Origin: Ostreococcus lucimarinus
Taxonomy: Eukaryota
NCBI GenBank assembly: GCA_000092065.1
Contig: CP000587.1
DNA: 64,000 nucleotides
Direction: 5' to 3' (one strand)
A program made the translations under genes and the position numbers. Positions within the stretch are counted from its first letter, which is position 1. The number at the start of each line of letters is the position of its first letter. Positions 1 through 64,000 of this stretch are shown here, one piece after another. Under the pieces are notes generated by a model. It did no database searches. It worked only from the letters and a program-made list of their open reading frames with translations, and was not told the origin of the DNA.

Positions 1-2395
1 CTCGCCAAAACTCGACAGATTGACGTCGATTCTAAAGCAACACTTCAGAGACGCTACGGCGGATACGCGAGTGATCATTTTCACATCGTACCGTGAAAGC
101 GTCAAGGACATCGTTCAAGCCCTTCGCGAGGTCCCCGCTGGCGAGGACACCGCGTGCAAGATTAAAGTTGCAGAGTTCGTCGGTCAGGGCGATACGGGCG
201 CGACGGGTAAGAAACGGGCGCCTGGTGCTACCTCGCGCGGTACTAAGGGACAGACGCAAAAAGAACAAAAGCAGACGCTGGACGATTTCAGAGCCGGAAC
301 GCTGAACACACTCGTGGCGACATCCATCGGAGAAGAGGGATTGGACATTCCGAGCGTAGATTTGATTTTTTTCTTTGACGTCGTTGATACCATTCGTGCC
401 ATTCAACGAATGGGTCGAACTGGTCGAGCGCGCGATGGCAAAGTCGTCATTCTCGCGACGGAGGGTAAAGAATACGCCAAGTTTACGAGCGAGCAGAAAA
501 AGTACGAAACTTTGATGACGTGCCTACGAATGCCAGAAACGCACTTTCGGCTCGACAAAAAGTGTCCTCGCATCGTTCCAGATGGCGTGACACCGGTATG
601 TCAACTCGCTATGATCGAACCATCTCCTGCGGAGAAGAAGACCAAGTCCAAAATGAGCGAACAAGCGGAAGTGGCGAAGCCAAAGAAGCCAAAGAAAGCG
701 ATGGGTGCGAAAGCTCTTTTGAATGCGGCGAACAAGCTCAACGATACTCCTCTTGATGCGGCGAGCAAGGCCATTCTTTATGCGTACGAATACCAGGGAA
801 GTGCGATGGAAGATCTCGATTTTTCGGCGTCCACGCCGTTTCTTTCGCGCCCGCATCCGGTGTACGCAATCGAGCATAGTGACTTGACCCGCGCGTTCAT
901 CGGTGTGATGGCGGATTTGCAAGACATGCCACGCGTCGATGCTACTGGGAGTGCCCTTTTGAATGGACCATGCGCCGAAAGTCGGCTCAAGCAAACATCA
1001 GCACCAAACTTGATCGAGCCAGAGCTGCAACGAGACGAGTCGAACGCGCCGACTGTTGTTGAGGCAATTGATGTCGAAGAATTCCCCGTCAATGACGATT
1101 TCCAAGACGACTGGGGCAACGACTGGCCTGCAACATCACAAGACGGTCCTGCGTACGAGGCGGCGATCAAAACGAGTCAAGAAGTTTTGGAGGAATTCAC
1201 GCAGTTGAGCGATGCGGTTCCGCGGCGCATTTCCATGCACAGCGCCTCGCCGGCGCAGCGACCTTTGCAATCATCTGTTCTCGACTCATCCCCGCACGAC
1301 TCGCAAGAGCTCGAAGATACGAAGGGCGATGGAAATGATGGTGATGACGATGATGATGATTACGAAGAAACGTTGGGTGACATGCTCTTCACCAAGAAGC
1401 AGCAGAGATTGGCGCGCGAACTGAGACTCAGCTCTTCCAGCGACAAAGTCGAAGAAAAACGCAAGAGTCAAGATCGACTGTCGATGCCTCCGCCTCCGCC
1501 TCGCATGACACCTCAGAGCACTGGTAAGGCGTCCGACGCCGCGCAATCATCAGGTGGAAGCGAGCTGAACTTCAAGCGTCACGTGCGTAAGACCAACGCG
1601 CGCGTGCTCATGTCGCAAGAAATTTCACCCATCATCGGCGACGGTCCCGAGGAAGCGCAAAACGATGGCGGCGAAGACGACGACGATGACGACATCGAAT
1701 TCATCGGCGAGGAACCCGCTTCTCGCCCGCGTCGTCAGCAGCGTGTGCGCGCACAGCCTGCGTTCAACCCTCGGAAGAGGCGGAACTGTTTCATCGACGA
1801 CGAGGCGGATGCGAGCGAAGAAGAGGACGGCGAAGAGGACGGCGATATGTCATCCGGCGACGAGAGATTCATCGCAAATTCCCAGGGAGACGACGCTATT
1901 GCTGAGCATCCGGGAGCGCGTTTCGCCGAAGCGACTCCCGATGAAGCGCCATGGCAACGCGTCACGCGAGATGCTCCAGCTGGAGTCGATTTGGCGCAGA
2001 CTTTTGCCGCGTTGGGACCACGTGAACGGCACGCTGTGCAAGACACGCCAAGCCCGACCCAACGATGGGGTGGAAGTGGCGAAACGCGGTCTTCGAGTAA
2101 ATATGATTCGAGTTTCATAGATGACGGCTCTGACGCTGGCTTGGATGATTCCGTCCAGCGACCGGCTCGTCAACCCGACGTCGTCGAAATTGACCCAGAA
2201 CCTGTCCCCCGCGTTGAACAAACTGCGGAAGATATGTGGGCCGAATTCGATGACGATGGCATAGAAGATTGGGATGACGACGGGTGGAGTGCTGGCGATG
2301 CGCAGCCCGTTGCGGATACGAACGTGAATGACGATGGGTGGGGCGTCGCGAGTCAACAAAACCAAAACGCGGGCGCGAGCGATGACGACTGGTAA
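1..2395 (+). CDS. FANCM: FANCM/Mph1/Hef-family DNA helicase, C-terminal part (partial CDS; 5' end lies upstream of the window)
   Basis: Helicase C-terminal domain motifs readable in the ORF (QKEQKQTLDDFRAG..NTLVATSIGEEGLDIP..IQRMGRTGR). Long acidic C-terminal tail ending in DDGW/DDDW repeats. The listed M at 20 is not a real start, because the frame is open to the window edge. Confidence 0.6.
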   Translation, partial: SPKLDRLTSILKQHFRDATADTRVIIFTSYRESVKDIVQALREVPAGEDTACKIKVAEFVGQGDTGATGKKRAPGATSRGTKGQTQKEQKQTLDDFRAGTLNTLVATSIGEEGLDIPSVDLIFFFDVVDTIRAIQRMGRTGRARDGKVVILATEGKEYAKFTSEQKKYETLMTCLRMPETHFRLDKKCPRIVPDGVTPVCQLAMIEPSPAEKKTKSKMSEQAEVAKPKKPKKAMGAKALLNAANKLNDTPLDAASKAILYAYEYQGSAMEDLDFSASTPFLSRPHPVYAIEHSDLTRAFIGVMADLQDMPRVDATGSALLNGPCAESRLKQTSAPNLIEPELQRDESNAPTVVEAIDVEEFPVNDDFQDDWGNDWPATSQDGPAYEAAIKTSQEVLEEFTQLSDAVPRRISMHSASPAQRPLQSSVLDSSPHDSQELEDTKGDGNDGDDDDDDYEETLGDMLFTKKQQRLARELRLSSSSDKVEEKRKSQDRLSMPPPPPRMTPQSTGKASDAAQSSGGSELNFKRHVRKTNARVLMSQEISPIIGDGPEEAQNDGGEDDDDDDIEFIGEEPASRPRRQQRVRAQPAFNPRKRRNCFIDDEADASEEEDGEEDGDMSSGDERFIANSQGDDAIAEHPGARFAEATPDEAPWQRVTRDAPAGVDLAQTFAALGPRERHAVQDTPSPTQRWGGSGETRSSSKYDSSFIDDGSDAGLDDSVQRPARQPDVVEIDPEPVPRVEQTAEDMWAEFDDDGIEDWDDDGWSAGDAQPVADTNVNDDGWGVASQQNQNAGASDDDW

Positions 2396-2483
2396 TGTGA
2401 CTGGGCAAATCAGAACATTAGAGGATTTGAATACAAACATAGGCGTAACAATCATTTTGGAGCACGCGAATACATAAAATACG

Positions 2484-3875
2484 TTACGCGGCGGACGGCG
2501 AAGAAGGTGGCAACGAGCCCAGAGGCGCGGTCGCACCGTCGAGATGCAATTCAATCTTTGGCGGCGGTTTCCTGCGGCGCCGTGACGGAGGCGTCGGCGG
2601 AAGGGCGAGAACCGGTTTCCGAAGTCGTTGCAGTAATTCTTCAATGTGGCGAAGCGTTCGTTGCGATGACAGTCGACCGAAATGGGTGGCGATGTCGCTC
2701 CACTTTTCGGGAACGTTCGTGGCGTCGTCGCTTGAAGCAAACAATCGTCGAGCCGTTTCGGCTCGTTCATGTCCTTCTTTCGTCGCCTCGTTGAAACATT
2801 TCGGGCACACGCATTGACGATCGCACAACAAGTACACGTACATCTTCAAACAATCTTCACACGAACACGTTTCGGCAAAGAAATCGTAGCCCACAATGCC
2901 GTCGATGTCGGTGTGAAGTTTGAGCGCTTCTTCGCACGCGCACGAGTGGTACATTGGCGAATTAGGATGATCGATTACCGAGTGGAGCACGTCTTTGTGC
3001 GTTTCCAAACCAACGTCGTGATCCAGACGATTGCGCTGATACTGTCGCATGATGTCTCGCAACGCCTTCGTCGCGTCTTCGCAGCGCGCGTCGAGCGATT
3101 CGTGCGAATTAGACATGAACAAAGTCAATTCCCAGTGCGCCTTTTCGACGCGTTCGACTCTGCGACGAATGAACCGTCTACCCTTACCTTTTGCGGTGTG
3201 CTTCGGCTTTGTCGCGATGTCGATCCACTTTAGCGGTGGCAACGGCAACTTGTCTTGCTTTTGCGATGGCGCCAAAGCGATCGACGGCGTCGCCGGCAAA
3301 GGCTTCGGCAGCGCGGGATACTCCTCCTCCGCCGCCGAATCGGCGAACGAAGGTTGCGGCAGCGCCGAGGGCGACGGCGGCGCGGTATCCGGTGACGATG
3401 TCCCGGGAGACGGCGATGAAGAACATCCCATCACGGTACGTCCGGAACCCGACGTGTGACTCTTCTTCGGCGACGACCTTTTCGACGTAGATCTCCGCGT
3501 CGCCCCTCGCCGAGTCGGTTTGCCGATTCGCGTCGGCGACGCCGATCCCGCGCCTCGCATCATCAGCATCCCCGCCGCCACTCGACTCGCCTCCATCGCC
3601 GCGCACATCGCCATCTCGCGCTCTCGCATCGCCTTCATCGCGTCCCTTCGCGTCGCGATCAACGCCTCGCGCATTTCATCGTCCAAAATCTCCGCGACGA
3701 CGACGATCGAATCGGCGGCGCGCGCCGTCGACAACACCGCCACCAATCCCAACCCACTCACCGCCACGAACCGCGTCGCGTGCGCCGGCGCGCGCGCGTG
3801 CGCGATCGGCACCGTCGGCATCGGCGCTCCCGCGCCCCACGCCCCTCCCCGCACGCCCTCGAACGCGCCGCGCAT
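2484..3875 (-). CDS. Hypothetical protein with C-terminal Cys/His-rich putative zinc-binding module; low-complexity Ala/Arg/Pro-rich N-terminal half
   Basis: ATG confirmed at 3875-3873. C-terminal half has a dense C/H pattern (HSCACEE..CSCEDCLKMYVYLLCDRQCVCPKCF). Coding-strand G-skew matches the neighbouring genes. The N-terminal extent is uncertain, as an internal Met near 3140 is possible. Confidence 0.45.
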   Translation of the reverse strand: MRGAFEGVRGGAWGAGAPMPTVPIAHARAPAHATRFVAVSGLGLVAVLSTARAADSIVVVAEILDDEMREALIATRRDAMKAMREREMAMCAAMEASRVAAGMLMMRGAGSASPTRIGKPTRRGATRRSTSKRSSPKKSHTSGSGRTVMGCSSSPSPGTSSPDTAPPSPSALPQPSFADSAAEEEYPALPKPLPATPSIALAPSQKQDKLPLPPLKWIDIATKPKHTAKGKGRRFIRRRVERVEKAHWELTLFMSNSHESLDARCEDATKALRDIMRQYQRNRLDHDVGLETHKDVLHSVIDHPNSPMYHSCACEEALKLHTDIDGIVGYDFFAETCSCEDCLKMYVYLLCDRQCVCPKCFNEATKEGHERAETARRLFASSDDATNVPEKWSDIATHFGRLSSQRTLRHIEELLQRLRKPVLALPPTPPSRRRRKPPPKIELHLDGATAPLGSLPPSSPSAA

Positions 3876-3879
3876 GACG

Positions 3880-4693
3880 TTTCGACCCCCCTCGCGCGTC
3901 GCGTCGAGTGCCCCGATCCCTTCGACGCCGCGCGTCGTCCTCGTTCCCGTCCCGCGCGCCCGCTCGTCGCGCGCCGCGCGCGCCGAAGCGCGTCACCGCG
4001 CGCGCGCCGCCCGCCCGGCGCGCCCGCCCGCGCGACGACGCGTCGTCGCGTCGTCGCCCCGCGCGACGCGCAGTGCCGACTTCGCCGACCGCGCGATCGC
4101 GCGATCGAGGTTCGTCGACGACCCTCGCGCGAGGTTCGACGCGCGCGATCGAACCTCGCGATTTCGGGGTCGATCGACGCGCGCGCCGACCGACGGCGAT
4201 CGCGCGATCGAGGTTCGTCGACGACCCTCGCGCGAGGTTCGACGCGCGCGATCGAACCTCGCGATTTCGGGGTCGATCGACGCGCGCGCCGACCGCGCGA
4301 TCGCGCCGACCGCGTCAGAACACCGCGCGCGTCGACGACCGTCATGCTGCGCGCGCTCGCGAGACGAGAGGTGCGAGGCGACGACGCGAGGCGACGCGAG
4401 GCGACGACGACGACGCGCGCGCGCGAGGCGAGGCGACGACGACGCGCGCGCGCGAGGCGACGCGCGAGACGTTCGTAGGGTTGGCGAACGATCGATCGCG
4501 GGGCGCGAGGGACGACGGCGACGCGCGACGGCGACGCGCGACGGCGACGCGAGGGCGAGGGCGAGGACTGACGGAGACGCGGTGTGGTTTCGGGGGGTAG
4601 GTTGGGGCGTTCGCGCGCGCGGCGCGACGGACGTACGCGGGGGACGCGGCGGCGCCGGCGACGGGGAGCTGGGACGCGATCAAGACGGAGGCG
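3880..4693. promoter_or_regulatory. Divergent (head-to-head) promoter region between the 2484-3875 gene and the ATP synthase d gene; repeat-rich, with a strand switch in G/C skew
   Basis: C-rich plus strand left of about 3900, G/A-rich plus strand from about 4340 to 4690. Contains the 4098-4297 tandem repeat and (CGAGGCGACG)n-like low-complexity tracts. Confidence 0.4.
4098..4297. repeat. Tandem duplication of a ~98-102 bp unit, each copy carrying a 12-bp perfect inverted repeat (cgcgaggttcga / tcgaacctcgcg) and a cgtcgacg palindrome
   Basis: Direct comparison of 4098-4195 with 4200-4297 shows the units are near-identical. Hairpin arms were read from the sequence. Confidence 0.8.
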
Positions 4694-5119
4694 TTGTCCG
4701 ACGCCTCGCACAAGGAGCTCATGGCGCTGCAAAAGGCTGTCGCTGATATGCGCGATGCGGTCGCGCGCGCGGCGTATAAGGGACCGGAACCGGATTTCGC
4801 GGCGATGCGCAAGGATACGAAGATGCCGGAAATCGTGGACGAGTTTGAGAAGGCGTACAAGGGCGTGACCAAGCCGGATGCGAAGAGCCCGGAAATCGAG
4901 GCTTTGCGATCGTCGTTCGTGGAGATCGAAGCCGAAGCGAAAGCGCACGCGGAGCACGCGACGAAGCGCATTGCTGAACTCGATCTCGAGCTCAAGGCCA
5001 TCGAAGAGCAACGCTCCAAGCTCGGGTCGATCACCATGGACGAATACTTCCAAACCAATCCGGAGCTGAAGAAGAAGATTGACGACAGGATCAAGAACGA
5101 TCAGTGGTTCGAGGTCTAA
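4694..5119 (+). CDS. ATP5H: Mitochondrial F1Fo ATP synthase subunit d (Atp7/ATP5H homolog)
   Basis: C-terminus SITMDEYFQTNPELKKKIDDRIKNDQWFEV matches the conserved plant/yeast subunit d end (TVDEYFEKHPELKKKFDDEIRNDNWGY). ORF-track start at 4694 is TTG. First ATG is at 4721. The protein lacks about 25-30 N-terminal residues relative to plant orthologs. Confidence 0.7.
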   Translation: MSDASHKELMALQKAVADMRDAVARAAYKGPEPDFAAMRKDTKMPEIVDEFEKAYKGVTKPDAKSPEIEALRSSFVEIEAEAKAHAEHATKRIAELDLELKAIEEQRSKLGSITMDEYFQTNPELKKKIDDRIKNDQWFEV

Positions 5120-5253
5120 TCTCGATCGTCTGTTCGTGTATTTCCCCTTAGCAGAGCGTCACGCAAGTTGTGATTATAGATTTTTCTGAAACTTATCGAG
5201 TCCCGCCGACTTCAGAGTTTGACTCTCGCCGGTCGCCGTCGCGCGACCGGACC

Positions 5254-6666
5254 ATGGCGACGTCGCTCGATGAACCCGCGCGCGGTCGCACGAGTGGCGT
5301 TGATTCGACTTCCAACGCGCGGTTGAACTCGCAAGACGTCGAGGAACGCTCGACGGAGCGCGCGGACTCGCGAAGCGCGTTGACCGCGGTGGACCGCGCT
5401 CGAGGACGCGCGGGTGTCGCGCGAGAGAGCTCGCAACCATGCCGCCCGAGAGCGGTGCGGTTCGCGACGACGATGCCGAACACAATCACGCATAGTATTA
5501 TGCTCGCTCGCGGCTGGAGCGAGGTCTCGCCCACGGACTCGAATTGGGATTTGTTTTACGCGGACGTCGGTTGGATACACGAAAACGTGCCTTACAAGAG
5601 CGGCGCGCACATGGCGGAGCACCAACGCGTGAACCATTTCGCTAATCACGTGGAGCTGACGCGCAAGGATTTGATGGCGAAGAATTTGAACCGGGCGAAG
5701 AGACAAGCCGCGAAGAAAGGGGGAACTGAGGCGGCGAAATGTTTTGATATTTTACCCCTCACGTACGTGATGCCGCACGAGGCGTTGATGATGCAGCGCG
5801 CTTTCCGTGATCACGGTGGCTTGTGGATCATGAAACCGATCGGACGCGCGCAGGGTAAAGGAATTTTCATGGTCCATAAACTCTCTCAAATCACCAAGTG
5901 GCTCGCCGAGCGCGAGAAGAGTGGTGCGGAGAATATATGCATCGACAACTACGTCGCGCAGCGATACATTTCCAATCCGTATTGCGTCGGCGGTAGAAAA
6001 TTTGACATGCGCTTGTACGTGTTGGTTCTTTCATATCGCCCGCTTCGGGCGTATTTATATCGCGAAGGATTCGCAAGATTCACCGCGGCGCGGTACACGT
6101 GCGACAAGGAGTCGTTGGGAGATGAAATGGTGCACTTGACGAATCACTCGGTGCAAAAGCGAGACGCGAATTACGACGCTTCCAAGTGCGATTTGCGATG
6201 GAGCGCGCGTAGTGTTCGCCAGTACATCGCCGCGAAGCACGGCACGGCGACTTCGGACGCGCTCATAGAAGAGATTACCAAACTCATCATCAACTCTTTG
6301 CTTTCCGTGGCGCCAGTGATGATAAACGATCGACATTGTTTTGAAATGTACGGGTACGACGTCATGTTGGACGAAAATTTGCGACCGTGGCTCATCGAAG
6401 TAAACGCGTCACCATCGATGAGCGTCGATAGCGCGAGCGATAGAGCGTTGAAAACGGCACTCTTCGAAGATGTGCTAAACGTGGTCGACATGGAGAAGCA
6501 ATTCGATCGAACGAGTGACACCGCGAAACGCGTTGGGGGCTTTGATTTAATACACGACGGCGTCGTCGTCGAAGAAAATCTACGCCTACTCGGGGCACTG
6601 AATGACGATAGAGAATCATCTTTGGCGCGAACGCAAATGGTTTATGATGAAAAAATGGCGATGTGA
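5254..6666 (+). CDS. TTLL9: Tubulin-tyrosine ligase-like protein 9 (TTLL9; flagellar tubulin glutamylase)
   Basis: Near-colinear similarity to TTLL9 (RFATTMPNTI..GWSEV..DLFYADVGWIHEN; WIMKPIGRAQGKGIF; NYVAQRYISNPYCVGGRKFDMRLYVLV; HLTNHSVQK; HCFEMYGYDVMLDENLRPWLIEVNASPS; RVGGFDLI). ORF-track start 5170 is GTG. ATG at 5254 sits in a good Kozak context. Confidence 0.85.
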   Translation: MATSLDEPARGRTSGVDSTSNARLNSQDVEERSTERADSRSALTAVDRARGRAGVARESSQPCRPRAVRFATTMPNTITHSIMLARGWSEVSPTDSNWDLFYADVGWIHENVPYKSGAHMAEHQRVNHFANHVELTRKDLMAKNLNRAKRQAAKKGGTEAAKCFDILPLTYVMPHEALMMQRAFRDHGGLWIMKPIGRAQGKGIFMVHKLSQITKWLAEREKSGAENICIDNYVAQRYISNPYCVGGRKFDMRLYVLVLSYRPLRAYLYREGFARFTAARYTCDKESLGDEMVHLTNHSVQKRDANYDASKCDLRWSARSVRQYIAAKHGTATSDALIEEITKLIINSLLSVAPVMINDRHCFEMYGYDVMLDENLRPWLIEVNASPSMSVDSASDRALKTALFEDVLNVVDMEKQFDRTSDTAKRVGGFDLIHDGVVVEENLRLLGALNDDRESSLARTQMVYDEKMAM

Positions 6667-6671
6667 TCGAT

Positions 6672-7054
6672 TTAAACGTCGTACTGCTCGTCTTCATCTT
6701 GCGGTTCATCCTTCAAAATCGGTTTCCCTTCGGCGTCGAGCGGCCAAGGATTCCCGTCCACGTCGACGGGCACGTCGAGTTTCATCAACGTCGGCACGCT
6801 CCACGGGTATCGTTTCACCATCCCATACTCGATCGGTCTGCCAAAGTTTTTCTGCGCGCGCGAAATGAAAATCATATCGTCAGTCCCTCGCCTCGATCGC
6901 GTCGACGTCTCGAACGACTCGCCTTGAAATTTTCTTGAAAAATTCTCTGCGCCTCCTTGAACTCCGGCGTCGTGAACGACAACCGCGGATCCTCAAACTC
7001 GCGCATCTTCTCTAACTTCTCCGTGTGTTGCTTCATCTGTTCCAGCAAGTCCAT
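6672..7054 (-). CDS. Small hypothetical protein, apparently split across two frames (ORFs 6872-7054 and 6672-6875 overlap by ATGA); possible short intron or frameshift
   Basis: Two adjacent same-strand ORFs with coding-like composition, separated by a +1 frame change. No simple GT-AG intron that I could find restores the frame. Confidence 0.3.
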
Positions 7055-7371
7055 CTGTTCCTTGTCGTTCGGATCGACGCGTCGTTCAAAGTCCTCGAGC
7101 TTGGCTCTGTCCTCCTGCGCGTCGTCGTTCGTCGCCGTCAGTCACCGCGCGCGTCTTTCGCGCGCGTCACCGCACCTCGGCCGCCGCCGCGCCTCCCGTC
7201 CATCTCGCCGCGCCCGACATCGCGTCTCCCGCGCGTCGTCGCGCCTTCGTGTGTCGTCCCGCGCGCGCGTCCCCGCGCGCCTCGTTCGTAACGCTCGTGC
7301 GTTTTTCGAGCGAAAACGACGAAAAAATTCAAAAAGAGTGATTATTATGCAACAGCCCGTCGAAAGTCGGT

Positions 7372-8631
7372 ATGTTTTCCGTCGACGCGCGAAATTCGTT
7401 GACGAGCGATTCGTCCGCCGGCGCGCGCGCGCGCTTACGGGCGGGCGGCGGCGGCACACCGCGCCGTCTCGCGCGAGCGCCGCACATGGTGCGCGCGGGC
7501 GCGCAGATATTCTTCGCGAGCGTGCGCGCGGTGCTGGAAATATTCTGCGTCGGCGCCGTCGGCGTCCTGGGCGCGCGCCGAGGCTGGCTCGACCGCAAGA
7601 CGTGCAAGACGCTGTCGACGTTTAATGGAAACTTTTTCCTGCCGGCGCTGCTTTGGGTGTCGCTGAGCCGCTCGGTGAGCGCGAGCGCGCTGCGAAAGCT
7701 GTGGTTACTGCCGGTGACGTGCGTCGCGCACGTGACGCTCGGACTGGCGCTCGGGCTGGGCGTCGTGCGCTGGGCGCCGGTGAAGCCGGGCTTCAGAACC
7801 GTCGCGTTGATGTCGAGCGGATTCGGCAACTCGCTGGCTTTGCCGGTGGTCGTGGCGAGGGCGATCATCAAGAACCCGAGGATTGGGAATTTGACGTTCA
7901 CGAGCGATGATAACGATCGAGCGGTGTTGTATCTGTCGTCGTACGTGGTCGTGCTGAGCGGGCTGATGTGGACTCTCGGACCGTTTTTGTTCAGACGACG
8001 CGTAGCCGCGAAAGTTTCGCTCGAGGGAGGGGATGGGGGGGAGATGAGCGAACAGGCGGAACGCGATCGAACGCTGATGCGACAGCGTTCTTTCGCGAAT
8101 AGGACTTTAGATTTTACGCGGACGTTTTTCAATCCCGCGATCGCCTCGTGCGTGTTGGGCGTCGCGACTGGGATGGCGCCGCCGGTGCGAGACATAATTT
8201 TTAACCCCGGGCGCGCGCTGAGTTGGATCGGTGGATCCGCGGAAATGTTAGCCGACGCGGCGATTCCTTCGATTTTACTCGTTATCGGGGCGTCGTTGGC
8301 GTACGGTCCCGATTACAGCTTGGCGGATCGAAAGACGTCTCTCGCCATCGTCGGAGTGCGATTCGCAATAATACCATTCTTTACGATTGGGCTGTATTAT
8401 GCCTTTCGCAACGTCAGTGGGATCGCGCCCGACGATAAAACGTTTTGGCTCGTCTTCTTGATGCTCGGCACGACGCCGACGGCGAACAACATGATGCTTC
8501 AAGCTCAAATGTTCCACGACGACGATCGCGCGGGCGCCGGCGTGGGCACGTTGCTGTTTTGGCAATACCTCGCGTGTCCGGTGTTTCTCACCGCATTCGT
8601 GTCGTGGTACTTAGCCATGATCGATCGGTGA
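7372..8631 (+). CDS. Membrane transport protein of the auxin efflux carrier (Mem_trans/PIN-like) family
   Basis: ATG confirmed at 7372. Multi-pass hydrophobic protein with N-terminal (IFFASVRAVLEIFCVGAVGVLGARRGWL) and C-terminal (LLVIGASLAYG..FLMLGTTPTANNM) halves typical of Mem_trans permeases. Confidence 0.75.
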   Translation: MFSVDARNSLTSDSSAGARARLRAGGGGTPRRLARAPHMVRAGAQIFFASVRAVLEIFCVGAVGVLGARRGWLDRKTCKTLSTFNGNFFLPALLWVSLSRSVSASALRKLWLLPVTCVAHVTLGLALGLGVVRWAPVKPGFRTVALMSSGFGNSLALPVVVARAIIKNPRIGNLTFTSDDNDRAVLYLSSYVVVLSGLMWTLGPFLFRRRVAAKVSLEGGDGGEMSEQAERDRTLMRQRSFANRTLDFTRTFFNPAIASCVLGVATGMAPPVRDIIFNPGRALSWIGGSAEMLADAAIPSILLVIGASLAYGPDYSLADRKTSLAIVGVRFAIIPFFTIGLYYAFRNVSGIAPDDKTFWLVFLMLGTTPTANNMMLQAQMFHDDDRAGAGVGTLLFWQYLACPVFLTAFVSWYLAMIDR

Positions 8632-8710
8632 TCGTCTCGATTACAGTCGCCGCGCCGCGGTTGTTTGTTATTTACTTTCTAGTCTTAGGCGACGTCGAAA
8701 CGTCCACTTA

Positions 8711-9460
8711 TTATTGATTCGCGATGCGCAAACCATTCTGAATCGTCTTCGAGTACTCGCCAACCGCCTGCACGATGAGCTCATCTTCTTCCATGCGCTC
8801 GGCGCGTTCTTTTTGAAGGCCGAGTTTCAGAGTCCCGAGCTCCTCGAGCACGACGGCGTGGAAGTCGCCTTCGCCCGCGGCGCTCTGGTGTCGCACCTCC
8901 TCCACCACCGACGCCAACTTCCCCACCGCGCTCTCCCGCGTGTTCCTCTCCGCCTCCACCTTCGTTCGCAATTCGTTCACCTCCTGTCCGACGCGCGCGA
9001 TCATCTCCGCCTCGCGCTCCAGTCTCGCCAACCGTTCGTCGTCCAACGCCGCGCCGAAGTCCTCCACCCGTCGACTCAAACTCGTCGTCATCGTCTCCAC
9101 CTCCATCGTCCTCTGTTCTTTCTCCGCGCTCAGCGCCTCGTGCACGCTCTCGATCGCCGTCGTCAGCGCCGTCACGCTCGCGCTCAACCGTTCCTCGACC
9201 GCCGTCGCCCGCGCGCTCAGCGTCGCCTCCGTCTCCCGCAGCATCCGTTCCAACCGTCCCGCGCTCTCCGCGCGCGCCTTTTTCTCCGCCTCGCTCGCGC
9301 GTTTCAATTCGCCCTCGAGCGCGTCCAGCCTTCCCTCGATCGCGTGCATGCGATCGCTCTCGAGCGCGCGCCGGTGCGTCTTTTCTTGTTCCAAATCGCC
9401 GTAGAAGGATTGAAACCGTTCGTTCAATCGCGCCAGTTTCGTCGCCGCGCGCGACGTCAT
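8711..9460 (-). CDS. SF-assemblin-like coiled-coil protein (striated fibre assemblin / beta-giardin family; flagellar root component)
   Basis: ATG confirmed at 9460-9458. 249-aa all-helical heptad-repeat protein. Its size and composition are typical of green-algal SF-assemblin. The flagellar gene TTLL9 lies 2 kb away. Confidence 0.6.
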   Translation of the reverse strand: MTSRAATKLARLNERFQSFYGDLEQEKTHRRALESDRMHAIEGRLDALEGELKRASEAEKKARAESAGRLERMLRETEATLSARATAVEERLSASVTALTTAIESVHEALSAEKEQRTMEVETMTTSLSRRVEDFGAALDDERLARLEREAEMIARVGQEVNELRTKVEAERNTRESAVGKLASVVEEVRHQSAAGEGDFHAVVLEELGTLKLGLQKERAERMEEDELIVQAVGEYSKTIQNGLRIANQ

Positions 9461-9591
9461 CGCGAATTCGCGACGCCGCGCGACGCGAAATCGATCGAGT
9501 CGACGCCTCGCGCGCGCTGAGCCGGCGTCGCGGCGACGCGCGGATGAATGACGACGGATGACGAATCGCCGCGCGGTACCTCGTCCTCACA

Positions 9592-10440
9592 ATGTCGCGC
9601 GCGGTCGCGTCGCGCGCGGCGCGCGCGCTGCTGCGCGCGCGCGGCGCGCGCGTCGCGGACGCCGCGTCGGCGACGGGCGCGACGGCGCGCGCGCGCGGCG
9701 CGGCGGCGACGCGCGCGGTGACGCATCGAGCGCGACCGTCGACGTCGGCGCGAGGCTTCGCGGCGAGCGCGAACGCGCCGAAGCGACCGAGAGGCGCGGA
9801 CGCGGACGACGCGAACGCAGACTTCGCGAAATACCTGTTCGCGCTCGTCGTCGGCGTCGTCGGGGCGACGTACGCGTCGGTGCCGCTGTATAGAATGTTT
9901 TGTCAAGCCACCGGGTTCGGCGGGACGACGCGCCGAGCGACGCTCGAGGATAAATTAAAGAGCGATGCGTGGAGCGAAGCGCGAAGAGACGAGGCGCGAG
10001 GACGAGAGATAACGATATACTTTAACGCCGACGTCGCGGAAGGGATGCCGTGGCGATTCACGCCGACGCAGAAGAGTATCAAAGTGAGACCGGGAGAGTC
10101 GGCGTTGGCGTTTTACACGGCGAAGAATTTGACGAAGACGCCGGTGACGGGCGTGGCGACGTATAACGTGCAGCCGAATAAGTGTGGGGCGTACTTCAAT
10201 AAGGTGCAGTGTTTCTGTTTCGAGGAACAGCGATTGCGAGGGAAGGAGGAGGTGGATATGCCGGTGTTGTTTTACATCGATCCCGAATTCGCGAGCGACC
10301 CAAACATGCGAGACGTGAAGAGTTTGATTCTCTCCTACACGTTTTTCAAGAGCGATGATTTCGAAGACGACGTCGACCAAGACGATGAGAAACCATCGGG
10401 CGTTCGCGTGCACGGTCCTGGGGTCGTCGCCGCGAGTTAG
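9592..10440 (+). CDS. COX11: Cytochrome c oxidase assembly protein COX11 (mitochondrial copper chaperone)
   Basis: ATG at 9592. Arg/Ala-rich presequence followed by a TM segment and the conserved COX11 domain (YRMFCQATGFGGTT..YNVQPNKCGAYFNKVQCFCFEEQRL). Confidence 0.9.
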   Translation: MSRAVASRAARALLRARGARVADAASATGATARARGAAATRAVTHRARPSTSARGFAASANAPKRPRGADADDANADFAKYLFALVVGVVGATYASVPLYRMFCQATGFGGTTRRATLEDKLKSDAWSEARRDEARGREITIYFNADVAEGMPWRFTPTQKSIKVRPGESALAFYTAKNLTKTPVTGVATYNVQPNKCGAYFNKVQCFCFEEQRLRGKEEVDMPVLFYIDPEFASDPNMRDVKSLILSYTFFKSDDFEDDVDQDDEKPSGVRVHGPGVVAAS

Positions 10441-10565
10441 ATGCATTGTGATAGATTTTAGTTTCGCTGCGTTTAAAACGTCCCAGAGCTGTCGTCGCGT
10501 CGCGCGCGCTTCCGCACACCTCGACGCGCGTCGGCGCGCCTCGGCGCCGTCGACCGCGCCGCGCG

Positions 10566-12119
10566 ATGACGACGGTACCCGAAGCATCGTCACCGCGTCC
10601 AGGCGACGCCCTCGACGCGCTGCGCGCGCAACTCACCTGTCCGCTCTGTCGCGATGTCTTCACCGACCCGACGACGCTGCCGTGCAATCACACCCACTGC
10701 TTCGAGTGCGTCGCTCGCGCGCTCGGAGGCAAATCGTGGGACGCCAGCGCGTGCCCGGAGTGCGCGGCACCGACGGTGATGAAGGATTTGAGCGTGAACA
10801 TGACGCTGAAGAGTTTCGTGGAGAATTTTAAGAGCGTCGACGCGGAGCTGCGCGAGGCGTTAGGGGCGATGCGAGAGTTGGGAGGCACGGAAGCGATGGA
10901 TTGCGATGGTGATGATGGAGACGACGTCGGTGCGGGCGATCGTGGTGGAACGCTGGCCGACGGGGGCGTGATGGAGGGCGACGACGCGCGCGAGCGCGAG
11001 GCAAAGGCGTGCGAGAAGCTCGCCGAAACCATTCGCGCGATCGACGCCACGCTGGCCGTGATCGACAAGAAATTAGCGGTGTACAAGGCGAAGGATGAAG
11101 CGTTAGAGTCACACACACAGCCGCGGACGCAGACGCAGCCGGGGACGCAAGGGACGTTGGATATTGAGTCGATGACGTTGTCCGAGTTGCGGCGCCTGTA
11201 TCGCAACGTCTTAGGCAGATCTGCGGCGTCGACTCGGAAGAAACCGTGGTTCGTCAAAGAGTTGTCGCAGTACGATCGAGACGTCATGGCCGCGGCGATG
11301 GCGGCGACGCAGCCCGAATCTCCTAAAGTCGTCGTGGCGTATAGCTCGAGCGCGCTACGATGCGGCGGAAGCCAGGATGAAAAGTTTGCCGAAGTCGAAC
11401 GCGTCATAAAGTCCATCGACGCCGGCGCAGTGTTCATGGGCATGAAAGATCTGACGTCCGAGTGCACGCATTTGATCATGGACACCGGATCCAAAGATCG
11501 GGTGGTGAGAAAAAGAACGGTCAAATACGTCGACGCCATCGCTCGAGGGTTGTACGTCGTGCACGAGGACTGGCTCGCCGATTGCGCGGAGCGCGGGAGT
11601 TTTTCAAACGAAGAGGCCTTCGAATTAAAAGACGGTACGGGTACAGGCTCAGATGGCGCATCGCATAGCTTCGCGGACGGTCCTCGCCGCGCGCGAGTGT
11701 GCCGCGAGACGAATCAAAGACGGCTCTTTGAAGGCATTCGCGTGCGCGTCCAATGTTGCGGCGACGCGCTCCCCGCGTCGGCGTTGGAGAACATCTTAAG
11801 GCTCGCGGGTGCCATCATCGAGCCCGCGTCGCCGAAAACGCCGCGTAGATCATCTCGCCGACATAGTTCGGCGGTACGAGATCACGACGCGGTTCCGGAT
11901 AGCGAGGACGAAGCCGACGACTCGCGCGAAACCGATTCCGTCGTCGAGGACGTCGCCGGCGATGGAGAAGACGAGGACGATGTGGTCGTGACTTTAGTGG
12001 ACGATTTAACCCCTCGCTCGACTTTCAAATCGATCTCTAAACCGGTGAATTGGAAATGGGCGCTCGAGTGCGTCACGCGTTGGGAACTGTTGCCCACGCT
12101 AAAGTGGCTCAAGCGATGA
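10566..12119 (+). CDS. RING-finger E3 ligase with tandem BRCT domains (BRCA1/BARD1-like)
   Basis: N-terminal C3HC4 RING (CPLCRDVF..CNHTHCFECV..CPEC). Two BRCT-like modules in the C-terminal half (VVVAYSS..YVVHEDWLADC and LFEGIRVRVQCCGD..). Confidence 0.75.
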   Translation: MTTVPEASSPRPGDALDALRAQLTCPLCRDVFTDPTTLPCNHTHCFECVARALGGKSWDASACPECAAPTVMKDLSVNMTLKSFVENFKSVDAELREALGAMRELGGTEAMDCDGDDGDDVGAGDRGGTLADGGVMEGDDAREREAKACEKLAETIRAIDATLAVIDKKLAVYKAKDEALESHTQPRTQTQPGTQGTLDIESMTLSELRRLYRNVLGRSAASTRKKPWFVKELSQYDRDVMAAAMAATQPESPKVVVAYSSSALRCGGSQDEKFAEVERVIKSIDAGAVFMGMKDLTSECTHLIMDTGSKDRVVRKRTVKYVDAIARGLYVVHEDWLADCAERGSFSNEEAFELKDGTGTGSDGASHSFADGPRRARVCRETNQRRLFEGIRVRVQCCGDALPASALENILRLAGAIIEPASPKTPRRSSRRHSSAVRDHDAVPDSEDEADDSRETDSVVEDVAGDGEDEDDVVVTLVDDLTPRSTFKSISKPVNWKWALECVTRWELLPTLKWLKR

Positions 12120-12232
12120 ACGTGAACGATTATTTGACTGGCGCGCATTGATTGAAAATTGTAACGATATCGCGCGCGCGCGCTGTAGTACAAAAAAACA
12201 CGAAAACACGAAAACGAGCCCGAACGCCGCGA

Positions 12233-12826
12233 TCACGGACCCGGGTACGTGCAAATCCCCACCTGCGCCACGGGTCGGCACGACGCGCCCTTCGGACATC
12301 CTCCGTTCGGCGCGTCGTCTCTCGGATTACACACCAACGCGCATCGGTTCGGTTTATCGCTCCCCGGCGTCTGCAGCACGCACATCCCTCGCGCCGTCGC
12401 CCCTCGATACGGATCTTTCGGGCACGGCGACGCCACCGAGCACGACGGCGAGCAGAAATCTCCCGGCACGCCCTGAATCTGCACCTTCATCTCCGTCGCC
12501 AGGCACGCCCGCCTCGCGGGATCGCCGTACGGCTTCGACCGCCCTCTCGGTTTCGGTCCCGGCGCCGCGAGCGCGCCGACCGCGTCCATGATCTCCGCCG
12601 CCGTCTTCGCGAGCGCACCGAGCGCGCCGAGCGCGTCCGCGCGCGTTCGCGCGCCGTCGAGCGCGCGCGCTGGATCCGCGTTCGCCATCGCGTCGTCGTT
12701 CAGCGCGACCGTCGTCGCGGTCGCGGTCGCGGTCGCGGTCAGCGTCAGCGTCAGCGTCAGCGTCAGCGTCAGCGCGAGCGCGCGGACCGTCGCGCGGGCG
12801 CGCGTCGCGCGGCGTCGCGTCGGCAT
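12233..12826 (-). CDS. Cysteine-rich putative secreted protein; N-terminal hydrophobic (LT)n/(AT)n stretch encoded by a hexanucleotide microsatellite
   Basis: ATG at 12826-12824. Predicted N-terminus is RRR-rich followed by ALALTLTLTLTLTLTATATATATTVAL. C-terminal 90 aa contain 12 Cys (CSPSCSVASPCPKD..CALVCNP..GGCPKGASCRP..GICTYPGP). Confidence 0.45.
   Translation of the reverse strand: MPTRRRATRARATVRALALTLTLTLTLTLTATATATATTVALNDDAMANADPARALDGARTRADALGALGALAKTAAEIMDAVGALAAPGPKPRGRSKPYGDPARRACLATEMKVQIQGVPGDFCSPSCSVASPCPKDPYRGATARGMCVLQTPGSDKPNRCALVCNPRDDAPNGGCPKGASCRPVAQVGICTYPGP
12716..12776. repeat. Compound hexanucleotide microsatellite (GCGGTC)n(CAGCGT)n inside the 5' coding region of the 12233-12826 gene
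   Basis: Read directly: cgcggtcgcggtcgcggtcgcggtcagcgtcagcgtcagcgtcagcgtcagcgtcagcg. Confidence 0.9.
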
Positions 12827-13020
12827 CGCCGTCGTCGTCGCCGAGTGCGGGCCGGCGCGTCTTCGCTCTCATATTTCTATTTCGAAACCTACCTCGTGAT
12901 AATACGCGATGCTCGATCGTACTGTGGAGCCCGACTAACTAAGTAACCCTTCGAAGTCTTTCGGGCGCCGGTGTCGCATCATATTCCGCCTCGCGCGACC
13001 CGCGCGCGAGTTTCGCGAGG

Positions 13021-13803
13021 ATGACGTCGATCGAAGCCTTCGCGGCGAAGAACGCGAGGTTGGACGCGATACGAAAAGAGCGCGACGCCGCGTGCGGGTG
13101 GCGCATGTGGTTCGCGTGCGCCGTCTTCTCGTTTCTGCTCGTCGGGCCGGTGGTCTCGCTGGTGCCCATGATGCGAGGCGCGGGACCGGCGTACGTGGCG
13201 ATCGAGCTCGCGATGATCGCGATGATCGCGTGGTGCGCGGTGGAATACGGGCACAGAAGGGCGGTTTGGTTCATTTGCATCGCGCGGGGAGTGTGCGTGA
13301 CGTTCGAGAAGACGGAAGGCTTTCGAGCTTGGGCGACGCGGGCTCCGATGACGTTTGCCATCGTTTTCGTCGCGTTGCACGGTTTCATCACGTACCTGGG
13401 GTTAGATCCGACGTTATCGAAAGGAGAGCTGGCGGACATTCTTCTCGCTGTATTATCGATACTGGCGGTCATGTTTGTACTGCTGATGACGAAGAATTTG
13501 TGCGACATCGAGGGCGCGAATGCGCTGCTGACGGTGCCCATGTTTGTCTATTTTTTCGACGATGACGACATCTTAGTCGAGCGCGGTTTCGCCACGGTTT
13601 CTTTCGCTGTTTTGGCCAAGTACGTGCTGATCGATCGCAAAGATGAAAAGATGGCTCTGCAGAAATTTTCGTGGAATGAAATTCACGCGTTACACGGCGA
13701 ATCGGCGAATACAGACGGTGACTCGGCGTATCGGCGACCCACGCTCATCGATGGGATCCGCTTGGTGGCTTTTTTGAAAATTTACAAAGATTTGGAATCT
13801 TAA
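13021..13803 (+). CDS. Hypothetical multi-pass membrane protein
   Basis: ATG at 13021. At least 5 hydrophobic helices (e.g. WFACAVFSFLLVGPVVSLVPMM, LADILLAVLSILAVMFVLLMT). No family recognised. Confidence 0.55.
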   Translation: MTSIEAFAAKNARLDAIRKERDAACGWRMWFACAVFSFLLVGPVVSLVPMMRGAGPAYVAIELAMIAMIAWCAVEYGHRRAVWFICIARGVCVTFEKTEGFRAWATRAPMTFAIVFVALHGFITYLGLDPTLSKGELADILLAVLSILAVMFVLLMTKNLCDIEGANALLTVPMFVYFFDDDDILVERGFATVSFAVLAKYVLIDRKDEKMALQKFSWNEIHALHGESANTDGDSAYRRPTLIDGIRLVAFLKIYKDLES

Positions 13804-13834
13804 CACGCGCTACGCTAGTTGTTGCATGTTCGAG

Positions 13835-14779
13835 CTAATCACTGAGCTGCAATTCGCCGCATGCAGTGATGGCGACTTGGCCGAGAGGTTGACCCGATTC
13901 GGTTCCGACGGCTTCACACGCGGCGACGACATCCATACCTTCTAATACGCGTCCGAACACCACGTGCTTGTCATCCAAGCTCGGCGCTGGCGCGGTTGTG
14001 ATGAAAAATTGCGATCCATTCGTGTTTGGTCCCCGATTAGCCATGGACAACACACCTGCGTCGTCGTGTGATATCCCAAACGCCTCGTCGTCGAAATCTT
14101 CGCCGTACACGCTCTCACCTCCTTGTCCGTTCTGCAGCGTGAAATCTCCACCCTGACACACGAACCCTTTGACTATTCTATGCAAACACGACCCTTCGTA
14201 CGTTAATTTCTTTCCACTCTTCGCGCTCAGACCCTTCTCTCCCGTGCAAAGCGCTCTAAAATTTTCCACCGTCTTTGGCGCGTGCTTTCCGTACAACCCA
14301 AACACGATTCGCCCTCTCGCCTTTCCATTCACGCTGACGTCAAAGTAACACTTACACGTCACCGTGACGTCTCCCGGGGGTGGTAAATCGCTCTCTAACA
14401 CTTTCTCCCACGCGTCGTATCGGTTCGCCTTTTCCAACGTCACCGTCACGCGCTCGAGCTCTTTCTCCCAGTAGCACCCGTCGACGTCCACCGCGCTCGG
14501 AAACGCGCCCTCGACGACGGCGACGCCGTCATCCAGCGTGCAAACGCGCATGTGATCGCTGAAAATCTTCACGTCGAGCACCGCGCGCGGGATGTCGCGC
14601 GGGAGAGTGATTTCGAGCTCGACTTCGGAATGTCCCGGTGGCGCTTTGACTTTGACGCGCACGTCGTCGACGTGTCTCAACAGCGCCTCGGCGGCGCGCG
14701 AGAGTGAGCGGTGACGATGGTTCGACGCCCGAGATGCGCTCGCACGGAGCGCGCGTGGGACGTCGTGGGGACGCAACAT
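13835..14779 (-). CDS. Cyclophilin-type peptidyl-prolyl cis-trans isomerase with an N-terminal CS (p23/HSP20-like) domain and an organellar presequence
   Basis: ATG at 14779-14777. C-terminal 170 aa are canonical cyclophilin (FGLYGKHAPKTVENFRALCTGEKG..CLHRIVKGFVCQGGDF..MANRGPNTNGSQFFITT..HVVFGRV). Residues ~40-125 fit a CS-domain beta-sandwich pattern (EVELEITLP..VLDVKIFSDHMRV..GCYWEKELERVTVTLEKA..WEKV). Confidence 0.85.
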   Translation of the reverse strand: MLRPHDVPRALRASASRASNHRHRSLSRAAEALLRHVDDVRVKVKAPPGHSEVELEITLPRDIPRAVLDVKIFSDHMRVCTLDDGVAVVEGAFPSAVDVDGCYWEKELERVTVTLEKANRYDAWEKVLESDLPPPGDVTVTCKCYFDVSVNGKARGRIVFGLYGKHAPKTVENFRALCTGEKGLSAKSGKKLTYEGSCLHRIVKGFVCQGGDFTLQNGQGGESVYGEDFDDEAFGISHDDAGVLSMANRGPNTNGSQFFITTAPAPSLDDKHVVFGRVLEGMDVVAACEAVGTESGQPLGQVAITACGELQLSD

Positions 14780-14839
14780 GGAGGGACGAGTTGTGCGGAG
14801 ACGGCTGCGCAGAAGAGGGAGTGATTTACAAATGCGCGG

Positions 14840-17272
14840 CTAAACGACGAGCGTGCTGTACCTATCCGCGGTGCCGTCCTCTACTTTGTGTTTCTGCTGT
14901 CGGATATGTGTGAGGGTGTTCGCGTACGATTGTTCGACGTCGCGTAAGGCGCCGATGGATTCGGCGTTGCGAACGTCGCCCACGCTCGACAGCTCGGTGT
15001 TGATCATGTCGATGAGCGCTTGCAATGCCTCGACGGTGACGGAAGTACATCCCTCAGGAGTTTTATCGTAAAAGTACAGGTATTTGTTCAGGATGCCGAC
15101 GTAGAGCCCGAGAGCTTCGATTCGGTTCGCCGCGTTGCCGCCAAAGGTGTCTCGCACGGCGTTGGCTATTTTCACCGATTTCTTCAAGCACGACGCCACG
15201 GAATCGCTATCTTTCACCGTCTCGGTCCAAAATAAGTGTGCGCACGTGTACGCTCCCACGCATTGATCTGGTTTCTTCAGCAAACGCGCGCTATAGCCTG
15301 TAGTTTTGTGCACCAAAGATTCGCGGCTGTCGGCACCAAAGACATTCACTTTGTGCAACGTGCCGATAATTATGAAGAGCAAATTCACCTGTTTCTTCGT
15401 ATCGGTGATGTTTTCTTCGTAAAGTACGAAAGCGCGTTCGAAGAACTCGTACGCGATGGACTCTAAGTTTGCCACCGCGGCAAGTTGTGCGGCTTCGAGG
15501 AAGAGCTTCAGCGCCTTTTCGTGACGTCCGGCCACCTCCGTGAGCGCGGTGATGCTCTTGTGCACAAAGTGAAGCGACTTCTTTAGCCACGGTGACTTGA
15601 CCTCTATCGGCGTCGTAAATGAAATCGCTTCTTTGTCGTCATTGTTCGCATCGGCGGGCACCTCGTCGTCATCCTTCAAAGCCGCAGCCTTTTCTGAAGG
15701 CTTTTCGGCGCGCTCGGCTAGGACAATATCTCTCCCACAAGCGATGCCCGCAAACACGAGCGCGGGAAATGTGTGACGAATTCGCCGAGGTCCGCCTTTC
15801 AGCAAAATGTCGTACGCGGTGTTCAGCATTTCGAGTTGAAGCTCGTGATTATCTTCGGGAGCCTTGATCAAATGTACCACGCGTGCCACGACGTTTTGTT
15901 CCTCGGCAATCGCGGCGCTTCGCTCTTTCTCGACATCTTCCATCGCCTGTGAAGCTTCCTTTGCATCCGCGGACACGACACAGTCTATGAAGTCGTAAAG
16001 CATTTTCACGTGATCCACCGTCGTCAGCGTGCTTCTATTCTTCACCAAAGTTTGCACCACGCCGAGTGCGACTTTTTTCTTCGTGTCTTCGTCCAGCAGC
16101 GCGATGACTTTCGGATACGACTTCAACGAGAGTACGACGGACAGCTCGCACGATTCTAATGGATCGCTAAGTAACGTTGAAAGCTGCTGCGCGACCTCTG
16201 GATCCGTGATTGGAAGTTTACTCTGCAAGGAGTTCGCCAGTGCGAGCAAAATGTCGTCCAAAGTACCCGCTTCGGTGATTTGCAGCTTTCTCGCAAACGC
16301 CATCAACGCCGCGTACATGCCTATAATTTCCTTCGCCGGTACGTCATCGTGTGCTCCAATGATCGCTTGGCAGCATTCAAACGATTTCGGGAACACATCC
16401 GCGGCCTCAAACTCTGACTTTGCCTCGGGAGTTTCCTCGGCGTAACTCAGCAACCGCCCAAGAAGCGCGTTGAGAATCGAACCGACTCGCACATTCGCGC
16501 GCAACATCGACATCGTGGAGAACACTTCTTCGAACGTCGCCAGGTGATATTCGTCCGGAAACACCTGGATGAGTACGTCCAACAAGTACGGCTGTGCGAG
16601 CTCGTCCTTGCAATTCACGACCTGTTCCAGAATGCGCGGTAACACTGTCTCGCGATACAGCTGCAAATCCACGCCCTCGAGCTGAGACAGCGCGAGCAAG
16701 TTCTTCCCCACGAGATCTCGTAGCTCTTCCCGCTCGCCCTCTCGACGCTTCTTCCCGTTTGACGGTCCGATGTGTTGCATACGAACCCACAACTTGTTCA
16801 TCTCGGTGAAATTTTGCAACAAAAACTCCACCGCGTCGTCGATGTTCCCTCCCTCGCCTTCGTACCGCGATCCTTTATCCGGCAACAACCCCTTACTCAT
16901 CTGACTCAAATACGCTCTCAAGAACAACCCGTGCATCGGTTGCTGCACCCCGCGCGTCATCTCCACCAAATCCATCAACACGTCCCTCGCGCTCCCCTCT
17001 CCCAGCTCCACGTACGTCGCCCCAACCGTGATCAGCAGGTACAATCGCGGCAGTATGTTCCCCGCGTGTTGCACTAACTCGTACAACTCCACGCACGACC
17101 GTCCGTGTCGAGACTTATCCCCAAAGAACCGTCGCAGGTGCATCAACTCGTCGCTCGCCGCGATGTACAGCTCGTAGTACCCGCGCGGCGCCGGCGTCGT
17201 CGCCCGCAGTTCGCCCAGCATCAAGCTCGCGCACTTCAGCGCCTCGCGCAGGTTATCCTCGTCCTGATCCAT
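14840..17272 (-). CDS. VPS35: Vacuolar protein sorting-associated protein 35 (retromer core subunit VPS35)
   Basis: End-to-end colinearity with VPS35 (ASLMLGELR, YYELYIAASDEL, PRLYLLITVG, EMNKLWVRMQH, VNCKDELAQPYL, QVFPDEYHL, KKPDQCVGAYTCAHLFW). ORF-track start 17341 is TTG. First ATG is at 17272-17270 (MDQDEDNL). Confidence 0.9.
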   Translation of the reverse strand: MDQDEDNLREALKCASLMLGELRATTPAPRGYYELYIAASDELMHLRRFFGDKSRHGRSCVELYELVQHAGNILPRLYLLITVGATYVELGEGSARDVLMDLVEMTRGVQQPMHGLFLRAYLSQMSKGLLPDKGSRYEGEGGNIDDAVEFLLQNFTEMNKLWVRMQHIGPSNGKKRREGEREELRDLVGKNLLALSQLEGVDLQLYRETVLPRILEQVVNCKDELAQPYLLDVLIQVFPDEYHLATFEEVFSTMSMLRANVRVGSILNALLGRLLSYAEETPEAKSEFEAADVFPKSFECCQAIIGAHDDVPAKEIIGMYAALMAFARKLQITEAGTLDDILLALANSLQSKLPITDPEVAQQLSTLLSDPLESCELSVVLSLKSYPKVIALLDEDTKKKVALGVVQTLVKNRSTLTTVDHVKMLYDFIDCVVSADAKEASQAMEDVEKERSAAIAEEQNVVARVVHLIKAPEDNHELQLEMLNTAYDILLKGGPRRIRHTFPALVFAGIACGRDIVLAERAEKPSEKAAALKDDDEVPADANNDDKEAISFTTPIEVKSPWLKKSLHFVHKSITALTEVAGRHEKALKLFLEAAQLAAVANLESIAYEFFERAFVLYEENITDTKKQVNLLFIIIGTLHKVNVFGADSRESLVHKTTGYSARLLKKPDQCVGAYTCAHLFWTETVKDSDSVASCLKKSVKIANAVRDTFGGNAANRIEALGLYVGILNKYLYFYDKTPEGCTSVTVEALQALIDMINTELSSVGDVRNAESIGALRDVEQSYANTLTHIRQQKHKVEDGTADRYSTLVV

Positions 17273-17569
17273 CGCGATCCGATCGTCGTCGTCGTCAGTC
17301 GTCGTCGAGCGCGCGTCGCCAGTCGCGTCGCGTCGAATCAATCAATCGAATCAATCGCGCAATCATCGCGTCGCCGTCGCGCGTCGCGTCGCGCACCGCC
17401 GCCCGTTTCATGCGAAACGCGTGCTCTTTCACCGACGCCTTCGCCTCGTCCAACCACCGCGCCGCGCGCGCCGGATCGGCGTCGCGCGCGTCCGCGCGCT
17501 GCATCGTCGAGGAGTGCGGCGTCGTCGGCACTCCACCGCGCGACGCGACGACTCGCGACGACGGCGACG

Positions 17570-17580
17570 ATGGCGCTCGC

Positions 17581-17611
<31 letters not shown>

Positions 17612-18586
17612 CGCGCGCTCGCCGCGCGCGGGCGCGTCGCGCGCGACCGTCGCGCGCGCGCGACGACGCGACGCGACGGTTTATCCATCGGCGCGGCGAC
17701 GACGACGCCGCGCGCGCGCGCGGCGTCGACGACGCGCGTCTCGAGCGCGCGCGCGCGCGCGACGGTCGTCGTGAGCGCGCGCGCGAGGTCGCGAACGACG
17801 GCGCGCGCGGCGGAGGGCGCGGCGGCGGCGCCGAGCCCGAGCGGCGCCGAGGGTAAGGCTGGGTTCGACTTGGGCGCGCGCGTCAGAGCGATCGCGTTCT
17901 TCGTCACGTCCTTCTCTCTCGCCGTGCCGCTGATATGCATCATGGCGATGCTGTTTCCGCTGTGCTGGGTGTTCGATCGCACGCGGAGGAGCGCGCTGAG
18001 CTTTTGTAACGACGTGTGGGCGACGGTGTCGACGGCGCTCTTCTTCCCAATCGTCGTGGAGGGACGGGAACACCTGCCGCGTCACGATGAGGCGGCGGTG
18101 TACGTCGCGAATCACGCGTCGTTTATGGACATTTACTCGATGTTTCATCTGCGACGGCCGTTTAAGTTTATCTCGAAGACGAGCAACTTTTTGATTCCCG
18201 TCGTCGGGTGGTCGATGTTTCTCACGGGGCACGTACCGTTGAAGCGCATGGAGCGTCGCTCGCAGATGGAGACGCTGAAGAAGTGTCGGGAGATGCTCGC
18301 CGATGGGGGTTCGGTGTTATTCTTTCCCGAAGGCACGCGAAGCGCGACTGGGAAGATGGCGGCGTTTAAAAAGGGCGCGTTTAGCGTCGCCGCCAAGGAA
18401 AACGTGCCAGTCATCCCCGTCACCATCGTCGGCGCCCACGAAGCCATGGCGAGCGGGAAGGAGTACGAGTTGCACAACGCCGGCATCAAGGTCATCGTGC
18501 ACCCGCGAATACAATCCACCGACGCCGACGATCTGTGTGCGCGTTCGGAAAAGATCATCAAGGAGGCGCTCGTGAACAACTCGTGA
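17570..18586 (+). CDS. 1-acyl-sn-glycerol-3-phosphate acyltransferase (LPAAT/PlsC family), with an Ala/Thr/Arg-rich organellar transit peptide
   Basis: Acyltransferase motifs (VANHASFMDI = NHxxxxD box; FPEGTRS; VPVIPVTIVG). ATG at 17570. The upstream part of the track ORF from 17105 is low-complexity and starts at a non-ATG codon. Confidence 0.8.
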
Positions 18587-18819
18587 GCGGACGACGCGTC
18601 CGCGACTCGACGACGAGCGCCCCGATTCACCTTTCCCTCGCGCGCGGCGAGGGCGCCAAAATTGTAATACATCAAAAAGCCGTAGTAGGCGTCGAGCGCG
18701 CGCGCCGAGCGCCGCGCGCTGCGCGCCGTCGCCTTCGCGGGCGTCCCGCCTCGCGTCTCGTCGCCGCCGCGCGCGTCCGCAGACGCGGTCGCGCGCGCGA
18801 GGCGCCGCGTCGTCGCGAC

Positions 18820-20541
18820 ATGCCGCTCCCGCTCGATGTCACCGCGCGCGTCGCCGTCGCGCGCGCCGTCTCGGACGTCGACGCGCGCGCCGTCGTCGCG
18901 TTCGCCCTCGCGTTCGCCCTCGTCGTCGCCCTCGTCGTCGTCGCGCGCGCGCGGCGCGTCCTCGCGCGCGCGAACGTCGCCGCCGTGCGCTGGCGACCAA
19001 AGTTCTTGTGGCGGTTGTACCAGCGAAGCGCGCGGTCGCTGCTTCGGCGGGTGGAGGACAGGTTCTCGAGGACGGCGCGCGACGGCGGCGGCTCGGGACG
19101 ACGCGCGTTCGGCGCCGTCGTCGGCGCGTGCCCGTTCGTGCACGTGGGAGAAGCGAAATTGGCGAGGGACGTGCTTCGAGGAACGACGGTGAAATCGCCG
19201 CTGTATCACGCGTTCGAGGCGTTTTCGGGGACGGGGATATTCACCGCCGAGGGCGAGGATTGGGAAGGGAAGCGCGGCGAGGTGTTGCGGGCGTTTCACG
19301 CGGTTGGATTGCAGGCGTTGAGAGATCGCGCGGTGGAAGAAAGCGCGAGAATCGTTCGTGGGATGAAGCTAGAGCTCGAGCGGGGCGGGACGAGGGAGAT
19401 GGAGACGCTCGCGTTGCCGACGCTTCAGCGCTTGGCGTTGCGAGTGACGTTCGGGTATCTCACGGGGAATTCTCTCGCCGAGGCGTGCGCCGAGGTGGGA
19501 CGCGCGCAGGCGGACGTGGAGTCCGAGTATTTAGCCGCCGCGACGACGTTGAGGCATTTGATTCCCGCGCGCGCGCGGAGCATTTGGATATTTAGTGATT
19601 TTTTATACGGGTTGACACCGGTGGGTCGGCTCGAGGCGAAAAATATTAGGACGACCCGCATGTTGTCGAGCTTGGCGCTGCGAACGGCGAAGAAAGACTC
19701 TCCGCTCGGGATGTTACGAGGAGGTGAGATGCATCTGCGCGAACGAGCGGTTCGCGTCGGCGACGACGAGTTCCCCAAGGGACTCCTCGACGAGACGACG
19801 ACGCTTTTGTTCGCCGGTCACGACACGCAGAGCGCGACGTTATCTTGGGGTCTTCTGCGGCTCGTAGACAACGAGAAAATTCAGAACGAATTGCGCGTGA
19901 GTTTATTTGACGATGTGATCGTCGAAGCGTTGGGTCTACCGTCGAAGCGTCGGAAAAAACGCGCGTCGTCAGACGGTAAAAAAGCGGCGTGGGCCACGTC
20001 CGCGTTCGCTCCGATGCTCGAATCCGTGATTCGGGAGACGCTTCGTCTGCACCCAGTAGCGCCGCTCGTCGTGCGTATGCTTTCGGCAGACGTTAGTAGC
20101 GCCGAGATGACGATCCCGAAAGGTTGTGCGGTGGGCGTGTGGCTGAGTTCGGTGCACCGCGACGACGCGGTGTGGGATCGACCGGAGGAGTTCGACCCAA
20201 AGCGATGGACTGCAACTTCGCACGCGCGAACGGGTTCGACGGGTAGTTTCACGGAAGATAGCGAAGAAGATTCGAGTCTGGGGCCGGCATCAGGTAAGCC
20301 CGCGAGCGGGCTCAAGCATAAGGGCGTCGGGTACATGCCGTTCGCGTACGGTCCTCGTTCGTGCGTCGGGCAACACTTAGCTCAAGTCACGATGCGCGTC
20401 GCGCTCGCGCATCTCATCGAGGCGTTCGAGTTCGCGCCGAGCGCGGACGTTGACGCGTCGACACCGTCTGTGGGTTTCACGGTCACGCCGAGCACGGGCG
20501 CACCCTTACGAATTCGACTGGCGACGAAAATTGATCCATAG
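18820..20541 (+). CDS. Cytochrome P450 monooxygenase
   Basis: FAGHDTQSATLSWG (I-helix AGxDTT-like), ETLRLHP (K-helix ExxR), PFAYGPRSCVGQHLA (heme-binding FxxGxRxCxG). ATG at 18820 followed by a hydrophobic membrane anchor (VVAFALAFALVVALVVVA). Confidence 0.85.
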   Translation: MPLPLDVTARVAVARAVSDVDARAVVAFALAFALVVALVVVARARRVLARANVAAVRWRPKFLWRLYQRSARSLLRRVEDRFSRTARDGGGSGRRAFGAVVGACPFVHVGEAKLARDVLRGTTVKSPLYHAFEAFSGTGIFTAEGEDWEGKRGEVLRAFHAVGLQALRDRAVEESARIVRGMKLELERGGTREMETLALPTLQRLALRVTFGYLTGNSLAEACAEVGRAQADVESEYLAAATTLRHLIPARARSIWIFSDFLYGLTPVGRLEAKNIRTTRMLSSLALRTAKKDSPLGMLRGGEMHLRERAVRVGDDEFPKGLLDETTTLLFAGHDTQSATLSWGLLRLVDNEKIQNELRVSLFDDVIVEALGLPSKRRKKRASSDGKKAAWATSAFAPMLESVIRETLRLHPVAPLVVRMLSADVSSAEMTIPKGCAVGVWLSSVHRDDAVWDRPEEFDPKRWTATSHARTGSTGSFTEDSEEDSSLGPASGKPASGLKHKGVGYMPFAYGPRSCVGQHLAQVTMRVALAHLIEAFEFAPSADVDASTPSVGFTVTPSTGAPLRIRLATKIDP

Positions 20542-20670
20542 CGCGGCACTAGTAGCAAAAACAATTCTTTCCATAAAATTAATACTTGTTTAACACGAAA
20601 CCACACGCTCACGAGCGGTCCCATCGCGCGCGCGCTAAGTTGCTACGCTAAATGCACCAGAACGACGCCA

Positions 20671-21225
20671 TCAATCCCATTTCGTCTCGAATCCCGCGGC
20701 CGTCAATCGTCTGCGAAGCTCTAACGCCCGCTTCGGCGTCGTCGGATACAACGCCGTGTGTTCGTCGATGTCCACGTAACTCACCCCAGCCTCATCCGCG
20801 ACGGCTTTTGCGTCGTGATAACGCACGCGACTCTTCAACTCTTGACTCATCCGTCCATCGCCGTACTTCGCGTCGCCCGCGCGCGGCACCTTCCAGTTGC
20901 CCACGAGATACCACCTTTGCTCGCCTTGATCCTCCGCGTAGTACAAATCGCTCACGTCGATCCCGCGCGCGGCGCAATCCTCGAGCGCTCGATCGACGTC
21001 CGATCCCTGTTTCGCCTTCCCCAGCCCCAGCGCGGCGACGCGCGCGCCAAAGACGATGAAACCGGCTTTGATGCCCGAGTCGAGCGTCACGATTTCGGAT
21101 AATCCGGAGGATTCAACCGCGCGTCGCGGCGCGCACACCGCGCGTCGACCGCGCGATGCGACGCGGTTCGACGACGCGCGACCGCACGCGAGTTCGCGCG
21201 CGTTGGCGCACCGCGCGGACGCCAT
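20671..21225 (-). CDS. Hypothetical protein (no family recognised); start unresolved
   Basis: ORF-track start is TTG, and the first in-frame ATG is about 125 codons in. GC3-rich coding-like composition. Tightly packed between the P450 gene and CCDC25. Confidence 0.35.
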   Translation of the reverse strand: MASARCANARELACGRASSNRVASRGRRAVCAPRRAVESSGLSEIVTLDSGIKAGFIVFGARVAALGLGKAKQGSDVDRALEDCAARGIDVSDLYYAEDQGEQRWYLVGNWKVPRAGDAKYGDGRMSQELKSRVRYHDAKAVADEAGVSYVDIDEHTALYPTTPKRALELRRRLTAAGFETKWD

Positions 21226-21269
21226 GACGCCACAATCTGACGCATCGCGTCGCGCCCATCCGTCCCCGC

Positions 21270-21926
21270 ATGGTGCTGTACTACACCCCCGCGGACGCGG
21301 CGACGACGGGGCACGTCATCTACGTCGGCAGGGACAAGGTGGAGAACGAGGACTTGATAAAATATGGCCTCGAGCACGACGTGTGGTTTCACGTCGATAA
21401 GCTCTCGAGCGCGCACGTGTACCTGAGGATGCGACCGGGACAGACGATGGATGACATCACTGCCGAAGAGTTGCGCGACTGCGCGCAGCTCGTCAAGGCG
21501 AATTCGATCGCGGGGAACAAACAGAACGATTTGCACGTGATTTACACGCCGTGGGGGAATCTGCTGAAGCGAGGGGACATGGACGTCGGACAGGTGTCGT
21601 TCAAGGATGAGTCGAACGCGCTCGTGCGGCGGGTCAAGGTGAAGACGCGCGATAACGAAATCGTGAACCGATTGAATAAGACGAAGGTGGAGGCGTATCC
21701 GGACTTGCACGCGGAGCGGGAGGCTTTCGAGGAGAGCGTGCGACAGGCGAAGAAGGAGGCGTATAGGATCGAGGAGGCGAAGCGATTGGAGGAGGAGCGC
21801 GCGAGAAAAGCCGACATCGAAGCGCGAGACTACAAGCACATCATGGTCGACGAAAAGATGAAATCTAACAAGGAAATGGCGAAGAAGTACGAATCTTACG
21901 AGGATGCCGAGGATGACTTCATGTAG
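21270..21926 (+). CDS. CCDC25: Coiled-coil domain-containing protein 25 (CCDC25/Jlp2; NFACT-R/DUF814 domain)
   Basis: Strong colinear match to CCDC25 (YTPADAATTGHVIYVGRDKVENEDLIKYG..DVWFHVDKLSSAHVYLRM..LVKANSI..YTPWGNLLKRGDMDVGQVSF..LNKTKVE). Confidence 0.85.
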   Translation: MVLYYTPADAATTGHVIYVGRDKVENEDLIKYGLEHDVWFHVDKLSSAHVYLRMRPGQTMDDITAEELRDCAQLVKANSIAGNKQNDLHVIYTPWGNLLKRGDMDVGQVSFKDESNALVRRVKVKTRDNEIVNRLNKTKVEAYPDLHAEREAFEESVRQAKKEAYRIEEAKRLEEERARKADIEARDYKHIMVDEKMKSNKEMAKKYESYEDAEDDFM

Positions 21927-22113
21927 GTAGCGTAGCTTTTTAATTTTTCAGTATGTCTCATAACACTCGATATTTCACTTTGTGCGCGAACCGGGCTAAT
22001 GGATGGCTCTGAAAAGCGAGAGCGCACGAGTTTGGATTTAATGCACGTGCAGTAGGACAGCGGAACTGGCCGCTCTGTCGCGAAGCTTCATCTCTACTAT
22101 GGAGGCTTGCACC

Positions 22114-23355
22114 TTAGATGAGATCGGCGACGTTGGAGGGAAGTTCCTCGATGACCGTTTGGTAGAAACGTTGGATGTCTTGGAGGAGACGTTCGTCTTC
22201 GGCGGTAACAAAGTTGATGGAAACACCCTTACGACCGAAACGACCGGAACGACCGATACGGTGAAGGTAGTTTTCGGGTTGCGTGGGCAAGTCATAGTTG
22301 ATGACCAAGGAAACTTGCTGGACGTCGATACCACGGGCGAGTAAATCGGTGGTGATCAACACGCGGGAAGAACCAGAGCGGAACTCGCGCATAATGACGT
22401 CACGAGTGTTTTGGTCCATGTCACCGTGCGTGGCGGAGACGGTGAAATCGCGGGCTCGCATGTTATCCGTGAGCCAGTCGACCTTGCGGCGGGTGTTGGC
22501 GAAGATGACGGACTGCGTAATCGCGAGCGTCTCGTACAAGTCGCACAACGTGTCCAACTTCCATTGTTCCTTGTCGACGTTGACGTAGAACTGCTTGATA
22601 CCTTCAAGGGTGAGCTCATCACGCTTGACCAAAATGCGCACCGGCTTGGTCATGAACTTGCGCGTGATCTCGAGCGCTTCCGGCGGGAGCGTCGCGGAGA
22701 AAACACCAACTTGCACCTTCGGCGGGAGCAAGGTGAAAATGTCGTAAATTTGATCCTTGAAACCGCGGGAAAGCATTTCATCGGCTTCATCGAGAGCGAA
22801 AATCTTGATAGAATCGCTCTTCAACGCGCGTCGACGAAGCATATCGTACACCCGACCCGGGGTACCGACGATGACGTGCACACCGGCTTGAAGGATGCGG
22901 GTGTCTTCGCGGACGGAGGTACCACCGACGCACGCGTGGCACTTGACTTGAAGGTAGTCGCCCAAGGCGCGCATAACCTTTTCAATCTGCTGCGCCAACT
23001 CGCGGGTCGGCGCCAAAACGAGCGCTTGGCACTCGTGAACGGAGTAATCCAAGCTTTGCAAGATACCAGCGCAGAAAGTCGCCGTCTTACCCGTACCGGA
23101 TTGCGCTTGCTGAATGACGTCGAAGCCCTTCGAAAACGGCACGATGCCCCGTTGCTGAATAGCAGACGGCTTTTCGAAACCATACGCGTAGATCCCGCGC
23201 AACAAGTTCTCTTGCAAGTTCATCGTATCGAACGTTTCGTGCACCTCGGTCCACTCCGTGATGCCACCCTCTCCGTTCTCATCCTGGTCATCCTTGAGGA
23301 GTTCCTCCATGCCGCGATCGTAGTTCGCGTCGTCGAATCCGCCTTCTCCAGACAT
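22114..23355 (-). CDS. EIF4A: Eukaryotic translation initiation factor 4A (DEAD-box RNA helicase)
   Basis: ATG at 23355-23353. Full set of eIF4A/DEAD motifs ([53 protein letters not shown]). Confidence 0.95.
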
Positions 23356-23958
23356 GATTTATGCGTTTCTTTCGTGTGCTGTCGATCGAGTACGTCACGG
23401 ACACCGTCAGTCTTCATTCACCGCGTCTTCATCCCCCCCCCCCAGCCGTCGTTCGACGCCCCGCGTCCGAGACCTCGATCGCTAAGATTGACTCCGATGG
23501 AATCCATCCCGCGGCGGCGCCATCGCCGCCATCGCATTCGCCCCGTCGACGCCGTCACCGATCGCGCCTCGCCGCCGTCGACGCCGCGCGACGATCGCGA
23601 AATCCACTCCCGATCGTTCGCCGCGCGAGCGCGCGCGAACGTCCGATCGCGCGCGCGCGATCGCGCGCATTCGCGACGCGCCGCCGCATCGCGATGCGAT
23701 GCGCGGATTCGCGCGCATCTTCTCGCGTCTTCGCGCGTCGCGCGACGCGGTCGCGGTCGCGCGCGCGCGCGTCCGCGCGCGATCGAAATCGACGAACCTT
23801 TTGTGGGTGCGTTAGGGTGCGGTCGTGCGTTTCAAACGCGACTGTGTGCGGTCGTCGCGTCGCGCGCAGGGCTTGCGCGCGCGGGCGATAAGACGCAGAT
23901 TTCGCGCCTCGTTATTTAGGGTTTATGTTGATACATGTATTTTGTGTTTATATATGTA

Positions 23959-24789
23959 ATGTCGGCGACCGCGACGACGCGACGACGCGCGCGCGCGCGC
24001 ACACGCCCGCGCGCGCGCGACGCGTCGAGCGATCGCGAGCGCGCGATGTCGGCGTCGCGTTCGACGTTCGCGACCGGCGCGACGCGCGGGATCGCGCGCG
24101 CGGACGCGCGGCGAAGGCGGACGGGGACGGGGACGGGACGCGCGAGGACGACGACGACGCGCGCGCTGTTCACGGGATTGGTCCAGGGGAAGGCGCGCGT
24201 GGAGTCGTTTGAAAATTTGAACGATGAGTTCGCGCGGTTGACGCTGCGGTTCCCGGGGAACGCGCTCGAGGGGATCTCGCTCGGGGCGTCGGTGGCGGTG
24301 AACGGGACGTGCCTGACGGTGACGGCGGTCGACGGGGACGCGGCGAGCTTTGATTTGATCGTCGAGACGCTCAGGGCGACGAATTTGGGGAAGTTGATCG
24401 TGGGGTCGGAGGTGAATTACGAGCGGAGCGCGCGCGTGGGAGACGAGATCGGGGGTCACACGGTGAGCGGACACGTGCACTGCACGGCGGAAATCGTGGA
24501 GGTGGTCGATAGCGAACACAATCGAAAGGTGGTGTTCGAGACGAGCGATCGGGCGCTGATAAAGTACGTGTTGCCCAAGGGATTCATCGCCATCGATGGG
24601 TGCAGTCTGACCGTGGGGGACGTGGACAAGGCGACGGGGCGATTCAACGTTTGGCTCATCCCGGAGACGCTGCGCGTCACGGTGTTCGGCGCGAAGTCCA
24701 TCGGCGACACCGTCAACGTGGAGATTGAGTCGCAGACGCAAGTCATCGTGGACACGATCGAACGGTACATGACCGAAAGAGGGCTCTAG
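23959..24789 (+). CDS. RIBC: Riboflavin synthase alpha chain with N-terminal Arg/Ala/Thr-rich (plastid-type) transit peptide
   Basis: Two lumazine-binding repeats (LFTGLVQGKARV..GISLGASVAVNGTCLTV and VSGHVHCTAEIVEV..GFIAIDGCSLTV). ATG at 23959. The track start at 23935 adds only MYFVFIYV from an AT-rich leader. Confidence 0.85.
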   Translation: MSATATTRRRARARTRPRARDASSDRERAMSASRSTFATGATRGIARADARRRRTGTGTGRARTTTTRALFTGLVQGKARVESFENLNDEFARLTLRFPGNALEGISLGASVAVNGTCLTVTAVDGDAASFDLIVETLRATNLGKLIVGSEVNYERSARVGDEIGGHTVSGHVHCTAEIVEVVDSEHNRKVVFETSDRALIKYVLPKGFIAIDGCSLTVGDVDKATGRFNVWLIPETLRVTVFGAKSIGDTVNVEIESQTQVIVDTIERYMTERGL

Positions 24790-24904
24790 ATGCTAATTTT
24801 TTAGATGTATTAAAACAACAACCATATGCCAGACTTATTTCTTGAAAATTTTTCCTTCTCTATTCCGAGGCGAGACTTGCAAAGGTGCCCTCGCGTAACG
24901 CGTA

Positions 24905-26623
24905 TCATAGGATACCCTTCATGTAACGCACGCCGCACGCGTTGCACAACGTCTTCTTACCCTCGGGTCCCATGCGCCACTGCGGCGTTTTAACGGTCCC
25001 ACAGTGCAAGCAACCTCGACGCATCTTCTTGCCGTTGGCCATGACGTAGACGTCGGTGGCGCACACGCCCTTGTCCTTTTTAATCTTCTTGTACGCCTTG
25101 GCGCGGCGACCACGCCCATCCGGACGGCGCTTACGCTTCGTCGTCGAGCCCGCGATGAGCTTGGGCGACTTCTTCGCGCTGTGAGCGACGAGATCGGCGT
25201 CGGAATCTTCGCTATCCGTCAACCCTCGATGGTTCGCGCTATCCTCGACGTTGGCGCGTTCGCTCGACGACGGCGTCACGAGAGCGCTGGAGACGCGAAA
25301 GACGCGCCCATCCGCGGCGGTGGCGAAATGTTCCTGGAACTCGTACGCCGATTCATCCGCCATCGCGCTGCAATCTTGCCCGCTAAAATCATCCTCTTCC
25401 TCGTCGCCACACAGCAGCGCGCTCTTCACCGCAAAGTCGATGGCTGGCTCGCGCGCGTCTCGCGCGAGCGCCCGCGCCTCGCGCCTCGCCGCGAAAGCCT
25501 CGGGTTCGGTGATAAAATCCACCGGCGCATCAACGGTGCGCATGAACTCATCTTCATCATCGAGCAAAAAAGAGCTACTCTCGCGCATGGCTTTAGTAAA
25601 CCGATGCGCGTCGCCCTCGTCCTCGTCCTCGTCTTCGTTATCGCTCACGCCATCCTCGACGTCCCCGTTCGGACGCTCGAGCCACTCCGGCGCGATGTAC
25701 GGCACCGAATGCGCGCCGCCGTACGCGAAACAATCCATCTCATCCTCCTTACACGTCATGATATCCCCCCCCACGCTCGGCAAAGAGTTGAGCACCTCCC
25801 AAGCGTAATCGCGCGCCGGCGCGCGCGCCTCGACTTCGTCCCACGCGCGCGCGAGCGCGTCCCAATCATCCGCCGCCGCCCGCCCCTCGCGCGCCTCGCG
25901 CGTTGCCGCCGCTCTCACCGCGTCGCCCTCGCGCCCGCCGTCGATCGTCGCGCGCTTCTCGCCCTCGCCCTCGCCCTCGTCGCCGCTCGCGAAATCAACC
26001 CGAAACAAATCCTCCAGCGCGAAATCTCGGGTGCTCGGTTTCGCGCCCAAAAAGTCGCCAGGTGCCGCGCGCGCGCGCGCGTGCCCACCCATCGCGCGCG
26101 CGCCCGTCGTCGCCCGCGCGCGCCGCGCGATCGCGCGATCGCGCGCGAACGACGTTAAATGTGCGCCCTCCGCGCGCGCCCTCGCGCGCGCCCTCGCGCG
26201 CGCCGTCGTCGCGTCCTCGCCCGCGCCGACGCGCGCGACGCGCGCGGTCGCGACGCGCGCGCGGTCAACGCCCGCGCCGACGCGCGCGCCGCGCCCTCGC
26301 GCGCCCGATCGCGCCGCGCGCGCGACGCGCGCGCGCGCGATATTCTTCCCCATCGCCCGCGCCCCGCCCGACCCCGCGCTCGCGCGCGCGCGCGTCGCCG
26401 TCGCGCCCCGATCGTCGACGACGACGTCGCCGCGACGCCGTAAAGGCGTTTTCGTCGTCGCGCGCGATCGCGCGGGCCGTCGCGCGCGCGTCGCCACCAT
26501 CGCGCGCGCGGCGAGCGTCGTCGCGCGCGAGAAAACCCTCGTCGCGGCGCGCGTCGCGAGCGCGTCGCGAACGCGCCGTCGTCGTCGCGCGTCGAGGTGT
26601 GCGACGCGCGCGCGCTTCGACAT
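24905..26623 (-). CDS. GATA-type zinc-finger transcription factor (C-x2-C-x18-C-x2-C plant-type finger at the C-terminus)
   Basis: C-terminal [33 protein letters not shown] plus an upstream basic stretch. ATG at 26623-26621. The N-terminal ~200 aa are Ala/Arg low-complexity, so the true start is uncertain. Confidence 0.7.
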
Positions 26624-27155
26624 CCGTCATCGTCCGACCGGCACGCGCGCGCCGAGCACGCGCCGGAGGTTTTCCGCGTGCGGGGACTCGCGACGAGTCA
26701 CGACTCGAGAGGCCCACGCGCGCGCGCGACCGATCGACCGGGTGTACTTTTTCGCGCGCGCGCGTTTCGGCGGGAAAACGAGATTCCGTAGTGCGGCGTT
26801 CGCGAGCGCCATGTATCTTTCGCGCGTCCCGTCGCGCGGCGCGCGCGCGCGCGAAACCGAAACGTCGTTCGCGGCGTCGGTCGCGGGCGTTCGCCGGTGG
26901 AGGGCGTTCGCCGGTGGAGGGCGTTTCGGCGCGCGCGGCGCCGCGCGATCGCGCGCGATCGACTCGAGTGCGCGGCGCGCCGACGCGACGAACGCGCGAC
27001 GCGCGACGCGCGAGCGACGGCGACGCGCGACGACGCGCGACGCGCGACGTCAGGGCGCGCGACGACGCGCGGGCGCGACGCGCGCGACGACGACGACGAC
27101 GACGACGACGGCGTGATCCGCGAACGTGACGGGACGCGGCGTCGGGGCGCGCGCG

Positions 27156-30100
27156 ATGGGCGATGGGTCGTCCAAGGGAGACGTGGACGCGCAGAGGTTA
27201 GCGTCGGTGGCGTCCACGGCGGAGGCGATGGAGGAGCTCGGGTACGCGTGCGCGCACGCGAAAGATTCATTGATTGAAATTCTAGGGAAATTGCCAAAGT
27301 TGGACGACGCGGGGTTGGCGAAAGTGGTCGGGATGATCGCGAGGACGAGCTCTGGGAAGTTAGAAACGTCGAGGGGGGAGGCTGCGTTGGTGTCGTTGGC
27401 GAAAAGCGCCGGGATCGCGGCGCCGAGCGCGGAGGCGTTGCGATTGACGACGTGGAACGGGGACGTCGTGGTGGACGCCGTCAACGCGACGTATAAGGAT
27501 TTAAATTGGGAGAACGCGATGGAAAAGCTCGATCAACCCGAGTTTGGATGTCCGGACGCGAGTTCGTTTCAGTTGATCTGCGACATGTACTCACGAGCGA
27601 CTGGGAAGAGCTTCCCGGCGAAGGCTTTGTGCGCGGCGCCGTGGGGAAAGAATCAGGCGGGTCAGATTGAGGCGCTGCGACAACTCTTAGGTTCGCCGCA
27701 GGAGTCGTGCGATTGGGGGAGTTTGAAGCATGTCGACGTTGAAGGGACGTTAGCGGGGCCTTGGGGGTGTTTGGATTTGATGTCGACGCTTTGCTCGTTG
27801 AGCGAAACCGGACACCGAGACGCGGCGAGGGGGGCGCTCGAGCCGGGCGCCGGGCGGTCTCCGGAGACGGTGTGCATCACTCTCGCGCAAGTTTGCGACG
27901 AACACAACGCGCTCGCGCGCGATGCTTTCGGTGCGTTATTGCCTCCGTACGTGGCGACGTCACACCCTAAGTCGGGGTTGGTTTTGAGCAACGTGTGGGG
28001 GCGTCACTCGGTGGCGGTGATTCGCGCCATGGTTGACGCGCACACGTCATCACCGGCCGCGGCCGATCGTATCTTTGACGTTTGTCAAGAGTTGAACGCC
28101 TTGCAAGTTATCATCGATCGATCGCCGTTTCCCTTGGCGATTGAGATGGTTTCTATCGCCTCCGTCCGCGCGGGCGTAAACTTGGAGCAGTGGCTGCAAG
28201 AGAAGATCAAAGCCAACGGTGGCGCGTTTGTGAGCGCGTGCATGCGGTTCTTGCGCGCGAAGGCGACGCAAGAGGGTGGAGATAAGGGTGCCACGCCGCT
28301 CAAGCCAGAGGTTTTGCAGACTTTCTTGAAGGTTTTACAAGGCGCGCAGCAGACGATGCCGCCCGATTTGCAGGCGGAGCTTCGCCAACTCGTCGCGCAG
28401 ATTCAAAACTCGCCAAACAAAGGTCGAGATTCGAGCGCGGCTTCGGACGATTTGTCCGTGCAAGCCGGCACCGCGCAAGGTTTCACGCCGGACGTGGAAG
28501 AAGAGGCCAACCGCTACTTCCAGCGCGTGTATTCTATGCAGCAGTCCATCGGGGAGTTGGTCGAGGTGCTGCGCGCTTTCAGAGTGAGCCAAGTGCAACG
28601 CGAACGCGATGTGTTCTCGTGCATGGTGCACAACTTGTTTGATGAATACAAGTTCTTCCCGAAGTATCCAGAAAAGGAGTTGAGAATCACAGCTGTGCTC
28701 TTCGGTCAGCTCATCTTCCACAATCTCGTGAGTAACATCACTCTCGGCGTTGCTTTGCGTTGCGTCTTGGACGCGCTTCGCAAGCCGCAAGGATCAAAGA
28801 TGTTTGCCTTCGGGTCGGATGCTCTCGAGCAATTCAAGCGTCGACTCACTGAGTGGCCACAATACTGCCAGCACTTGGCGCAGATTCCGAATCTCGCGCA
28901 GGCACACCCTGATTTGTTGCACCTATTCTCTAAAGGTAACGATCAAACCGTGGCGCTCGGTCGAAGCGAACCGAGCATGAACACCGCGGCGAATGCCGAC
29001 GCACAACTTGCCGCTGGAGTCGCGGGAATGCGTATCGGTGGTGGCGACAGTGGAGGTGAAGGAAACCACCCACCTTTACCTCGATCACTGTCTTCCGGGA
29101 TGAACTTACCGCCTCAACCACCGGGACCTCCTCCAGCGGGAGAGTCGGCGCCCGCGCCGGCGGCCAGTCGTCTGACGACACGCGGTATGAGTACGCCAGA
29201 GATTGGTCAGATCGCTCGCGTGTCGAGCGGTGGACAAATCGCCGCGGCGGCATCCGGTGCGCCCAGCGGCTTCGCTACGTCTTTGAACATCGACACCTTG
29301 GTCGCCGCCAGCGCCGAAGCAAAGCAGCCAGACGCGGCGACAGCGGACAAGGTTCACTTTTTGGTGAACAATCTGTCGGCGGAGAACATGGAAGAAAAGG
29401 CGGCTGAAGTCAAGTCCAAGGTGAGCGCAGATCTGTACGAATGGTTTGCCGGTTATCTCGTGGTGAAGCGTGCGTCGATTGAACCAAACTACCACGCGCT
29501 TTACCTCGAGCTTCTCGAGAAGGTTGGCGACAAGAATTTGTACGCCGCGATTTTGCAGGCCACGTACCGAAACATCAAGGTTTTGTTGTCAAGCGGTAAG
29601 GTCAAGACGAACAGCGGCGAGCGCAGCTTGTTGAAGAATCTCGGCTCGTGGCTCGGTCAACTCACCATCTCGAAGCGTAAGCCCGTGCTTCAGCGTGACT
29701 TGGACCTCAAGGAGCTGATTTTGGAAAGCTACGAATCCGGTCGCATGATCGGCGTCGTGCCCTTCGTCGCCAAGGTGCTCGAACCGGCTAAAGACAACAT
29801 GATCTTTAAACCGCCGAATCCTTGGACGGTGGCCATTTTGTCGTTGTTGTGCGAAATCTATAACGAACGCGACTTGAAGCTGAACCTGAAGTTTGAGATG
29901 GAACGGCTGTTCAAGCATTTGGACGTCAACATTAAGGACATCGAGCCTTCGATGTTGCTCGCGTCTCGAATGCGCGAGCGCCAAAACAACCCCGACTTTG
30001 TCGCGGACAAGAATTTTGCAGCGCCGGTACCGTTGCAATCGGCCGCATCAGAAGGGTCGCTTCAGCAGCACGGCGTTGTCGGTCGTAGTATGGATGAGGA

Positions 30101-32612
30101 AGAGAAGACTCGTTTGCAAACGCAAAGCCTCGAGGGCGCGTTGCCAAACATGCAAGCTCACGTGCGCGTCGCGGCGGCGCCAAACTTGCCAGAATCTACT
30201 CGAGCCGCGCTCTTGCGTCTCCTCCCTGTGGCTTTGACGCAAGGTATTCGGGAGATCGTCGCGCCCGTTGTCGAACGTTCCGTGACCATCGCTTGCAAAA
30301 CATCGCAAGAGTTAGTCCGCAAGGATTTCGCCACCGAGGCTGACATCAACCGCGTGCGCAAGGCGGCGCATCTCATGGTGTCTTCGCTCGCCGGCTCGCT
30401 CGCCTTGGTGACTTGCCGAGAGCCTCTCAAGGCGAGTGTTGCGAATCAGCTTCGTGCGCTTTTGCAGCAGTCAGGTGCCGGCGCCGGCTCGGAGGCATCC
30501 GCCCTCGAAGCCGCGGTGCAATCTGCGACGGTTGACAATCTCGAATTGGGTTGCGCGCTCATTGAAAAGGCGGCGTCCGAGAAGGCGATTCGAGACATCG
30601 ATGAATCTCTCGCCGCGGCTGTGATTGTGCGTCAAAAGCATCGTGAGTCTGGTATCAATCAGCCGTTCTTTGATGCGGCCATCATGCAAGGTCGATACCC
30701 GGCGGCGCTTCCGGAGTCGCTCAGACCGCGACCTGGACAGCTCCCCACCGCCGCTCTTCGCATCTACGACGACTTTGCGCAGCTTCCTCGCGCACCGTCG
30801 GGACCGCCGCCGCCCTCGGGCGCGCCGCCGGCTTTCGCGAGACAGCCACCTTTCGGACAACCACAGCCACCGCCACCGCCTGTGGCGTATCCAGGCATGC
30901 CGCCGCCGCCACCTCCAGGTGCGCCGCCACCGCTGCCGCCGGATGTTCCGTCTGAGGGCGTCGCCGACGGCGCGCAAGACGCCGGCAAGGATTCGGCCAA
31001 GGGTCCTCCGTCTGGTGCGCATCCGCACGGTCAACCCGATCCCGCGGGCTTGCGCGAAAAGGTTGCGGCGCACTTCGACGAATGGGCTCGAGTGCAAGAT
31101 TTGCCCGTCACCGACGCGGCGAACGTGGCGTTCATGCAGCGACTCGTGGAGTCGCGTCTGCTCGCAGAGGACACCCAAGAACGCTTCTTGCGCATCTTGG
31201 TTGAACTCGCCGTCACTCACTGTCTCGGCAGCGAAGTGCCGAGCGCGACGCCTCAAGCGAGCTCGCAGCTTTCTTTCGCTGCGATCGACGCGTACGTTCG
31301 CCTCGTCACGCGATTGGTTCGTCGTCAAGAAGAACCGCTGGCGTCGAGGTTGGCATTTTTCGGCCGCGCCTTGGTCGCCGTCGTCCGCACGGCGATGCGC
31401 GACACGGATGAACGTAACGTTGCGTTTAACGCGCGACCTTACTTCCGCGCGCTCGCTGGTTTGCTCAACGAGATGCACGCCCCAGATAACGCCTTGGACT
31501 CCTCGCATCCTCAAGTTCTCGCGGCGTTTGCCTCCGCTTTTTTGGCGTTGCAACCGCTTCGCGTGCCGGGCTTTGCATTTGCCTGGCTTGAACTCGTCTC
31601 CCATCGCTGCTTCATGCCTCGTCTCTTGATCGACCACGAACAAAAGGGTTGGCCTTTGTTGCAACGATTGCTGACGGCCATCCTACGCTTCATGGAACCG
31701 CACTTGCGGACGGCAGATCTCTCTGAACCGATCAAGTTGCTGTACAAGGGCATGCTTCGCATGTTTCTCGTCTTGCTGCACGACTTCCCGGAGTTTTTGT
31801 GCAACCATCATGTCAACTTCTGCGACATCATCCCGCCCAACTGCATCCAGTTGCGCAACTTGGTGTTGTCGGCATATCCGCGCAATATGCGACTACCCGA
31901 TCCGTTCACTCCAAACTTGAAGGTGGACTTACTTCCGGAGACGCAGCAAGCGCCGAGAATCAACGCCGACGCCGACCACGCCTTCCGCTCCTCGCCCATG
32001 CGCGAAGAAGTGGATGCGTTCTTAACGACACGAAAGTCTGAGAACCTGAGCCAGCAACTGATTCATCGCTTGATGTTGTCTCCTTCAGCCGCGCTCGCGG
32101 CGGGAACAAAGTACAACGTCCCGTTGATCAACGCCTTTGTGCTCTACGTCGGCGTCCAAGCGATTCAAGCAAACCGCAGTAAGGACGCCTCGAGCGGCAT
32201 CGCGCAAAGCGCTCCGATGGAGTTGTTCTCGCAACTTATCGAATCGCTCGATATGGAGGGCCGATACCTGTTCGTGAACGCTATCGCGAATCAGCTTCGG
32301 TATCCGAACTGCCACACGCACTACTTCTCGTGCGTGATTCTCTTTTTGTTTTCCGAAGCCAAGTTCGCGATCATTCAAGAGCAAATCACGCGCGTTCTCC
32401 TCGAACGCTTGATCGTCAATCGGCCACATCCGTGGGGTTTGTTGATCACGTTCATCGAGCTCATCAAAAATCCGCGGTACAACTTCTGGGGACACGCTTT
32501 CACCAAGTGCTCGCCGGAGATCGAGCGACTCTTCGAGTCTGTCGCTCGCTCGTGCTTACCGCAACAAGACAAGGAGGGCGTCCCGAAACCTTCGCCGGTG
32601 CCCGCGTCATGA
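27156..32612 (+). CDS. CNOT1: CCR4-NOT transcription complex subunit 1 (CNOT1/NOT1 scaffold)
   Basis: Long colinear similarity including the MIF4G/CN9BD/DUF3819 regions and the NOT1 superfamily homology domain (YKGMLRMFLVLLHDFPEFLC..CDIIPPNCIQLRNLVLSAYPRNMRLPDPFTPNLK..NAIANQLRYPNCHTHYFSCVILFLFSE..RVLLERLIVNRPHPWGLLITFIELIKNPRY). Track start 27126 is GTG. First ATG is at 27156. Confidence 0.9.
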   Translation: MGDGSSKGDVDAQRLASVASTAEAMEELGYACAHAKDSLIEILGKLPKLDDAGLAKVVGMIARTSSGKLETSRGEAALVSLAKSAGIAAPSAEALRLTTWNGDVVVDAVNATYKDLNWENAMEKLDQPEFGCPDASSFQLICDMYSRATGKSFPAKALCAAPWGKNQAGQIEALRQLLGSPQESCDWGSLKHVDVEGTLAGPWGCLDLMSTLCSLSETGHRDAARGALEPGAGRSPETVCITLAQVCDEHNALARDAFGALLPPYVATSHPKSGLVLSNVWGRHSVAVIRAMVDAHTSSPAAADRIFDVCQELNALQVIIDRSPFPLAIEMVSIASVRAGVNLEQWLQEKIKANGGAFVSACMRFLRAKATQEGGDKGATPLKPEVLQTFLKVLQGAQQTMPPDLQAELRQLVAQIQNSPNKGRDSSAASDDLSVQAGTAQGFTPDVEEEANRYFQRVYSMQQSIGELVEVLRAFRVSQVQRERDVFSCMVHNLFDEYKFFPKYPEKELRITAVLFGQLIFHNLVSNITLGVALRCVLDALRKPQGSKMFAFGSDALEQFKRRLTEWPQYCQHLAQIPNLAQAHPDLLHLFSKGNDQTVALGRSEPSMNTAANADAQLAAGVAGMRIGGGDSGGEGNHPPLPRSLSSGMNLPPQPPGPPPAGESAPAPAASRLTTRGMSTPEIGQIARVSSGGQIAAAASGAPSGFATSLNIDTLVAASAEAKQPDAATADKVHFLVNNLSAENMEEKAAEVKSKVSADLYEWFAGYLVVKRASIEPNYHALYLELLEKVGDKNLYAAILQATYRNIKVLLSSGKVKTNSGERSLLKNLGSWLGQLTISKRKPVLQRDLDLKELILESYESGRMIGVVPFVAKVLEPAKDNMIFKPPNPWTVAILSLLCEIYNERDLKLNLKFEMERLFKHLDVNIKDIEPSMLLASRMRERQNNPDFVADKNFAAPVPLQSAASEGSLQQHGVVGRSMDEEEKTRLQTQSLEGALPNMQAHVRVAAAPNLPESTRAALLRLLPVALTQGIREIVAPVVERSVTIACKTSQELVRKDFATEADINRVRKAAHLMVSSLAGSLALVTCREPLKASVANQLRALLQQSGAGAGSEASALEAAVQSATVDNLELGCALIEKAASEKAIRDIDESLAAAVIVRQKHRESGINQPFFDAAIMQGRYPAALPESLRPRPGQLPTAALRIYDDFAQLPRAPSGPPPPSGAPPAFARQPPFGQPQPPPPPVAYPGMPPPPPPGAPPPLPPDVPSEGVADGAQDAGKDSAKGPPSGAHPHGQPDPAGLREKVAAHFDEWARVQDLPVTDAANVAFMQRLVESRLLAEDTQERFLRILVELAVTHCLGSEVPSATPQASSQLSFAAIDAYVRLVTRLVRRQEEPLASRLAFFGRALVAVVRTAMRDTDERNVAFNARPYFRALAGLLNEMHAPDNALDSSHPQVLAAFASAFLALQPLRVPGFAFAWLELVSHRCFMPRLLIDHEQKGWPLLQRLLTAILRFMEPHLRTADLSEPIKLLYKGMLRMFLVLLHDFPEFLCNHHVNFCDIIPPNCIQLRNLVLSAYPRNMRLPDPFTPNLKVDLLPETQQAPRINADADHAFRSSPMREEVDAFLTTRKSENLSQQLIHRLMLSPSAALAAGTKYNVPLINAFVLYVGVQAIQANRSKDASSGIAQSAPMELFSQLIESLDMEGRYLFVNAIANQLRYPNCHTHYFSCVILFLFSEAKFAIIQEQITRVLLERLIVNRPHPWGLLITFIELIKNPRYNFWGHAFTKCSPEIERLFESVARSCLPQQDKEGVPKPSPVPAS

Positions 32613-32777
32613 TACCACCCTCTGTTACAACATACTCTCCCATGACCAATGAGAAACAGAAAAAGAACAAAAAAAGCTCTAGAGCTAGAAGACTCGTCGC
32701 GCGTCGCCTAGGGCGTCGACGAAGTCGTCATCGGTAATTCGACGAAACATACAAAAAAATTAAATTACGTTACAACT

Positions 32778-33716
32778 CTAGTCTTCGCGCGCCGCGAGAG
32801 ATCGCCGACGCTTCGTCGGTGACGCGTCGAGCAGATGCAACCACTTCGTCGCCGCCAACGTCGCCGCGCCGGACGAATCGACGTCGGCGTATCGAGGCGA
32901 CGTCGCGACCGTCGTCAACTTTTGCGCGCAGTCGGCGTGCCATTCGTCCACGCGCGCGCTCAGAGAAGCCACCCACGCGCGACCCGCGTCGCCGTACCGC
33001 GAGATATACTTTTCTTTCACCTCCTCGGCTTCTCTACGAAGAAAATCCGCTTCGGCTTCGGCAACTTTCGCCCGACACTTGGCGCGAGCCTCCTCGAGCC
33101 TCGACTCCCGAGCGAGCTCGTCGTCGGCGTCGTCGACGAAACGCAAATCCCGCACGCCCGCCGCCCGTCGCGCCCGCGCGCACTCTCGCGCTAATTCTTT
33201 CACGCTTTCAACGTCGAATCGTCGCGAAATCGCGTTTCTCGACGCCAAGTCCACCGCGTCCAGAGCCCCTCGCAGCGCGCCTCTCGCTTCGTCGTCCTCC
33301 GCCTCCGCCTCCGCCGCCTCGTCGCGCGCCGCCTCCTCGTCGAACACCGCCACGTCGTCGTCTCCGCGCGCCGACCGCAACCGCGACGTCGATGACGCAC
33401 ACGACGTCGTCGTCGACGCCGCCGCGCCCTCCCACCCCCCGCCGTCGTCGTCGTCGAAATCCAACGCGCGCGCGACGCCTTCGCCGTCCCGTCGCGCGTC
33501 CCGCGTCGCCTTCCCCCCTACTTCCCAGATCCCGCCCGATCGCGCGCCCGCGCTGTCCAGATCCCCCGCCCACCGCCGCGCGCGTCCGTCGTCGTCGCCG
33601 TCGTCTCGCCACAGCCGAAACCGCGTCCCGCGTCCGTCGCCCGCCGTCGCCGCGCGCCCGTTCGCCTTCGCGCCCCGTCGCGTCGCGAATTCGGAGTAGT
33701 CGTCGCCCGCGTCCAT
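32778..33716 (-). CDS. Hypothetical acidic protein (Asp/Glu/Arg/Ala-rich), no family recognised
   Basis: ATG at 33716-33714. GC3-rich coding-like composition. C-terminal 120 aa are less biased (KYISRYGDAGRAWVASLSARVDEWHADCAQKL..). Confidence 0.4.
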   Translation of the reverse strand: MDAGDDYSEFATRRGAKANGRAATAGDGRGTRFRLWRDDGDDDGRARRWAGDLDSAGARSGGIWEVGGKATRDARRDGEGVARALDFDDDDGGGWEGAAASTTTSCASSTSRLRSARGDDDVAVFDEEAARDEAAEAEAEDDEARGALRGALDAVDLASRNAISRRFDVESVKELARECARARRAAGVRDLRFVDDADDELARESRLEEARAKCRAKVAEAEADFLRREAEEVKEKYISRYGDAGRAWVASLSARVDEWHADCAQKLTTVATSPRYADVDSSGAATLAATKWLHLLDASPTKRRRSLAARED

Positions 33717-33860
33717 CGCGTCGCGACGCCGGAGACGTCGACGCGTCGCGAAACGATTCGCGTCGCGTCGGCGCGTCGTCTCTGAACGCGCGCGCGTCCG
33801 TCTCTCGCCCGGCGACGCGCGACCCGTCGCGTCGACGCGGCGGTTTCAAACGCATCGCGT

Positions 33861-34075
33861 GTCCGACCGACCAATCTATGTACAAACAGTCACGTACCAA
33901 GTATACATCAACGTCGGTTTCGAACGCTCGCGGGTCCGACCGACCGATCTATGTACAAACAGTCACGTACCAAGTATACATCAACGTCGGTGTCGAACGC
34001 GTCGCGTGTCCGACCGACCGATACCGACCGATCTATGTACAAACAGTCACGTACCAAGTATACATCAACCGCACG
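33861..34075. repeat. Tandem repeat, ~68-bp unit x ~3.2, lower-GC, in the divergent promoter upstream of the ADP-glucose pyrophosphorylase gene
   Basis: Unit gtccgaccgaccgatctatgtacaaacagtcacgtaccaagtatacatcaacgtcggtgtcgaacgc read three times (33861-33928, 33935-34002, 34010-34075). The third copy has a ccgataccgacc insertion. Confidence 0.85.
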
Positions 34076-34433
34076 TACACTACTCACGAAAACGCCCATC
34101 GCGCGTAAAAGTCAAAAAAAAGCGACGCCCGCGCGGATATTTCGCGCGTCTCGACCCCCCCCCCGTCGAGTCGTGACTCGTCGTGACCCGATTTCGGGTG
34201 TCCGCGTCACCGCGTATCTCGACGGCCCGCGCGGCACACCGCGACGACGCGGCTCGACGACAGCCGACGCGCGACGCGCGCGACGCTCGACCGCGACGCG
34301 CGACGACACGGATTCGCGACCGAGGGTACGACGACGATAACGCGACCGCGCGACGGCGAATCGACGGCGCGATCGACGGCGATCGCGCGATCGATTAATC
34401 GCATCGATTCGCGTCGACGCGAGATCGAACGCG

Positions 34434-36140
34434 ATGATGACGGCGCGAGGCGCTTCGACGCGCGCGAACGGCGCGCGAACGACGCGTGGGAACGCGGGAA
34501 GGCGCGCGAGGGCGGAGGGACGACGGGGGGGGACGCGAGCGCGGAGCGCGGGGGGGCGATTCGACGCGAAGAGCGCGAACGCGACGGATTCGGAGACGAC
34601 GACGACGGCGGCGACGCGAGAGACGGTCGCGGAGGACGGTGATGGGGCGAATGAGGCGGTGCGGAGAGTGGCGGAGGATCACGTGCGGGCGATGGAGGCG
34701 CTGAAAGATGGTGGGGTGGGCGGGCGCGGGACGAGGAAGTCGAGGGAGGCGGCGTCGACGAGACGGGATTTTCGAGCGCGGGACGCGAGGTGCGTCGTGC
34801 TCGCGGGGGGGGCGGACGAGACGAATCCGTTGACGCGTGGGCGCGCGCGAAGTGCGGTGCATCTGGGGGGGGCGTATCGAGTGATTGATTTTCCTTTGAC
34901 GAATTTAATCAACTCGGGCATGCGTCAGGTGTACGTGCTGACGCAATACAACAGTCACTCGCTGGTGACGCACGTCAACCGCGCGTTCCCGATGGAGATG
35001 TTTGGAAACAACAACGAAGGGTTCGTAGAGGTGTTGCCGACGTCGCAGACGCGCGAGCACGGGGAGACGTGGTCGATGGGGAGCGCGGATTGCGTCGCGA
35101 GGCACCTCACGCACGGTTCGCTCACCAAGCATAGTTTCGACATGCGCTTGGAGGACGAGTGTTTGCAAAGACACGGATCGCTCGAAGCGTGCGCGGCGAA
35201 CCAAACCGACGGGATCACCATCGTGTTGGCCGCCGAGCAGTTGTACACGATGGACTTCAACAAGCTCTTGGAGGCGCACTTGAAGTCGGAAGCAGACGTC
35301 ACCGTCGCGACGTGCGATCAAGTCACGGCGGAGAACGCATCGAGATTGGGCATCATGGACGTCGACGAGCACACGTCGAGCATTTTATCCTTCATCGAGA
35401 AGCCTTCGGCCGATCAGTTGCTCGAGTTTATGCAGTGCTCGACGGAGAATGAGCTTCTCGAGTGCAAGCTCAACGCCAACATGGGCGTGTACGTCTTCAA
35501 CAACTCAGCCCTGGAAGAGCTTTTGAGAGATTCAAAGAATCCGGCGGAAGAACGACACGAATTCGGCAGGGACATCATTCCGCACGCGGTGAACGCGGGC
35601 TACGACGTACGTTCGTACAAGCACTCTGGTTATTGGAAGCCGCTTCGAACGCTCGCCGACATTTATGAGGCGAACATCTCAGTCGCCACCGGCGGCGACG
35701 CCGCGTCACTGATCGACTTTGATCGATTAGTGTACACGAAACCCAACTTTTTGCCGCCTAACACATTTTACGGATCTTCGTTGACCGAGCGTTCAATCAT
35801 TTCGGACGGGTGCGTCATTCGCGACGGCGCCAAAATCATCAACTCCATCGTCGGTCCGTGCACTGTGATCGACAAAAACGTCGATTTGGAAGGAGTCGTC
35901 GTGGTCGGTCGCGACGAAATCCTGAAGCGGTCCGGAGGGGACAAAGTCGCCGATATCGGCGCGAATACCATCATTCGTAAGTGCATGGTTGATTCCGACG
36001 CCGTCATCGGAGCCAACGTTCGCATTCTCAACGAGGCAGGCATTCAAGAACTCGATCGCACCGAGGATGGATACATCATCAGTGAAGGCATCGTCACCAT
36101 CCTCGGAGGCGCCGTGATCCCCGATGGGTTCACAATCTAA
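34434..36140 (+). CDS. Glucose-1-phosphate adenylyltransferase (ADP-glucose pyrophosphorylase) homolog with a degenerate N-terminal Gly-rich loop; Arg-rich transit peptide
   Basis: ATG at 34434. NTP_transferase core (VVLAGGADETNPLTRGRARSAVHLGGAYRVIDFPLTNLINSGMRQVYVLTQYNSHSL) and a C-terminal left-handed beta-helix (SIISDGCVIRDGAKIINSIVGPCTVI..). The canonical GGGxGTRL motif is replaced by GGADETNPL, and there are lineage-specific insertions. Confidence 0.8.
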   Translation: MMTARGASTRANGARTTRGNAGRRARAEGRRGGTRARSAGGRFDAKSANATDSETTTTAATRETVAEDGDGANEAVRRVAEDHVRAMEALKDGGVGGRGTRKSREAASTRRDFRARDARCVVLAGGADETNPLTRGRARSAVHLGGAYRVIDFPLTNLINSGMRQVYVLTQYNSHSLVTHVNRAFPMEMFGNNNEGFVEVLPTSQTREHGETWSMGSADCVARHLTHGSLTKHSFDMRLEDECLQRHGSLEACAANQTDGITIVLAAEQLYTMDFNKLLEAHLKSEADVTVATCDQVTAENASRLGIMDVDEHTSSILSFIEKPSADQLLEFMQCSTENELLECKLNANMGVYVFNNSALEELLRDSKNPAEERHEFGRDIIPHAVNAGYDVRSYKHSGYWKPLRTLADIYEANISVATGGDAASLIDFDRLVYTKPNFLPPNTFYGSSLTERSIISDGCVIRDGAKIINSIVGPCTVIDKNVDLEGVVVVGRDEILKRSGGDKVADIGANTIIRKCMVDSDAVIGANVRILNEAGIQELDRTEDGYIISEGIVTILGGAVIPDGFTI

Positions 36141-36349
36141 ACAATAAACAGAACACAGCGCCGGGCTCAAGCCATTTTGAACCCGCCGCGAGCGAAATGA
36201 AAATAGGGACGCAGGCGGAAACCGTAGAGCGCGTCAGAATTTGTTGTACCAAACCGAAGATTATTACGCTGACGATGCACCATTACTATCATCAATACGT
36301 CGTTACAACGCGTCTAAGAAATACTAGTAGAAATAATTGCTAAATGGAC

Positions 36350-37423
36350 TCACAAATCCGCCGAGCCGTTGCTCGAACGCGGCGAGTCCAAGAGCTTTTC
36401 GCGCTCGACTTCGCCGTCGCTCGAAGCCGTGATTTTGCTCACATCCTCGTCTGTTTTATACTTTTGATAATACGCGAATCCCAAGACGTTCATCGCGTAT
36501 CCGACGAGCTGCACGGGCGTCGTCTTCTCGCCCATGAAGACGACGCTAAACATGATGATTGCGACGTTGCGAACTTGACCGGCGGCTTTAAACGTCAGCG
36601 ACCCGCACGTCTTGATCACCCCCAAAGTGGTCACCATTACGAGAAACCCTAACACTGACACCGCGACGAACGGCCAAGGGTTGGCGCGAACGATGGCTAA
36701 GTCTCCTCTCAACGTAATCTCTCGCTGCTCGAAAATCGCCACGCCGACGGAGAGAAAGAAGAAATTCGCGGGACACGTGTAAAACAAACCCTCCAGTAAC
36801 CCAAACCCACGATTGCCCATGAAATGTTGAAACAACACCATGCGCATCGCCTCTGCACCTTCGCCTATGATCATGAGCGACAACCCCAACACCGTAAACG
36901 TTTCCTCCGTCGCGCACGCCACCGCCATGCCGACAGTCATCGTACCCACCGCTATCACCTTCTCCTTCGTCGCCGTGTCTAGACCCACGACGACCAACAT
37001 TAAAAACACCACGCACGGCGACAGGGACTTCATCATCTGTATGAAGCTCACGCTGAGGTACAAATATAACTGATTCCCCGCCGCGAACGTCACCGCGGTG
37101 AAGAACCCGATCGGAAACACCGTCACGAGCCACTCCTTCAGCGAAAGCGTGCGCTCCAATTTCACCGAATTCGTCAACACTAAAATCGCCGCGATCATCC
37201 ACGACAGCAGCGGTCCCGTCGCGCTGACGGCGATCGGGTACGGGAAGTCGTATCTGTTCAACACCGCGTCGTTCACCAAGATGATCAGCCCGCTGCACGT
37301 CCCCCACGCGAGCAGGTACAGCGTCGCTTTGAGCGTGTACAGCGCTCGCGTCAGTTCCGCGCTCGGCGCTCGCGAGCTCGGACGCCCCGCGATCTCGCGC
37401 GCGAGCGCTTTAAGCGCCGACAT
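36350..37423 (-). CDS. Triose-phosphate/sugar-phosphate/nucleotide-sugar translocator family protein (TPT, DMT superfamily)
   Basis: About 10 predicted TM helices. The two-repeat TPT architecture (LKATLYLLAWGTCSGLIILVN.. and KTCGSLTFKAAGQVRNVAIIMFSVVFMGEKTT) is recognisable. Track start 37435 is GTG. ATG is at 37423-37421. Confidence 0.8.
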   Translation of the reverse strand: MSALKALAREIAGRPSSRAPSAELTRALYTLKATLYLLAWGTCSGLIILVNDAVLNRYDFPYPIAVSATGPLLSWMIAAILVLTNSVKLERTLSLKEWLVTVFPIGFFTAVTFAAGNQLYLYLSVSFIQMMKSLSPCVVFLMLVVVGLDTATKEKVIAVGTMTVGMAVACATEETFTVLGLSLMIIGEGAEAMRMVLFQHFMGNRGFGLLEGLFYTCPANFFFLSVGVAIFEQREITLRGDLAIVRANPWPFVAVSVLGFLVMVTTLGVIKTCGSLTFKAAGQVRNVAIIMFSVVFMGEKTTPVQLVGYAMNVLGFAYYQKYKTDEDVSKITASSDGEVEREKLLDSPRSSNGSADL

Positions 37424-37648
37424 GGTCGCCAACACCTCGCGTCAGCGTCAACACCCTCGGGACGACGCGAGACGATCTCGGGACGACGCTCGCGACGACG
37501 ACGACGCGCGCGACGTTCGCGCGTCTCGTCTTCGTCGCGCGTCGACGTTCGCGCGCGCGGCGCGGCGCGGCGCGAAGTGGCGCTCGCGCGTCTCCGCGGC
37601 TGCCTGAGGACTACGAATTCTACTACAAAGTCAAATCAATCGCCGCGC

Positions 37649-38059
37649 TCACGCCGCGCCGTCGCCGCCGCCGTCGTCCCGCTTTTCTACCTCGTCGTCG
37701 TCGCCCTCGTCCCTCGTTTCCTTGGCCTCGGCGTCTCTCGCCTTTTTCGTCCTCTTGGCGTCGCGAAACGCGTCCAGCGTCGCCCTGACGTCGTCCACCA
37801 GTTCGCCGAAATCGCACTCCTCGATCGCCGCCAGCACGTCCGCGTCGCTGATCGTCGAGCGCTTGTGATCGCGGCAGACGTCGTTCGCCGTGGCGGTGAG
37901 GTAGTGGATGAAGATTTTCGCGCACTCGCCGTAGGCTGTCAGGGCTTCTTTTTGAATGTTTGGTTCGAACGATTGGCCCTTGGCGTCGACGTTATCGAGC
38001 GTCGAGAGCTTGTGCTTGACGAGGCGCTTGATGTGCGCGCGGGGGAGGTCTTCGTCCAT
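37649..38059 (-). CDS. Histone-fold protein, DNA polymerase epsilon subunit 3 / CHRAC-17 / NC2-like
   Basis: ATG at 38059-38057. LPRAHIKRLVK..EALTAYGECAKIFIHYLTATANDVC..KRSTISDADVLAAIEECDFGELV fits the H2B-like histone fold of POLE3/Dpb4. Acidic C-terminal tail. Confidence 0.7.
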   Translation of the reverse strand: MDEDLPRAHIKRLVKHKLSTLDNVDAKGQSFEPNIQKEALTAYGECAKIFIHYLTATANDVCRDHKRSTISDADVLAAIEECDFGELVDDVRATLDAFRDAKRTKKARDAEAKETRDEGDDDEVEKRDDGGGDGAA

Positions 38060-38211
38060 CGCGAGCGATCGGGGCGCGGACGACGCGCGCGCGCGTGTGC
38101 GGATCGGAGGGACGGCGAAGCGCGAGGCGAAGCGCGAGGCGAGCGAAGGTTCGCGTACACGGTGCGACTGACGCGCGATTACAACGGCGAGGCGGCGAGA
38201 TCAAAAACACT

Positions 38212-39936
38212 CTACGAGTAGCGCCAATTGAAACCTTTGAGGCTGTTGCTCAGCTCGCCGACTTCCTTGGTGAGGACGTCGTTTTGCGCCTTCAAGTCGT
38301 TCACCACCTTGGCGCGCTCTTTATCGGTGGAATTGAGCGCATCGCGGAGACTGGCCTCGACGGTGTCGGGGTGTAAGTTGGCGTACCTTGCGAGCGCATC
38401 TTCGCGGCCGCCGTCGACCGCATCCACGTTGTAGTCGAAGATGTTGTCCCACTTGTTGTCCAAAAGCGCGAGCGCCGTTTTGAGCGGCGTCGCGGCGTAC
38501 AGGACGCCCGCGCGTTGTTCCACGAGACCCTCGCGAAGGAGCTTGATCATACTACCTTCGATGTCAAAGTCACAATCGACACCGAACACATTCCGCAAGA
38601 AATCTTCGCATTCGATGTCGATTTCCTTCAATGTCATGCTCTTACCTCTGACGGTGAGAATCACAAAGGCGAGCATCATTTCCTTGATCTCTTGATCCTC
38701 CATAGATTCCAAAAGGTGCATCAACATCCCTTCTTGTGCGTTCCTGCTCTTTTGAATAAGATCCTTTGCCATCATGCCGGAGTATCGCGTCCTGGCGACG
38801 TTGATGGCGGTGTACGACTGCCCGAGCTTACCGGCGCACGCGATGAGGAGCGTTTGCATCTTCTTCGTCCAAATCTCACCGGTAACAAACGCCCACAGCA
38901 AAGTGCCGATGGCGACAACGATGGCAATTCCGTTCTGGATCATTTCTTGGAGCTTGACCGAGACCGTCTTCTCCGGGAAAATCATCTCGAGGTCAGCCAT
39001 AGGAATGTCGACGTACGACTTGATGATGAGCGGGCCGCATCCAGAAGGTCCCGCTGCATCGTCGTCGAGCGGTCTCGCCATGCGATAGAGCAGCACGACT
39101 TCTTTGAAAGTTGGCTCTTGAATTTCTAACGTCGAGAATAATTTGCGAAAGAGGACGAAGATGTTCGGCATCAACCTTCGCAGCGTCAGACGTTCTATCA
39201 CAGATGCGTTTCTGTCCTCCACCGTCTTCCCGTCTCCAAACGTCTTCTTCGAATCGCTCGAATTCGCGTTCACGAAAACCGGTTGCTTCTGCCCGAGAAT
39301 TGCCAACAGTGGTTCTTTGATGAGCATGCTGAGAAGCATCTCAATCTTTTGCATGATGAACAACCCCTTCGCCTTGGCGAGGCCCGTGCCTCGCTTGAAC
39401 ACCAACGCTCTTTCGCTAAACTGCGACAACCCAGCGGCGAGCGCCGGATTCTTGCTCAAAAACGTCTTCAGCAACGCTTTATCGTGACAGGACCAATCTA
39501 CGTGCACGGGTAGCGTGAACAAAAAGTCCTCCGCGCTCGCCAACTCCCATTCCTTTTGCGTCAACAACGTGTACTCGGCGTCCGCCATCATCGTACAAAA
39601 CTGCCCCACAAAATCCACGCTCGCCGCCTCGAACGCCGTGGGGTTCAATCGCGCGCCATCGTATCCCACGCTTTTTTCTTCGCCCACCTTGACGTTCGCC
39701 AGCGCGAAATCCTTCTTCACTCGATCCCGTTTTTCCATGGCGCCGTAGTGAAACAAGCTCCGAACCATGCGAATCACGTCCCCGACCGCGCCTCGATCGC
39801 CCTCGGGAATCATCTCCAGCGCGGCGTCGCGCAAAAAGTTCATGCCGACCGGGATGTGCGCCGAGTGTTGGATTCGGATGAAGTTGTTCGTGCGTTCGCG
39901 CGCATCGCGCGACTTTGCGTCGTCGCTCGAACCCAT
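38212..39936 (-). CDS. Conserved hypothetical protein with one central TM segment (possibly DUF3754/TMEM143-like)
   Basis: Long non-repetitive ORF with coding-like composition. Hydrophobic segment GIAIVVAIGTLLWAFVTG. Track start 39993 is GTG. ATG at 39936-39934. Family assignment is a guess. Confidence 0.55.
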   Translation of the reverse strand: MGSSDDAKSRDARERTNNFIRIQHSAHIPVGMNFLRDAALEMIPEGDRGAVGDVIRMVRSLFHYGAMEKRDRVKKDFALANVKVGEEKSVGYDGARLNPTAFEAASVDFVGQFCTMMADAEYTLLTQKEWELASAEDFLFTLPVHVDWSCHDKALLKTFLSKNPALAAGLSQFSERALVFKRGTGLAKAKGLFIMQKIEMLLSMLIKEPLLAILGQKQPVFVNANSSDSKKTFGDGKTVEDRNASVIERLTLRRLMPNIFVLFRKLFSTLEIQEPTFKEVVLLYRMARPLDDDAAGPSGCGPLIIKSYVDIPMADLEMIFPEKTVSVKLQEMIQNGIAIVVAIGTLLWAFVTGEIWTKKMQTLLIACAGKLGQSYTAINVARTRYSGMMAKDLIQKSRNAQEGMLMHLLESMEDQEIKEMMLAFVILTVRGKSMTLKEIDIECEDFLRNVFGVDCDFDIEGSMIKLLREGLVEQRAGVLYAATPLKTALALLDNKWDNIFDYNVDAVDGGREDALARYANLHPDTVEASLRDALNSTDKERAKVVNDLKAQNDVLTKEVGELSNSLKGFNWRYS

Positions 39937-40221
39937 CGCGGCGTCAATCGTCGAGGCTTCGGTCGCGCGCGTCGCGCGTGCGCGCGCGTTCACGCGCGCG
40001 TGCGCGCCGCGTGCGCGCGTGCGGGCGCGTTTACGCGCGTGCGGGCGGGCGCGTGCGACGCGCGCGCGGGAGTGCGGCGCAGAGTCGTCGAGAATTGGGC
40101 GATCGCGCGTCTCGGCGACGCGCGCGGCGGTTGGCGGTTGCGCGCGGAGCGCTGCGGACGCGCGAGGCTACGGCTAATCACAACGTCCGATGGCTACGAT
40201 GACGAAGAGAGATGAGTGCGA

Positions 40222-41388
40222 TCACGTGCTGCGCCTGGCGACGTTCTTCAGACCGACGCCGACGACGGAGCAGAACACGGTGCCGCTCTCGGGCTCGGGC
40301 TGCACGTGAAAGGTGACGCCGAAGAAGGCTTTGAGCGCGCGCAAGGTTTCGATCGCTCGAGGGGTGAGCTGACCGAGACGGATTCTGGACACTTGCTCGG
40401 GACCGATGGCGAGGAGGATGAGGGCGAGGGATTGATGGGTGCTGTCGACGACGCCGCCGCGTTGGATCTCGGCGACGAGCGCCTCGGCGACGCGGCGGCC
40501 GACGTCTTCGGGCACGCGCGCCTCGGCGTCGTCGGCCCATTCTAAATCCGCCGCCTCGCTCATCGCGGACGCGCACGCCGTGGACGCGGCGTCGGCGCCG
40601 AGCACGCAACCCGTGGTGGTTTCGGCGACGAGGGATAATCCGTACCCTGGGCTCTTCCCCGCCTCCGGACCGACGTGATGGTCGGTGAAAATGTACACGT
40701 CTGGAATGAACGCGTTCAACACCCCTCTCGCAGCGTCCACCATGCGGTTTCCATTCTGCGGCGACACCTTGCACGTAAACGTCACCCCTCGCACCCGTTT
40801 CACCAAGCCCTCGTCGCACCAATCCAGCGTCGGCAGCGTTTTCACAATCGGCAACGTCAACCGCACGCGACCGCCGCCGTTCGGCGGACACCCTCGCCGT
40901 TCCACCTCCAGCGCCAATCCATCGTCCACGCCGAAGTGTTTCTTCAGCATCGGCAGCGTCACCGTCCTAAACACGTCCACGCTCACGTCCGCGTCGTCGT
41001 TCGTCACCCCCATGAGCGTCAATTCGATCGGTTTCTTCGCGAACAATCCCAACGCCAGCGTCGGCTCGACGTAATACCCGACGCCCCGGCTCGTCGCGCA
41101 CTCGTGCGTCAGCGCGCGTCCTCCCTTCACCACGCCCGGGTCGAACCGCACCGCGGTGCCGTCTTCGCTGATGTCCACGCGCGTGCCGTTCGTGAGCTTA
41201 TCGATCAGGCGCAGGAGCGAGACTTCGTAATCGCGCAGCCCGACGGCGTCGTCACCGCCGCCTCGCGCGGCGGTTTTGACGCGAATGTCGCGAATCACGC
41301 ACGGCTTACCGCTCAGGACGCTGATCAGGATGCGCGCGCGGAAGTCCTTGGCGCCGGTGAAGCGCGCGGGCGCGCGGGAGGGCGGCAT
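40222..41388 (-). CDS. RCL1: RNA 3'-terminal phosphate cyclase-like protein RCL1 (nucleolar, 18S rRNA processing)
   Basis: Colinear with RCL1/RtcA from the start (FTGAKDFRARILISVLSGKPCVIRDIR..GLRDYEVSLLRLIDKLTNGTRV..GVTND..DPSVD..RRGCPPNGGGRV..SPGYGLSLVAETT..DSTHQSLALILLA). ATG at 41388-41386. The track ORF extends to 41556 through a non-ATG codon. Confidence 0.9.
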   Translation of the reverse strand: MPPSRAPARFTGAKDFRARILISVLSGKPCVIRDIRVKTAARGGGDDAVGLRDYEVSLLRLIDKLTNGTRVDISEDGTAVRFDPGVVKGGRALTHECATSRGVGYYVEPTLALGLFAKKPIELTLMGVTNDDADVSVDVFRTVTLPMLKKHFGVDDGLALEVERRGCPPNGGGRVRLTLPIVKTLPTLDWCDEGLVKRVRGVTFTCKVSPQNGNRMVDAARGVLNAFIPDVYIFTDHHVGPEAGKSPGYGLSLVAETTTGCVLGADAASTACASAMSEAADLEWADDAEARVPEDVGRRVAEALVAEIQRGGVVDSTHQSLALILLAIGPEQVSRIRLGQLTPRAIETLRALKAFFGVTFHVQPEPESGTVFCSVVGVGLKNVARRST

Positions 41389-41592
41389 CGCGCGCGCGGG
41401 CGCGGGCGCGAAGTGGCGGCTGCTCGCCCCGAGCCCGCGCTGAGCGCCGAGCGGCGACGCGGCGAACGCGAGCGAATGAAACGCGAGGAATCGCCGTCGA
41501 CGCGCGCTCGGACGCGAAAAGCGAGAAAAGAGTGAGAGATGGTGATTAAAATCCACGACGCGACCGAGCGATGATGGGAAAACGCGGAGAGG

Positions 41593-42420
41593 TTACGTGC
41601 CGAAGGCGCGGTCGCCGGCGTCGCCGAGTCCGGGGACGACGTAGCCGTCGTCGTTCAAGACCTCGTCGATCATCGCCGCGTACACGCGGAGGCCCGGATA
41701 TCGCTCGCTAAGTTGAGTCAACGCCGGTGGAGAGGCGACGACGCAGATGATTCGAATGTTGGACGGAGATGCGCCTCGGGAGACGATTTCTTCGACGGCG
41801 GCGACGATGGTGCCGCCCGTGGCCAACATCGGGTCGCTAATCAACACTTGCGCGTCTTCCGCGAACGACGCGGGGAGCTTGTTGAGGTACATCTTCGGTT
41901 CGAGCGTCTTTTCGTCGCGCACGTACCCGAGATGATGCGTCACGCTCGACGGAAGCACGCTCGCCGATTCCTCCAAGAGCGTCAACCCGGCGCGTAAAAT
42001 CGGCACCACCGCCACCGGTTTCTCGGGGTTCACGAATTCAACGTCCGCGATCGCCAGCGGTCCCTGCACTTGCGCCTCGAACGTTGGCAACCAATCTCTG
42101 CCGCACTCGTAAATCAGAATCCGTCCAATCTCCGCCATGGCGGCTCGGAAAATCGGCGTCGGCGTCTGCACGTTTCTCGCCACCCCCAACCAGTGCTTCA
42201 ACAGCGGATGCGGCGGCACGAGCACGAGCATCTGATTCGGATTCGGCTGCGCGCGCGGCGGCGCGTCCTCGCTTCCCTCCCCCGCGCTCGCGCGCGCGCG
42301 CGTCGCGCGTCGCGCGAGAGGTCCCACCGCGCCCACCGTCCCACTCCCGTTCGCGCTTCGGCGCGCGCGCACCGTCAGCGCGCGCGTCGCGCGCGCTTCG
42401 AGCGACATCGCGAGCGACAT
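41593..42420 (-). CDS. UPP: Uracil phosphoribosyltransferase (UPRT) with N-terminal Arg/Ala-rich transit peptide
   Basis: C-terminal 210 aa colinear with UPRT (LVLVPPHPLLKHWLGVARN..IFRAAMAEIGRILIYE..PILRAGL..DPMLATGGT..GLGDAGDRAFGT). Start taken at the ATG at 42420-42418. The longer track ORF to 42807 would overlap the IspD start. Confidence 0.75.
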   Translation of the reverse strand: MSLAMSLEARATRALTVRARRSANGSGTVGAVGPLARRATRARASAGEGSEDAPPRAQPNPNQMLVLVPPHPLLKHWLGVARNVQTPTPIFRAAMAEIGRILIYECGRDWLPTFEAQVQGPLAIADVEFVNPEKPVAVVPILRAGLTLLEESASVLPSSVTHHLGYVRDEKTLEPKMYLNKLPASFAEDAQVLISDPMLATGGTIVAAVEEIVSRGASPSNIRIICVVASPPALTQLSERYPGLRVYAAMIDEVLNDDGYVVPGLGDAGDRAFGT

Positions 42421-42577
42421 GCGTTTCGTTCGCGGCGAAAGAGCGTCGTTCGCGGCGCGAGACGCGCGCGCGCGTCGCACAGTGCGCCGATGTCCCGTTG
42501 GATAATGGATAAAGCGTTTTCGCACTTTTCGCCGCACTCGTCGCCTCGCCGAGCGCGCGCGCGCACGCCTCGCGACC

Positions 42578-43405
42578 ATGCTCTCGCGAAGAGCGACCGT
42601 GATCGCGCCCGCGCGCGCGGCGCCCGAGAGCGCGCGACGCGTCGCGCGGACGCGCGCGCGGCGCGGCGCGAACGTCCGAACGCGCGCGGCGAGCGAGGTC
42701 ACGCAGGACGTCGCCGACGGCGCCGTGTCCTTCGTCCTGCTCGCGGGCGGCGTGGGCAAGCGCATGGGAGCGGACATGCCGAAGCAGTACCTGCCGCTCA
42801 TGGGCACGCCGATCGCGCTGTGGTCGCTTCGGAAGTTTGCGAAGATGGCTGAGGTCGGGGAGATCGTCGTCGTGTGCGACCCGAGCTACGACGACGTGTT
42901 TCAGAGCGAAGCGATCGATAAGCCGCTGGTGTTCGCGAGACCGGGGAAAGAGCGACAAGATAGTGTGTATAATGGCATGCAAGCGGCGCGGGCGGGGGCG
43001 GAGTTGTTGGCGATTCACGATAGCGCGCGACCGCTGTGCGCGGCGACGGATGCGAGGCGGTGCTTCAACGACGCGAAAAAGTACGGTGCGGCGGTTTTGG
43101 CGGTGCAGAGTAAGGCGACGATTAAGGAAGTGAATAAGGATTTGAGCATCGATAAGGGGCTCGATCGCAGTCGGCTTTGGGAGATGCAAACGCCGCAAGT
43201 GATGCGACCCGAGTTGTTGCGAGCGGGATACGATCTCGTGAATAGTAAGGGACTTGAGGTGACGGACGATGTATCCATCGTCGAAGCCTTAGGTGAGCGC
43301 GTGCAAGTGACGCCGGGGAGTTATTTCAACTTGAAGGTCACGACGCCGGAGGACATGTTCATCGCGGAACGGCTGATGACGGAGCAGGGCGACGCCGTCG
43401 CATAA
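42578..43405 (+). CDS. ISPD: 2-C-methyl-D-erythritol 4-phosphate cytidylyltransferase (IspD, plastid MEP pathway) with transit peptide
   Basis: ATG at 42578. VSFVLLAGGVGKRMGADMPKQYLPLMGTPIALWSLRKF..IVVVCDPSY.. typical of IspD. Confidence 0.85.
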   Translation: MLSRRATVIAPARAAPESARRVARTRARRGANVRTRAASEVTQDVADGAVSFVLLAGGVGKRMGADMPKQYLPLMGTPIALWSLRKFAKMAEVGEIVVVCDPSYDDVFQSEAIDKPLVFARPGKERQDSVYNGMQAARAGAELLAIHDSARPLCAATDARRCFNDAKKYGAAVLAVQSKATIKEVNKDLSIDKGLDRSRLWEMQTPQVMRPELLRAGYDLVNSKGLEVTDDVSIVEALGERVQVTPGSYFNLKVTTPEDMFIAERLMTEQGDAVA

Positions 43406-43505
43406 ATAATTCTAATTCGCGCGAGATAATAAACAGTACCGGTAAAGTTGCACTCTCTAAACGAGACAGTAAAACTTGTCGATCTCGCGACCGCGCTCGC
43501 TGAAT

Positions 43506-44249
43506 TCACTTTTTCGCGCACTCGTACTCGACGTCGCCCGAGCATTGCTTCGTGACGGAGTCGTCCAAGGCGTGCGTGTGCGGGAAGAAAGCGCTCCCAT
43601 TCAATTTGAGCTCTTGTTCAAGCGCGCGCGAATCGACGACGAGGGTTCCACATCGGCGTCCACGCCGACAGCACTCGCACTCTTCGTCGTCGTCATTCGC
43701 TGTGAGCAAGTAAAGACCGAGTAAAACGAGAAATGAAATCGTAAAAGCCAGCGCCAATTGCCCGAGCGCACCGTCGCATATTTCGTAAGAGAATTCGATG
43801 ACGTCCCCGTCCCACCATCGCCGATCGACGATACCGAAAGGCTCAACGTCAAACGAAGTCACGAAATCAATATCACGCGGCCCGAATCGACGTGGAAAGT
43901 GCTCGTGGGAAGTGATTGTCGATCCCCCGTGAAACGCCAAATCGAGAACTTCGAGAACTGTCGCGTCGTCGACGGTGACGTCCCGCGACGCGTCGTCCAT
44001 CGACGACTCGGACCAATCCGCGCCGTCCAAACGAAAAGGGTCTTCGATCATCGTCAAGGTCACGATCGCCTCGGCGTTTAATGGATCGATGGTGTCGTCG
44101 GGTGTCGTCGCTGAATCGTCGGGTACAACGGAACTTGAACCGACAAAGTTGGTTCCATCGGTATCTTGAGACGCCGCGAGCGCGGCGAGCGCGAGCGCGA
44201 GCGCGAGCGCGAGACCCGCGCGAGATCGGCCGACCATTTTGTACGCCAT
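43506..44249 (-). CDS. Hypothetical secreted/membrane protein with (LA)n signal peptide and C-terminal TM anchor plus Cys cluster
   Basis: ATG at 44249-44247 (MAYKMVGRSRAGLALALALALAALAAS). C-terminal LALAFTISFLVLLGLYLLTA followed by ECECCRRGRRC. The longer track ORF to 44411 begins at a non-ATG codon. Confidence 0.5.
   Translation of the reverse strand: MAYKMVGRSRAGLALALALALAALAASQDTDGTNFVGSSSVVPDDSATTPDDTIDPLNAEAIVTLTMIEDPFRLDGADWSESSMDDASRDVTVDDATVLEVLDLAFHGGSTITSHEHFPRRFGPRDIDFVTSFDVEPFGIVDRRWWDGDVIEFSYEICDGALGQLALAFTISFLVLLGLYLLTANDDDEECECCRRGRRCGTLVVDSRALEQELKLNGSAFFPHTHALDDSVTKQCSGDVEYECAKK
44176..44214. repeat. (GCGAGC)n hexanucleotide microsatellite encoding the (LA)n core of the signal peptide of the 43506-44249 gene
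   Basis: gcgagcgcggcgagcgcgagcgcgagcgcgagcgcgag read directly. Confidence 0.9.
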
Positions 44250-44523
44250 GCTCGCGCTCACCTCGACCGTCGACGCGCGCGAGTGTGAGAAATCTTCCAC
44301 GTAAGCGTTTCTCGTCGTCTCAAACTCCGACGAAACGACGCGACTCGCGTCGAACGCGCGCGCCGCGCGCCGATCGAGACGCGCTCCACCGAACGCCACC
44401 GCGCGATTCATCGCGCATCGCTCGCGTCGCGCGCGCGTTCGCGCTCGCGCGCATCACTCATTTTAATCATCACAACGCGTCGACGCGGCGTCGCGGCGAC
44501 TTCGACGTTCGCTCGCCGCGCGT

Positions 44524-45039
44524 TTACGATTCCCCATCCTTCTTCGCCGCTTTCTTCGCGTCCCTCGCCGCGCGCTTCGCCGCCAGCGCCGCCTTCTTCT
44601 CCTCCCTCTCCCTCGCCTTTTGCGTTTCCCTCGCCGCCGCGTCTCGCGCCCCCTCGTCCGTCGTCTTCCCGTCCAGTCGCGGCCGCGTCTTCGGCGCTCG
44701 CGCGCCCACCGCGTGATCCCTCGGCAGCAGCGCCGCCGTCCCGGCGCCGCCGCCCGACCACCCGACCATCGTCGAGTCGCACACGACGCCCTCGCTCACG
44801 ACGCCGCCGACGCGTCGCGCCGTCACGCGCGTGCCGTCGCGCAGCGTCGCGCCCGCGCGCGCGACGACGATTTTCTTTCCGACGTCGACGTTCGGCGCGT
44901 TCGTCGCGATCTTCAGCGGCGCGTCGCCGCCGCAGTCGATCGTCAGCAGTCGGAGGGCGTCGTGGCCGTCGATCGCGACGCGGGCGAGGATCTCGCCGCA
45001 GCACAGCGGCGCGCCGTCGTCGTCGTCGTCGTCGGACAT
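44524..45039 (-). CDS. Stand-alone tRNA-binding domain protein (Myf/EMAP-II/Trbp111/Arc1p-C-like) with poly-Asp N-terminus and Lys/Ala-rich C-terminal tail
   Basis: ATG at 45039-45037. GEILARVAIDGHDALRLLTIDCGGDAPLKIATNAPNVDVGKKIVVARAGATLRDGTRV..GVVSEGVVC fits the OB-fold tRNA_bind domain pattern. Confidence 0.7.
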   Translation of the reverse strand: MSDDDDDDGAPLCCGEILARVAIDGHDALRLLTIDCGGDAPLKIATNAPNVDVGKKIVVARAGATLRDGTRVTARRVGGVVSEGVVCDSTMVGWSGGGAGTAALLPRDHAVGARAPKTRPRLDGKTTDEGARDAAARETQKAREREEKKAALAAKRAARDAKKAAKKDGES

Positions 45040-45241
45040 TTAATTTAAGAATCGATTCGCGTCGACGAATGACGACAGTGCGCGACGCTGCGCGACGACG
45101 CGCGCGCGGCGACGCGACGCGTCGGTGGATGCGCCGCAGACGCGGCGAACGACGCGCGTCGCGCGTCGCCGCGACGCGAGACGCGCGCGAAAAGCGGTGA
45201 TTCATTGACGCATTTGGAATTCGCGCAAAAGACGCGGAAAG

Positions 45242-48200
45242 ATGGCGGTGGGAACGCGACGGGAGCGCGATGCGTCGCGAATGTCGCGCGCGCACGACGC
45301 GGATGACGCCGCGGACGCGCGACCGTGGCGATGGCGGCGATGCGGGACGTTTCACGCGTCCGAGGGAGGGATTTGGGGGACGAGCGGGACGACGACGGCG
45401 CGCGCGGCGACGCGATGGGAAAACGCGCCGCTGGAGGGGTTCGGTTTGCGCTTCGCGAGCGATGCGGAGGAGGAGACGACGACGCGCGCGCGAGCGTTGG
45501 AGGCGTGCGCGAGAGAAACGCTCGGAGAGGGCGGGTTGACGAATGAGATGTTGGAGGAGACGGCGCGCGCGACGACGACGCCGAGCGCGGCGAGCGACGA
45601 CGCGGCGACGATTTCGAACATCGAGACGCGGTTGGCGTCGACGCGCGCGATGTTGAGGGGATTGGGCGTCGATGAAGCGAAAACGAAAGCGGTGATGGCG
45701 CGGGCGATGGACGCGTGGGGAGGGGAGATTCGAGAACGCGAACGAATCGTCGACGCGCTGGAGACGCGCTTGCTCGAGGGAGACGAGGACGAGGAGGCGT
45801 TGAATTACATCTTGCGTCGTGCGGTGGCGCGGTTGAGGGTTTTGAAGACGAGTGGAGCTCGTTCGAGGGTCGGCTTGCGGGCGTGTGTGGCGAGCGCGAC
45901 GGCGTCCGTCGCCGCGGCGTCCACCACCGCGGCCGTCGCGGCAAAGTCTACGCCCATCGCGAAGAAAGGCCGCGGTGGAATGTTCTCTTGCTGCGGCGCA
46001 GATTCGACGGCGATCGATGACGACGCTCAAGAGCTCGCGTACGCGCCTTCGGAAAGTGCAGCCGTTGAATGCGAACCGCTTACTTGCGTCGTACGTCTTT
46101 CACGCGTTGGGGAAGAAACGGCGAGCGCATACTCGTCGACATCTCGCGCATACTCGTCGACATCTCGCGCATCTTCGCGAGAAGGAGGCGTTTTGTTCAA
46201 CGCCACGACTCCGTTATTGACCGTTTCCGAAGATGACACGATTGAGTTCAACTTTTACGCGGGCGACGCGCACGAATCCGTCGACGAGAGTGCAGTCGAT
46301 GCGAATGATAGGATGCGCGCCAACGCCGTCATGTCGCCGCACGTCGGGGAAACAAGTGGCAAGATTAGAGGAAGCGCCACCATTTGTGTCGCAGATTTAG
46401 CAGAGACGACGAGAAAAGACGAACCGCACGTGCTCACGATTTTCATCGAGCGGCCGAAGAGTGGAGGGTCACCGGGTCAGGTCTACGGTAAAGCAATCGT
46501 ACGCATTGACAAGTTCGTCGAATCGTTTGACGACGGAACGACGCAGATCGCGACGGCGAAGGGCGACGTTCTGAAAGATGCCGCCGTGCTTTTCGCGGCG
46601 CTCGACAAGTCGAGTGTGCCAAATGTAAAACAGCTTGTGCGCAGCTTCGTGGATCAGCGCGGCGCATGCCCGTCCATTGCTGCACTGGCCGAAATGATTA
46701 CGCTTTGCATTGATTGGCGACTCGAACGCCCGCAACTTGATAGATTACGCCACTGCACAATGGAAGTGTTCGCGGCAATTGCGGTGAATCGAATTACGGC
46801 GAGTGAGAAGCAGCGGTTTGACGAACTTTCCGCGCTCATGTCGAAACAACTAGAAACAGAGCTGTGCAATATTTTGCCGACGGCAAAAGTCGCCGAGCAA
46901 GAACTCGTCGATGTGCTTGACATGGAGTATTCTGCCAGTATCGCCCGCGCGATCATTCCATTATTTGCTTTGACCCTTGGGAGCATTTCAGCCACTCGGC
47001 TCGTGTTGCGGTTGAAAAAGGTCGTTCGCGAGGCCATGCGTAAACGTTGTGTCGAGCACATGGTGAGGGAAAATCCGACAAAGGGCCCTCCCACGGTTGC
47101 GTGCGTGACGTCTATGATATGCAAACTCACCAAACGTTTGCCGCTCGACGCTGCGATTTTATCGCAGTTTCCGTCCGAAGTAGAAGCTCTTTCGGAGGCT
47201 GCGTCGGCGTCGAGTGCTTTCATCGCAAACATTATTACTGAAGTATTTCAGGCGATCGCGAGCATGCGTAGCCCGCCTGATTACGACTCCGGGATGATGG
47301 CACTAGACGATGCGCTGTGCGCGCACAGGAGGGCATTAAAGCGATATGATTTGGTGCTTGCTATGCAGCCGATTTCGTCCCGGTTCATCGATCGGCTCCT
47401 TCAGCCGGCTTTGGATGAAACGCTAGGCACAGTACACCATGCGCTGGTTGCGTGGGTCAAGCAAGAAATTGATGGCGAAAGAACAAATTTAGAGCCCGTG
47501 GACGTCGAAAGAGGAGCGATGCACAGTATGTCGTGCGTCAATCTTTTTTGTGTACTCTACAACATCGATAGAGCAGCGCAAGATCACATTCTTCACGGCG
47601 AAAGAGCGGCGTTCAACGCTACATCGTTGAGTCAAATGTGCTATGAAGTGTTTAAGACGTACGTCAATATTTATGAAAGAGCGTGCTTGGAGGCGATCCA
47701 GAACGCGCGCTTGCATTTGATGCAAGACTCAAAGGGGCAGAATACGAAGACGGCGAATGTTTCGGACGTAAAGTCTCTGATGGTTGGTAACTTTTACACG
47801 CGTCTAAGTAATATTCATCAGTGCATCCTCGCGATCGAACCGTTCATGGAAGAGATGCCGTTACTGTGGTGTTCGTCAAAGTCGGAGTTCGACGAGACAC
47901 TCAAGCGTCAAGCGAGCTCGGAGTATGGTATCGATGACGATCAAGTGATATTGTTTGAGGACGATGAAGTCCATGTCTTCGACGAGAAAAGAATGCTGGA
48001 TACTGATTTCTTCGCGAACAGAATTGTACAGAAACTTCGCACCGTTCGCGCAAACGTCATTGCGTCATTAACGGAGTTGATCGAAGAACGGATTGCACCG
48101 TTTATTCGTGTCGCTATTCTTGACAAGGAAGAAAAGACACGTTCTGCGGCGGTACGCATAGTCTTCATGATGATTGACTCGGAGCTCAAGCTTATGAACG

Positions 48201-49498
48201 AGAGGCTTGCGCCAGGGGCGTTTCGACTGGCGTTGTCTTCGATGCACAAAGGGGTGTGTGATGCGATCGAACAACTCATCCTACACAGACCGATAGAGGA
48301 GGGAGCGCTAGAAGCCAGTGAGCGTTGGAGAGGATTACCAACGCTCACAGAAATGCAACATTCCTTAGTCGTCGAGCTCATGGCAGATGTCAGAGAATTC
48401 TTCCACTGCGACGGTGCCGGCGAGCCTGAGTCAATTCTCAAGGATGGCGAAGGCAGACTGCGCCGTTTGTTGAATTTATGGTTTACGCCCACGATCGAGA
48501 TTATGCGAGAATTCTGGCAGTTGAAAGAAGTATTGTCCCGATCGATCGTTTCGGCGCATGGCAAACAAATCCGACTGCGGTCGATCGGTGGAGTGGCCGT
48601 TCAAGACATCTTGCGCTTTTTGCGTCAGCGTTCAAACGACGCAACAGCAATGGATCTTTACAACGAACAGAGCATGCTGATTACGAAAATGAGTCTAAAA
48701 GCACTCTTTGGCGAACAGTTAATGAGTATCGACTCTTTACTCGGTGCCTGGGTTTGCCGCGATGGTTCTGGCTTAATAGGACGATTCTACATCACGGCTA
48801 CGCAATTGGCGTTTTCGACATCTGGAATGAGCATCGATCACCCGCACGACAGCCAGACAGCGGTCGTCCGAGAGATTCGCAGAATCGCGAACATCTCGCG
48901 TATCGATGCTGCTGATGGTACGCCTGGGCTTCGCATCACATTCGACGATCGTCGATCATTCACTTTCAGTGAATTCGGTGGAATGCACACCGAGTTAAAC
49001 ATTCAAGCTCGAGAGAGGGATTCGTGCGTCGCGGTGATTCGCACGAATCCTTGCTTCTTGCAGCGTCCGGTATTCATGCACGATATTCAAGTCGCACAAA
49101 TTTCAGATCATGCGTGCGAGACTTTAGATGAGGTTGTCAGCGTAGAAACGGCGCAGCGAATGGAGCCACCCACTCTGCCGGCGGATGAGGAAGTGATCGC
49201 CACGTGCGTCTGCGCGCGTGCGAACGGCTTAGCACGCGACTTGGGGAAGTTTACGGTGGCGAGCCAATCGTGCGTGTTTTTACCAGTCAACGGGTCAGGT
49301 CGTGGAGTGTTGTATAAGACTATGACGTCAACGAAGAGGATGCCACAGTTGCGGCCATTCGGTTGGAAGAATGCTGATATCATCATCCCGATACGACATT
49401 ACGAAGAACCCGTGTTGCGCTTGACGGGGATGACGCTCGTTGAAGCCCAGTCGGTTTTCGACGCACTGTCGAGCGCCATTACCGCTTACAAAAGTTAG
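45242..49498 (+). CDS. Large hypothetical protein (1418 aa) with a C2-like beta-sandwich region, a long helical middle and two C-terminal PH/GRAM-like modules
   Basis: ATG at 45242. Uninterrupted 4.2-kb ORF. The first 250 codons are GC-rich low complexity, and the remainder is markedly lower-GC than flanking genes. Domain calls are tentative. Confidence 0.65.
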   Translation: MAVGTRRERDASRMSRAHDADDAADARPWRWRRCGTFHASEGGIWGTSGTTTARAATRWENAPLEGFGLRFASDAEEETTTRARALEACARETLGEGGLTNEMLEETARATTTPSAASDDAATISNIETRLASTRAMLRGLGVDEAKTKAVMARAMDAWGGEIRERERIVDALETRLLEGDEDEEALNYILRRAVARLRVLKTSGARSRVGLRACVASATASVAAASTTAAVAAKSTPIAKKGRGGMFSCCGADSTAIDDDAQELAYAPSESAAVECEPLTCVVRLSRVGEETASAYSSTSRAYSSTSRASSREGGVLFNATTPLLTVSEDDTIEFNFYAGDAHESVDESAVDANDRMRANAVMSPHVGETSGKIRGSATICVADLAETTRKDEPHVLTIFIERPKSGGSPGQVYGKAIVRIDKFVESFDDGTTQIATAKGDVLKDAAVLFAALDKSSVPNVKQLVRSFVDQRGACPSIAALAEMITLCIDWRLERPQLDRLRHCTMEVFAAIAVNRITASEKQRFDELSALMSKQLETELCNILPTAKVAEQELVDVLDMEYSASIARAIIPLFALTLGSISATRLVLRLKKVVREAMRKRCVEHMVRENPTKGPPTVACVTSMICKLTKRLPLDAAILSQFPSEVEALSEAASASSAFIANIITEVFQAIASMRSPPDYDSGMMALDDALCAHRRALKRYDLVLAMQPISSRFIDRLLQPALDETLGTVHHALVAWVKQEIDGERTNLEPVDVERGAMHSMSCVNLFCVLYNIDRAAQDHILHGERAAFNATSLSQMCYEVFKTYVNIYERACLEAIQNARLHLMQDSKGQNTKTANVSDVKSLMVGNFYTRLSNIHQCILAIEPFMEEMPLLWCSSKSEFDETLKRQASSEYGIDDDQVILFEDDEVHVFDEKRMLDTDFFANRIVQKLRTVRANVIASLTELIEERIAPFIRVAILDKEEKTRSAAVRIVFMMIDSELKLMNERLAPGAFRLALSSMHKGVCDAIEQLILHRPIEEGALEASERWRGLPTLTEMQHSLVVELMADVREFFHCDGAGEPESILKDGEGRLRRLLNLWFTPTIEIMREFWQLKEVLSRSIVSAHGKQIRLRSIGGVAVQDILRFLRQRSNDATAMDLYNEQSMLITKMSLKALFGEQLMSIDSLLGAWVCRDGSGLIGRFYITATQLAFSTSGMSIDHPHDSQTAVVREIRRIANISRIDAADGTPGLRITFDDRRSFTFSEFGGMHTELNIQARERDSCVAVIRTNPCFLQRPVFMHDIQVAQISDHACETLDEVVSVETAQRMEPPTLPADEEVIATCVCARANGLARDLGKFTVASQSCVFLPVNGSGRGVLYKTMTSTKRMPQLRPFGWKNADIIIPIRHYEEPVLRLTGMTLVEAQSVFDALSSAITAYKS

Positions 49499-49575
49499 AC
49501 GTCAAAAACGCGAAAGAACAGCAGAGTAGCGGTGTGATATATCATTATGTAGTCGTAGCAAATCGTGTTTCATAT

Positions 49576-52500
49576 CTACGCTGCGTCCAATTCAACAGTC
49601 AACACGGCGAGGTTGTCGTTTATGATGGATGAGTACGTTTCGACGGCATCTGGCAAAATCTCTTCGAGCGCTGAAATGAGCTTTTGCGTTTGTTTGAGCC
49701 AGTCGATTGCTTCCTTCGTTCGCATCGATCTCTCATGTCGAACGGCACGGTTGAAACAAGTTGAGAGCAACCACTGCGCTTCCACTGGGGGATATGAAGG
49801 ATGCAGTGCGAGGAACTCTTCGGCCGAGTCGTAAAGCGAGTGAATCACGTCGTCTTTGCTTTTGTACACTCGCGAAGCGAGTTGAATTTGTTTACGCATT
49901 AATCGCGCGATGAGAGCAACGTCTTGAATCAAATACTTCTTCATAGCTTTCCCAACCGCTTCATATGCTCTCGAAACGGTGACCAAATCAGACGTTCTCA
50001 TCGCCGCGCCGCGGTCGGCAATCATCAAGAGCGTGTTTATTGAAGCTTCGTCATCCAACGTCTTTGTCGATAATATTTCGATTATTTTGCCTTGCAACGC
50101 GACGTCACGCTGGGCGCAAGCGATTTCATATTCAAGGACACTCGCAACCTTTCGCAACTCTTCGTACCTTTCCTCTTCAGCGTTTTTCAACAAGCTGTGG
50201 AGATTGGCCATCGCACCCTTTGAGCGGGCGATATTCTTCGCTTCGCGTTCTTTCCGAGATTGTTCGTCTCCTACATCAGTAGCTGGGTTATAGCTGGTGA
50301 GCGATGCGATGGACAACAGAAGCGCGACTGCTTGTCGATAGCCATACTCTGCACGATCGTCTGCATCCAAACCTTCTGGAATCTTGTTTAATTTGGAAAT
50401 CACAAGCGCACATAAAAACATAAACTGATAGGCCGCTTCTGTTTCTGACGACTTTTCGTACGCGTCGAGGCCAGTATTCCACGAAAAGTCGGCGAGATAC
50501 CGTGCCTGTCGAACATCTGTGAGAAGATTCAAATTCGACGCTCGCTTCATGAACTCGCTGAACAACTCGGCTGATTCAGAAAACGTCTTCGAGTCAAAGT
50601 CACCCATTTTGGCCATTTTTACGTGTCGCAGATAACTGCAAAATATAAAAGTCTCTTGCTTCATCATATTATCGGTACCCATATTGTTCAAAATCATATC
50701 GTAAAGGCTACGAAAAGCGTCTGCGGCCGTGGCGTGGTGCTTTGAGCCATCGAGTTCTCCCGCAACGTATAACAACGCATCAGATTCACCTGCCTTTGCA
50801 AACGTTCGAATCGATTCTCCCAGGCCCGAGACGTCGTCAGAAATGAGCTGAAACTTTACGTTCAACAATGTTGTGGACACATCCGTCGCGGTCTTGTCCG
50901 CCAGCAAACTTCGCAGCGACTCCTTTGCTTGTTCGATATCGCCATTCTCGAGATCGCACATCACTTGCAGCCGGATAACCGGTACCGCTGCGTTGCTCAC
51001 GGTCTTCGACTTTCTTTGTGACGATAATGGGAGCGTCATACCAAACAGTTTTCGTGCCAGTGAGTACTTATTTTGCATGTACATGTCAGATGCAGCGTTC
51101 CAGATGATGGCGTATGCACGAGATTGCCCGTCGCGAGAAAAACCGATTTCCTTGAAACTATCGGTATCTGTAAGAAGTCGATCCATATAAGACAGAACAT
51201 CGTTTGCTACTTGTTCATCTACAGTGAGCGTCGTATCCAGTAGAGCTTCAAAGATATCAGTAATCATTTCTTGTCGTCTCGCCTTTGGACAGCCGCTCAG
51301 TCGTTTGGCGAGCGGAGCGATGCACGACGCAACGGCGCCAGCGCCGCATTCGCTCTTCGCCAGATTGACACAGCACGTATGGAGGACATTCACAACAGAG
51401 TTTTCATCGTTGAGTACATTTTCGAGTATGCTGCACGCTTTCGAAATCTCACCACTCCCTGAGAACGCTTCAATCAGCATGTTGTCCATGAGAAACGATT
51501 CGGTTAACGCCTGCAAATCGCGAGCCAAGACGTTATCACTATTTTCACACTTTTTCGCGTAAGACTTGATTATTTTCATTTTATCCAACACTTTAAGAGC
51601 CTCGTTGTACCTTCTTCCGTGAATGAATAGTCTGGCAAGGTTATGCAAGATGCGAATGTACAAACCATCGGCGCGAACCAGGCGGTGGTCCTCGCACACG
51701 AGTTTCTCATCTAAATCAAAGTGCGCCGCGTTATCTTGATGGGAAGACGTCGACCAAGAATTCGGAGTGATCGTGAACAAGTCGTAGTATGCTGCGATTA
51801 GCTCTTTGACGAGGAAACCAACTTTTCTGTCGAACACGGCTTCGTCATCTGCTGATTGAAGCTTTTCTGAAACCACGAAATTCTCAGCCAAGTTTATCTT
51901 CGCGCTGATCAATGTCGTTACGCACATAGTCTCATTTCCTTTATTCTTTTCGCTTTCAGAAAGCGATTTGGCGTCTTGAAAAAAGTCCCGAGCACCGGCG
52001 ACGTTGCCGAGATAAAAACAGTTCTTTGCGCGTGACGTGGCGGCTTCAATCGTCTGTAACATTGTCTCGGCGTCGAATTCGCCATTTCGGTTCAAGAACG
52101 AATTACCGTATGATTCACCGATCACGAACTGCTCTTCCGCCGCCTTGAACTCACCCGCATCGTGCAGCAACTTTGCGAGCGTCAAGTGATTTGAAATGCC
52201 GACAGCGAGACTCGAAATTTCAGGCGCCCCAGCGCTCACAGCGAAGCCATCCGCAAATCCCAACGCGGCGTCCAGCAACTCACACGCGAAGTACCTCAAA
52301 TCAAGCAACGGACCAATCATTTCCTTCTTCACAATCCCGCTTTCCGCCGTCGTCTCCAACGCCGTTTTCTCGATTGCGAAATTCCAGCATCGTTGCGACA
52401 TGTGCCTCGCTAAATCGCTCGCCTTCGTCGCATTCGTCGACCACAAATCTCGCAATCGCTCACTCACCCGCCGCACCTCACTCACCGTATTCGTCATCTC

Positions 52501-52938
52501 ATCCTCGCTCGATATTCTCTTCGCCAATTCCGCGCGCTTCAAAGAATCATGAAACGTCGTCCAGACATCATCCATCGCGTCGCGCTCCGGCGTCTCCGAT
52601 CTCGCCGCGCCGCGCGTCTTCGTTGTCTCCGAGACGCCACCATCCTCCGCACCCGCTCCGTCGCTCTCGCGCCGCTCCAGCCCCGCGCCTATAGAAACTT
52701 CGCTCAAAGAAATATCCATCAGCGCTTCCGCGCCTTTTCGAGCGCCCGTCGGCGTCGCATCGCGCGGTGCCGTCCTCGTTTCGTCGCGTTTGCGTTTCGG
52801 TCCGGAATCGCTCCCAGAGTGCGTGGTTTCGCTTTTCGACGCCGCGGGCGACGCGGTCGACGCGGGTGCGTCGTCAGCGCGAGGTGGATCCGATGTGTCG
52901 GTATCGGTTCGTTTGAACGGGCTCTGGAAACCCGGCAT
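49576..52938 (-). CDS. TPR-like helical-repeat protein, candidate ZIP4/SPO22/TEX11-family meiotic (ZMM) protein
   Basis: ATG at 52938-52936. 1120-aa all-helical repeat protein. C-terminal region EAQWLLSTCFNRAVRHERSMRTKEAIDWLKQTQKLISALEE resembles the conserved ZIP4 C-terminus ([39 protein letters not shown]). Low GC3. Confidence 0.55.
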   Translation of the reverse strand: MPGFQSPFKRTDTDTSDPPRADDAPASTASPAASKSETTHSGSDSGPKRKRDETRTAPRDATPTGARKGAEALMDISLSEVSIGAGLERRESDGAGAEDGGVSETTKTRGAARSETPERDAMDDVWTTFHDSLKRAELAKRISSEDEMTNTVSEVRRVSERLRDLWSTNATKASDLARHMSQRCWNFAIEKTALETTAESGIVKKEMIGPLLDLRYFACELLDAALGFADGFAVSAGAPEISSLAVGISNHLTLAKLLHDAGEFKAAEEQFVIGESYGNSFLNRNGEFDAETMLQTIEAATSRAKNCFYLGNVAGARDFFQDAKSLSESEKNKGNETMCVTTLISAKINLAENFVVSEKLQSADDEAVFDRKVGFLVKELIAAYYDLFTITPNSWSTSSHQDNAAHFDLDEKLVCEDHRLVRADGLYIRILHNLARLFIHGRRYNEALKVLDKMKIIKSYAKKCENSDNVLARDLQALTESFLMDNMLIEAFSGSGEISKACSILENVLNDENSVVNVLHTCCVNLAKSECGAGAVASCIAPLAKRLSGCPKARRQEMITDIFEALLDTTLTVDEQVANDVLSYMDRLLTDTDSFKEIGFSRDGQSRAYAIIWNAASDMYMQNKYSLARKLFGMTLPLSSQRKSKTVSNAAVPVIRLQVMCDLENGDIEQAKESLRSLLADKTATDVSTTLLNVKFQLISDDVSGLGESIRTFAKAGESDALLYVAGELDGSKHHATAADAFRSLYDMILNNMGTDNMMKQETFIFCSYLRHVKMAKMGDFDSKTFSESAELFSEFMKRASNLNLLTDVRQARYLADFSWNTGLDAYEKSSETEAAYQFMFLCALVISKLNKIPEGLDADDRAEYGYRQAVALLLSIASLTSYNPATDVGDEQSRKEREAKNIARSKGAMANLHSLLKNAEEERYEELRKVASVLEYEIACAQRDVALQGKIIEILSTKTLDDEASINTLLMIADRGAAMRTSDLVTVSRAYEAVGKAMKKYLIQDVALIARLMRKQIQLASRVYKSKDDVIHSLYDSAEEFLALHPSYPPVEAQWLLSTCFNRAVRHERSMRTKEAIDWLKQTQKLISALEEILPDAVETYSSIINDNLAVLTVELDAA

Positions 52939-53013
52939 CGCGCGCGAGTCGCGCGTCGCGGAGTGGTGATTTGGGTTGATTGTTACAGTGTCTCGGCGCG
53001 CGTCGGCGTGACC

Positions 53014-54075
53014 TTACGTCATTCCAGCCATGCTCCCCGCGAGATTGAACGCGGGAAACACGATGTTGGGGAACTTTTTGGACAGCGTCGTGAACTCTTC
53101 GAACGATATGTTCCCATCGCCGTCGGTATCGCACTGACGCATGAGCCATTCTACCTTGCGTTCGATTTGCTTGTCGGTGCTCATATTCGTCGCGCAAATG
53201 ATTTTGCGCAGTTCGCTCGAGTCGATGTACCCCGAACCGTCGAGATCGTACACGCTGAACGCGAACTGAATCTTATTATCGCGTGCCTCGCCACCGACGT
53301 TGGCCATACCGACGATGAATTCCTTAACGTCGATGAGACCGGTGCGATCGGTGTCAAACATGGAAAACAGACGCTCGACAAACGGCGTGCGATCGACGCG
53401 CAACATGCGCACGAATTCATTCACGTCCACGCGCCCGCTCCCATCCTTATCGCTCTCCAAGAACGCCTTGTATATTGCTTTTAACGCGTCCGTACCGAGC
53501 CCTTGGGACCTTCGGAACGACTCTAAATCATGAATCCCGCCCGATCCGCCGACGCCGACGTCGTCCATCCCGCCCATCGGCGCTCCGCCGCCGCCGACGC
53601 CCATCATGCCCGCACCGCCCGCGCCCATTCCCACGCCGTACGTTCCGCCCATCTGATGCGGCGCTCCACCGTACGCGTTCCCATACTGCACTCCCGGCGC
53701 GTTCCCGTACCCATACCCTCCTCCCGGTCCCGGCGCGCCGCCGCGATTCAACGCCATATTCGGCGGTTGCCCGTACTGTCCTCCTTGTCGCCCCACGTTC
53801 GCGCCGTAGCCCCCCGCGCGCGGCGCCACGGGCGCGCCGCTCAGCTGCGCCATCAACCGGTGAAATTCCTCGAACGATATCTGCCCATCGCCGTCGGTGT
53901 CAGCCATTAAAATCATCTCATCTATCTCGTCATCCGTCACCTTCTCGCCCATGGATGCGAGGACGTGCGCGATCTCCGCGGCGCCGACGTAGCCGTTGCG
54001 GTCGAGATCGAACTCGCGGAACGCTTGGCGGATGTCGTCTTTCGACAGGCCGCCGGCGTCGGGCTGGGCGTACAT
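53014..54075 (-). CDS. Six-EF-hand calcium-binding protein: calmodulin-like N-terminal pair, Gly/Tyr/Pro-rich linker, CBL/NCS-like C-terminal four EF hands
   Basis: ATG at 54075-54073. EF loops [72 protein letters not shown]. The linker is rich in [12 protein letters not shown] repeats. Confidence 0.85.
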
Positions 54076-54229
54076 CGCGCGCGCGCGACGGTGACGCGCG
54101 ACGGCCGCGGCTTTTTTACGCGCCGCGGTCGAGTGAGTGACGTTTGAAATCGAGGGCGCGGGAGGAAGGTTTGATTCTTTCGTCGGTGAGTGATGTGACA
54201 GAGAAAGAACGACGCGCTAAGCGCTGAGG

Positions 54230-57200
54230 CTACTTGGAGACGGTTTTCATGGTGAAACGAAGTTTTGGCTTGGGAGCGCCTTTGTCGGCGGGCGGGCGCC
54301 AGCGCGGCTCGACGCACTTGGCGGCGTCGTACGGAGAGTCGCGCTCGGGAACGGGATGACCAGGGTACAAAGATTGGATCGTCTTCGCGATGACGCCGCG
54401 TAAGACTTCGGCATCTTTGTACAGCGTGCTGCTCGATTCGTTGAAGTTTTGGCAGTTGGAAAGCATGAGCTCGAGGGCGACGCAAAACATCCACGTCGAG
54501 GGGTAACCGCCCGCGTTCAAGCATTTTTGAATGCTGCCGAGATCGATGGGCGCAGAGATGGCGCGATAGTACTCGGGTAAAGCCTTACGCGTAGGAAGTA
54601 ACTCGAAAGGATCCGCGCGTTTGCGTCCTTTTTTGTCCTTGCTCGCGCGAATAGCGGCCAGAACGCTCCGACACGCGCTCGTTTCTTGCTTTGTCATCTC
54701 TATCTTTTCCGGCGGCGGAGACGCCTCCGCGGTGTCTTCGCTCATCTCTTCTCGACCGTCATCCGCGAGGTAATCGATTTCTTCATCGGTATCGACATCC
54801 ACTTTGTTCACCAGTTCCCAGACTTCCCCACCTCGAGCGTCACGAAAGACGAGCGGGTTTTGTCGCAATAGCGCGCCAAGCGCCGCGAGTGGTCTTCGTC
54901 CCCAAAGACCACAATCCACACCTTTCTCGACCATGATTTCATAAAGCGAATTTAATGGCATTGCGTTTCCGTGAACACGAGAGAGGACGTAAATCGCGCA
55001 GTCGAGCGGGTTCTTCGGCACGCGACGATCTCTCGGCGCGCTGCGTTGAGACTTTCGCTTTGGTACATATTCCTCAGAATCCGAATCATACCGCGCACGA
55101 CGCTTCCTTTGCGGGGCGGCTTGTGTGTTTGATTGTCTGAGCTCTGGTTGAACGTACTTCTGCGGAAATGGATCGTCTTCGTCTTCAATCACGCCATCAT
55201 CGACTGGTTTATCCCACGCTGGCTCATCTACGTTGTCGTAAATGTTCTTTGATGGCACCGGGTGGCCTGGAAACCGTTCCTGAACCGCCTTGAGATAGAC
55301 GCCTCTCAGGACTTCGGCGTCTCTGTAGAGCATCGAAGCGGGATCGTTAAAGCGCTGACAATTGGTAAACATGAGCTCCATCGCGACGAGGAAGAACCAG
55401 ACATTCGGGTAACCAGCCATGGATTTCCGAAGCATTCGCTCGATCGCCGCACAGTCGACCGGACACTTGATGATTTCGTAGTAATCAGGTAGGGTGAAGC
55501 GCGAAGGGAGCCTTTCGAACGGTTCAGATAAGCTTCTACCATCGGCTTCGACTTTGCGAACAGCTTGTAGAATTTCGAAGCACTTACGACGCTCGCTATG
55601 CTTCATCGTCGTCGTCGATGGTTTCAAACGCGTGTAAACGCTAAATCCTCCTAGTGGAACTCGAACGGTGGCTTCTTCAGAGCCTGCAACGCCTGGCGGA
55701 CGCACGTGGAGACGAGAGGGCGCTTTTTCGTCCTCGGCTTCCTCTTCGTCGTTCGGAACAAGCACGTCCGAATCGAGCCACTTCACGCGTTGCATGCAGA
55801 GCGCGACGTCCTCCAGTTGACCATCGTCGTACCTAATTGAATGATCGCCGTTCGCGACGTTGTAAGCTTCAACATTCCCGAGGTAGAACAGCTGCTCTGT
55901 CGCCCACCAGACCGCTATGCGCCGTCCGATGACATCATCGCCCTTTTCATCGCCGCGTTCGACCAAGTGCGCGCCGATAGTAATGCCAGGCGTGTCGTCG
56001 GGATTGAGAACGCGGCACGAATTTCGCCATTTTTTTGAGCTGCCGCAGCCAGACATGCGTTCGAATTCGCCCCCACCGACTATTTTGTCTGAAGCGACAT
56101 CGTGTATGCGTTCAGCGCGCGATTTGCACATTGTTTGTAACATGCCTACGTGACCGGCACAGGTAATGGCGATTGGATCCGGAATATCTTCCTCGCCTTC
56201 GTAGGCCGCAAGATCTTCGGCGCTGTAGCCGATGGATTCCTTCATGCACACCACGCGCCTCCCTCCGTGCAATTCCATCTCAGCCTCGCGGCGAACCTCT
56301 TCCTCTTCAGCATCTCTACGTCGACGTTCGCGCTCACGCTCGCGCTCAGCATCGCGTTCTGACTTCTCTGCAGCCTTTTCAAAAGACTCGATGCTTCGCA
56401 GGACCTGGTATTCAAACGTTCGCTTTGCGTCGAGATCCTCCAAAGCAATGTTTGCGAGCATTTCTCGTTTCGTCTCGTCGGCGTCGTCCATGGCCGCAGC
56501 TTCTACTTTCCGCTCCATGTGCGCTTCGAGGGAGTCTTGCACTTGCTCTTCCGAGTACCCGAATAGCGTGTCACCATCTATTTGGTCTGGCTTCCATTCG
56601 TACTCGACGGGTTTGTACCGCTCCGATTCGGTGAGATTGAGTTGATACTTTTCGTATCTCCCCGTTTCAACCATGCGCTTGAGGTGAGAGTGCGCGGCGT
56701 AGGGTACCGCTCGCTGGTACAGTCGCTCCTCCGGAAGTTCGTCCGCCATGACCTGTCTATTGGTAATCAACCCCGTACTCGCAAGAGTGACGAGTTTAGT
56801 GAAGTGCGGCAAGGACGACCAATCGACAGCGTCAATGGGGTAGTCCTCGACCACGCCTCTAGTCGTCCTCATGAGCATCGTGGAAGTGGATACCGGTGCA
56901 CCTGGTAAGAAGCGATTGACAGCCGGATACTGGGTCGATAAGGGTTCTGAGTGTCGCTCCCAATCCTTTTCGGTTCGCTCGTAGCGACTCAAACCGTCAT
57001 CGGCGGCGACGTCCACTTCCATCCTGTCATCCTCGACGACGTCCACGTTCAACACTAGGTCGCCAGCGTCGGATACGGATAACGTGACCGCCACGCGCTC
57101 GCATCGCGCCTCCGCATCGTCCGTGACTTCGACGTTCTTCTCCTCTTTCACCTCGACATACCCATTTATTTGAAGGTCCTTGAATTCAACAGTAGAGTTC

Positions 57201-58219
57201 AAGTTATCCGCGAATCCCATCGGCCGATACGTGTGACCCATGCAAGCATAGAACAATCCGCACGCGGTGCACAAAGAGCGTCGCTTATCTGGACCGAGAC
57301 GCATCTTTGGTGTCTCTTCTTTGCTGATGCCGCATTGTACGCAGTGGGAGGCGATTTCACCGTCTAAGACGTCGATCTTGTCCACTTCCCAATTCTGGAA
57401 CTTGTTCTCTTTGAACTGCTTGCGAAACGCCCGTCGTGTCTTTTCTTCTTCGTCAAGTTCATCTTCTTTCACGACGGGAATCGGTGCGTGCTTGACAATC
57501 GGCGCCCACAACGCCCTCGCGCGCTCGTCAATGTACGTCGGGTAGTACGGACGGTACCAGCTCGGCGTTGGACTACCCATCAACAAATCTAAGGCCTTCT
57601 CCGCGCGTTCAACAATGAAGTCTTCGTAAAGTCGCCGCCGACGTCTTGCGCACTCTTGCAAAATGATCACCGCCGCGCCGCTCGCCGTCGCGCTTCCTTT
57701 CTCATCCGTTCGCACGTGTCGTTTATTCTCCTTCACACGATCATTCCCCCATATCAAATGGTGCCAACCCACGTCATCCGTCCACGCCGCGTACGGTTCA
57801 TCACCGCAGTACCCTTCGACGAAGTAATTCTTCGGCACCAATCTTCCATTCAAACCTCTATCCTCCTCCGTCGCCGTGCCGAGACTCCCCACGTCCGCGT
57901 CCACCTCAAACGCCCAATGCGTCCTCAACGGTCGCTCGATCCGCGTGCCGCGCCACGACGTCAGCCTCGACTCTTTCCGTAATTTCTCCACTCGCGAGCT
58001 CTGTCTCGCCGGTTCTCTCTTCACTCTCGGTCCTCGTCCTCTTCCGCGGCCGCGTCCGCGCCCTCGCCCTCGTCCGCGGCCCGGCCCGTCTCCCTCTCCA
58101 CCGATCCCCGCCTCGCTCGCCAGCTTCGCCAGCGCCAAGCGTTCCATCAGCGCTTTATTTCTTTCGATTTTCGCTTGTCGCTCGCGCTCGTACTCGGTGA
58201 GCTCTTCTTCGCGCGCCAT
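54230..58219 (-). CDS. Chromatin-associated protein with two bromodomains, a ZIM-type GATA zinc finger (C-x2-C-x20-C-x2-C), a Tudor/chromo-barrel-like segment and an N-terminal (GR)n tract
   Basis: ATG at 58219-58217. Bromodomains at PFERLPSRFTLPDYYEIIKCPVD..FTNCQRFNDPASMLYRDAEVL and PFELLPTRKALPEYYRAISAPID..LSNCQNFNESSSTLYKDAEVL. GATA-like CVQCGISKEETPKMRLGPDKRRSLCTACGLFY. GRGRGRGRGRGRGRG near the N-terminus. Confidence 0.85.
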   Translation of the reverse strand: MAREEELTEYERERQAKIERNKALMERLALAKLASEAGIGGEGDGPGRGRGRGRGRGRGRGRGPRVKREPARQSSRVEKLRKESRLTSWRGTRIERPLRTHWAFEVDADVGSLGTATEEDRGLNGRLVPKNYFVEGYCGDEPYAAWTDDVGWHHLIWGNDRVKENKRHVRTDEKGSATASGAAVIILQECARRRRRLYEDFIVERAEKALDLLMGSPTPSWYRPYYPTYIDERARALWAPIVKHAPIPVVKEDELDEEEKTRRAFRKQFKENKFQNWEVDKIDVLDGEIASHCVQCGISKEETPKMRLGPDKRRSLCTACGLFYACMGHTYRPMGFADNLNSTVEFKDLQINGYVEVKEEKNVEVTDDAEARCERVAVTLSVSDAGDLVLNVDVVEDDRMEVDVAADDGLSRYERTEKDWERHSEPLSTQYPAVNRFLPGAPVSTSTMLMRTTRGVVEDYPIDAVDWSSLPHFTKLVTLASTGLITNRQVMADELPEERLYQRAVPYAAHSHLKRMVETGRYEKYQLNLTESERYKPVEYEWKPDQIDGDTLFGYSEEQVQDSLEAHMERKVEAAAMDDADETKREMLANIALEDLDAKRTFEYQVLRSIESFEKAAEKSERDAERERERERRRRDAEEEEVRREAEMELHGGRRVVCMKESIGYSAEDLAAYEGEEDIPDPIAITCAGHVGMLQTMCKSRAERIHDVASDKIVGGGEFERMSGCGSSKKWRNSCRVLNPDDTPGITIGAHLVERGDEKGDDVIGRRIAVWWATEQLFYLGNVEAYNVANGDHSIRYDDGQLEDVALCMQRVKWLDSDVLVPNDEEEAEDEKAPSRLHVRPPGVAGSEEATVRVPLGGFSVYTRLKPSTTTMKHSERRKCFEILQAVRKVEADGRSLSEPFERLPSRFTLPDYYEIIKCPVDCAAIERMLRKSMAGYPNVWFFLVAMELMFTNCQRFNDPASMLYRDAEVLRGVYLKAVQERFPGHPVPSKNIYDNVDEPAWDKPVDDGVIEDEDDPFPQKYVQPELRQSNTQAAPQRKRRARYDSDSEEYVPKRKSQRSAPRDRRVPKNPLDCAIYVLSRVHGNAMPLNSLYEIMVEKGVDCGLWGRRPLAALGALLRQNPLVFRDARGGEVWELVNKVDVDTDEEIDYLADDGREEMSEDTAEASPPPEKIEMTKQETSACRSVLAAIRASKDKKGRKRADPFELLPTRKALPEYYRAISAPIDLGSIQKCLNAGGYPSTWMFCVALELMLSNCQNFNESSSTLYKDAEVLRGVIAKTIQSLYPGHPVPERDSPYDAAKCVEPRWRPPADKGAPKPKLRFTMKTVSK

Positions 58220-58522
58220 GCCGCGTCGTCAATCGCGTTCGAGCGGTGAATCGCTTTTTGAATTTGTTTTTTAGTCTGCGCGCCCGGTGCCGGCGCGGAA
58301 ACCGAACCGTCGTTTGATTGGACGCGCGTCGACGCGCGAGCGATGCGGTCGCGCGCGCGCGCGCGCGCTCGGCGGCGCGAGCGGGACGAGCGCGCGCGAC
58401 GTCGGCTCGATCTGCGGCGCCGCGCGACGCGGGGACGAGGGGACGACGGGGTGAAATCCGTGTGTGAGATTGAGACTGGGCGCGGCGCGCGAACGCGCGC
58501 GAGGACGACGGGCGTTACATCG

Positions 58523-59413
58523 CTAGAGCGGGACGAAAGGAAAGTCGGGGGAGCGGCGGAGCCAATTGGTGGGGCGCCAAGTCGCGGTGGCGTCGACGTA
58601 GTGGACCGAGTACGCGTGGCGAGACGCCGGCGAAAGATTCGGGCGACTGTAGTGCACGTTTTGGCCGTGAAGCACGACCAAGGTTCCGGCGGGGACGTCC
58701 AAGGGTTCGGCGACGGTGAGGTCGTGCGTCGGGGCGTCGCCGATGAATTCGACCGCGCGAGTGCCGTCGTGGTCAACGACCATGCGTCGCGCGACATCGG
58801 GCGTGCCGGAGAGCGCGTGCAGGCAGCCGTTTTCCAGCGTGCAATCCTCGAGGGCGAGCCAAATTCCGACGCACGTCGGTGGGTCGGTGTTCAAAAAGGT
58901 TGAGTCTTGATGCGGCACCACTTCACCGCCGATGGACGGTTGTTTGAATATGTACATGGACTGCACCGGTTGCGGATTCCGCGGCGAGCCCAGCGTTTTG
59001 AATAGATTCTTCACCTTTTCCGAGCGACTCCACGCGCGAAACACTGGATCTAAATCGTGCAGCGCGTGTCCGATTTTGTTGATCGAGAGGTGTTTCGGCA
59101 CGCGCAGTTCGCCCCGTTCATCGAACGCTCCCTCTTCAAAGAAGCAACAGACTTTGTCGGCCGACCCCAAAAAATACTCGTCCGTCGCCCGTTTCTGCCC
59201 GGACTGATTCACGGTAGAGAAGATCGACTCTCTGTTTGCGTTGGCGTCGAATTTGTCGACTATTTCCGCCGCGCGCGCGCGCATGGCGGAGATTTCGGTG
59301 GGGCTCGCGAAGTCAGTGAGCACCAAGTATCCATGCGTTTCGAACGCGCTGACGTCTTCGGGTGCGAGCGAGCCGCTCGTCGAACACTTCGACCAGGATG
59401 TCTTCGCGCGCAT
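58523..59413 (-). CDS. PHYHD1: Phytanoyl-CoA dioxygenase domain-containing protein 1 (PHYHD1-like Fe(II)/2-oxoglutarate oxygenase)
   Basis: Colinear with PHYHD1 (FETHGYLVLTDF, KSINKIGHALHDLDPVF, VQSMYIFKQP, GGEVVPHQDSTFL, WLALEDCTLENGCL, PGS, SRHAYSVHYV, WRPTNWL). Confidence 0.85.
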   Translation of the reverse strand: MRAKTSWSKCSTSGSLAPEDVSAFETHGYLVLTDFASPTEISAMRARAAEIVDKFDANANRESIFSTVNQSGQKRATDEYFLGSADKVCCFFEEGAFDERGELRVPKHLSINKIGHALHDLDPVFRAWSRSEKVKNLFKTLGSPRNPQPVQSMYIFKQPSIGGEVVPHQDSTFLNTDPPTCVGIWLALEDCTLENGCLHALSGTPDVARRMVVDHDGTRAVEFIGDAPTHDLTVAEPLDVPAGTLVVLHGQNVHYSRPNLSPASRHAYSVHYVDATATWRPTNWLRRSPDFPFVPL

Positions 59414-59628
59414 CGTGATGCGCGCCGAACGGGGGGGCGACGGGGGCTCCAGAAGCGACGCGCGTGACTGTGATGCTTTTAACCGTCTGCATTTTTTGTA
59501 AAACAGTGGCGTCGCCGAGGAGTCGTCACCGAGGAAAGGAAACTAGCAACTCAATTAGTGATTACAAGGTTTTAATGGTAACAAGACCGGTCGGTCGCGT
59601 CGCGTCGCGTCGCGTCGCTCGCTCGCCC

Positions 59629-60720
59629 TCACGCGCGAGGTTCGAAGTTCTTCTTGAAAGTTTCGGCGACGAGGATGGGAAAAGCAATAGTGGCGTCGAC
59701 GTAACATTTGACTGGTTTGGCATCCATGGTGATCTTTCCCCAAGACACTGCCTCGTCCGGGCGTGCACCGGAGTCGCTTCCATCGAACTCTTGCGCGGTG
59801 TTGATGAACACGGCGTAATCCGCGCCGTTTCGCATCAAATTACTGTTGCAAATGTGGTGCTTGGCGACGCCGCCGCCGAGAATAATGATGCCCGTCTTCC
59901 TCGGCCGTTTAACCTTGATCGACTCATCGTTCATCGCTCGAACGTCCGCGACGACGTCAATGACCAAGCCTGGGTTCTTATACGAGTGAAAGTACAACAT
60001 GTCGCCGATGGAACCATCCGTCAGCGCCGGACAATAGCAAGGAATATCGTTCTTCGCAGCCCAATAAAAGATGGAATCCTCGTGATTAATCTCCATACCA
60101 AGCCGCTTGATCACCGATGAGCACGTCCATTTCACGCCCTCTTCGTTTTGTTCCCTGAGCATCGCGTCCAATATCGGCATGATCCAATCCTCGAAATCGC
60201 AATAGTTGTCGTTTGGCTGAATCAAATTTCCGATTCGGTTCAATCCCTTCCCCCGCAAATCTTTCCCGCGAAGCGCGAAATCCCCCAAATACGTCGGTTT
60301 CATGCATTTTATGAAATCTTCCTCAACCCCACCCGCCGTCGTGCACAGCACGTCGATCATCTTATTTTTGCACAGATATTTAATAGTCTCTCGCGTCCCG
60401 CTGCTCGTCAGGTTGCTCGTCCATCCCAAAAATATCTTCGTTCGCACGTTCGCCCTGTGCGCCTCCCCTCGCTCGTCCTCGTCCGTCTCCTCCGTCACCG
60501 CCTCGTCGCTCAACCGCCACCGCAGCATTCGATTCACCTCCCCGATCGCTTGTCCCAGCGACGTCGCTTGGTACCCGGTGGTGTAGAGCGACCGCATCAG
60601 CGCGTCGTAATCGAGCGCGCCCTCGAAATCGTACCCTCGCACGACGCTCGCGTCCGCGGGCATGGGTTCGGACTTCACCAGCACCGCCTGCGCGGCGGCG
60701 TTCGGGACGCCGTGCGACAT
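59629..60720 (-). CDS. DHPS: Deoxyhypusine synthase
   Basis: ATG at 60720-60718. Full-length colinear match to DHS ([78 protein letters not shown]). Confidence 0.95.
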
Positions 60721-60935
60721 CTCGAGACGGCGGCGTCGCGCTCTGGCGCCGGCCGGCGGCGGGACCGCACGCGTCCCGGCCGTCGTCGGTTCGCGACTCG
60801 TCCGAGTGTGTCTTCGTATTTAACGTCTCAGACGACCATGACGGGACGATTGCGAAAGGTGGCGCCAACACCATCAACAGCAGCGATTTTCGACACCTTC
60901 GACTTCACTTCCCGAGACGACGCGAGGACGAAACG

Positions 60936-61844
60936 ATGGGCGAAGACGCGAAGACCGAGACGGCGTACGGCGCGATCGCGCGCGACGTCGACGTCGAGGC
61001 GACGCCGCTCGAGGGCGAGCGGGCGCGACGCGAAACGCTCGCCGCGAAGGTGCGCGGACGAAAAACGCTCGGATTGGCCGCGGTGGCGCTCGCGGGCGTC
61101 GGCGCGGTGGCGCGGGCGCGCGCGCCGGAGATGTTCACCGCGTCGCTCGGTCGCGCGCCGCTCGTGCCGGCGCTCGGATTGGCGGACGGGGCGTATTACG
61201 CGCGGGGCGGGAAGCACCGACTTCGAGACCCGTTCCTCAACGGCGTGCCGATGAAGCAGATGACGGACGCGCAGAAGAGCGCGAACGTTGTGAACTGGTG
61301 CCGTTTTCGTAATGTCGCGAGCAACGGAAACTTTCGATGCGGCGTGACGTGTCGCCAGGACGGAGAAAACGGCTCTAACGCGCCGGAAGTCTTTTACATC
61401 GGCAGCACGCCGGCGGACGATGACGGCAACGTCTATCGCACCATCAGCCGCAAGGGTGAAGATGGAAATATGTACGTCTGTTATTCTGACTGGTCCCAGA
61501 ATAATGGCTGGAACAGAAAAGTCATGAAGTGTCCGACGAGCGGATCCAGAGCTGTTTTGACGAACAGCACCAGTCTTCCCGAAGGCGCGAAGTTAACAAT
61601 CTCGGAAGTGCCCGCGGCCAAGAAACACACCCAAAACGTGGAATATGATATGGGCACCCTCTACACGTTCGTGAACAAAGATCTCGCGAGTCGTGAATCG
61701 GGCAAAGGTCTGTGCCGGGATTTCGGCAGCTCAATTGCGTGCCACGCACGGCAGAACAACATCGCGGACGTCAACGCCCAGTTTGAATTCATCCCAGTCG
61801 TGCCAGACGACGCTTCCGGAGATGTCTCCGCTTGCCCGGCGTAA
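60936..61844 (+). CDS. Hypothetical type-II membrane / secreted Cys-containing protein, lower-GC than its neighbours
   Basis: ATG at 60936. Hydrophobic segment TLGLAAVALAGVGAVARA after a charged N-terminus. C-terminal 200 aa hold 8 Cys and several NxS/T sites. No family recognised. Confidence 0.5.
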   Translation: MGEDAKTETAYGAIARDVDVEATPLEGERARRETLAAKVRGRKTLGLAAVALAGVGAVARARAPEMFTASLGRAPLVPALGLADGAYYARGGKHRLRDPFLNGVPMKQMTDAQKSANVVNWCRFRNVASNGNFRCGVTCRQDGENGSNAPEVFYIGSTPADDDGNVYRTISRKGEDGNMYVCYSDWSQNNGWNRKVMKCPTSGSRAVLTNSTSLPEGAKLTISEVPAAKKHTQNVEYDMGTLYTFVNKDLASRESGKGLCRDFGSSIACHARQNNIADVNAQFEFIPVVPDDASGDVSACPA

Positions 61845-62003
61845 ATTTGCCGCGTGATGCGTACTAAGTCTCGCCATCCCTGGCGAATTTTGTTCTCAAG
61901 AAGTCATCGCCAGTCGACGATGAATCCCAAACTCTTACAATAAAATGCGTCCTTGTAATAAAGATGATATCTCCAAATGACTAGTGCTACTGCGCGCTAT
62001 GTA

Positions 62004-62804
62004 CTATAATCTTGATCTAAGAGATGCGGTGTTCGCCGCGGCGTCGGCGACGTATCCCGCCTCGGCGTCGTCTAAATCCAAACCGTACTTGATCCTCGCG
62101 AGCGACGACAACTCTTCAGAGTCTAAAGTTCGCGACAACGCCTCGAACACGGTGAGTTCCTTGATTTCGTCGCCGCCATCTCGCACGCGTACCGCTTCCC
62201 CGCGCTCATTGATGCGAAAACCGACGTCTTCGGCGCGGTTCAACATCAAAGAAATCTCCCTTCGCGCCTCTGGAGGCGTCTCGGACCTCAGCACCACGCT
62301 CGGCAACCCATTCACGATCGCCTCTCTCAGCCCGGCGTCTCGCGTCAGCGCGTCGCCGTAACGAATTCTCCTCGATCGTTCCCATCGTCGCTCGAACACG
62401 CTCGGCACGTCGTACTCGATCAACTTGAGCGCCAAATTTAAGTGCGACGACCCGAGCGTGGCGTAAGCCCACCGCCGCGACGCCCACGTTCGCGCCGACA
62501 CCTCCGGGAGCACGCGCGCGTTCGCCCGCGAGAACGCCTCCCACCGTCGATACGCGTCTGATTTCAGCATATCTCGCGCCCGTTCGCGCACGACGACCGG
62601 AACGTCGTGGTTTTCGTTGAATCCATCCTCGCAAATCGACATCGCGATGCCGTGGGCGTGTTCAAGCGAGACGCCGCTGTTCGCCCTGTTCGTCGCGTCG
62701 GGGATGACGAGACGCGGCAAGACGCGCTGCATCTTCGGTTCTCGCCATTTAGAGAGCAGCGCGTTGAGGCGAACGACGTCGCCGTCATCGGCGTCGTGGG
62801 CCAT
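62004..62804 (-). CDS. Hypothetical protein, no family recognised
   Basis: ATG at 62804-62802. 266-aa ORF with coding-like GC3. Convergent with the 60936-61844 gene across an AT-rich 3' UTR spacer. Confidence 0.45.
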   Translation of the reverse strand: MAHDADDGDVVRLNALLSKWREPKMQRVLPRLVIPDATNRANSGVSLEHAHGIAMSICEDGFNENHDVPVVVRERARDMLKSDAYRRWEAFSRANARVLPEVSARTWASRRWAYATLGSSHLNLALKLIEYDVPSVFERRWERSRRIRYGDALTRDAGLREAIVNGLPSVVLRSETPPEARREISLMLNRAEDVGFRINERGEAVRVRDGGDEIKELTVFEALSRTLDSEELSSLARIKYGLDLDDAEAGYVADAAANTASLRSRL

Positions 62805-62850
62805 GGAGTGCGGCGCTCGACGAATTCAATTCTGTTACAAACGCGCGGCG

Positions 62851-63723
62851 TCAGCCCCAAATTTTCTTGGTCATCTCGTCAGGCGTCGGCTCGCTCGGGT
62901 ACGTGCCCAGCAACACGTACTGTTCTAATTCACGAGCTCCCGTGCGCTTGTACAACTCCCACTCGTTTTCGTAGTACGCGAAGCGCAGGGCGCCGTAAAT
63001 TGGGAAAAAATACGGCTTGCGATACAACAGCCGAAAATGGTACACCTCCTTCCACGCCGCGACGGCGTCCATGCGCTCCTTCCTCCCTCGCACCGACATC
63101 ACGTTCCCCGCGGACTGCACGTCGTCCAACCTCGGATTAATCATGATCATCGGCTTATCGCCCACGACCGCCTCCATCTCCTCGATGTACGGCAGCACCG
63201 AGTACCCCACGATGTTTTGCGGCTGCACCAATATGAAACAATCCGCCCCCTCGCCGTCCGCCGCGCCGATCCCACCGCTCGGGTCGATCATTCCCTCCGT
63301 CCCCGGTTCCCAATCCATCATCCCGAGCAATTTCGACACCCCGCTCAGGCTCAGCGGCAGCGCTTGAAACACTCCCTGTCCCATGCTTCGCTGCACGCAA
63401 ATCTTCACTCGCAACCCGTCGCGCGCCAGCGCCGCCGCCGTCTCGCGCACGAGCTCCAGCGTCGTCCCGACGCGATACACGTCACCGTTTACGTTCAGCT
63501 CCGGGAACTCGCTCTTGATCTTGATGCGTCGCTCGCGCGCCGTCACCGCGGCGACGATCGACTTCGTCGCGTCCTCGTAAAACCATCGCCGCGTCGCGCG
63601 CGCGTGCGGCACGTTGTTCAGCAGCGTCGGGACGTCGACGCCGGCGTTCGCGCGCGACTTGGGCGACGCGCGTCGCGCGCGCGCCGGCCGCGCGAACGCC
63701 GGCGCGGTCGTCGACGCGCGCAT
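62851..63723 (-). CDS. Conserved hypothetical protein, possibly plastid-targeted DUF1995-like
   Basis: Track start 63738 is GTG. ATG at 63723-63721 followed by an Ala/Arg/Thr-rich presequence. Family assignment is tentative. Confidence 0.5.
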   Translation of the reverse strand: MRASTTAPAFARPARARRASPKSRANAGVDVPTLLNNVPHARATRRWFYEDATKSIVAAVTARERRIKIKSEFPELNVNGDVYRVGTTLELVRETAAALARDGLRVKICVQRSMGQGVFQALPLSLSGVSKLLGMMDWEPGTEGMIDPSGGIGAADGEGADCFILVQPQNIVGYSVLPYIEEMEAVVGDKPMIMINPRLDDVQSAGNVMSVRGRKERMDAVAAWKEVYHFRLLYRKPYFFPIYGALRFAYYENEWELYKRTGARELEQYVLLGTYPSEPTPDEMTKKIWG

Positions 63724-63751
63724 GACTGTCGTCGTCACTCAGAGGCGCGCG

Positions 63752-63765
63752 ATGGGATCGACGCG

Positions 63766-63796
<31 letters not shown>

Positions 63797-64000
63797 GGAC
63801 GCGGCGAGGCGTCGGCGACGGCGACGCGCGACGCGATGGCGGCGCCGGAGGCGAGCGCGGCGACGGGCGCGGACGAGGACGCGTACGACGACGCGGTGGA
63901 GACGCGCGACGACGAGGCGGAGGTCGAGGCGGAGGTCGAGGAGGAGGTCGAGGAGATCGTCGTCGACGGCGCGGTCGGCGCGATGCAGCGCTCGGGTGAG
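63752..64000 (+). CDS. Possible 5' end of a further gene (partial, runs off the window) beginning with a poly-Asp run encoded by (GAC)n
   Basis: ATG at 63752 opens a frame with no stop before the window edge. (GAC)10 at 63766-63795. Highly acidic, so it could equally be non-coding low complexity. Confidence 0.2.

Follow-up and report, generated by a model that had tools for sequence, protein, structure and literature searches.

Gene Organization of the Locus

The window analysed is a 64,000 nucleotide stretch of the Ostreococcus lucimarinus genome (assembly GCA_000092065.1, contig CP000587.1). It was found to carry, on its minus strand, a complete ORF for a 314-aa protein which consists of an N-terminal leader, a CS domain, a short linker, and a cyclophilin domain (Table 1). 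The identical protein is present on 488 contigs in public data.

Table 1. Position of the CS-cyclophilin gene, its domains and its upstream spacer within the window.
Feature	Coordinates	Strand	Basis or remark
Complete 314-aa ORF (leader, CS, linker, and cyclophilin)	13835..14779	minus	Stop codon at 13835-13837
Leader, residues 1-33, disordered, Arg/Ser/Ala-rich, ending x-A-L-L	14681..14779	minus	pLDDT, composition, alignment
Predicted NudC-type CS (HSP20-like) beta-sandwich, residues 34-130	14390..14680	minus	
Linker D-L-P-P-P-G-D-x-T-V-T, residues 131-141	14357..14389	minus	Alignment of 20 fusions; pLDDT
Cyclophilin-type PPIase, "divergent loop" subgroup, residues 142-310	13850..14356	minus	PF00160, PDB relatives, CypA alignment
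"Divergent loop" insertion relative to human CypA, residues ~184-191	14207..14230	minus	CypA alignment
Met77 codon, start of RefSeq model XP_001418969.1	14549..14551	minus	Identity to residues 77-314
Spacer from Vps35 stop to cyclophilin ATG, 60 nt	14780..14839	minus	ORF positions

The upstream neighbour is Vps35 (14840..17341, minus strand), whose stop codon lies in the same frame as the cyclophilin ATG. In the spacer between the two, no start codon lies in frame with the cyclophilin. This adjacency, with spacers of 46-109 nt, is kept in four related Ostreococcus-like loci (L001, L004, L005, and L006) and is absent at locus L007, which was taken as Micromonas-like. The promoter and 5′ UTR of the cyclophilin gene must overlap the 3′ end of Vps35, or else the two genes must be co-transcribed. 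Readthrough of the Vps35 stop codon, giving a Vps35-cyclophilin fusion, was considered and rejected; the two genes are in frame in three of five related loci and the spacer lengths vary, which fits chance and makes readthrough unlikely.

On the other side, a convergent hydrophobic ORF of 260 aa (13021-13803, plus strand) ends 31 nt from the cyclophilin stop codon and gave no Pfam match. At the corresponding place, the O. tauri-like and related loci L002, L003, L005, and L006 carry a gene of 253-271 aa that lacks annotation, and locus L001 has a 390-aa call. Positions 12714-12822 hold perfect hexanucleotide microsatellites (GTCGCG x4.5 and GTCAGC x6.2) together with related 15- and 18-nt repeats, within a stretch of 74% GC (12600-12899), and it is to these repeats that the low-complexity ORF translations TLTLTL, RGRGRG, and QRQRQR are due.

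Gene Model

The RefSeq protein of O. lucimarinus CCE9901 (XP_001418969.1; P0134), a member of the 90% identity cluster of the window protein, has 238 aa, which match ORF residues 77-314 without a difference. As it starts at Met77, it lacks the leader and the initial CS strands. Met1 is the sole Met upstream of the CS domain, with an in-frame stop 20 codons before it. The opening strands of the CS sandwich, modelled with confidence by AlphaFold2, are made up of residues 34-76, which also align with the CS domain of every relative. In O. tauri the annotated ortholog has its full length of 311 aa, no ortholog of another species in an alignment of 20 fusions has a Met at the position of Met77, and complete transcriptome ORFs of other taxa contain the entire fusion. 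On the basis of this conservation the 314-aa model is judged to be the correct one and the RefSeq model to be N-terminally truncated. A gene-model artefact, in which translation truly begins at Met77 or the segment before it belongs to another gene or a UTR, so that no intact CS domain is made, would agree with the RefSeq entry and is effectively refuted by the same observations; the preliminary description of this DNA had itself raised a separate gene or 5′ UTR, against which the whole-fusion transcriptome ORFs count.

CS Domain

When the full protein was searched against Pfam, the CS family (PF04969) matched residues 51-117 at 22.0 bits, against a gathering cutoff of 21.3, and N-terminal fragments scored 23.8-24.9 bits. 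The N-terminal 141 residues alone gave weak NudC matches among PDB sequences (E about 0.05). As the evidence from the single sequence is weak, independent support was needed for the assignment. All 19 excised N-domains of the family matched PF04969 (best E = 1e-15), and residues W104 and W124 are invariant in the N-domains of the 20 aligned fusions. An AlphaFold2 model built on the full alignment (mean pLDDT 83, pTM 0.70) has a compact antiparallel beta-sandwich, superposable on solved CS domains, with pLDDT values of 86-96 for the strands between residues 34 and 117. The CS domain which the preliminary description had proposed for the segment upstream of the cyclophilin is thus upheld, both by the family profile matches and by the AlphaFold check it had called for. 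The limits found (CS ~34-130, cyclophilin ~142-310) are close to those it had predicted (~40-125 and 140-310).

With regard to subtype, a profile of the family N-domains matched NudC (E = 5.5e-19), NUDCD3/KIAA1068 (1.1e-13), NUDCD2 (3.7e-11), and the E. cuniculi NudC homolog (5.5e-9). CacyBP was a distant next match (2.7e-4), and neither p23 nor Sgt1 chains reached E <= 0.01. The NudC motifs Y-x-W-x-Q, K-G-K-D, V-G-x-K-G-Q, and S-x-W-x-I-E are common to those family members which have no leader. The top structural neighbours of the CS model include the Hsp90-bound CS domains of Sgt1 (2xcm, 9q8o) and p23/Sba1 (7y04, 2cg9). In contrast to p23/Sba1, no unstructured acidic tail follows the CS domain here. 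By its sequence affinities the domain is classed as NudC-type (p23_NUDC_like) and not p23-type, and the earlier label "p23-like" is replaced. The protein is nevertheless no NudC ortholog, as it has neither the N-terminal coiled coil nor the C-terminal helices of NudC, NUDCD3 (NudCL), and NUDCD2 (NudCL2), and an enzyme domain follows its CS domain; no helix is predicted before the CS domain, residues 1-30 being disordered, and what comes after it is the linker and the cyclophilin. A role of the LIS1/dynein kind is not implied for the CS-cyclophilin.

The N-terminal part of the Ostreococcus protein, used as a query, returned 11 matches at E <= 1e-3 among 1.8 billion representatives, which indicates that the CS domain diverges too fast for single-sequence searches. 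A word-indexed homolog search with the N-domain alignment gave three matches and contributed no further information.

Linker and Cyclophilin Domain

The linker is conserved in 20/20 aligned fusions from distant lineages, T141 being invariant and P135 and D137 nearly so. Its family form is E-S-D-L-P-x-P-G-D-x-T-V-T (alignment A1), which runs directly into the cyclophilin domain, and it was modelled by AlphaFold2 with a pLDDT of about 87. That distant members have this linker in common points to a single old fusion event behind the family.

The cyclophilin domain was matched by PF00160 over residues 145-308 (E = 2e-45; 155.3 bits against a cutoff of 21.7; profile positions 1-158 of 159). Its closest solved relatives are the divergent-loop cyclophilins TvCyP2 and TvCyP1 of Trichomonas, wheat CypA, Citrus CsCyp, C. 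elegans Cyp3, and bovine Cyp40 (1ihg, E = 2.2e-58). When aligned with human CypA, the equivalents of R55, F60, Q63, A101, N102, Q111, F113, L122, and H126 are all kept, which bears out the PPIase domain of the preliminary description with its catalytic residues intact. Beside the active site, the Ostreococcus group has the substitutions M61V, A103R, and W121S (CypA numbering); at position 121 the majority of the other family members have His, as does Cyp40. The divergent-loop insertion, which follows the G-F-G of CypA, is of eight residues in the Ostreococcus group and seven in leaderless members. A pair of Cys residues (C178 and C307), located outside the loop, is invariant in the alignment; conserved Cys residues are also found in the divergent-loop type domain of plant CYP20-3. 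As the nearest solved cyclophilins are active divergent-loop enzymes, the protein is predicted to be an active PPIase, and the W121S substitution suggests that its affinity for cyclosporin would be weak.

Residue 199 (14183-14185, minus strand), which corresponds to Phe53 of CypA and adjoins the catalytic Arg, is Leu in the window protein and in the RefSeq protein of O. lucimarinus (S-C-L-H-R), while Phe is nearly invariant in the family; a 99%-identical environmental variant (P0001) has Phe (S-C-F-H-R).

A Foldseek search of the full model against the PDB found single cyclophilin domains only (at most about 187 aligned columns), with 1ihg and 1iip among them, and accordingly no solved structure with the two-domain CS-cyclophilin architecture. 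In Pfam at E <= 10, Pro_isomerase and CS were the sole families and no TPR was detected. The protein thus has the divergent-loop domain of the Cyp40-type large immunophilins and not their TPR domain, which leaves no place for an MEEVD-clamp mechanism.

Distribution of the CS-Cyclophilin Family

Dozens of homologs, about 270-340 aa in length, came up in the search, and for these PF00160 and PF04969 are both present in precomputed annotation. Among green algae, the fusion was found with a leader in O. lucimarinus, O. tauri, Chloropicon roscoffensis, and Pedinophyceae sp. YPF-701, and without one in Pyramimonas. It was also found in the glaucophyte Cyanoptyche, in the alveolates Chromera velia and the dinoflagellates Pelagodinium, Yihiella, and Dinoflagellata sp. 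MGD, in the chlorarachniophytes Lotharella and Chlorarachnion, in the Euglenozoa (Euglena gracilis and the heterotrophic diplonemid Artemidia motanka), and on many marine metagenome and metatranscriptome contigs. As many of these members come from transcriptomes, the fusion is transcribed as a single ORF. The survey of Mamiellophyceae and other algae that had been recommended therefore recovered both the architecture and the linker widely, and the fusion is peculiar neither to this genome nor to the Mamiellophyceae.

Catalogued orthologs or homologs, such as those from O. tauri (Q014U0/XP_003080422.1), Chromera velia (a UniRef entry), and Chloropicon roscoffensis (WZN59496.1) share the layout of CS domain, linker, and cyclophilin, with the same linker motif and 46-74% identity over the full length; the leader is confined to the green-algal group. 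Their names are automatic only, that of O. tauri being already "HSP20-like chaperone"/peptidylprolyl isomerase. Surveys of the cyclophilin repertoires of apicomplexans, oomycetes, and parasitic protozoa make no mention of a CS-cyclophilin, and none appears in a survey of T. brucei Hsp90 co-chaperones or in a review of plant NudC proteins (PMC10780334). Three of the four Chlamydomonas NudC-family entries in the supplementary table of that review could be compared, and none of the three is a cyclophilin fusion (PMC10780334). Literature searches by Pfam accession and by protein accession gave nothing relevant to this architecture. The earlier statement that it is not among the standard cyclophilin classes holds for the surveys searched, but the domain pair itself was already precomputed in public data. 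The CS-cyclophilins are an old and broadly distributed eukaryotic family which is already catalogued with both domains annotated; the literature searches found no paper on the architecture and no functional study of any member. Most of its members are leaderless and presumably cytosolic.

N-Terminal Leader

Of 69 non-redundant full-length fusions, 48 begin with the CS domain itself, and in 21 an N-terminal extension of at least 20 residues precedes it. Twenty of these 21 group together, apart from the leaderless forms, on a neighbour-joining tree which has no support values and whose midpoint root falls inside the leader group. The exception (P0089) has an acidic extension, unlike a leader. 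The leader group is made up of the Mamiellophyceae, a Chloropicon-containing group, and the Pedinophyceae, and this type of leader spans at least five green-algal lineages; a leader-bearing Chloropicon form was recovered from MMETSP, where its transcript is complete.

Leader length ranges over 30-67 residues; Arg makes up 11-26%, there are 0-2 Asp+Glu, and Ser/Thr/Ala are abundant. In the window protein there are 8 Arg+Lys against 2 Asp+Glu, and residues 1-30 have pLDDT values below 50 (AlphaFold2), in agreement with the Arg/Ser/Ala-rich leader that had been noted from the sequence. The leader is basic, acid-poor, unstructured, and an extension relative to the leaderless members, as is expected of a targeting peptide. 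Between two Ostreococcus species it diverges fast in sequence (pN = 0.55) with its composition kept. When the window was compared with the O. tauri-like locus, pS was 0.74-0.75 in both the leader and the cyclophilin domain; dS is therefore saturated and regional dN/dS ratios are uninformative on the leader.

The leaders end in a conserved (T/V)-R-A-L-L or x-A-L-L just before the first CS strand. In the AlphaFold2 model this end packs onto the CS domain as a strand. It could be an additional strand of that domain or, with an Arg at -2/-3 reminiscent of mitochondrial processing peptidase motifs, a site of processing. In the window the x-A-L-L lies at 14681-14695 on the minus strand (residues ~29-33; columns ~66-72 of alignment A1).

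The leader is most likely a targeting peptide, and the Ostreococcus protein would then be imported into the mitochondrion or the plastid, between which neither leader composition nor hydrophobic moment discriminates. As the basic leader is restricted to one green-algal group, organelle import is suggested for that lineage, and the existence of leaderless relatives indicates that the CS-cyclophilin pair does not need it. It is distinctly unlikely that the leader is no targeting signal and that residues 1-33 are a disordered basic tail, regulatory or functionless, of a cytosolic protein. Such a tail would be in keeping with the poor conservation of the leader between the two Ostreococcus species and with the modelling of its end as a CS strand, by which part of it belongs to the folded protein. 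However, the Arg-rich, acid-poor, and Ser/Thr/Ala-rich composition is the classic signature of a targeting peptide and is retained over the whole range of lengths and lineages given above, and the domain pair does without the leader elsewhere.

Comparison with Known Systems

Cyclophilin 40 (PPID/Cpr6/Cpr7) resembles the Ostreococcus protein in having a divergent-loop cyclophilin joined to a module that interacts with a chaperone system. The module is, however, a C-terminal TPR in Cyp40 and an N-terminal CS domain here, and Cyp40 has no leader. Organellar cyclophilins such as plant CYP20-3/ROC4, yeast Cpr3, and mammalian CypD have an N-terminal targeting peptide and no CS domain. In trigger factor, SlyD, FkpA, and SurA, a prolyl isomerase is tethered to a polypeptide-binding module, which raises its efficiency on protein substrates. 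These bacterial proteins have unrelated folds and belong to other PPIase classes (FKBP or parvulin), and the resemblance is one of analogy and not of homology. NudC-family CS proteins are autonomous holdases as well as co-chaperones linked to Hsp40 and Hsp90 (PMC10780334), and the family has been associated with proteins containing beta-propeller domains (Taipale et al., as cited in PMC10780334).

Proposed Function

On balance, we consider it probable that this is a real gene of an old family, coding for a basic leader of cleavable appearance, a NudC-type CS domain which serves as a binding module, and a catalytically competent divergent-loop cyclophilin, and that its product is imported into an organelle. 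Like the CS proteins of the NudC family, the CS domain may itself hold polypeptide in non-native form; alternatively, it may dock onto a partner chaperone. The tether would keep the prolyl isomerase beside folding substrates and present prolyl bonds to it, which is the logic of other enzymes that combine a PPIase with a chaperone domain. The leader would have been gained by one green-algal group (Mamiellophyceae, Chloropicon, and Pedinophyceae), and in Ostreococcus and its leader-bearing relatives the protein would probably act inside the organelle, where imported proteins must fold.

An alternative, raised already in the preliminary description, which we regard as possible but rather unlikely is that the protein is an Hsp90 co-chaperone, the CS domain docking on Hsp90, as those of p23, Sgt1, and NudC do, and delivering the cyclophilin to Hsp90-bound clients. 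Such a protein would parallel Cyp40 without relying on a TPR, whether in the cytosol or, in view of the leader, on an organellar Hsp90. This reading would accord with the Hsp90-bound Sgt1 and p23/Sba1 domains among the top structural neighbours, with the divergent-loop type shared with Cyp40, with the His that most family members have at the Trp121 position and with the description of NudC-family proteins as Hsp90 co-chaperones (PMC10780334). Against it stand the lack of any match to p23 or Sgt1 at the sequence level, the missing p23-like tail, and the leader, which argues against a cytosolic location of the Ostreococcus protein. If the leader is a targeting peptide, the protein is not in the cytosol with Hsp90 and Cyp40, and the analogy to Cyp40 therefore weakens. 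Members of the NudC family reportedly also show chaperone activity that is independent of Hsp90, which likewise counts against this alternative. Recruitment to Hsp90 is a conjecture, and for the Ostreococcus protein it would need an organellar Hsp90. That the imported protein of the leader group brings its prolyl isomerase to an organellar Hsp90 paralog, as a CS-type co-chaperone, is very unlikely. Organellar Hsp90s are, to our knowledge, usually considered to be independent of the p23-, Sgt1-, or NudC-type cofactors of the cytosol.

It is highly improbable that the protein is a client-specific adaptor and no general holdase, with a CS domain that recognises a particular fold class, as the NudC family is associated with beta-propellers, and brings the isomerase there: the CS domain does group by sequence with NudC, NUDCD3, and NUDCD2, for which the cited beta-propeller association is a precedent (PMC10780334), but the family CS domains diverge fast, as the few matches to the N-terminal query illustrate, and a tightly co-evolving interface predicts otherwise.

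The preferred reading is that of an isomerase tethered to a NudC-type binding module. The CS-cyclophilin is best described as a variation, so far uncharacterised, on the theme of multidomain cyclophilins, and the finding is an incremental one. Multidomain cyclophilins are usually listed with TPR, RRM, WD40, U-box, or similar partners, and a conserved fusion to a NudC-type CS domain lies outside the surveys searched. For O. lucimarinus, the longer ORF corrects the public RefSeq gene model. If coupling to Hsp90 were true after all, the leaderless protist relatives would represent a previously unrecognised, TPR-independent cytosolic route by which a PPIase is coupled to Hsp90. In the leader-bearing green-algal branch, a CS-type chaperone module may operate inside an organelle. 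As a fusion retained across many eukaryotic supergroups, the family is in itself evidence of the "Rosetta stone" kind for joint action of a NudC-type chaperone module and prolyl isomerisation.

Follow-up and report, generated by a model that had tools for sequence, protein, structure and literature searches.

The tandem array that lies between an uncharacterised gene and a divergently transcribed ADP-glucose pyrophosphorylase (AGPase) gene of AGPLU1 type in Ostreococcus lucimarinus is probably a locus-specific minisatellite of polymorphic copy number (a VNTR), situated in a bidirectional promoter. Its units are arranged head-to-tail and belong to the 10-100-bp class, their number varies among populations in short-read assemblies, and the DNA is non-coding with no constraint of frame; the segment is single-copy in some wild haplotypes and tandemly duplicated in others. 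Any effect of the array on the flanking genes would probably be modulatory, or it would be neutral. A literature search found no published description of this array in Ostreococcus. All positions given below refer to the window, i.e. the whole 64-kb stretch (64,000 nucleotides) of O. lucimarinus CCE9901 DNA that was analysed.

Results

The locus and its flanking genes

The array occupies the bidirectional intergenic region between the divergent gene (32778-33716, minus strand) and the AGPase gene (34434-36140), upstream of both as the original prediction had it, and both gene identities were confirmed. The features of the locus are as follows.

32778-33716, minus strand: divergent uncharacterised gene (XP_001418974.1, 312 amino acids, no Pfam match; conserved and syntenic in other Ostreococcus)
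33839-33912: array unit 1, 74 bp, GC-rich linker GGCGGTTTCAAACGCATCGCGTGTCCGACCGACCAAT followed by the 37-nt core (sequence, TRF, repeat search)
33876-33912: core copy 1, CTATGTACAAACAGTCACGTACCAAGTATACATCAAC, 37 nt (GC 0.38; two GTAC and one CACGTAC)
33913-33985: array unit 2, 73 bp, with the type A junction ATCAAC / GTCGGTTTC (sequence, TRF, repeat search)
33949-33985: core copy 2, identical to copy 1
33986-34069: array unit 3, 84 bp, a type A unit with an extra 10-bp ACCGACCGAT (sequence, repeat search)
34013-34032: 10-bp micro-duplication within unit 3, ACCGACCGAT twice (TRF period 10, 2.0 copies, 100%)
34033-34069: core copy 3, identical to copy 1
34070-34088: tail CGCACGTACACTACTCACG, single-copy in the window, with the fourth CACGTAC inside
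34094-34154: invariant 61-nt block with an A-run and an evening element-like site, not part of the array (GCCCATCGCGCGTAAAAGTCAAAAAAAAGCGACGCCCGCGCGGATATTTCGCGCGTCTCGA; 0/61 segregating sites in 12 spanning haplotypes)
34135-34142, minus strand: evening element-like AAATATCC (GGATATTT on the plus strand), single-copy, 66 bp outside the array
34434-36140, plus strand: AGPase gene, large-subunit type, orthologue of O. tauri AGPLU1 (Pfam, PDB, cluster names, synteny)

The divergent open reading frame is identical to XP_001418974.1, annotated as a 'predicted protein' of O. lucimarinus CCE9901, and a Pfam search with its 312-amino-acid product returned no domain match. The AGPase reading frame has the NTP_transferase domain (Pfam, E = 1.9e-35), the GlgC-type left-handed beta-helix (LbH_GLGC, E = 1.1e-25) and the homology to solved AGPases by which the enzyme is recognised, the PDB match being 1yp2, the potato AGPase small-subunit structure (E = 9.4e-76). 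Its O. tauri relative, XP_003080434.2, is 63% identical, belongs to a cluster named 'AGPLU1' or 'ADP-glucose pyrophosphorylase large subunit 1', and lies on chromosome 7 in the gene order of the window, i.e. NOT1, a small unknown gene (minus), AGPase (plus), a TPT transporter (minus), a histone-fold protein and DUF3754; this synteny from NOT1 to DUF3754 extends to five other Ostreococcus-like lineages. AGPase has been handled as a rate-limiting, transcriptionally controlled step (PMC3056741), and the O. tauri APL transcript (ostta07g03440), here inferred to be that of AGPLU1, is reported to peak at ZT8 in long days (PMC12216367), which makes the premise that this promoter is under diel control reasonable by orthology.

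The AGPase of 34434-36140 is a divergent paralogue of the large-subunit type, with ~35% identity to bacterial and plant AGPases. About 115 residues precede the part that aligns to solved AGPases, and this Arg/Ala-rich N-terminus resembles a transit peptide. The NTP_transferase domain was matched in two separate stretches. In one syntenic contig from another lineage (L008, an 829-kb ENA contig) the gene calls at the locus are broken into many short reading frames, with NOT1, AGPase and DUF3754 all split, consistent with frameshift errors of long-read assembly.

Structure and composition of the array

TRF reported a single array at 33841-34069 (period 73, 3.0 copies, 89% matches, score 319) and the repeat search returned three head-to-tail copies with start-to-start spacings of 73 and 84 bp; the whole array spans 33839-34069 in units of 74, 73 and 84 bp. 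The 20-mer TGTACAAACAGTCACGTACC has three exact matches in the window, all within the array, where shuffled sequence gives 0. The presence of a tandem array is thus upheld, but its dimensions differ from those first proposed: the unit measures 73-74 bp (84 bp for the third) and not ~68 bp, TRF gives 3.0 copies in place of 'three and a bit', and the array starts ~20 bp to the left of 33861. Its predicted distance of ~360-570 bp from the AGPase ATG (34434) agrees well with the 365-595 bp measured, while the ATG of the divergent gene (33716) is nearer, at ~125 bp.

The third unit is the longer because ACCGACCGAT is doubled inside it, and the same 84-bp spacing was found in three metagenome contigs (L017, L030, L031). 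This 10-bp duplication is polymorphic on its own and occurs even in a single-copy allele (L026). The type A junction of unit 2 recurs in six independent metagenome contigs (L002, L014, L016, L018, L019, L028), and the tail CGCACGTACACTACTCACG, which stands once in the window, forms part of an alternative duplicated unit of 90 bp (type B) in L011, L013 and L024. An in-frame stop separates the array from the AGPase ATG, and the units are non-coding since lengths of 73, 74, 84 and 90 bp are not consistently multiples of 3.

The GC content of the array is 0.51, against 0.76 and 0.67 in its flanks and a window mean of 0.60, so that the description of it as conspicuously less GC-rich than its surroundings is true locally; the window as a whole contains 52 patches with GC < 0.45, and by that measure the low GC of the array is unexceptional. 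A low-GC centre is present also in the orthologous promoters of other species. The 'gtac...gtac near-palindrome' ascribed to the unit proved to be merely two self-complementary GTAC tetramers: the repeat search found no inverted repeats in the core, and the predicted DNA fold was no better than that of shuffles (z = 0.72 and 0.23).

It is exceedingly improbable that the units are small RNA genes, whether tRNA-like, snoRNA or another ncRNA cluster. RNA genes are often tandemly arranged, a unit of 73-90 nt falls within the size range of tRNAs and C/D snoRNAs, and the linker GGTTTCGAAC loosely resembles a tRNA T-loop; however, this reading was rejected because ARAGORN (0 matches), Rfam (no match overlapping the core at E <= 1) and DNA folding (energy no better than shuffles) all came back blank. 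Furthermore, inspection of both strands showed neither a C box (RUGAUGA) nor a D box (CUGA), and the boundaries of the unit differ between type A and type B alleles.

The repeat is found at a single locus

Locus specificity was assessed on the 64-kb window together with collections of metagenome and viral contigs. Outside the array there is no copy of the core 20-mer in the window, nor any other match there, other promoters included, to three sub-motifs of the core with 2-3 mismatches allowed. Among 2.9 million viral contigs the 20-mer had 0 matches, and in the metagenome collection it was carried by 3 contigs, all of which represent this locus with the same two flanking genes. As one locus was recovered three times, N genomic copies should yield ~3N contigs, and the data fit an N of ~1.

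These searches bear directly on a possible origin of the array from a dispersed satellite or a transposable element, e.g. a MITE, part of which landed in the promoter by chance. The GC content of the array, below that of its immediate flanks, is a possible mark of foreign or mobile DNA, and the tandem layout is one that dispersed satellites and interspersed repeats share, but the array occurs at a single locus only, with no further copies in the window, the viral contigs or the metagenome contigs. Moreover, terminal inverted repeats are absent and no inverted repeat involves the core; every haplotype compared keeps at least one copy within the same unique flanks, so no empty-site allele was seen; and the low-GC centre is shared by the orthologous promoters of other species. 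A satellite or transposable element is accordingly very improbable and was rejected on the 20-mer and sub-motif searches, which found this locus only, and the hundreds of copies irrespective of gene context that would mark a generic satellite were not seen in the window, viral or metagenome contigs.

Copy number varies among wild haplotypes

Contigs encoding an AGPase or neighbour protein at least 99% identical to that of the window were collected from assemblies of many marine samples (ENA, JGI and Logan), and the three contigs found by the 20-mer pattern scan were added to the comparison. The intergenic regions of these near-identical contigs align base-for-base except at the array. Across 19 spanning contigs and the reference, the core is present once in six, twice in twelve and three times in the reference, with the caveat that short-read metagenome assemblies may collapse repeats or yield chimeric haplotypes. 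The alleles are listed below.

1 copy: L001, L003, L015, L026, L029, L032
2 copies, 73/74 bp apart (type A): L002, L014, L016, L018, L019, L025, L028
2 copies, 84 bp apart (type A with the 10-bp duplication): L017, L030
2 copies, 90 bp apart (type B): L011, L013, L024
3 copies: reference window
At least 4 copies (open-ended; the contig stops inside the fourth unit): L031

The caveat is mitigated, albeit not removed, by k-mer sizes of 119-141 that exceed the unit length, by SNPs that distinguish units, by the unique type B junction and by identical alleles across samples; at k = 119-141 an array of no more than 2 copies should be assembled correctly. Some alleles were recovered in identical form by independent assembly of separate samples (L002 = L018; L016 = L019). 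An origin of the multi-copy array in misassembly of the reference genome has next to no probability and is refuted by these independent assemblies, in which multi-copy arrays with the same junctions appear in many samples, including the contig with at least four copies. Two contigs that might have been taken for unusual alleles, one with 'no core' (L027) and one with a 'long span' (L015), turned out to contain scaffold N-gaps instead, the gap in L027 lying over the array.

Two duplication architectures, with units of 73/84 bp and of 90 bp, have the core in common. In type B the duplicated segment continues through CGCACG.ACACTACTCACG, placing its right breakpoint 19 nt further right than that of type A, and type A is not derivable from type B by clean deletion because the junctions differ (ATCAAC / G[T/G]C / GG... 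in type A, ...CTCACG / GG... in type B). The simplest reading of these junctions would be at least two duplication events sharing the core. The allele of L016 and L019 equals the reference allele minus its third unit, which indicates stepwise change on one background. The spread of 1, 2, 3 or at least 4 copies across natural populations marks the multi-copy state as dispensable and recent.

A GGTGTC variant is common to the later units of both architectures (L011, L013, L024, L025, L031 and window positions 33986-33995), the first unit always having GGTTTC, and this sharing suggests exchange between alleles or an unsampled ancestral allele. Recombination or chimeric consensus may account for the shuffled SNP backgrounds of the flanks. 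The part of the intergenic region richest in indels and SNPs among the haplotypes is the GC-rich stretch at 34217-34300, which lies between the invariant block and the AGPase ATG and overlaps low-complexity CGACG repeats.

Many contigs from metagenome and Logan assemblies end at or in the array (L004, L005, L006, L012, L020-L023, L031, L033). Contig breaks are the expected behaviour at a repeat, and the VNTR is a recurrent assembly breakpoint. One of the Logan contigs, L006, begins exactly 30 nt inside the last unit, an offset equal to k-1 if the Logan assembler used k = 31.

Motif content and conservation of the core

The GTAC tetramer is the core of SBP-domain binding sites and ACGT that of bZIP and bHLH sites. 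The single-copy equivalent of the array (91 nt) has GTAC at three sites and ACGT at two, among them two CACGTAC heptamers. In the reference array with its tail there are 7 GTAC (0.8 expected from the density in the window) and 4 CACGTA (0.06 expected). Over the whole window CACGTAC/GTACGTG occurs 22 times against 5.6 in dinucleotide shuffles, but this excess is not specific to promoters, since the density of CACGTAC is the same in coding and in intergenic DNA (0.28/kb each); it is probably an effect of codon usage or composition, and CACGTAC was rejected as a general promoter motif on the same grounds. Factor binding to the core is put forward as a hypothesis. Elsewhere in the window, another divergent intergenic region (62805-63036) has an inverted CACGTAC pair (62899-62905 and 62914-62920), TGTACA at 62949 and GTAGTAC, a motif vocabulary that matches that of the array core.

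Conservation was assessed by Smith-Waterman alignment of the core, with shuffles as control, to the corresponding intergenic DNA of six syntenic lineages: O. tauri (L034), two from the O. mediterraneus clade (L036, L009) and three others (L007, L008, L010). Five of the six syntenic Ostreococcus promoters gave scores within the range of shuffles (114, 41, 60, 191 and 157 of 200 shuffles scored at least as high), and the best match, 14/15 positions of ACCGATCTAT[G/C]TACA in L036-L038, was equalled or exceeded by 7/200 shuffles, a marginal value uncorrected for six tests. That match (ACCGATCTATCTACA, L036-L038 ~1667-1681) lies in an O. mediterraneus-like orthologous promoter; it corresponds to the left core edge and has the same orientation. 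A scan for shared k-mers across species was dominated by CG-rich background, tandem repeats with a score >= 60 are lacking upstream of the O. tauri and O. mediterraneus orthologues, and CACGTAC is absent from all six orthologous promoters. The absence of core conservation is weak evidence against function, because the intergenic DNA is largely unalignable among lineages whose AGPase orthologues have 59-68% amino-acid identity; equally, in this comparison it lends function no support. Within the species, 5/37 sites of the core segregate among 12 spanning haplotypes, against 0/61 in the adjacent block, which would indicate moderate constraint on the core at most.

The original prediction took the array for a plausible clock- or light-responsive enhancer. 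On such a reading, the repeated CACGTAC (bZIP/bHLH-type) and GTAC (SBP-type) candidate sites would drive diel transcription of AGPase and/or its neighbour. In favour of this are the proximal-promoter placement and locus specificity of the array, its enrichment in both motifs, the diel rhythm of the O. tauri orthologue APL, and the enrichment of bZIP motifs, with others, in diel clusters of O. tauri (PMC12216367). The core is also perfectly identical in the three reference copies despite divergence of the linkers, and is fairly well kept across alleles, an observation that counts against the minisatellite interpretation too. However, alleles of 1 to at least 4 copies segregate in nature, the core shows no conservation beyond chance in the syntenic promoters (O. 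tauri, O. mediterraneus clade and other lineages), and CACGTAC is missing from all six orthologues and no denser in intergenic than in coding DNA of the window. Furthermore, the sub-motifs of the unit do not recur in other promoters of the window, and the unit contains neither an evening element nor a CCA1 site (AAAATATCT, AAATATCT or AAAAATCT), the conserved evening element-like site being outside the array. The enhancer is therefore unsupported and, on balance, unlikely, and on these comparisons the conserved diel element of the promoter is not to be sought in the array.

A conserved evening element-like site outside the array

The 8-mer AAATATCC within the invariant block differs by one base from the evening element AAATATCT, which is enriched in evening-phased genes of O. 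tauri, including starch genes (PMC12216367). It is present also upstream of the AGPLU1 orthologue in O. tauri (L034, position 2093) and the O. mediterraneus clade (L036, position 2322; L009, position 3516), against a background of 2 matches in 109 kb and with per-region shuffle probabilities of 0.0005-0.02; as L009 and L036 share one clade, this conservation amounts to three independent lineages. The sole AAATATC of the intergenic region lies at 34136-34142, outside the array. Across the whole window AAATATC is not significantly enriched (7 against 3.6 expected), and the signal comes only from the comparison of orthologous promoters. In one allele (L013) a 10-nt deletion turns the site into a perfect AAATATCT.

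In a transcriptome contig of O. mediterraneus the homologous site is AAAATATCG, ~120 nt inside a transcript with its 5' end ~313 nt before the ATG. By analogy, transcription of the O. lucimarinus AGPase gene would start near the A-run, at ~34106-34125, which would put the array at roughly -40 to -280, in the proximal promoter, and the evening element-like site in the 5'UTR; the block at 34094-34154 is likely to be the core promoter or the start of the 5'UTR of the AGPase gene. This promoter resembles those of other Ostreococcus and plant genes with evening elements of the CCA1/RVE type (PMC12216367) in having an evening element-like AAATATCC that is shared with the O. tauri and O. mediterraneus orthologues, but that site is single-copy and outside the array, and no evening element or CCA1 site is repeated with the unit. 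Conservation across lineages would make it a better candidate for diel control than the array, and for the diel regulation of this promoter it is the more promising lead.

Discussion

The interpretation of the array as a copy-number-polymorphic minisatellite can be framed as a sequence of events. An initial non-homologous tandem duplication, with junction microhomology of at most 1 nt, would have occurred twice with different breakpoints, giving in one case the 73/74-bp unit (84 bp with the 10-bp duplication) and in the other the 90-bp unit. Replication slippage or unequal exchange between units would later have changed the copy number, to between 1 and at least 4. Each added unit would contribute two GTAC and one CACGTAC (ACGT-core), a further ACGT per type A junction and ~47 nt of AT-richer DNA, and would put an extra 73-90 bp between the start of the divergent gene and the core promoter of AGPase.

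Promoter VNTRs are well known, and the array adds an example of them. The unit number of the human INS and MAOA promoter VNTRs varies and tunes transcription. As far as the summary of Vinces et al. (2009) in PMC3887541 goes, the same is true of tandem repeats in yeast promoters. The array is like these in having head-to-tail units of tens of bp in a promoter, in that its units are AT-richer than their surroundings and locus-specific, and in that copy number is polymorphic among natural genotypes. Most yeast promoter repeats have a unit shorter than the 73-90 bp found here, and two further differences are the two duplication architectures on one core and the host, a picoeukaryote whose very compact genome leaves little intergenic space. 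On the analogy with promoter VNTRs, copy number would be expected at most to shift the expression of one or both flanking genes quantitatively, or to have no effect.

The SV40 72-bp repeat is a viral tandem-repeat enhancer and provides a second comparison, since it is likewise a promoter-proximal segment of ~72-74 bp with factor-site-like motifs that is found once or duplicated among natural variants. In contrast, the array is at most a putative enhancer, is cellular and not viral, has no known sequence similarity to the SV40 repeat and gave 0 matches in viral contigs.

Recurrent duplications that share a core could point to selection, beyond mutational instability. On such a reading, a core of ~60 bp was duplicated independently at least twice and amplified to at least four copies under selection for a tunable dosage of GTAC/CACGTAC that sets the expression of AGPLU1 or its neighbour, i.e. 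an 'enhancer-dosage' polymorphism, and this is regarded as doubtful.

The minisatellite is of modest interest, because one core has been duplicated more than once upstream of a rate-limiting starch gene and because its alleles are legible in ocean metagenomes. If copy number alters AGPLU1 expression, it would constitute simple, genotypable, standing cis-regulatory variation in a globally abundant picoalga at the committed step of starch storage, and available pairs of ocean metagenomes and metatranscriptomes would allow alleles to be set against transcript levels. Even if neutral, the array is a useful population marker for clade-A Ostreococcus and explains the recurrent breaks of metagenome contigs at this position.

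A second long-period tandem repeat was observed in a GC-rich stretch of the window at 4083-4341 (103 bp, 2.2-2.6 copies, matches up to 96%, TRF score 430), and it may be another polymorphic minisatellite.

Follow-up and report, generated by a model that had tools for sequence, protein, structure and literature searches.

A convergent ZIP4 orthologue and Mamiellales-only putative GRAM gene in a GC trough of Ostreococcus lucimarinus that probably follows a general 5'-to-3' GC polarity

The deepest GC trough in the window analysed here, a stretch of 64 kb of Ostreococcus lucimarinus DNA, lies over two long convergent genes, and our reading of it has three parts. Profile homology identifies the minus-strand gene (gene B) as an orthologue of ZIP4/SPO22/TEX11, the dip would come mainly from a general 5'-to-3' GC polarity, and the pairing of ZIP4 with its plus-strand partner (gene A) is conserved. 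Taken together, we assign these a probability of about 0.75. The trough probably reflects, for the most part, an ordinary composition trend that is not specific to these two genes. ZIP4/SPO22/TEX11 is the TPR scaffold of the ZZS module (Zip2-Zip4-Spo16) and promotes class I meiotic crossovers. The stretch and its genes are the following:

46601..52600, no strand: lowest-GC 6-kb stretch, GC 0.498, centred on the 3'-end junction of genes A and B (sliding 6-kb GC; 1-kb profile)
45242..49498, plus strand: gene A, uninterrupted 1418-aa ORF of Mamiellales-type algae only, N-terminus GC-rich and conserved (ORF; four homologues)
49499..49575, no strand: AT-rich spacer of 77 bp between the two stop codons, GC 0.39 (composition)
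49576..52938, minus strand: gene B, ZIP4/SPO22/TEX11 orthologue, uninterrupted 1120-aa ORF, GC 0.506, GC3 0.573 (ORF and profile homology)

Among all 6-kb windows (mean GC 0.597, sd 0.032) the minimum at 46601 is 3.1 sd below the mean, and the second-lowest non-overlapping one has a GC of 0.565. The 1-kb values from 46001 to 52000 are 0.549, 0.502, 0.502, 0.504, 0.486 and 0.464, compared to a whole-window mean of 0.598. The first-pass annotation had described a low-GC pocket with two giant intronless genes at this location. Both ORFs are indeed there, with most of their length inside the trough, and the drop relative to the flanks is real. However, the low GC is not a block but a smooth two-sided gradient along the 5'-to-3' axes of both genes, with flanks of normal GC and limits that coincide exactly with the two start codons. 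GC3 is 0.81 at the 5' end of gene A and 0.65-0.73 at that of gene B, and reaches 0.45-0.58 where the 3' ends meet. Within gene A it drops from 0.81 to about 0.53-0.56, the overall value being 0.623 and that from nt 46043 onwards 0.582. L001, L006 and L007, three further Ostreococcus-like genomes, have the same dip at the orthologous position. Rfam, tRNA and tandem-repeat scans revealed no non-coding element in the pocket, and the repeat scan found no repeats or transposable elements in the trough, only short GC-rich microrepeats located outside it.

Two compositional statements of that annotation have to be modified. Most genes were said to run at 62-70% GC, while the genes of the window actually span about 0.55-0.75. 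The dip was also connected to A/T-ending codons, but the first and second codon positions hold about 45% of the GC deficit of ZIP4, a deficit that therefore reflects amino-acid composition besides synonymous codon choice.

The statistics that place the trough within a general trend are based on 37 genes of one 64-kb window, plus orthologous and hence non-independent loci. Across the 37 genes, GC3 has a median of 0.75. In the 35 genes other than A and B, GC3 per successive 100 codons is 0.82, 0.75, 0.72, 0.68 and 0.67, and about 0.64 thereafter (Wilcoxon test of the first against the last 100 codons, p = 1e-4), and GC1 and GC2 likewise drop from 5' to 3' (p = 9e-4 and 1e-6, respectively). The spacers follow the same polarity, every convergent one having a GC of 0.38-0.55 and the divergent, promoter-side ones mostly 0.6-0.76, and small troughs of the same shape are found at every convergent junction in the window. 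GC3 is furthermore correlated with gene length (rho -0.63, p = 2.5e-5), also when the two focal genes are left out (rho -0.57, p = 3e-4). Relative to the length fit, gene A lies at -0.4 sd and ZIP4 at -1.6 sd. The GC3 of gene A is thus fully predicted by length and 5' distance and that of ZIP4 mostly, and the residual of the latter leaves room for a low-expression component without demonstrating one. The polarity is repeated in L001, L006 and L007. The gradient is weak in the distant contig L004, in which the orthologue of gene A is GC-rich (GC3 0.81).

In GC-rich plants such as grasses, GC3 gradients are commonly explained by GC-biased gene conversion tied to recombination. The window resembles them in the steep GC3 drop from the start codon and in the lower GC3 of long genes, and AT-biased mutation with a GC above equilibrium is found likewise in O. 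tauri. It differs in that the genes are intronless and very tightly packed, and in that the polarity extends to the first two codon positions and to tiny spacers (3'-3' ones AT-rich, 5'-5' ones GC-rich). Steep 5'-3' GC gradients as such are known in GC-rich plants (PMC4684703), while our literature search found no account of a promoter-to-terminator GC polarity for Ostreococcus.

A possible mechanism can be formulated as follows. Transcription units are polar in this genome, with a GC that peaks around the promoter and gene start and decays towards the 3' end. In O. tauri the equilibrium GC is 36.8%, compared to an observed 59%, and GC-biased gene conversion is considered likely (PMC5455958, PMC8557840). 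With mutation biased towards an equilibrium of about 37%, some force would have to keep GC high, apparently one that acts mostly close to gene starts. It might be GC-biased gene conversion driven by recombination near promoters, or some other process linked to the 5' end; repair or mutation coupled to transcription, or else selection acting on 5' regions and on AT-rich 3' signals, could also lie behind the polarity. Two tail-to-tail genes of more than 1100 codons each leave 7.7 kb without a promoter, and it is there that GC would consequently relax furthest. That ZIP4 lies slightly below the trend would fit a secondary share of relaxed codon selection, in a meiotic gene that is seldom expressed.

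The same idea can be taken as the main cause, namely that weak or sex-only expression of both genes relaxes the selection for GC-ending optimal codons and lets third positions drift towards AT. ZIP4 indeed has the lowest GC3 and GC4 in the window, its distal GC3 of 0.531 is 2.2 sd below the distal parts of the other genes (0.673, sd 0.064), and in L004 it is again the locally lowest (GC3 0.72 versus 0.79-0.89). The distal GC3 values, 0.684 for CNOT1, 0.648 for Vps35, 0.604 for a GATA/bromodomain gene, 0.585 for gene A and 0.531 for ZIP4, are in an order that fits housekeeping genes above conditional ones. CNOT1 (27156-32612, 1818 aa) is longer and has a convergent gene next to it, yet keeps a distal GC3 of 0.68, which means that promoter distance cannot explain everything and that gene-specific offsets exist. 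However, relaxed codon selection cannot account for the gradient itself, since this extends to GC1, GC2 and the non-coding spacers and is shared by the 35 other genes. The share of the ZIP4 deficit at positions 1 and 2, the agreement of gene A with its length prediction and the GC-rich orthologue of gene A in L004 also speak against it, and as the main cause we consider it unlikely. The first-pass proposal that the low GC3 implies weak or conditional expression of the two genes is therefore not needed, as length and 5' distance predict gene A and most of ZIP4. In published O. tauri data, moreover, codon bias is weakly correlated with expression (Spearman rho -0.22, PMC3673656).

Another option is a local recombination cold spot that lowers GC-biased gene conversion over 6-7 kb irrespective of gene structure, that is, a miniature outlier region. 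The known outlier regions of Mamiellophyceae, a big outlier chromosome with a candidate mating-type region and a small outlier chromosome, have atypical gene structure, introns, repeats and suppressed recombination. In Ostreococcus, GC serves as a proxy for recombination, and the outlier and mating-type regions have 9-17% lower GC (PMC8557840). The trough is similar in its drop of about 10 points in a genome of roughly 60% GC, and the dip is kept in four Ostreococcus genomes. However, its smooth two-sided gradient tracks the gene axes and stops exactly at the start codons, similarly shaped smaller troughs lie at all convergent junctions, and the genes lack introns, are single-copy and keep their synteny, with normal flanks and no repeats or transposable elements seen. 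A cold spot is thus very unlikely, and membership in an outlier chromosome is rejected on synteny and on the scale, about 6 kb between normal-GC flanks as compared to hundreds of kb.

Finally, foreign or recently acquired DNA (horizontal transfer or virus), which the compositional contrast and the confinement of gene A to Mamiellales-type algae might suggest, is effectively refuted by the vertical ancestry of ZIP4, whose closest outgroup is the collinear, full-length streptophyte ZIP4, by the synteny of both genes in four Ostreococcus-type genomes and their pairing in a distant genus-level relative, and by the normal high GC of both 5' ends.

Turning to the identity of gene B, the relevant features are:

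52591..52938, minus strand: N-terminal extension of ZIP4, aa 1-116, predicted disordered, GC-rich, no counterpart in streptophyte ZIP4 (AF2 pLDDT <50; hhalign start)
49579..52590, minus strand: predicted all-alpha TPR solenoid of ZIP4, aa 117-1119, about 46 helices (AF2 mean pLDDT 76; Foldseek)
51034..51666, minus strand: match to Pfam SPO22 (PF08631), aa 425-635, below threshold (E 0.011, 15.6 bits)
49750..49755, minus strand: F1062-N1063, aligned to the aromatic-Asn 'WN' motif of the ZIP4 C-terminal TPRs, W replaced by F (alignment with streptophyte ZIP4)

The proposal that this gene belongs to the family of Arabidopsis ZIP4, yeast Zip4/Spo22 and mammalian TEX11 is borne out by several results. 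A search of 1.84 billion proteins with the family profile gave 28 matches, which comprise only fragments of the family and SPO22-domain/ZIP4-type proteins. In all nine long distant matches tested, Pfam SPO22 exceeds its gathering score, and distant matches from Selaginella, Araucaria and Marchantia are named ZIP4 by their sources. The nearest outgroup relatives are streptophyte ZIP4 proteins, to which hhalign aligns gene B collinearly over the full length (probability 99.8%, E 4.4e-30, 818 columns, query 178-1114 versus template 67-908 of 924). The expected SPO22/TPR similarity is thus supported by profile homology and by the modelled solenoid, but the PF08631 match of the protein itself stays under the cutoff of 27.5 bits. 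Six of its 11 close homologues do match this model (best E 2.6e-6), as does a more distant Mamiellales-like ZIP4 orthologue, P0095 (44 bits), and several Pfam TPR models match gene B weakly.

AF2 predicts a solenoid built of helices throughout, the last of them at the C-terminus, in line with yeast Zip4, which has 21 TPRs along its length and such a helix at the end (PMC8763056). Its best Foldseek matches in the PDB are generic long TPR scaffolds alone (IFT-A, Ctr9, Ski3), with TM-scores of 0.1-0.2, and searching the PDB by sequence and by profile gave no relative. As the first-pass annotation had noticed, the C-terminus has a ZIP4 signature. It is the most conserved stretch of the protein, and its alignment with streptophyte ZIP4 retains the motif E.QWL.ST.(W/F)NRA. 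F1062-N1063, within QWLLSTCFNRA, is aligned with WNRA, which is invariant in seven ZIP4 proteins of streptophytes, the Ostreococcus and L004 proteins having F at the position of W. The WN motif in the C-terminal TPRs of ZIP4 forms the binding patch for Ecm11/TEX12 (PMC8763056), and from that work we infer that F1062-N1063 is equivalent to W918-N919 of yeast. Compared to plant ZIP4, gene B is about 200 aa longer, with about 175 extra residues at the N-terminus. The family is fast-evolving, with 46-59% identity among Ostreococcus-type species, and ZIP4 is vertically inherited. The presence of ZIP4 in Ostreococcus is already known from a published survey, which lists it for O. tauri, O. lucimarinus and Micromonas and reports Ostreococcus orthologues of SHOC1, HEI10, MER3 and MSH5, with MSH4 and PTD given as ND (PMC9957857 supplementary file 2).

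We next consider the convergent pair. Genes A and B are single-copy and syntenic in Ostreococcus-type genomes, and they remain paired in a distant Mamiellales-like contig in which every other neighbour is different. The tail-to-tail arrangement as such is conserved across Mamiellales-type genomes. The pairing is not universal, as the neighbour of ZIP4 in a green-algal contig (L008) is no homologue of gene A. The stop codons are 30-77 bp apart, and the 3' ends therefore probably overlap. Such conservation would fit a functional or regulatory linkage, without demonstrating one. Gene A could be an unrecognised sex/meiosis gene co-induced with ZIP4, or, alternatively, convergent transcription could regulate ZIP4 by antisense interference. 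To our knowledge, sex has never been observed in this alga. Such roles, with the pair as a conserved functional unit of cryptic Mamiellales sex, are improbable in our view, as is the separate reading of the promoter-centred GC polarity as the footprint of frequent promoter-initiated meiotic recombination.

The significance of these results beyond annotation is small. ZIP4 confirms that the ZMM crossover scaffold is retained in this Ostreococcus-type genome, which fits the indirect evidence for sex. The GC content, the compact genes without introns and the relatives detected all point to a genome of this type. In terms of method, a low GC3 in a long gene is an unreliable sign of low expression in this genome, because in every gene, and in the spacers too, GC drops away from the gene start. 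As leads, the conserved pair and the promoter-to-terminator polarity are both possibly worth a genome-wide look, and the polarity could read out where recombination or another GC-raising process acts.

The features within gene A are as follows:

46079..46516, plus strand: beta-strand-rich region, aa about 280-425, 'C2-like' in the first-pass annotation, unconfirmed (low-confidence AF2 model)
46125..46172, plus strand: perfect 21-bp tandem duplication, AYSSTSR twice (repeat scan; comparison with P0012)
48779..48952, plus strand: probable GRAM (PH-like) domain core, aa 1180-1237 (PF02893; L004 orthologue)

Gene A has four homologues only, the N-terminus being conserved among them, and a third search with a 6-sequence profile gave nothing beyond the same four proteins. 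The whole protein has no match in Pfam, PDB sequences or PDB profiles. Of its earlier description as 'C2/PH-like', the second half finds support. PF02893 (GRAM) scores 13.4 bits (E 0.069) on the window protein, under the cutoff of 23.6, but 30.3 bits on the L004 orthologue (BLASTP 3e-73), in two stretches at the aligned position, and the GRAM core is followed by a second similar beta-plus-helix module that reaches the C-terminus. A C2 domain, on the other hand, was not detected, since aa 268-440 have no Pfam match even at E up to 10, and the L004 orthologue has low-complexity sequence instead of this region. The AF2 model of aa 268-1418 (3-sequence alignment) shows strands and a long helical body but is unusable, with a pLDDT of 38.

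There is a faint likeness to MUN tethers of the PATROL1/Munc13 type, the TPR_PATROL1 model (PF25761) matching the L004 orthologue weakly (E 0.16, 11 bits). A segment-wise scan of gene A gave, in addition to GRAM, faint hints of PATROL1, Rabin8 and PP4R3, none of them usable, and stathmin matches (E ~0.2) were dismissed as coiled-coil noise. Gene A differs from GRAM/MUN proteins in having no significant match to other families and in its restriction to Mamiellales-type algae. The protein is large and specific to this lineage, its body is helical and its C-terminus carries probable GRAM (PH-like) modules; most likely it acts as a membrane-associated tether or adaptor. The AYSSTSR duplication distinguishes it from P0012, a 99%-identical metagenomic protein that lacks it.

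The low-GC pocket reported by the first-pass annotation is real and is the deepest of the window. When a 6-kb window is slid over the 64 kb, which has a GC content of 59.8% as a whole, the minimum starts at 46601 with a GC of 0.498, compared to a mean of 0.597 (sd 0.032) and a next lowest non-overlapping value of 0.565. The six 1-kb windows covering 46001-52000 have GC values of 0.549, 0.502, 0.502, 0.504, 0.486 and 0.464. The two long uninterrupted ORFs of that annotation are also present at its coordinates, and they are convergent, with 77 bp between their stop codons:

45242-49498, + strand: gene A, 1418 aa, uninterrupted ORF, GC3 0.623
49576-52938, - strand: gene B (ZIP4), 1120 aa, uninterrupted ORF, GC3 0.573

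The trough is not a block but a gradient that descends from both sides. GC3 starts at 0.81 (codons 1-100) in gene A and at 0.65-0.73 in ZIP4, and it goes down to 0.45-0.58 near the 3'-3' junction of the two genes. Third positions account for only ca 55% of the GC deficit of ZIP4, which relative to the other genes is lower by 0.08 in GC1, by 0.07 in GC2 and by 0.18 in GC3.

The composition is in fact polar along every transcription unit, as seen for the 37 genes that could be delimited in the window (median GC3 0.75) and their spacers. Longer genes have lower GC3 (Spearman -0.63, p = 2.5e-5), also with the two genes of the pocket left out (-0.57, p = 3e-4). Fitted to the remaining genes, the length relation leads one to expect a GC3 of 0.647 in gene A, where 0.623 is observed (-0.4 sd), and of 0.667 in ZIP4, where 0.573 is observed (-1.6 sd). 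Along the other 35 genes, the mean GC3 per 100-codon bin is 0.82, 0.75, 0.72, 0.68 and 0.67, and then ca 0.64 (first versus last 100 codons, p = 1e-4), while GC1 goes from 0.65 to about 0.59-0.62 (p = 9e-4) and GC2 from about 0.55-0.56 to about 0.43-0.44 (p = 1e-6). The convergent (3'-3') spacers are all AT-rich, with GC of 0.38-0.55, the one between gene A and ZIP4 being at 0.39, whereas the divergent (5'-5') ones are mostly at 0.6-0.76. These patterns are repeated at three orthologous Ostreococcus-type loci, called L001, L006 and L007.

The pocket is thus largely an ordinary outcome of the length and orientation of its two genes in a genome whose composition is polar throughout. In O. tauri, mutation-accumulation data give a mutational equilibrium of 36.8% GC, compared to the observed 59%, and the authors hold GC-biased gene conversion, selection, or both, responsible for the excess (PMC5455958, PMC8557840). 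On the simplest reading, the GC-raising force, whatever its nature, would be strongest close to where genes begin. A tail-to-tail arrangement of two genes longer than 1100 codons would then leave 7.7 kb without a promoter, and it is there that GC would relax furthest. Steep 5'-to-3' GC gradients are known from GC-rich plant genomes (PMC4684703), which the Ostreococcus window resembles in this respect; in the literature searched, we found no earlier description of such a polarity for Ostreococcus.

The first-pass annotation had instead attributed the low GC to very weak or conditional expression of both genes. This can be at best a secondary factor, and for one of the two genes. Distal GC3, that is, GC3 beyond codon 300, varies between genes, which means that promoter distance is only part of the explanation:

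Distal GC3 by gene
CNOT1, 1818 aa: 0.684
Vps35, 810 aa: 0.648
GATA/bromodomain gene, 1329 aa: 0.604
Gene A, 1418 aa: 0.585
ZIP4, 1120 aa: 0.531

The value for ZIP4 lies 2.2 sd under the distal mean of the other genes (0.673, sd 0.064), and ZIP4 is also the lowest-GC3 gene (0.72 vs 0.79-0.89) on L004, a distant Mamiellales-like contig. In O. tauri, more highly expressed genes have a stronger codon bias, and the optimal codons are almost all G- or C-ending, but the correlation is weak, with a rho of only -0.22 (PMC3673656). Judged from composition, a contribution of low expression is therefore plausible for ZIP4 and unnecessary for gene A, whose orthologue on L004 is GC-rich (GC3 0.81). As the main cause, weak expression is unlikely, since the GC3 of gene A fits its length and the polarity is general. 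Moreover, because GC declines also at non-synonymous sites and in spacers, selection on synonymous codons alone cannot be the force.

CNOT1 (Not1, 27156-32612, + strand), the longest gene of the window, departs most from a rule based on promoter distance alone: its GC3 stays at ca 0.68-0.70 throughout despite its length and a convergent downstream neighbour. The largest negative length-corrected GC3 residual, -2.3 sd, belongs to a 661-aa ORF at 410-2395 (+ strand; GC3 0.58) with no Pfam match, and it exceeds that of either gene of the pocket.

Two further readings were considered and rejected: foreign DNA, on the vertical inheritance of ZIP4 and the synteny of the locus, and a region like those of the outlier chromosomes, from which the trough differs in its scale, its normal flanks and its intronless, single-copy genes.

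Besides the polarity, only the convergent pair itself merits a genome-wide look. ZIP4 and gene A are convergent also at L001, L006 and L007, with spacers of 29-60 bp and syntenic flanks (a tRNA-binding protein on one side; EF-hand, GATA/bromodomain, PhyH and deoxyhypusine synthase on the other). On L004 (9061-16561), their orthologues lie tail to tail, 73 bp apart. This contig has 62% GC and carries a radial-spoke gene, which indicates a flagellate relative as its source, probably a Micromonas-like one. For the remaining eight genes of L004, no counterpart turned up in any part of the 64 kb. On L008, a more remote green-algal contig, the pair is absent, the gene adjoining ZIP4 being unrelated to gene A. 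That the two genes have stayed neighbours hints at linkage, such as overlapping 3' ends or shared regulation, although to call this significant one would need to know how often adjacent genes in general stay together between these genera.

As to the identity of gene B, sequence comparison makes it a ZIP4. The protein alone gives weak TPR matches and a sub-threshold SPO22 match in Pfam (PF08631, E 0.011, 15.6 bits vs a cutoff of 27.5, aa 425-635). It has ten homologues with identities of 43-59%, and SPO22 is matched in 6 of the 11 family members (best E 2.6e-6). The family profile is far more telling. Searched against 1.84 billion representative proteins, it yields 28 matches only; all nine long distant ones that were scanned have SPO22 above the gathering score. 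The source names of distant matches include 'TPR repeat-containing protein ZIP4' and 'Protein ZIP4 homolog' (Selaginella, Araucaria, Marchantia), and the Chlorokybus and Spirogloea entries are those given as ZIP4 in PMC9957857. When the family profile is aligned to one built from seven streptophyte ZIP4 proteins, the probability is 99.8% (E 4.4e-30, 818 columns), with residues 178-1114 collinear with 67-908 of the 924-residue template, that is, over the full length. In the AlphaFold model (pLDDT 76), aa 1-116 are disordered and are followed by ca 46 helices arranged as a solenoid. Foldseek returns generic long TPR scaffolds only, and no ZIP4 structure was found in the PDB by sequence, profile or Foldseek searches with gene B.

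The first-pass annotation had described the SPO22-like signature as C-terminal. The family holds, but the Pfam match is in the middle of the protein; the C-terminus is nevertheless the best-conserved stretch. It contains the motif E.QWL.ST.(W/F)NRA, common to gene B and all the streptophyte ZIP4 proteins. The aromatic-Asn pair in it would correspond to W918-N919 in yeast and W857-N858 in mouse, the patch that binds central-element proteins of the synaptonemal complex (PMC8763056), and alignment to the motif places it at:

49750-49755, - strand: F1062-N1063, aromatic-Asn pair of gene B

In every Ostreococcus-type sequence, as in P0095, the ZIP4 of L004, phenylalanine takes the place of the otherwise invariant tryptophan, which is kept in streptophytes and another green alga.

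The ZIP4 identification is thus correct but not new, since Thangavel et al. 2023 (PMC9957857 supplementary file 2) have already published orthologues from both Micromonas species as well as from O. tauri and O. lucimarinus. For both Ostreococcus species, the same file gives MSH5, SHOC1, HEI10, MER3 and ZIP4, with MSH4 and PTD not detected. MSH5 without MSH4 would be odd and may reflect a detection failure. The meiotic toolkit of that survey also includes DMC1, HOP2, MND1, REC8 and SPO11-2. On another green-algal metagenome contig, which carries P0129 (ENA ERZ1426847), the gamete-fusion gene HAP2-GCS1 lies ca 10 kb from ZIP4.

Gene A has four homologues only, all Ostreococcus-type, and their conservation of its GC-rich N-terminus indicates a genuine long ORF. 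Searched at full length, the protein matches nothing in Pfam or among PDB sequences. Its L004 orthologue (BLASTP 3e-73, 28% identity across 800 residues) has GRAM above threshold (30.3 bits, two stretches), and gene A itself matches the GRAM model weakly at aa 1180-1237. Of the earlier 'C2/PH-like' description, the PH-like part therefore probably stands; the C2 part does not, as aa 268-440 have no C2 match and the L004 orthologue lacks that region. The long helical body gives a faint PATROL1-like match (E 0.16), and the structure model is unusable (pLDDT 38). As a working guess, gene A could be a membrane-associated tether or adaptor.

A scan of the pocket detected neither RNA families nor tRNAs, and no repeats of note. 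At 44000-45950, upstream of gene A and in its first 230 codons, there is a high density of short GC-rich microrepeats (periods 2-21), which are almost absent from the trough. Gene A also contains:

46125-46172: perfect 21-bp tandem duplication, 2.3 copies, adding AYSSTSR

This duplication is missing from the metagenomic protein P0012, which is 99% identical, and it is probably a strain polymorphism.
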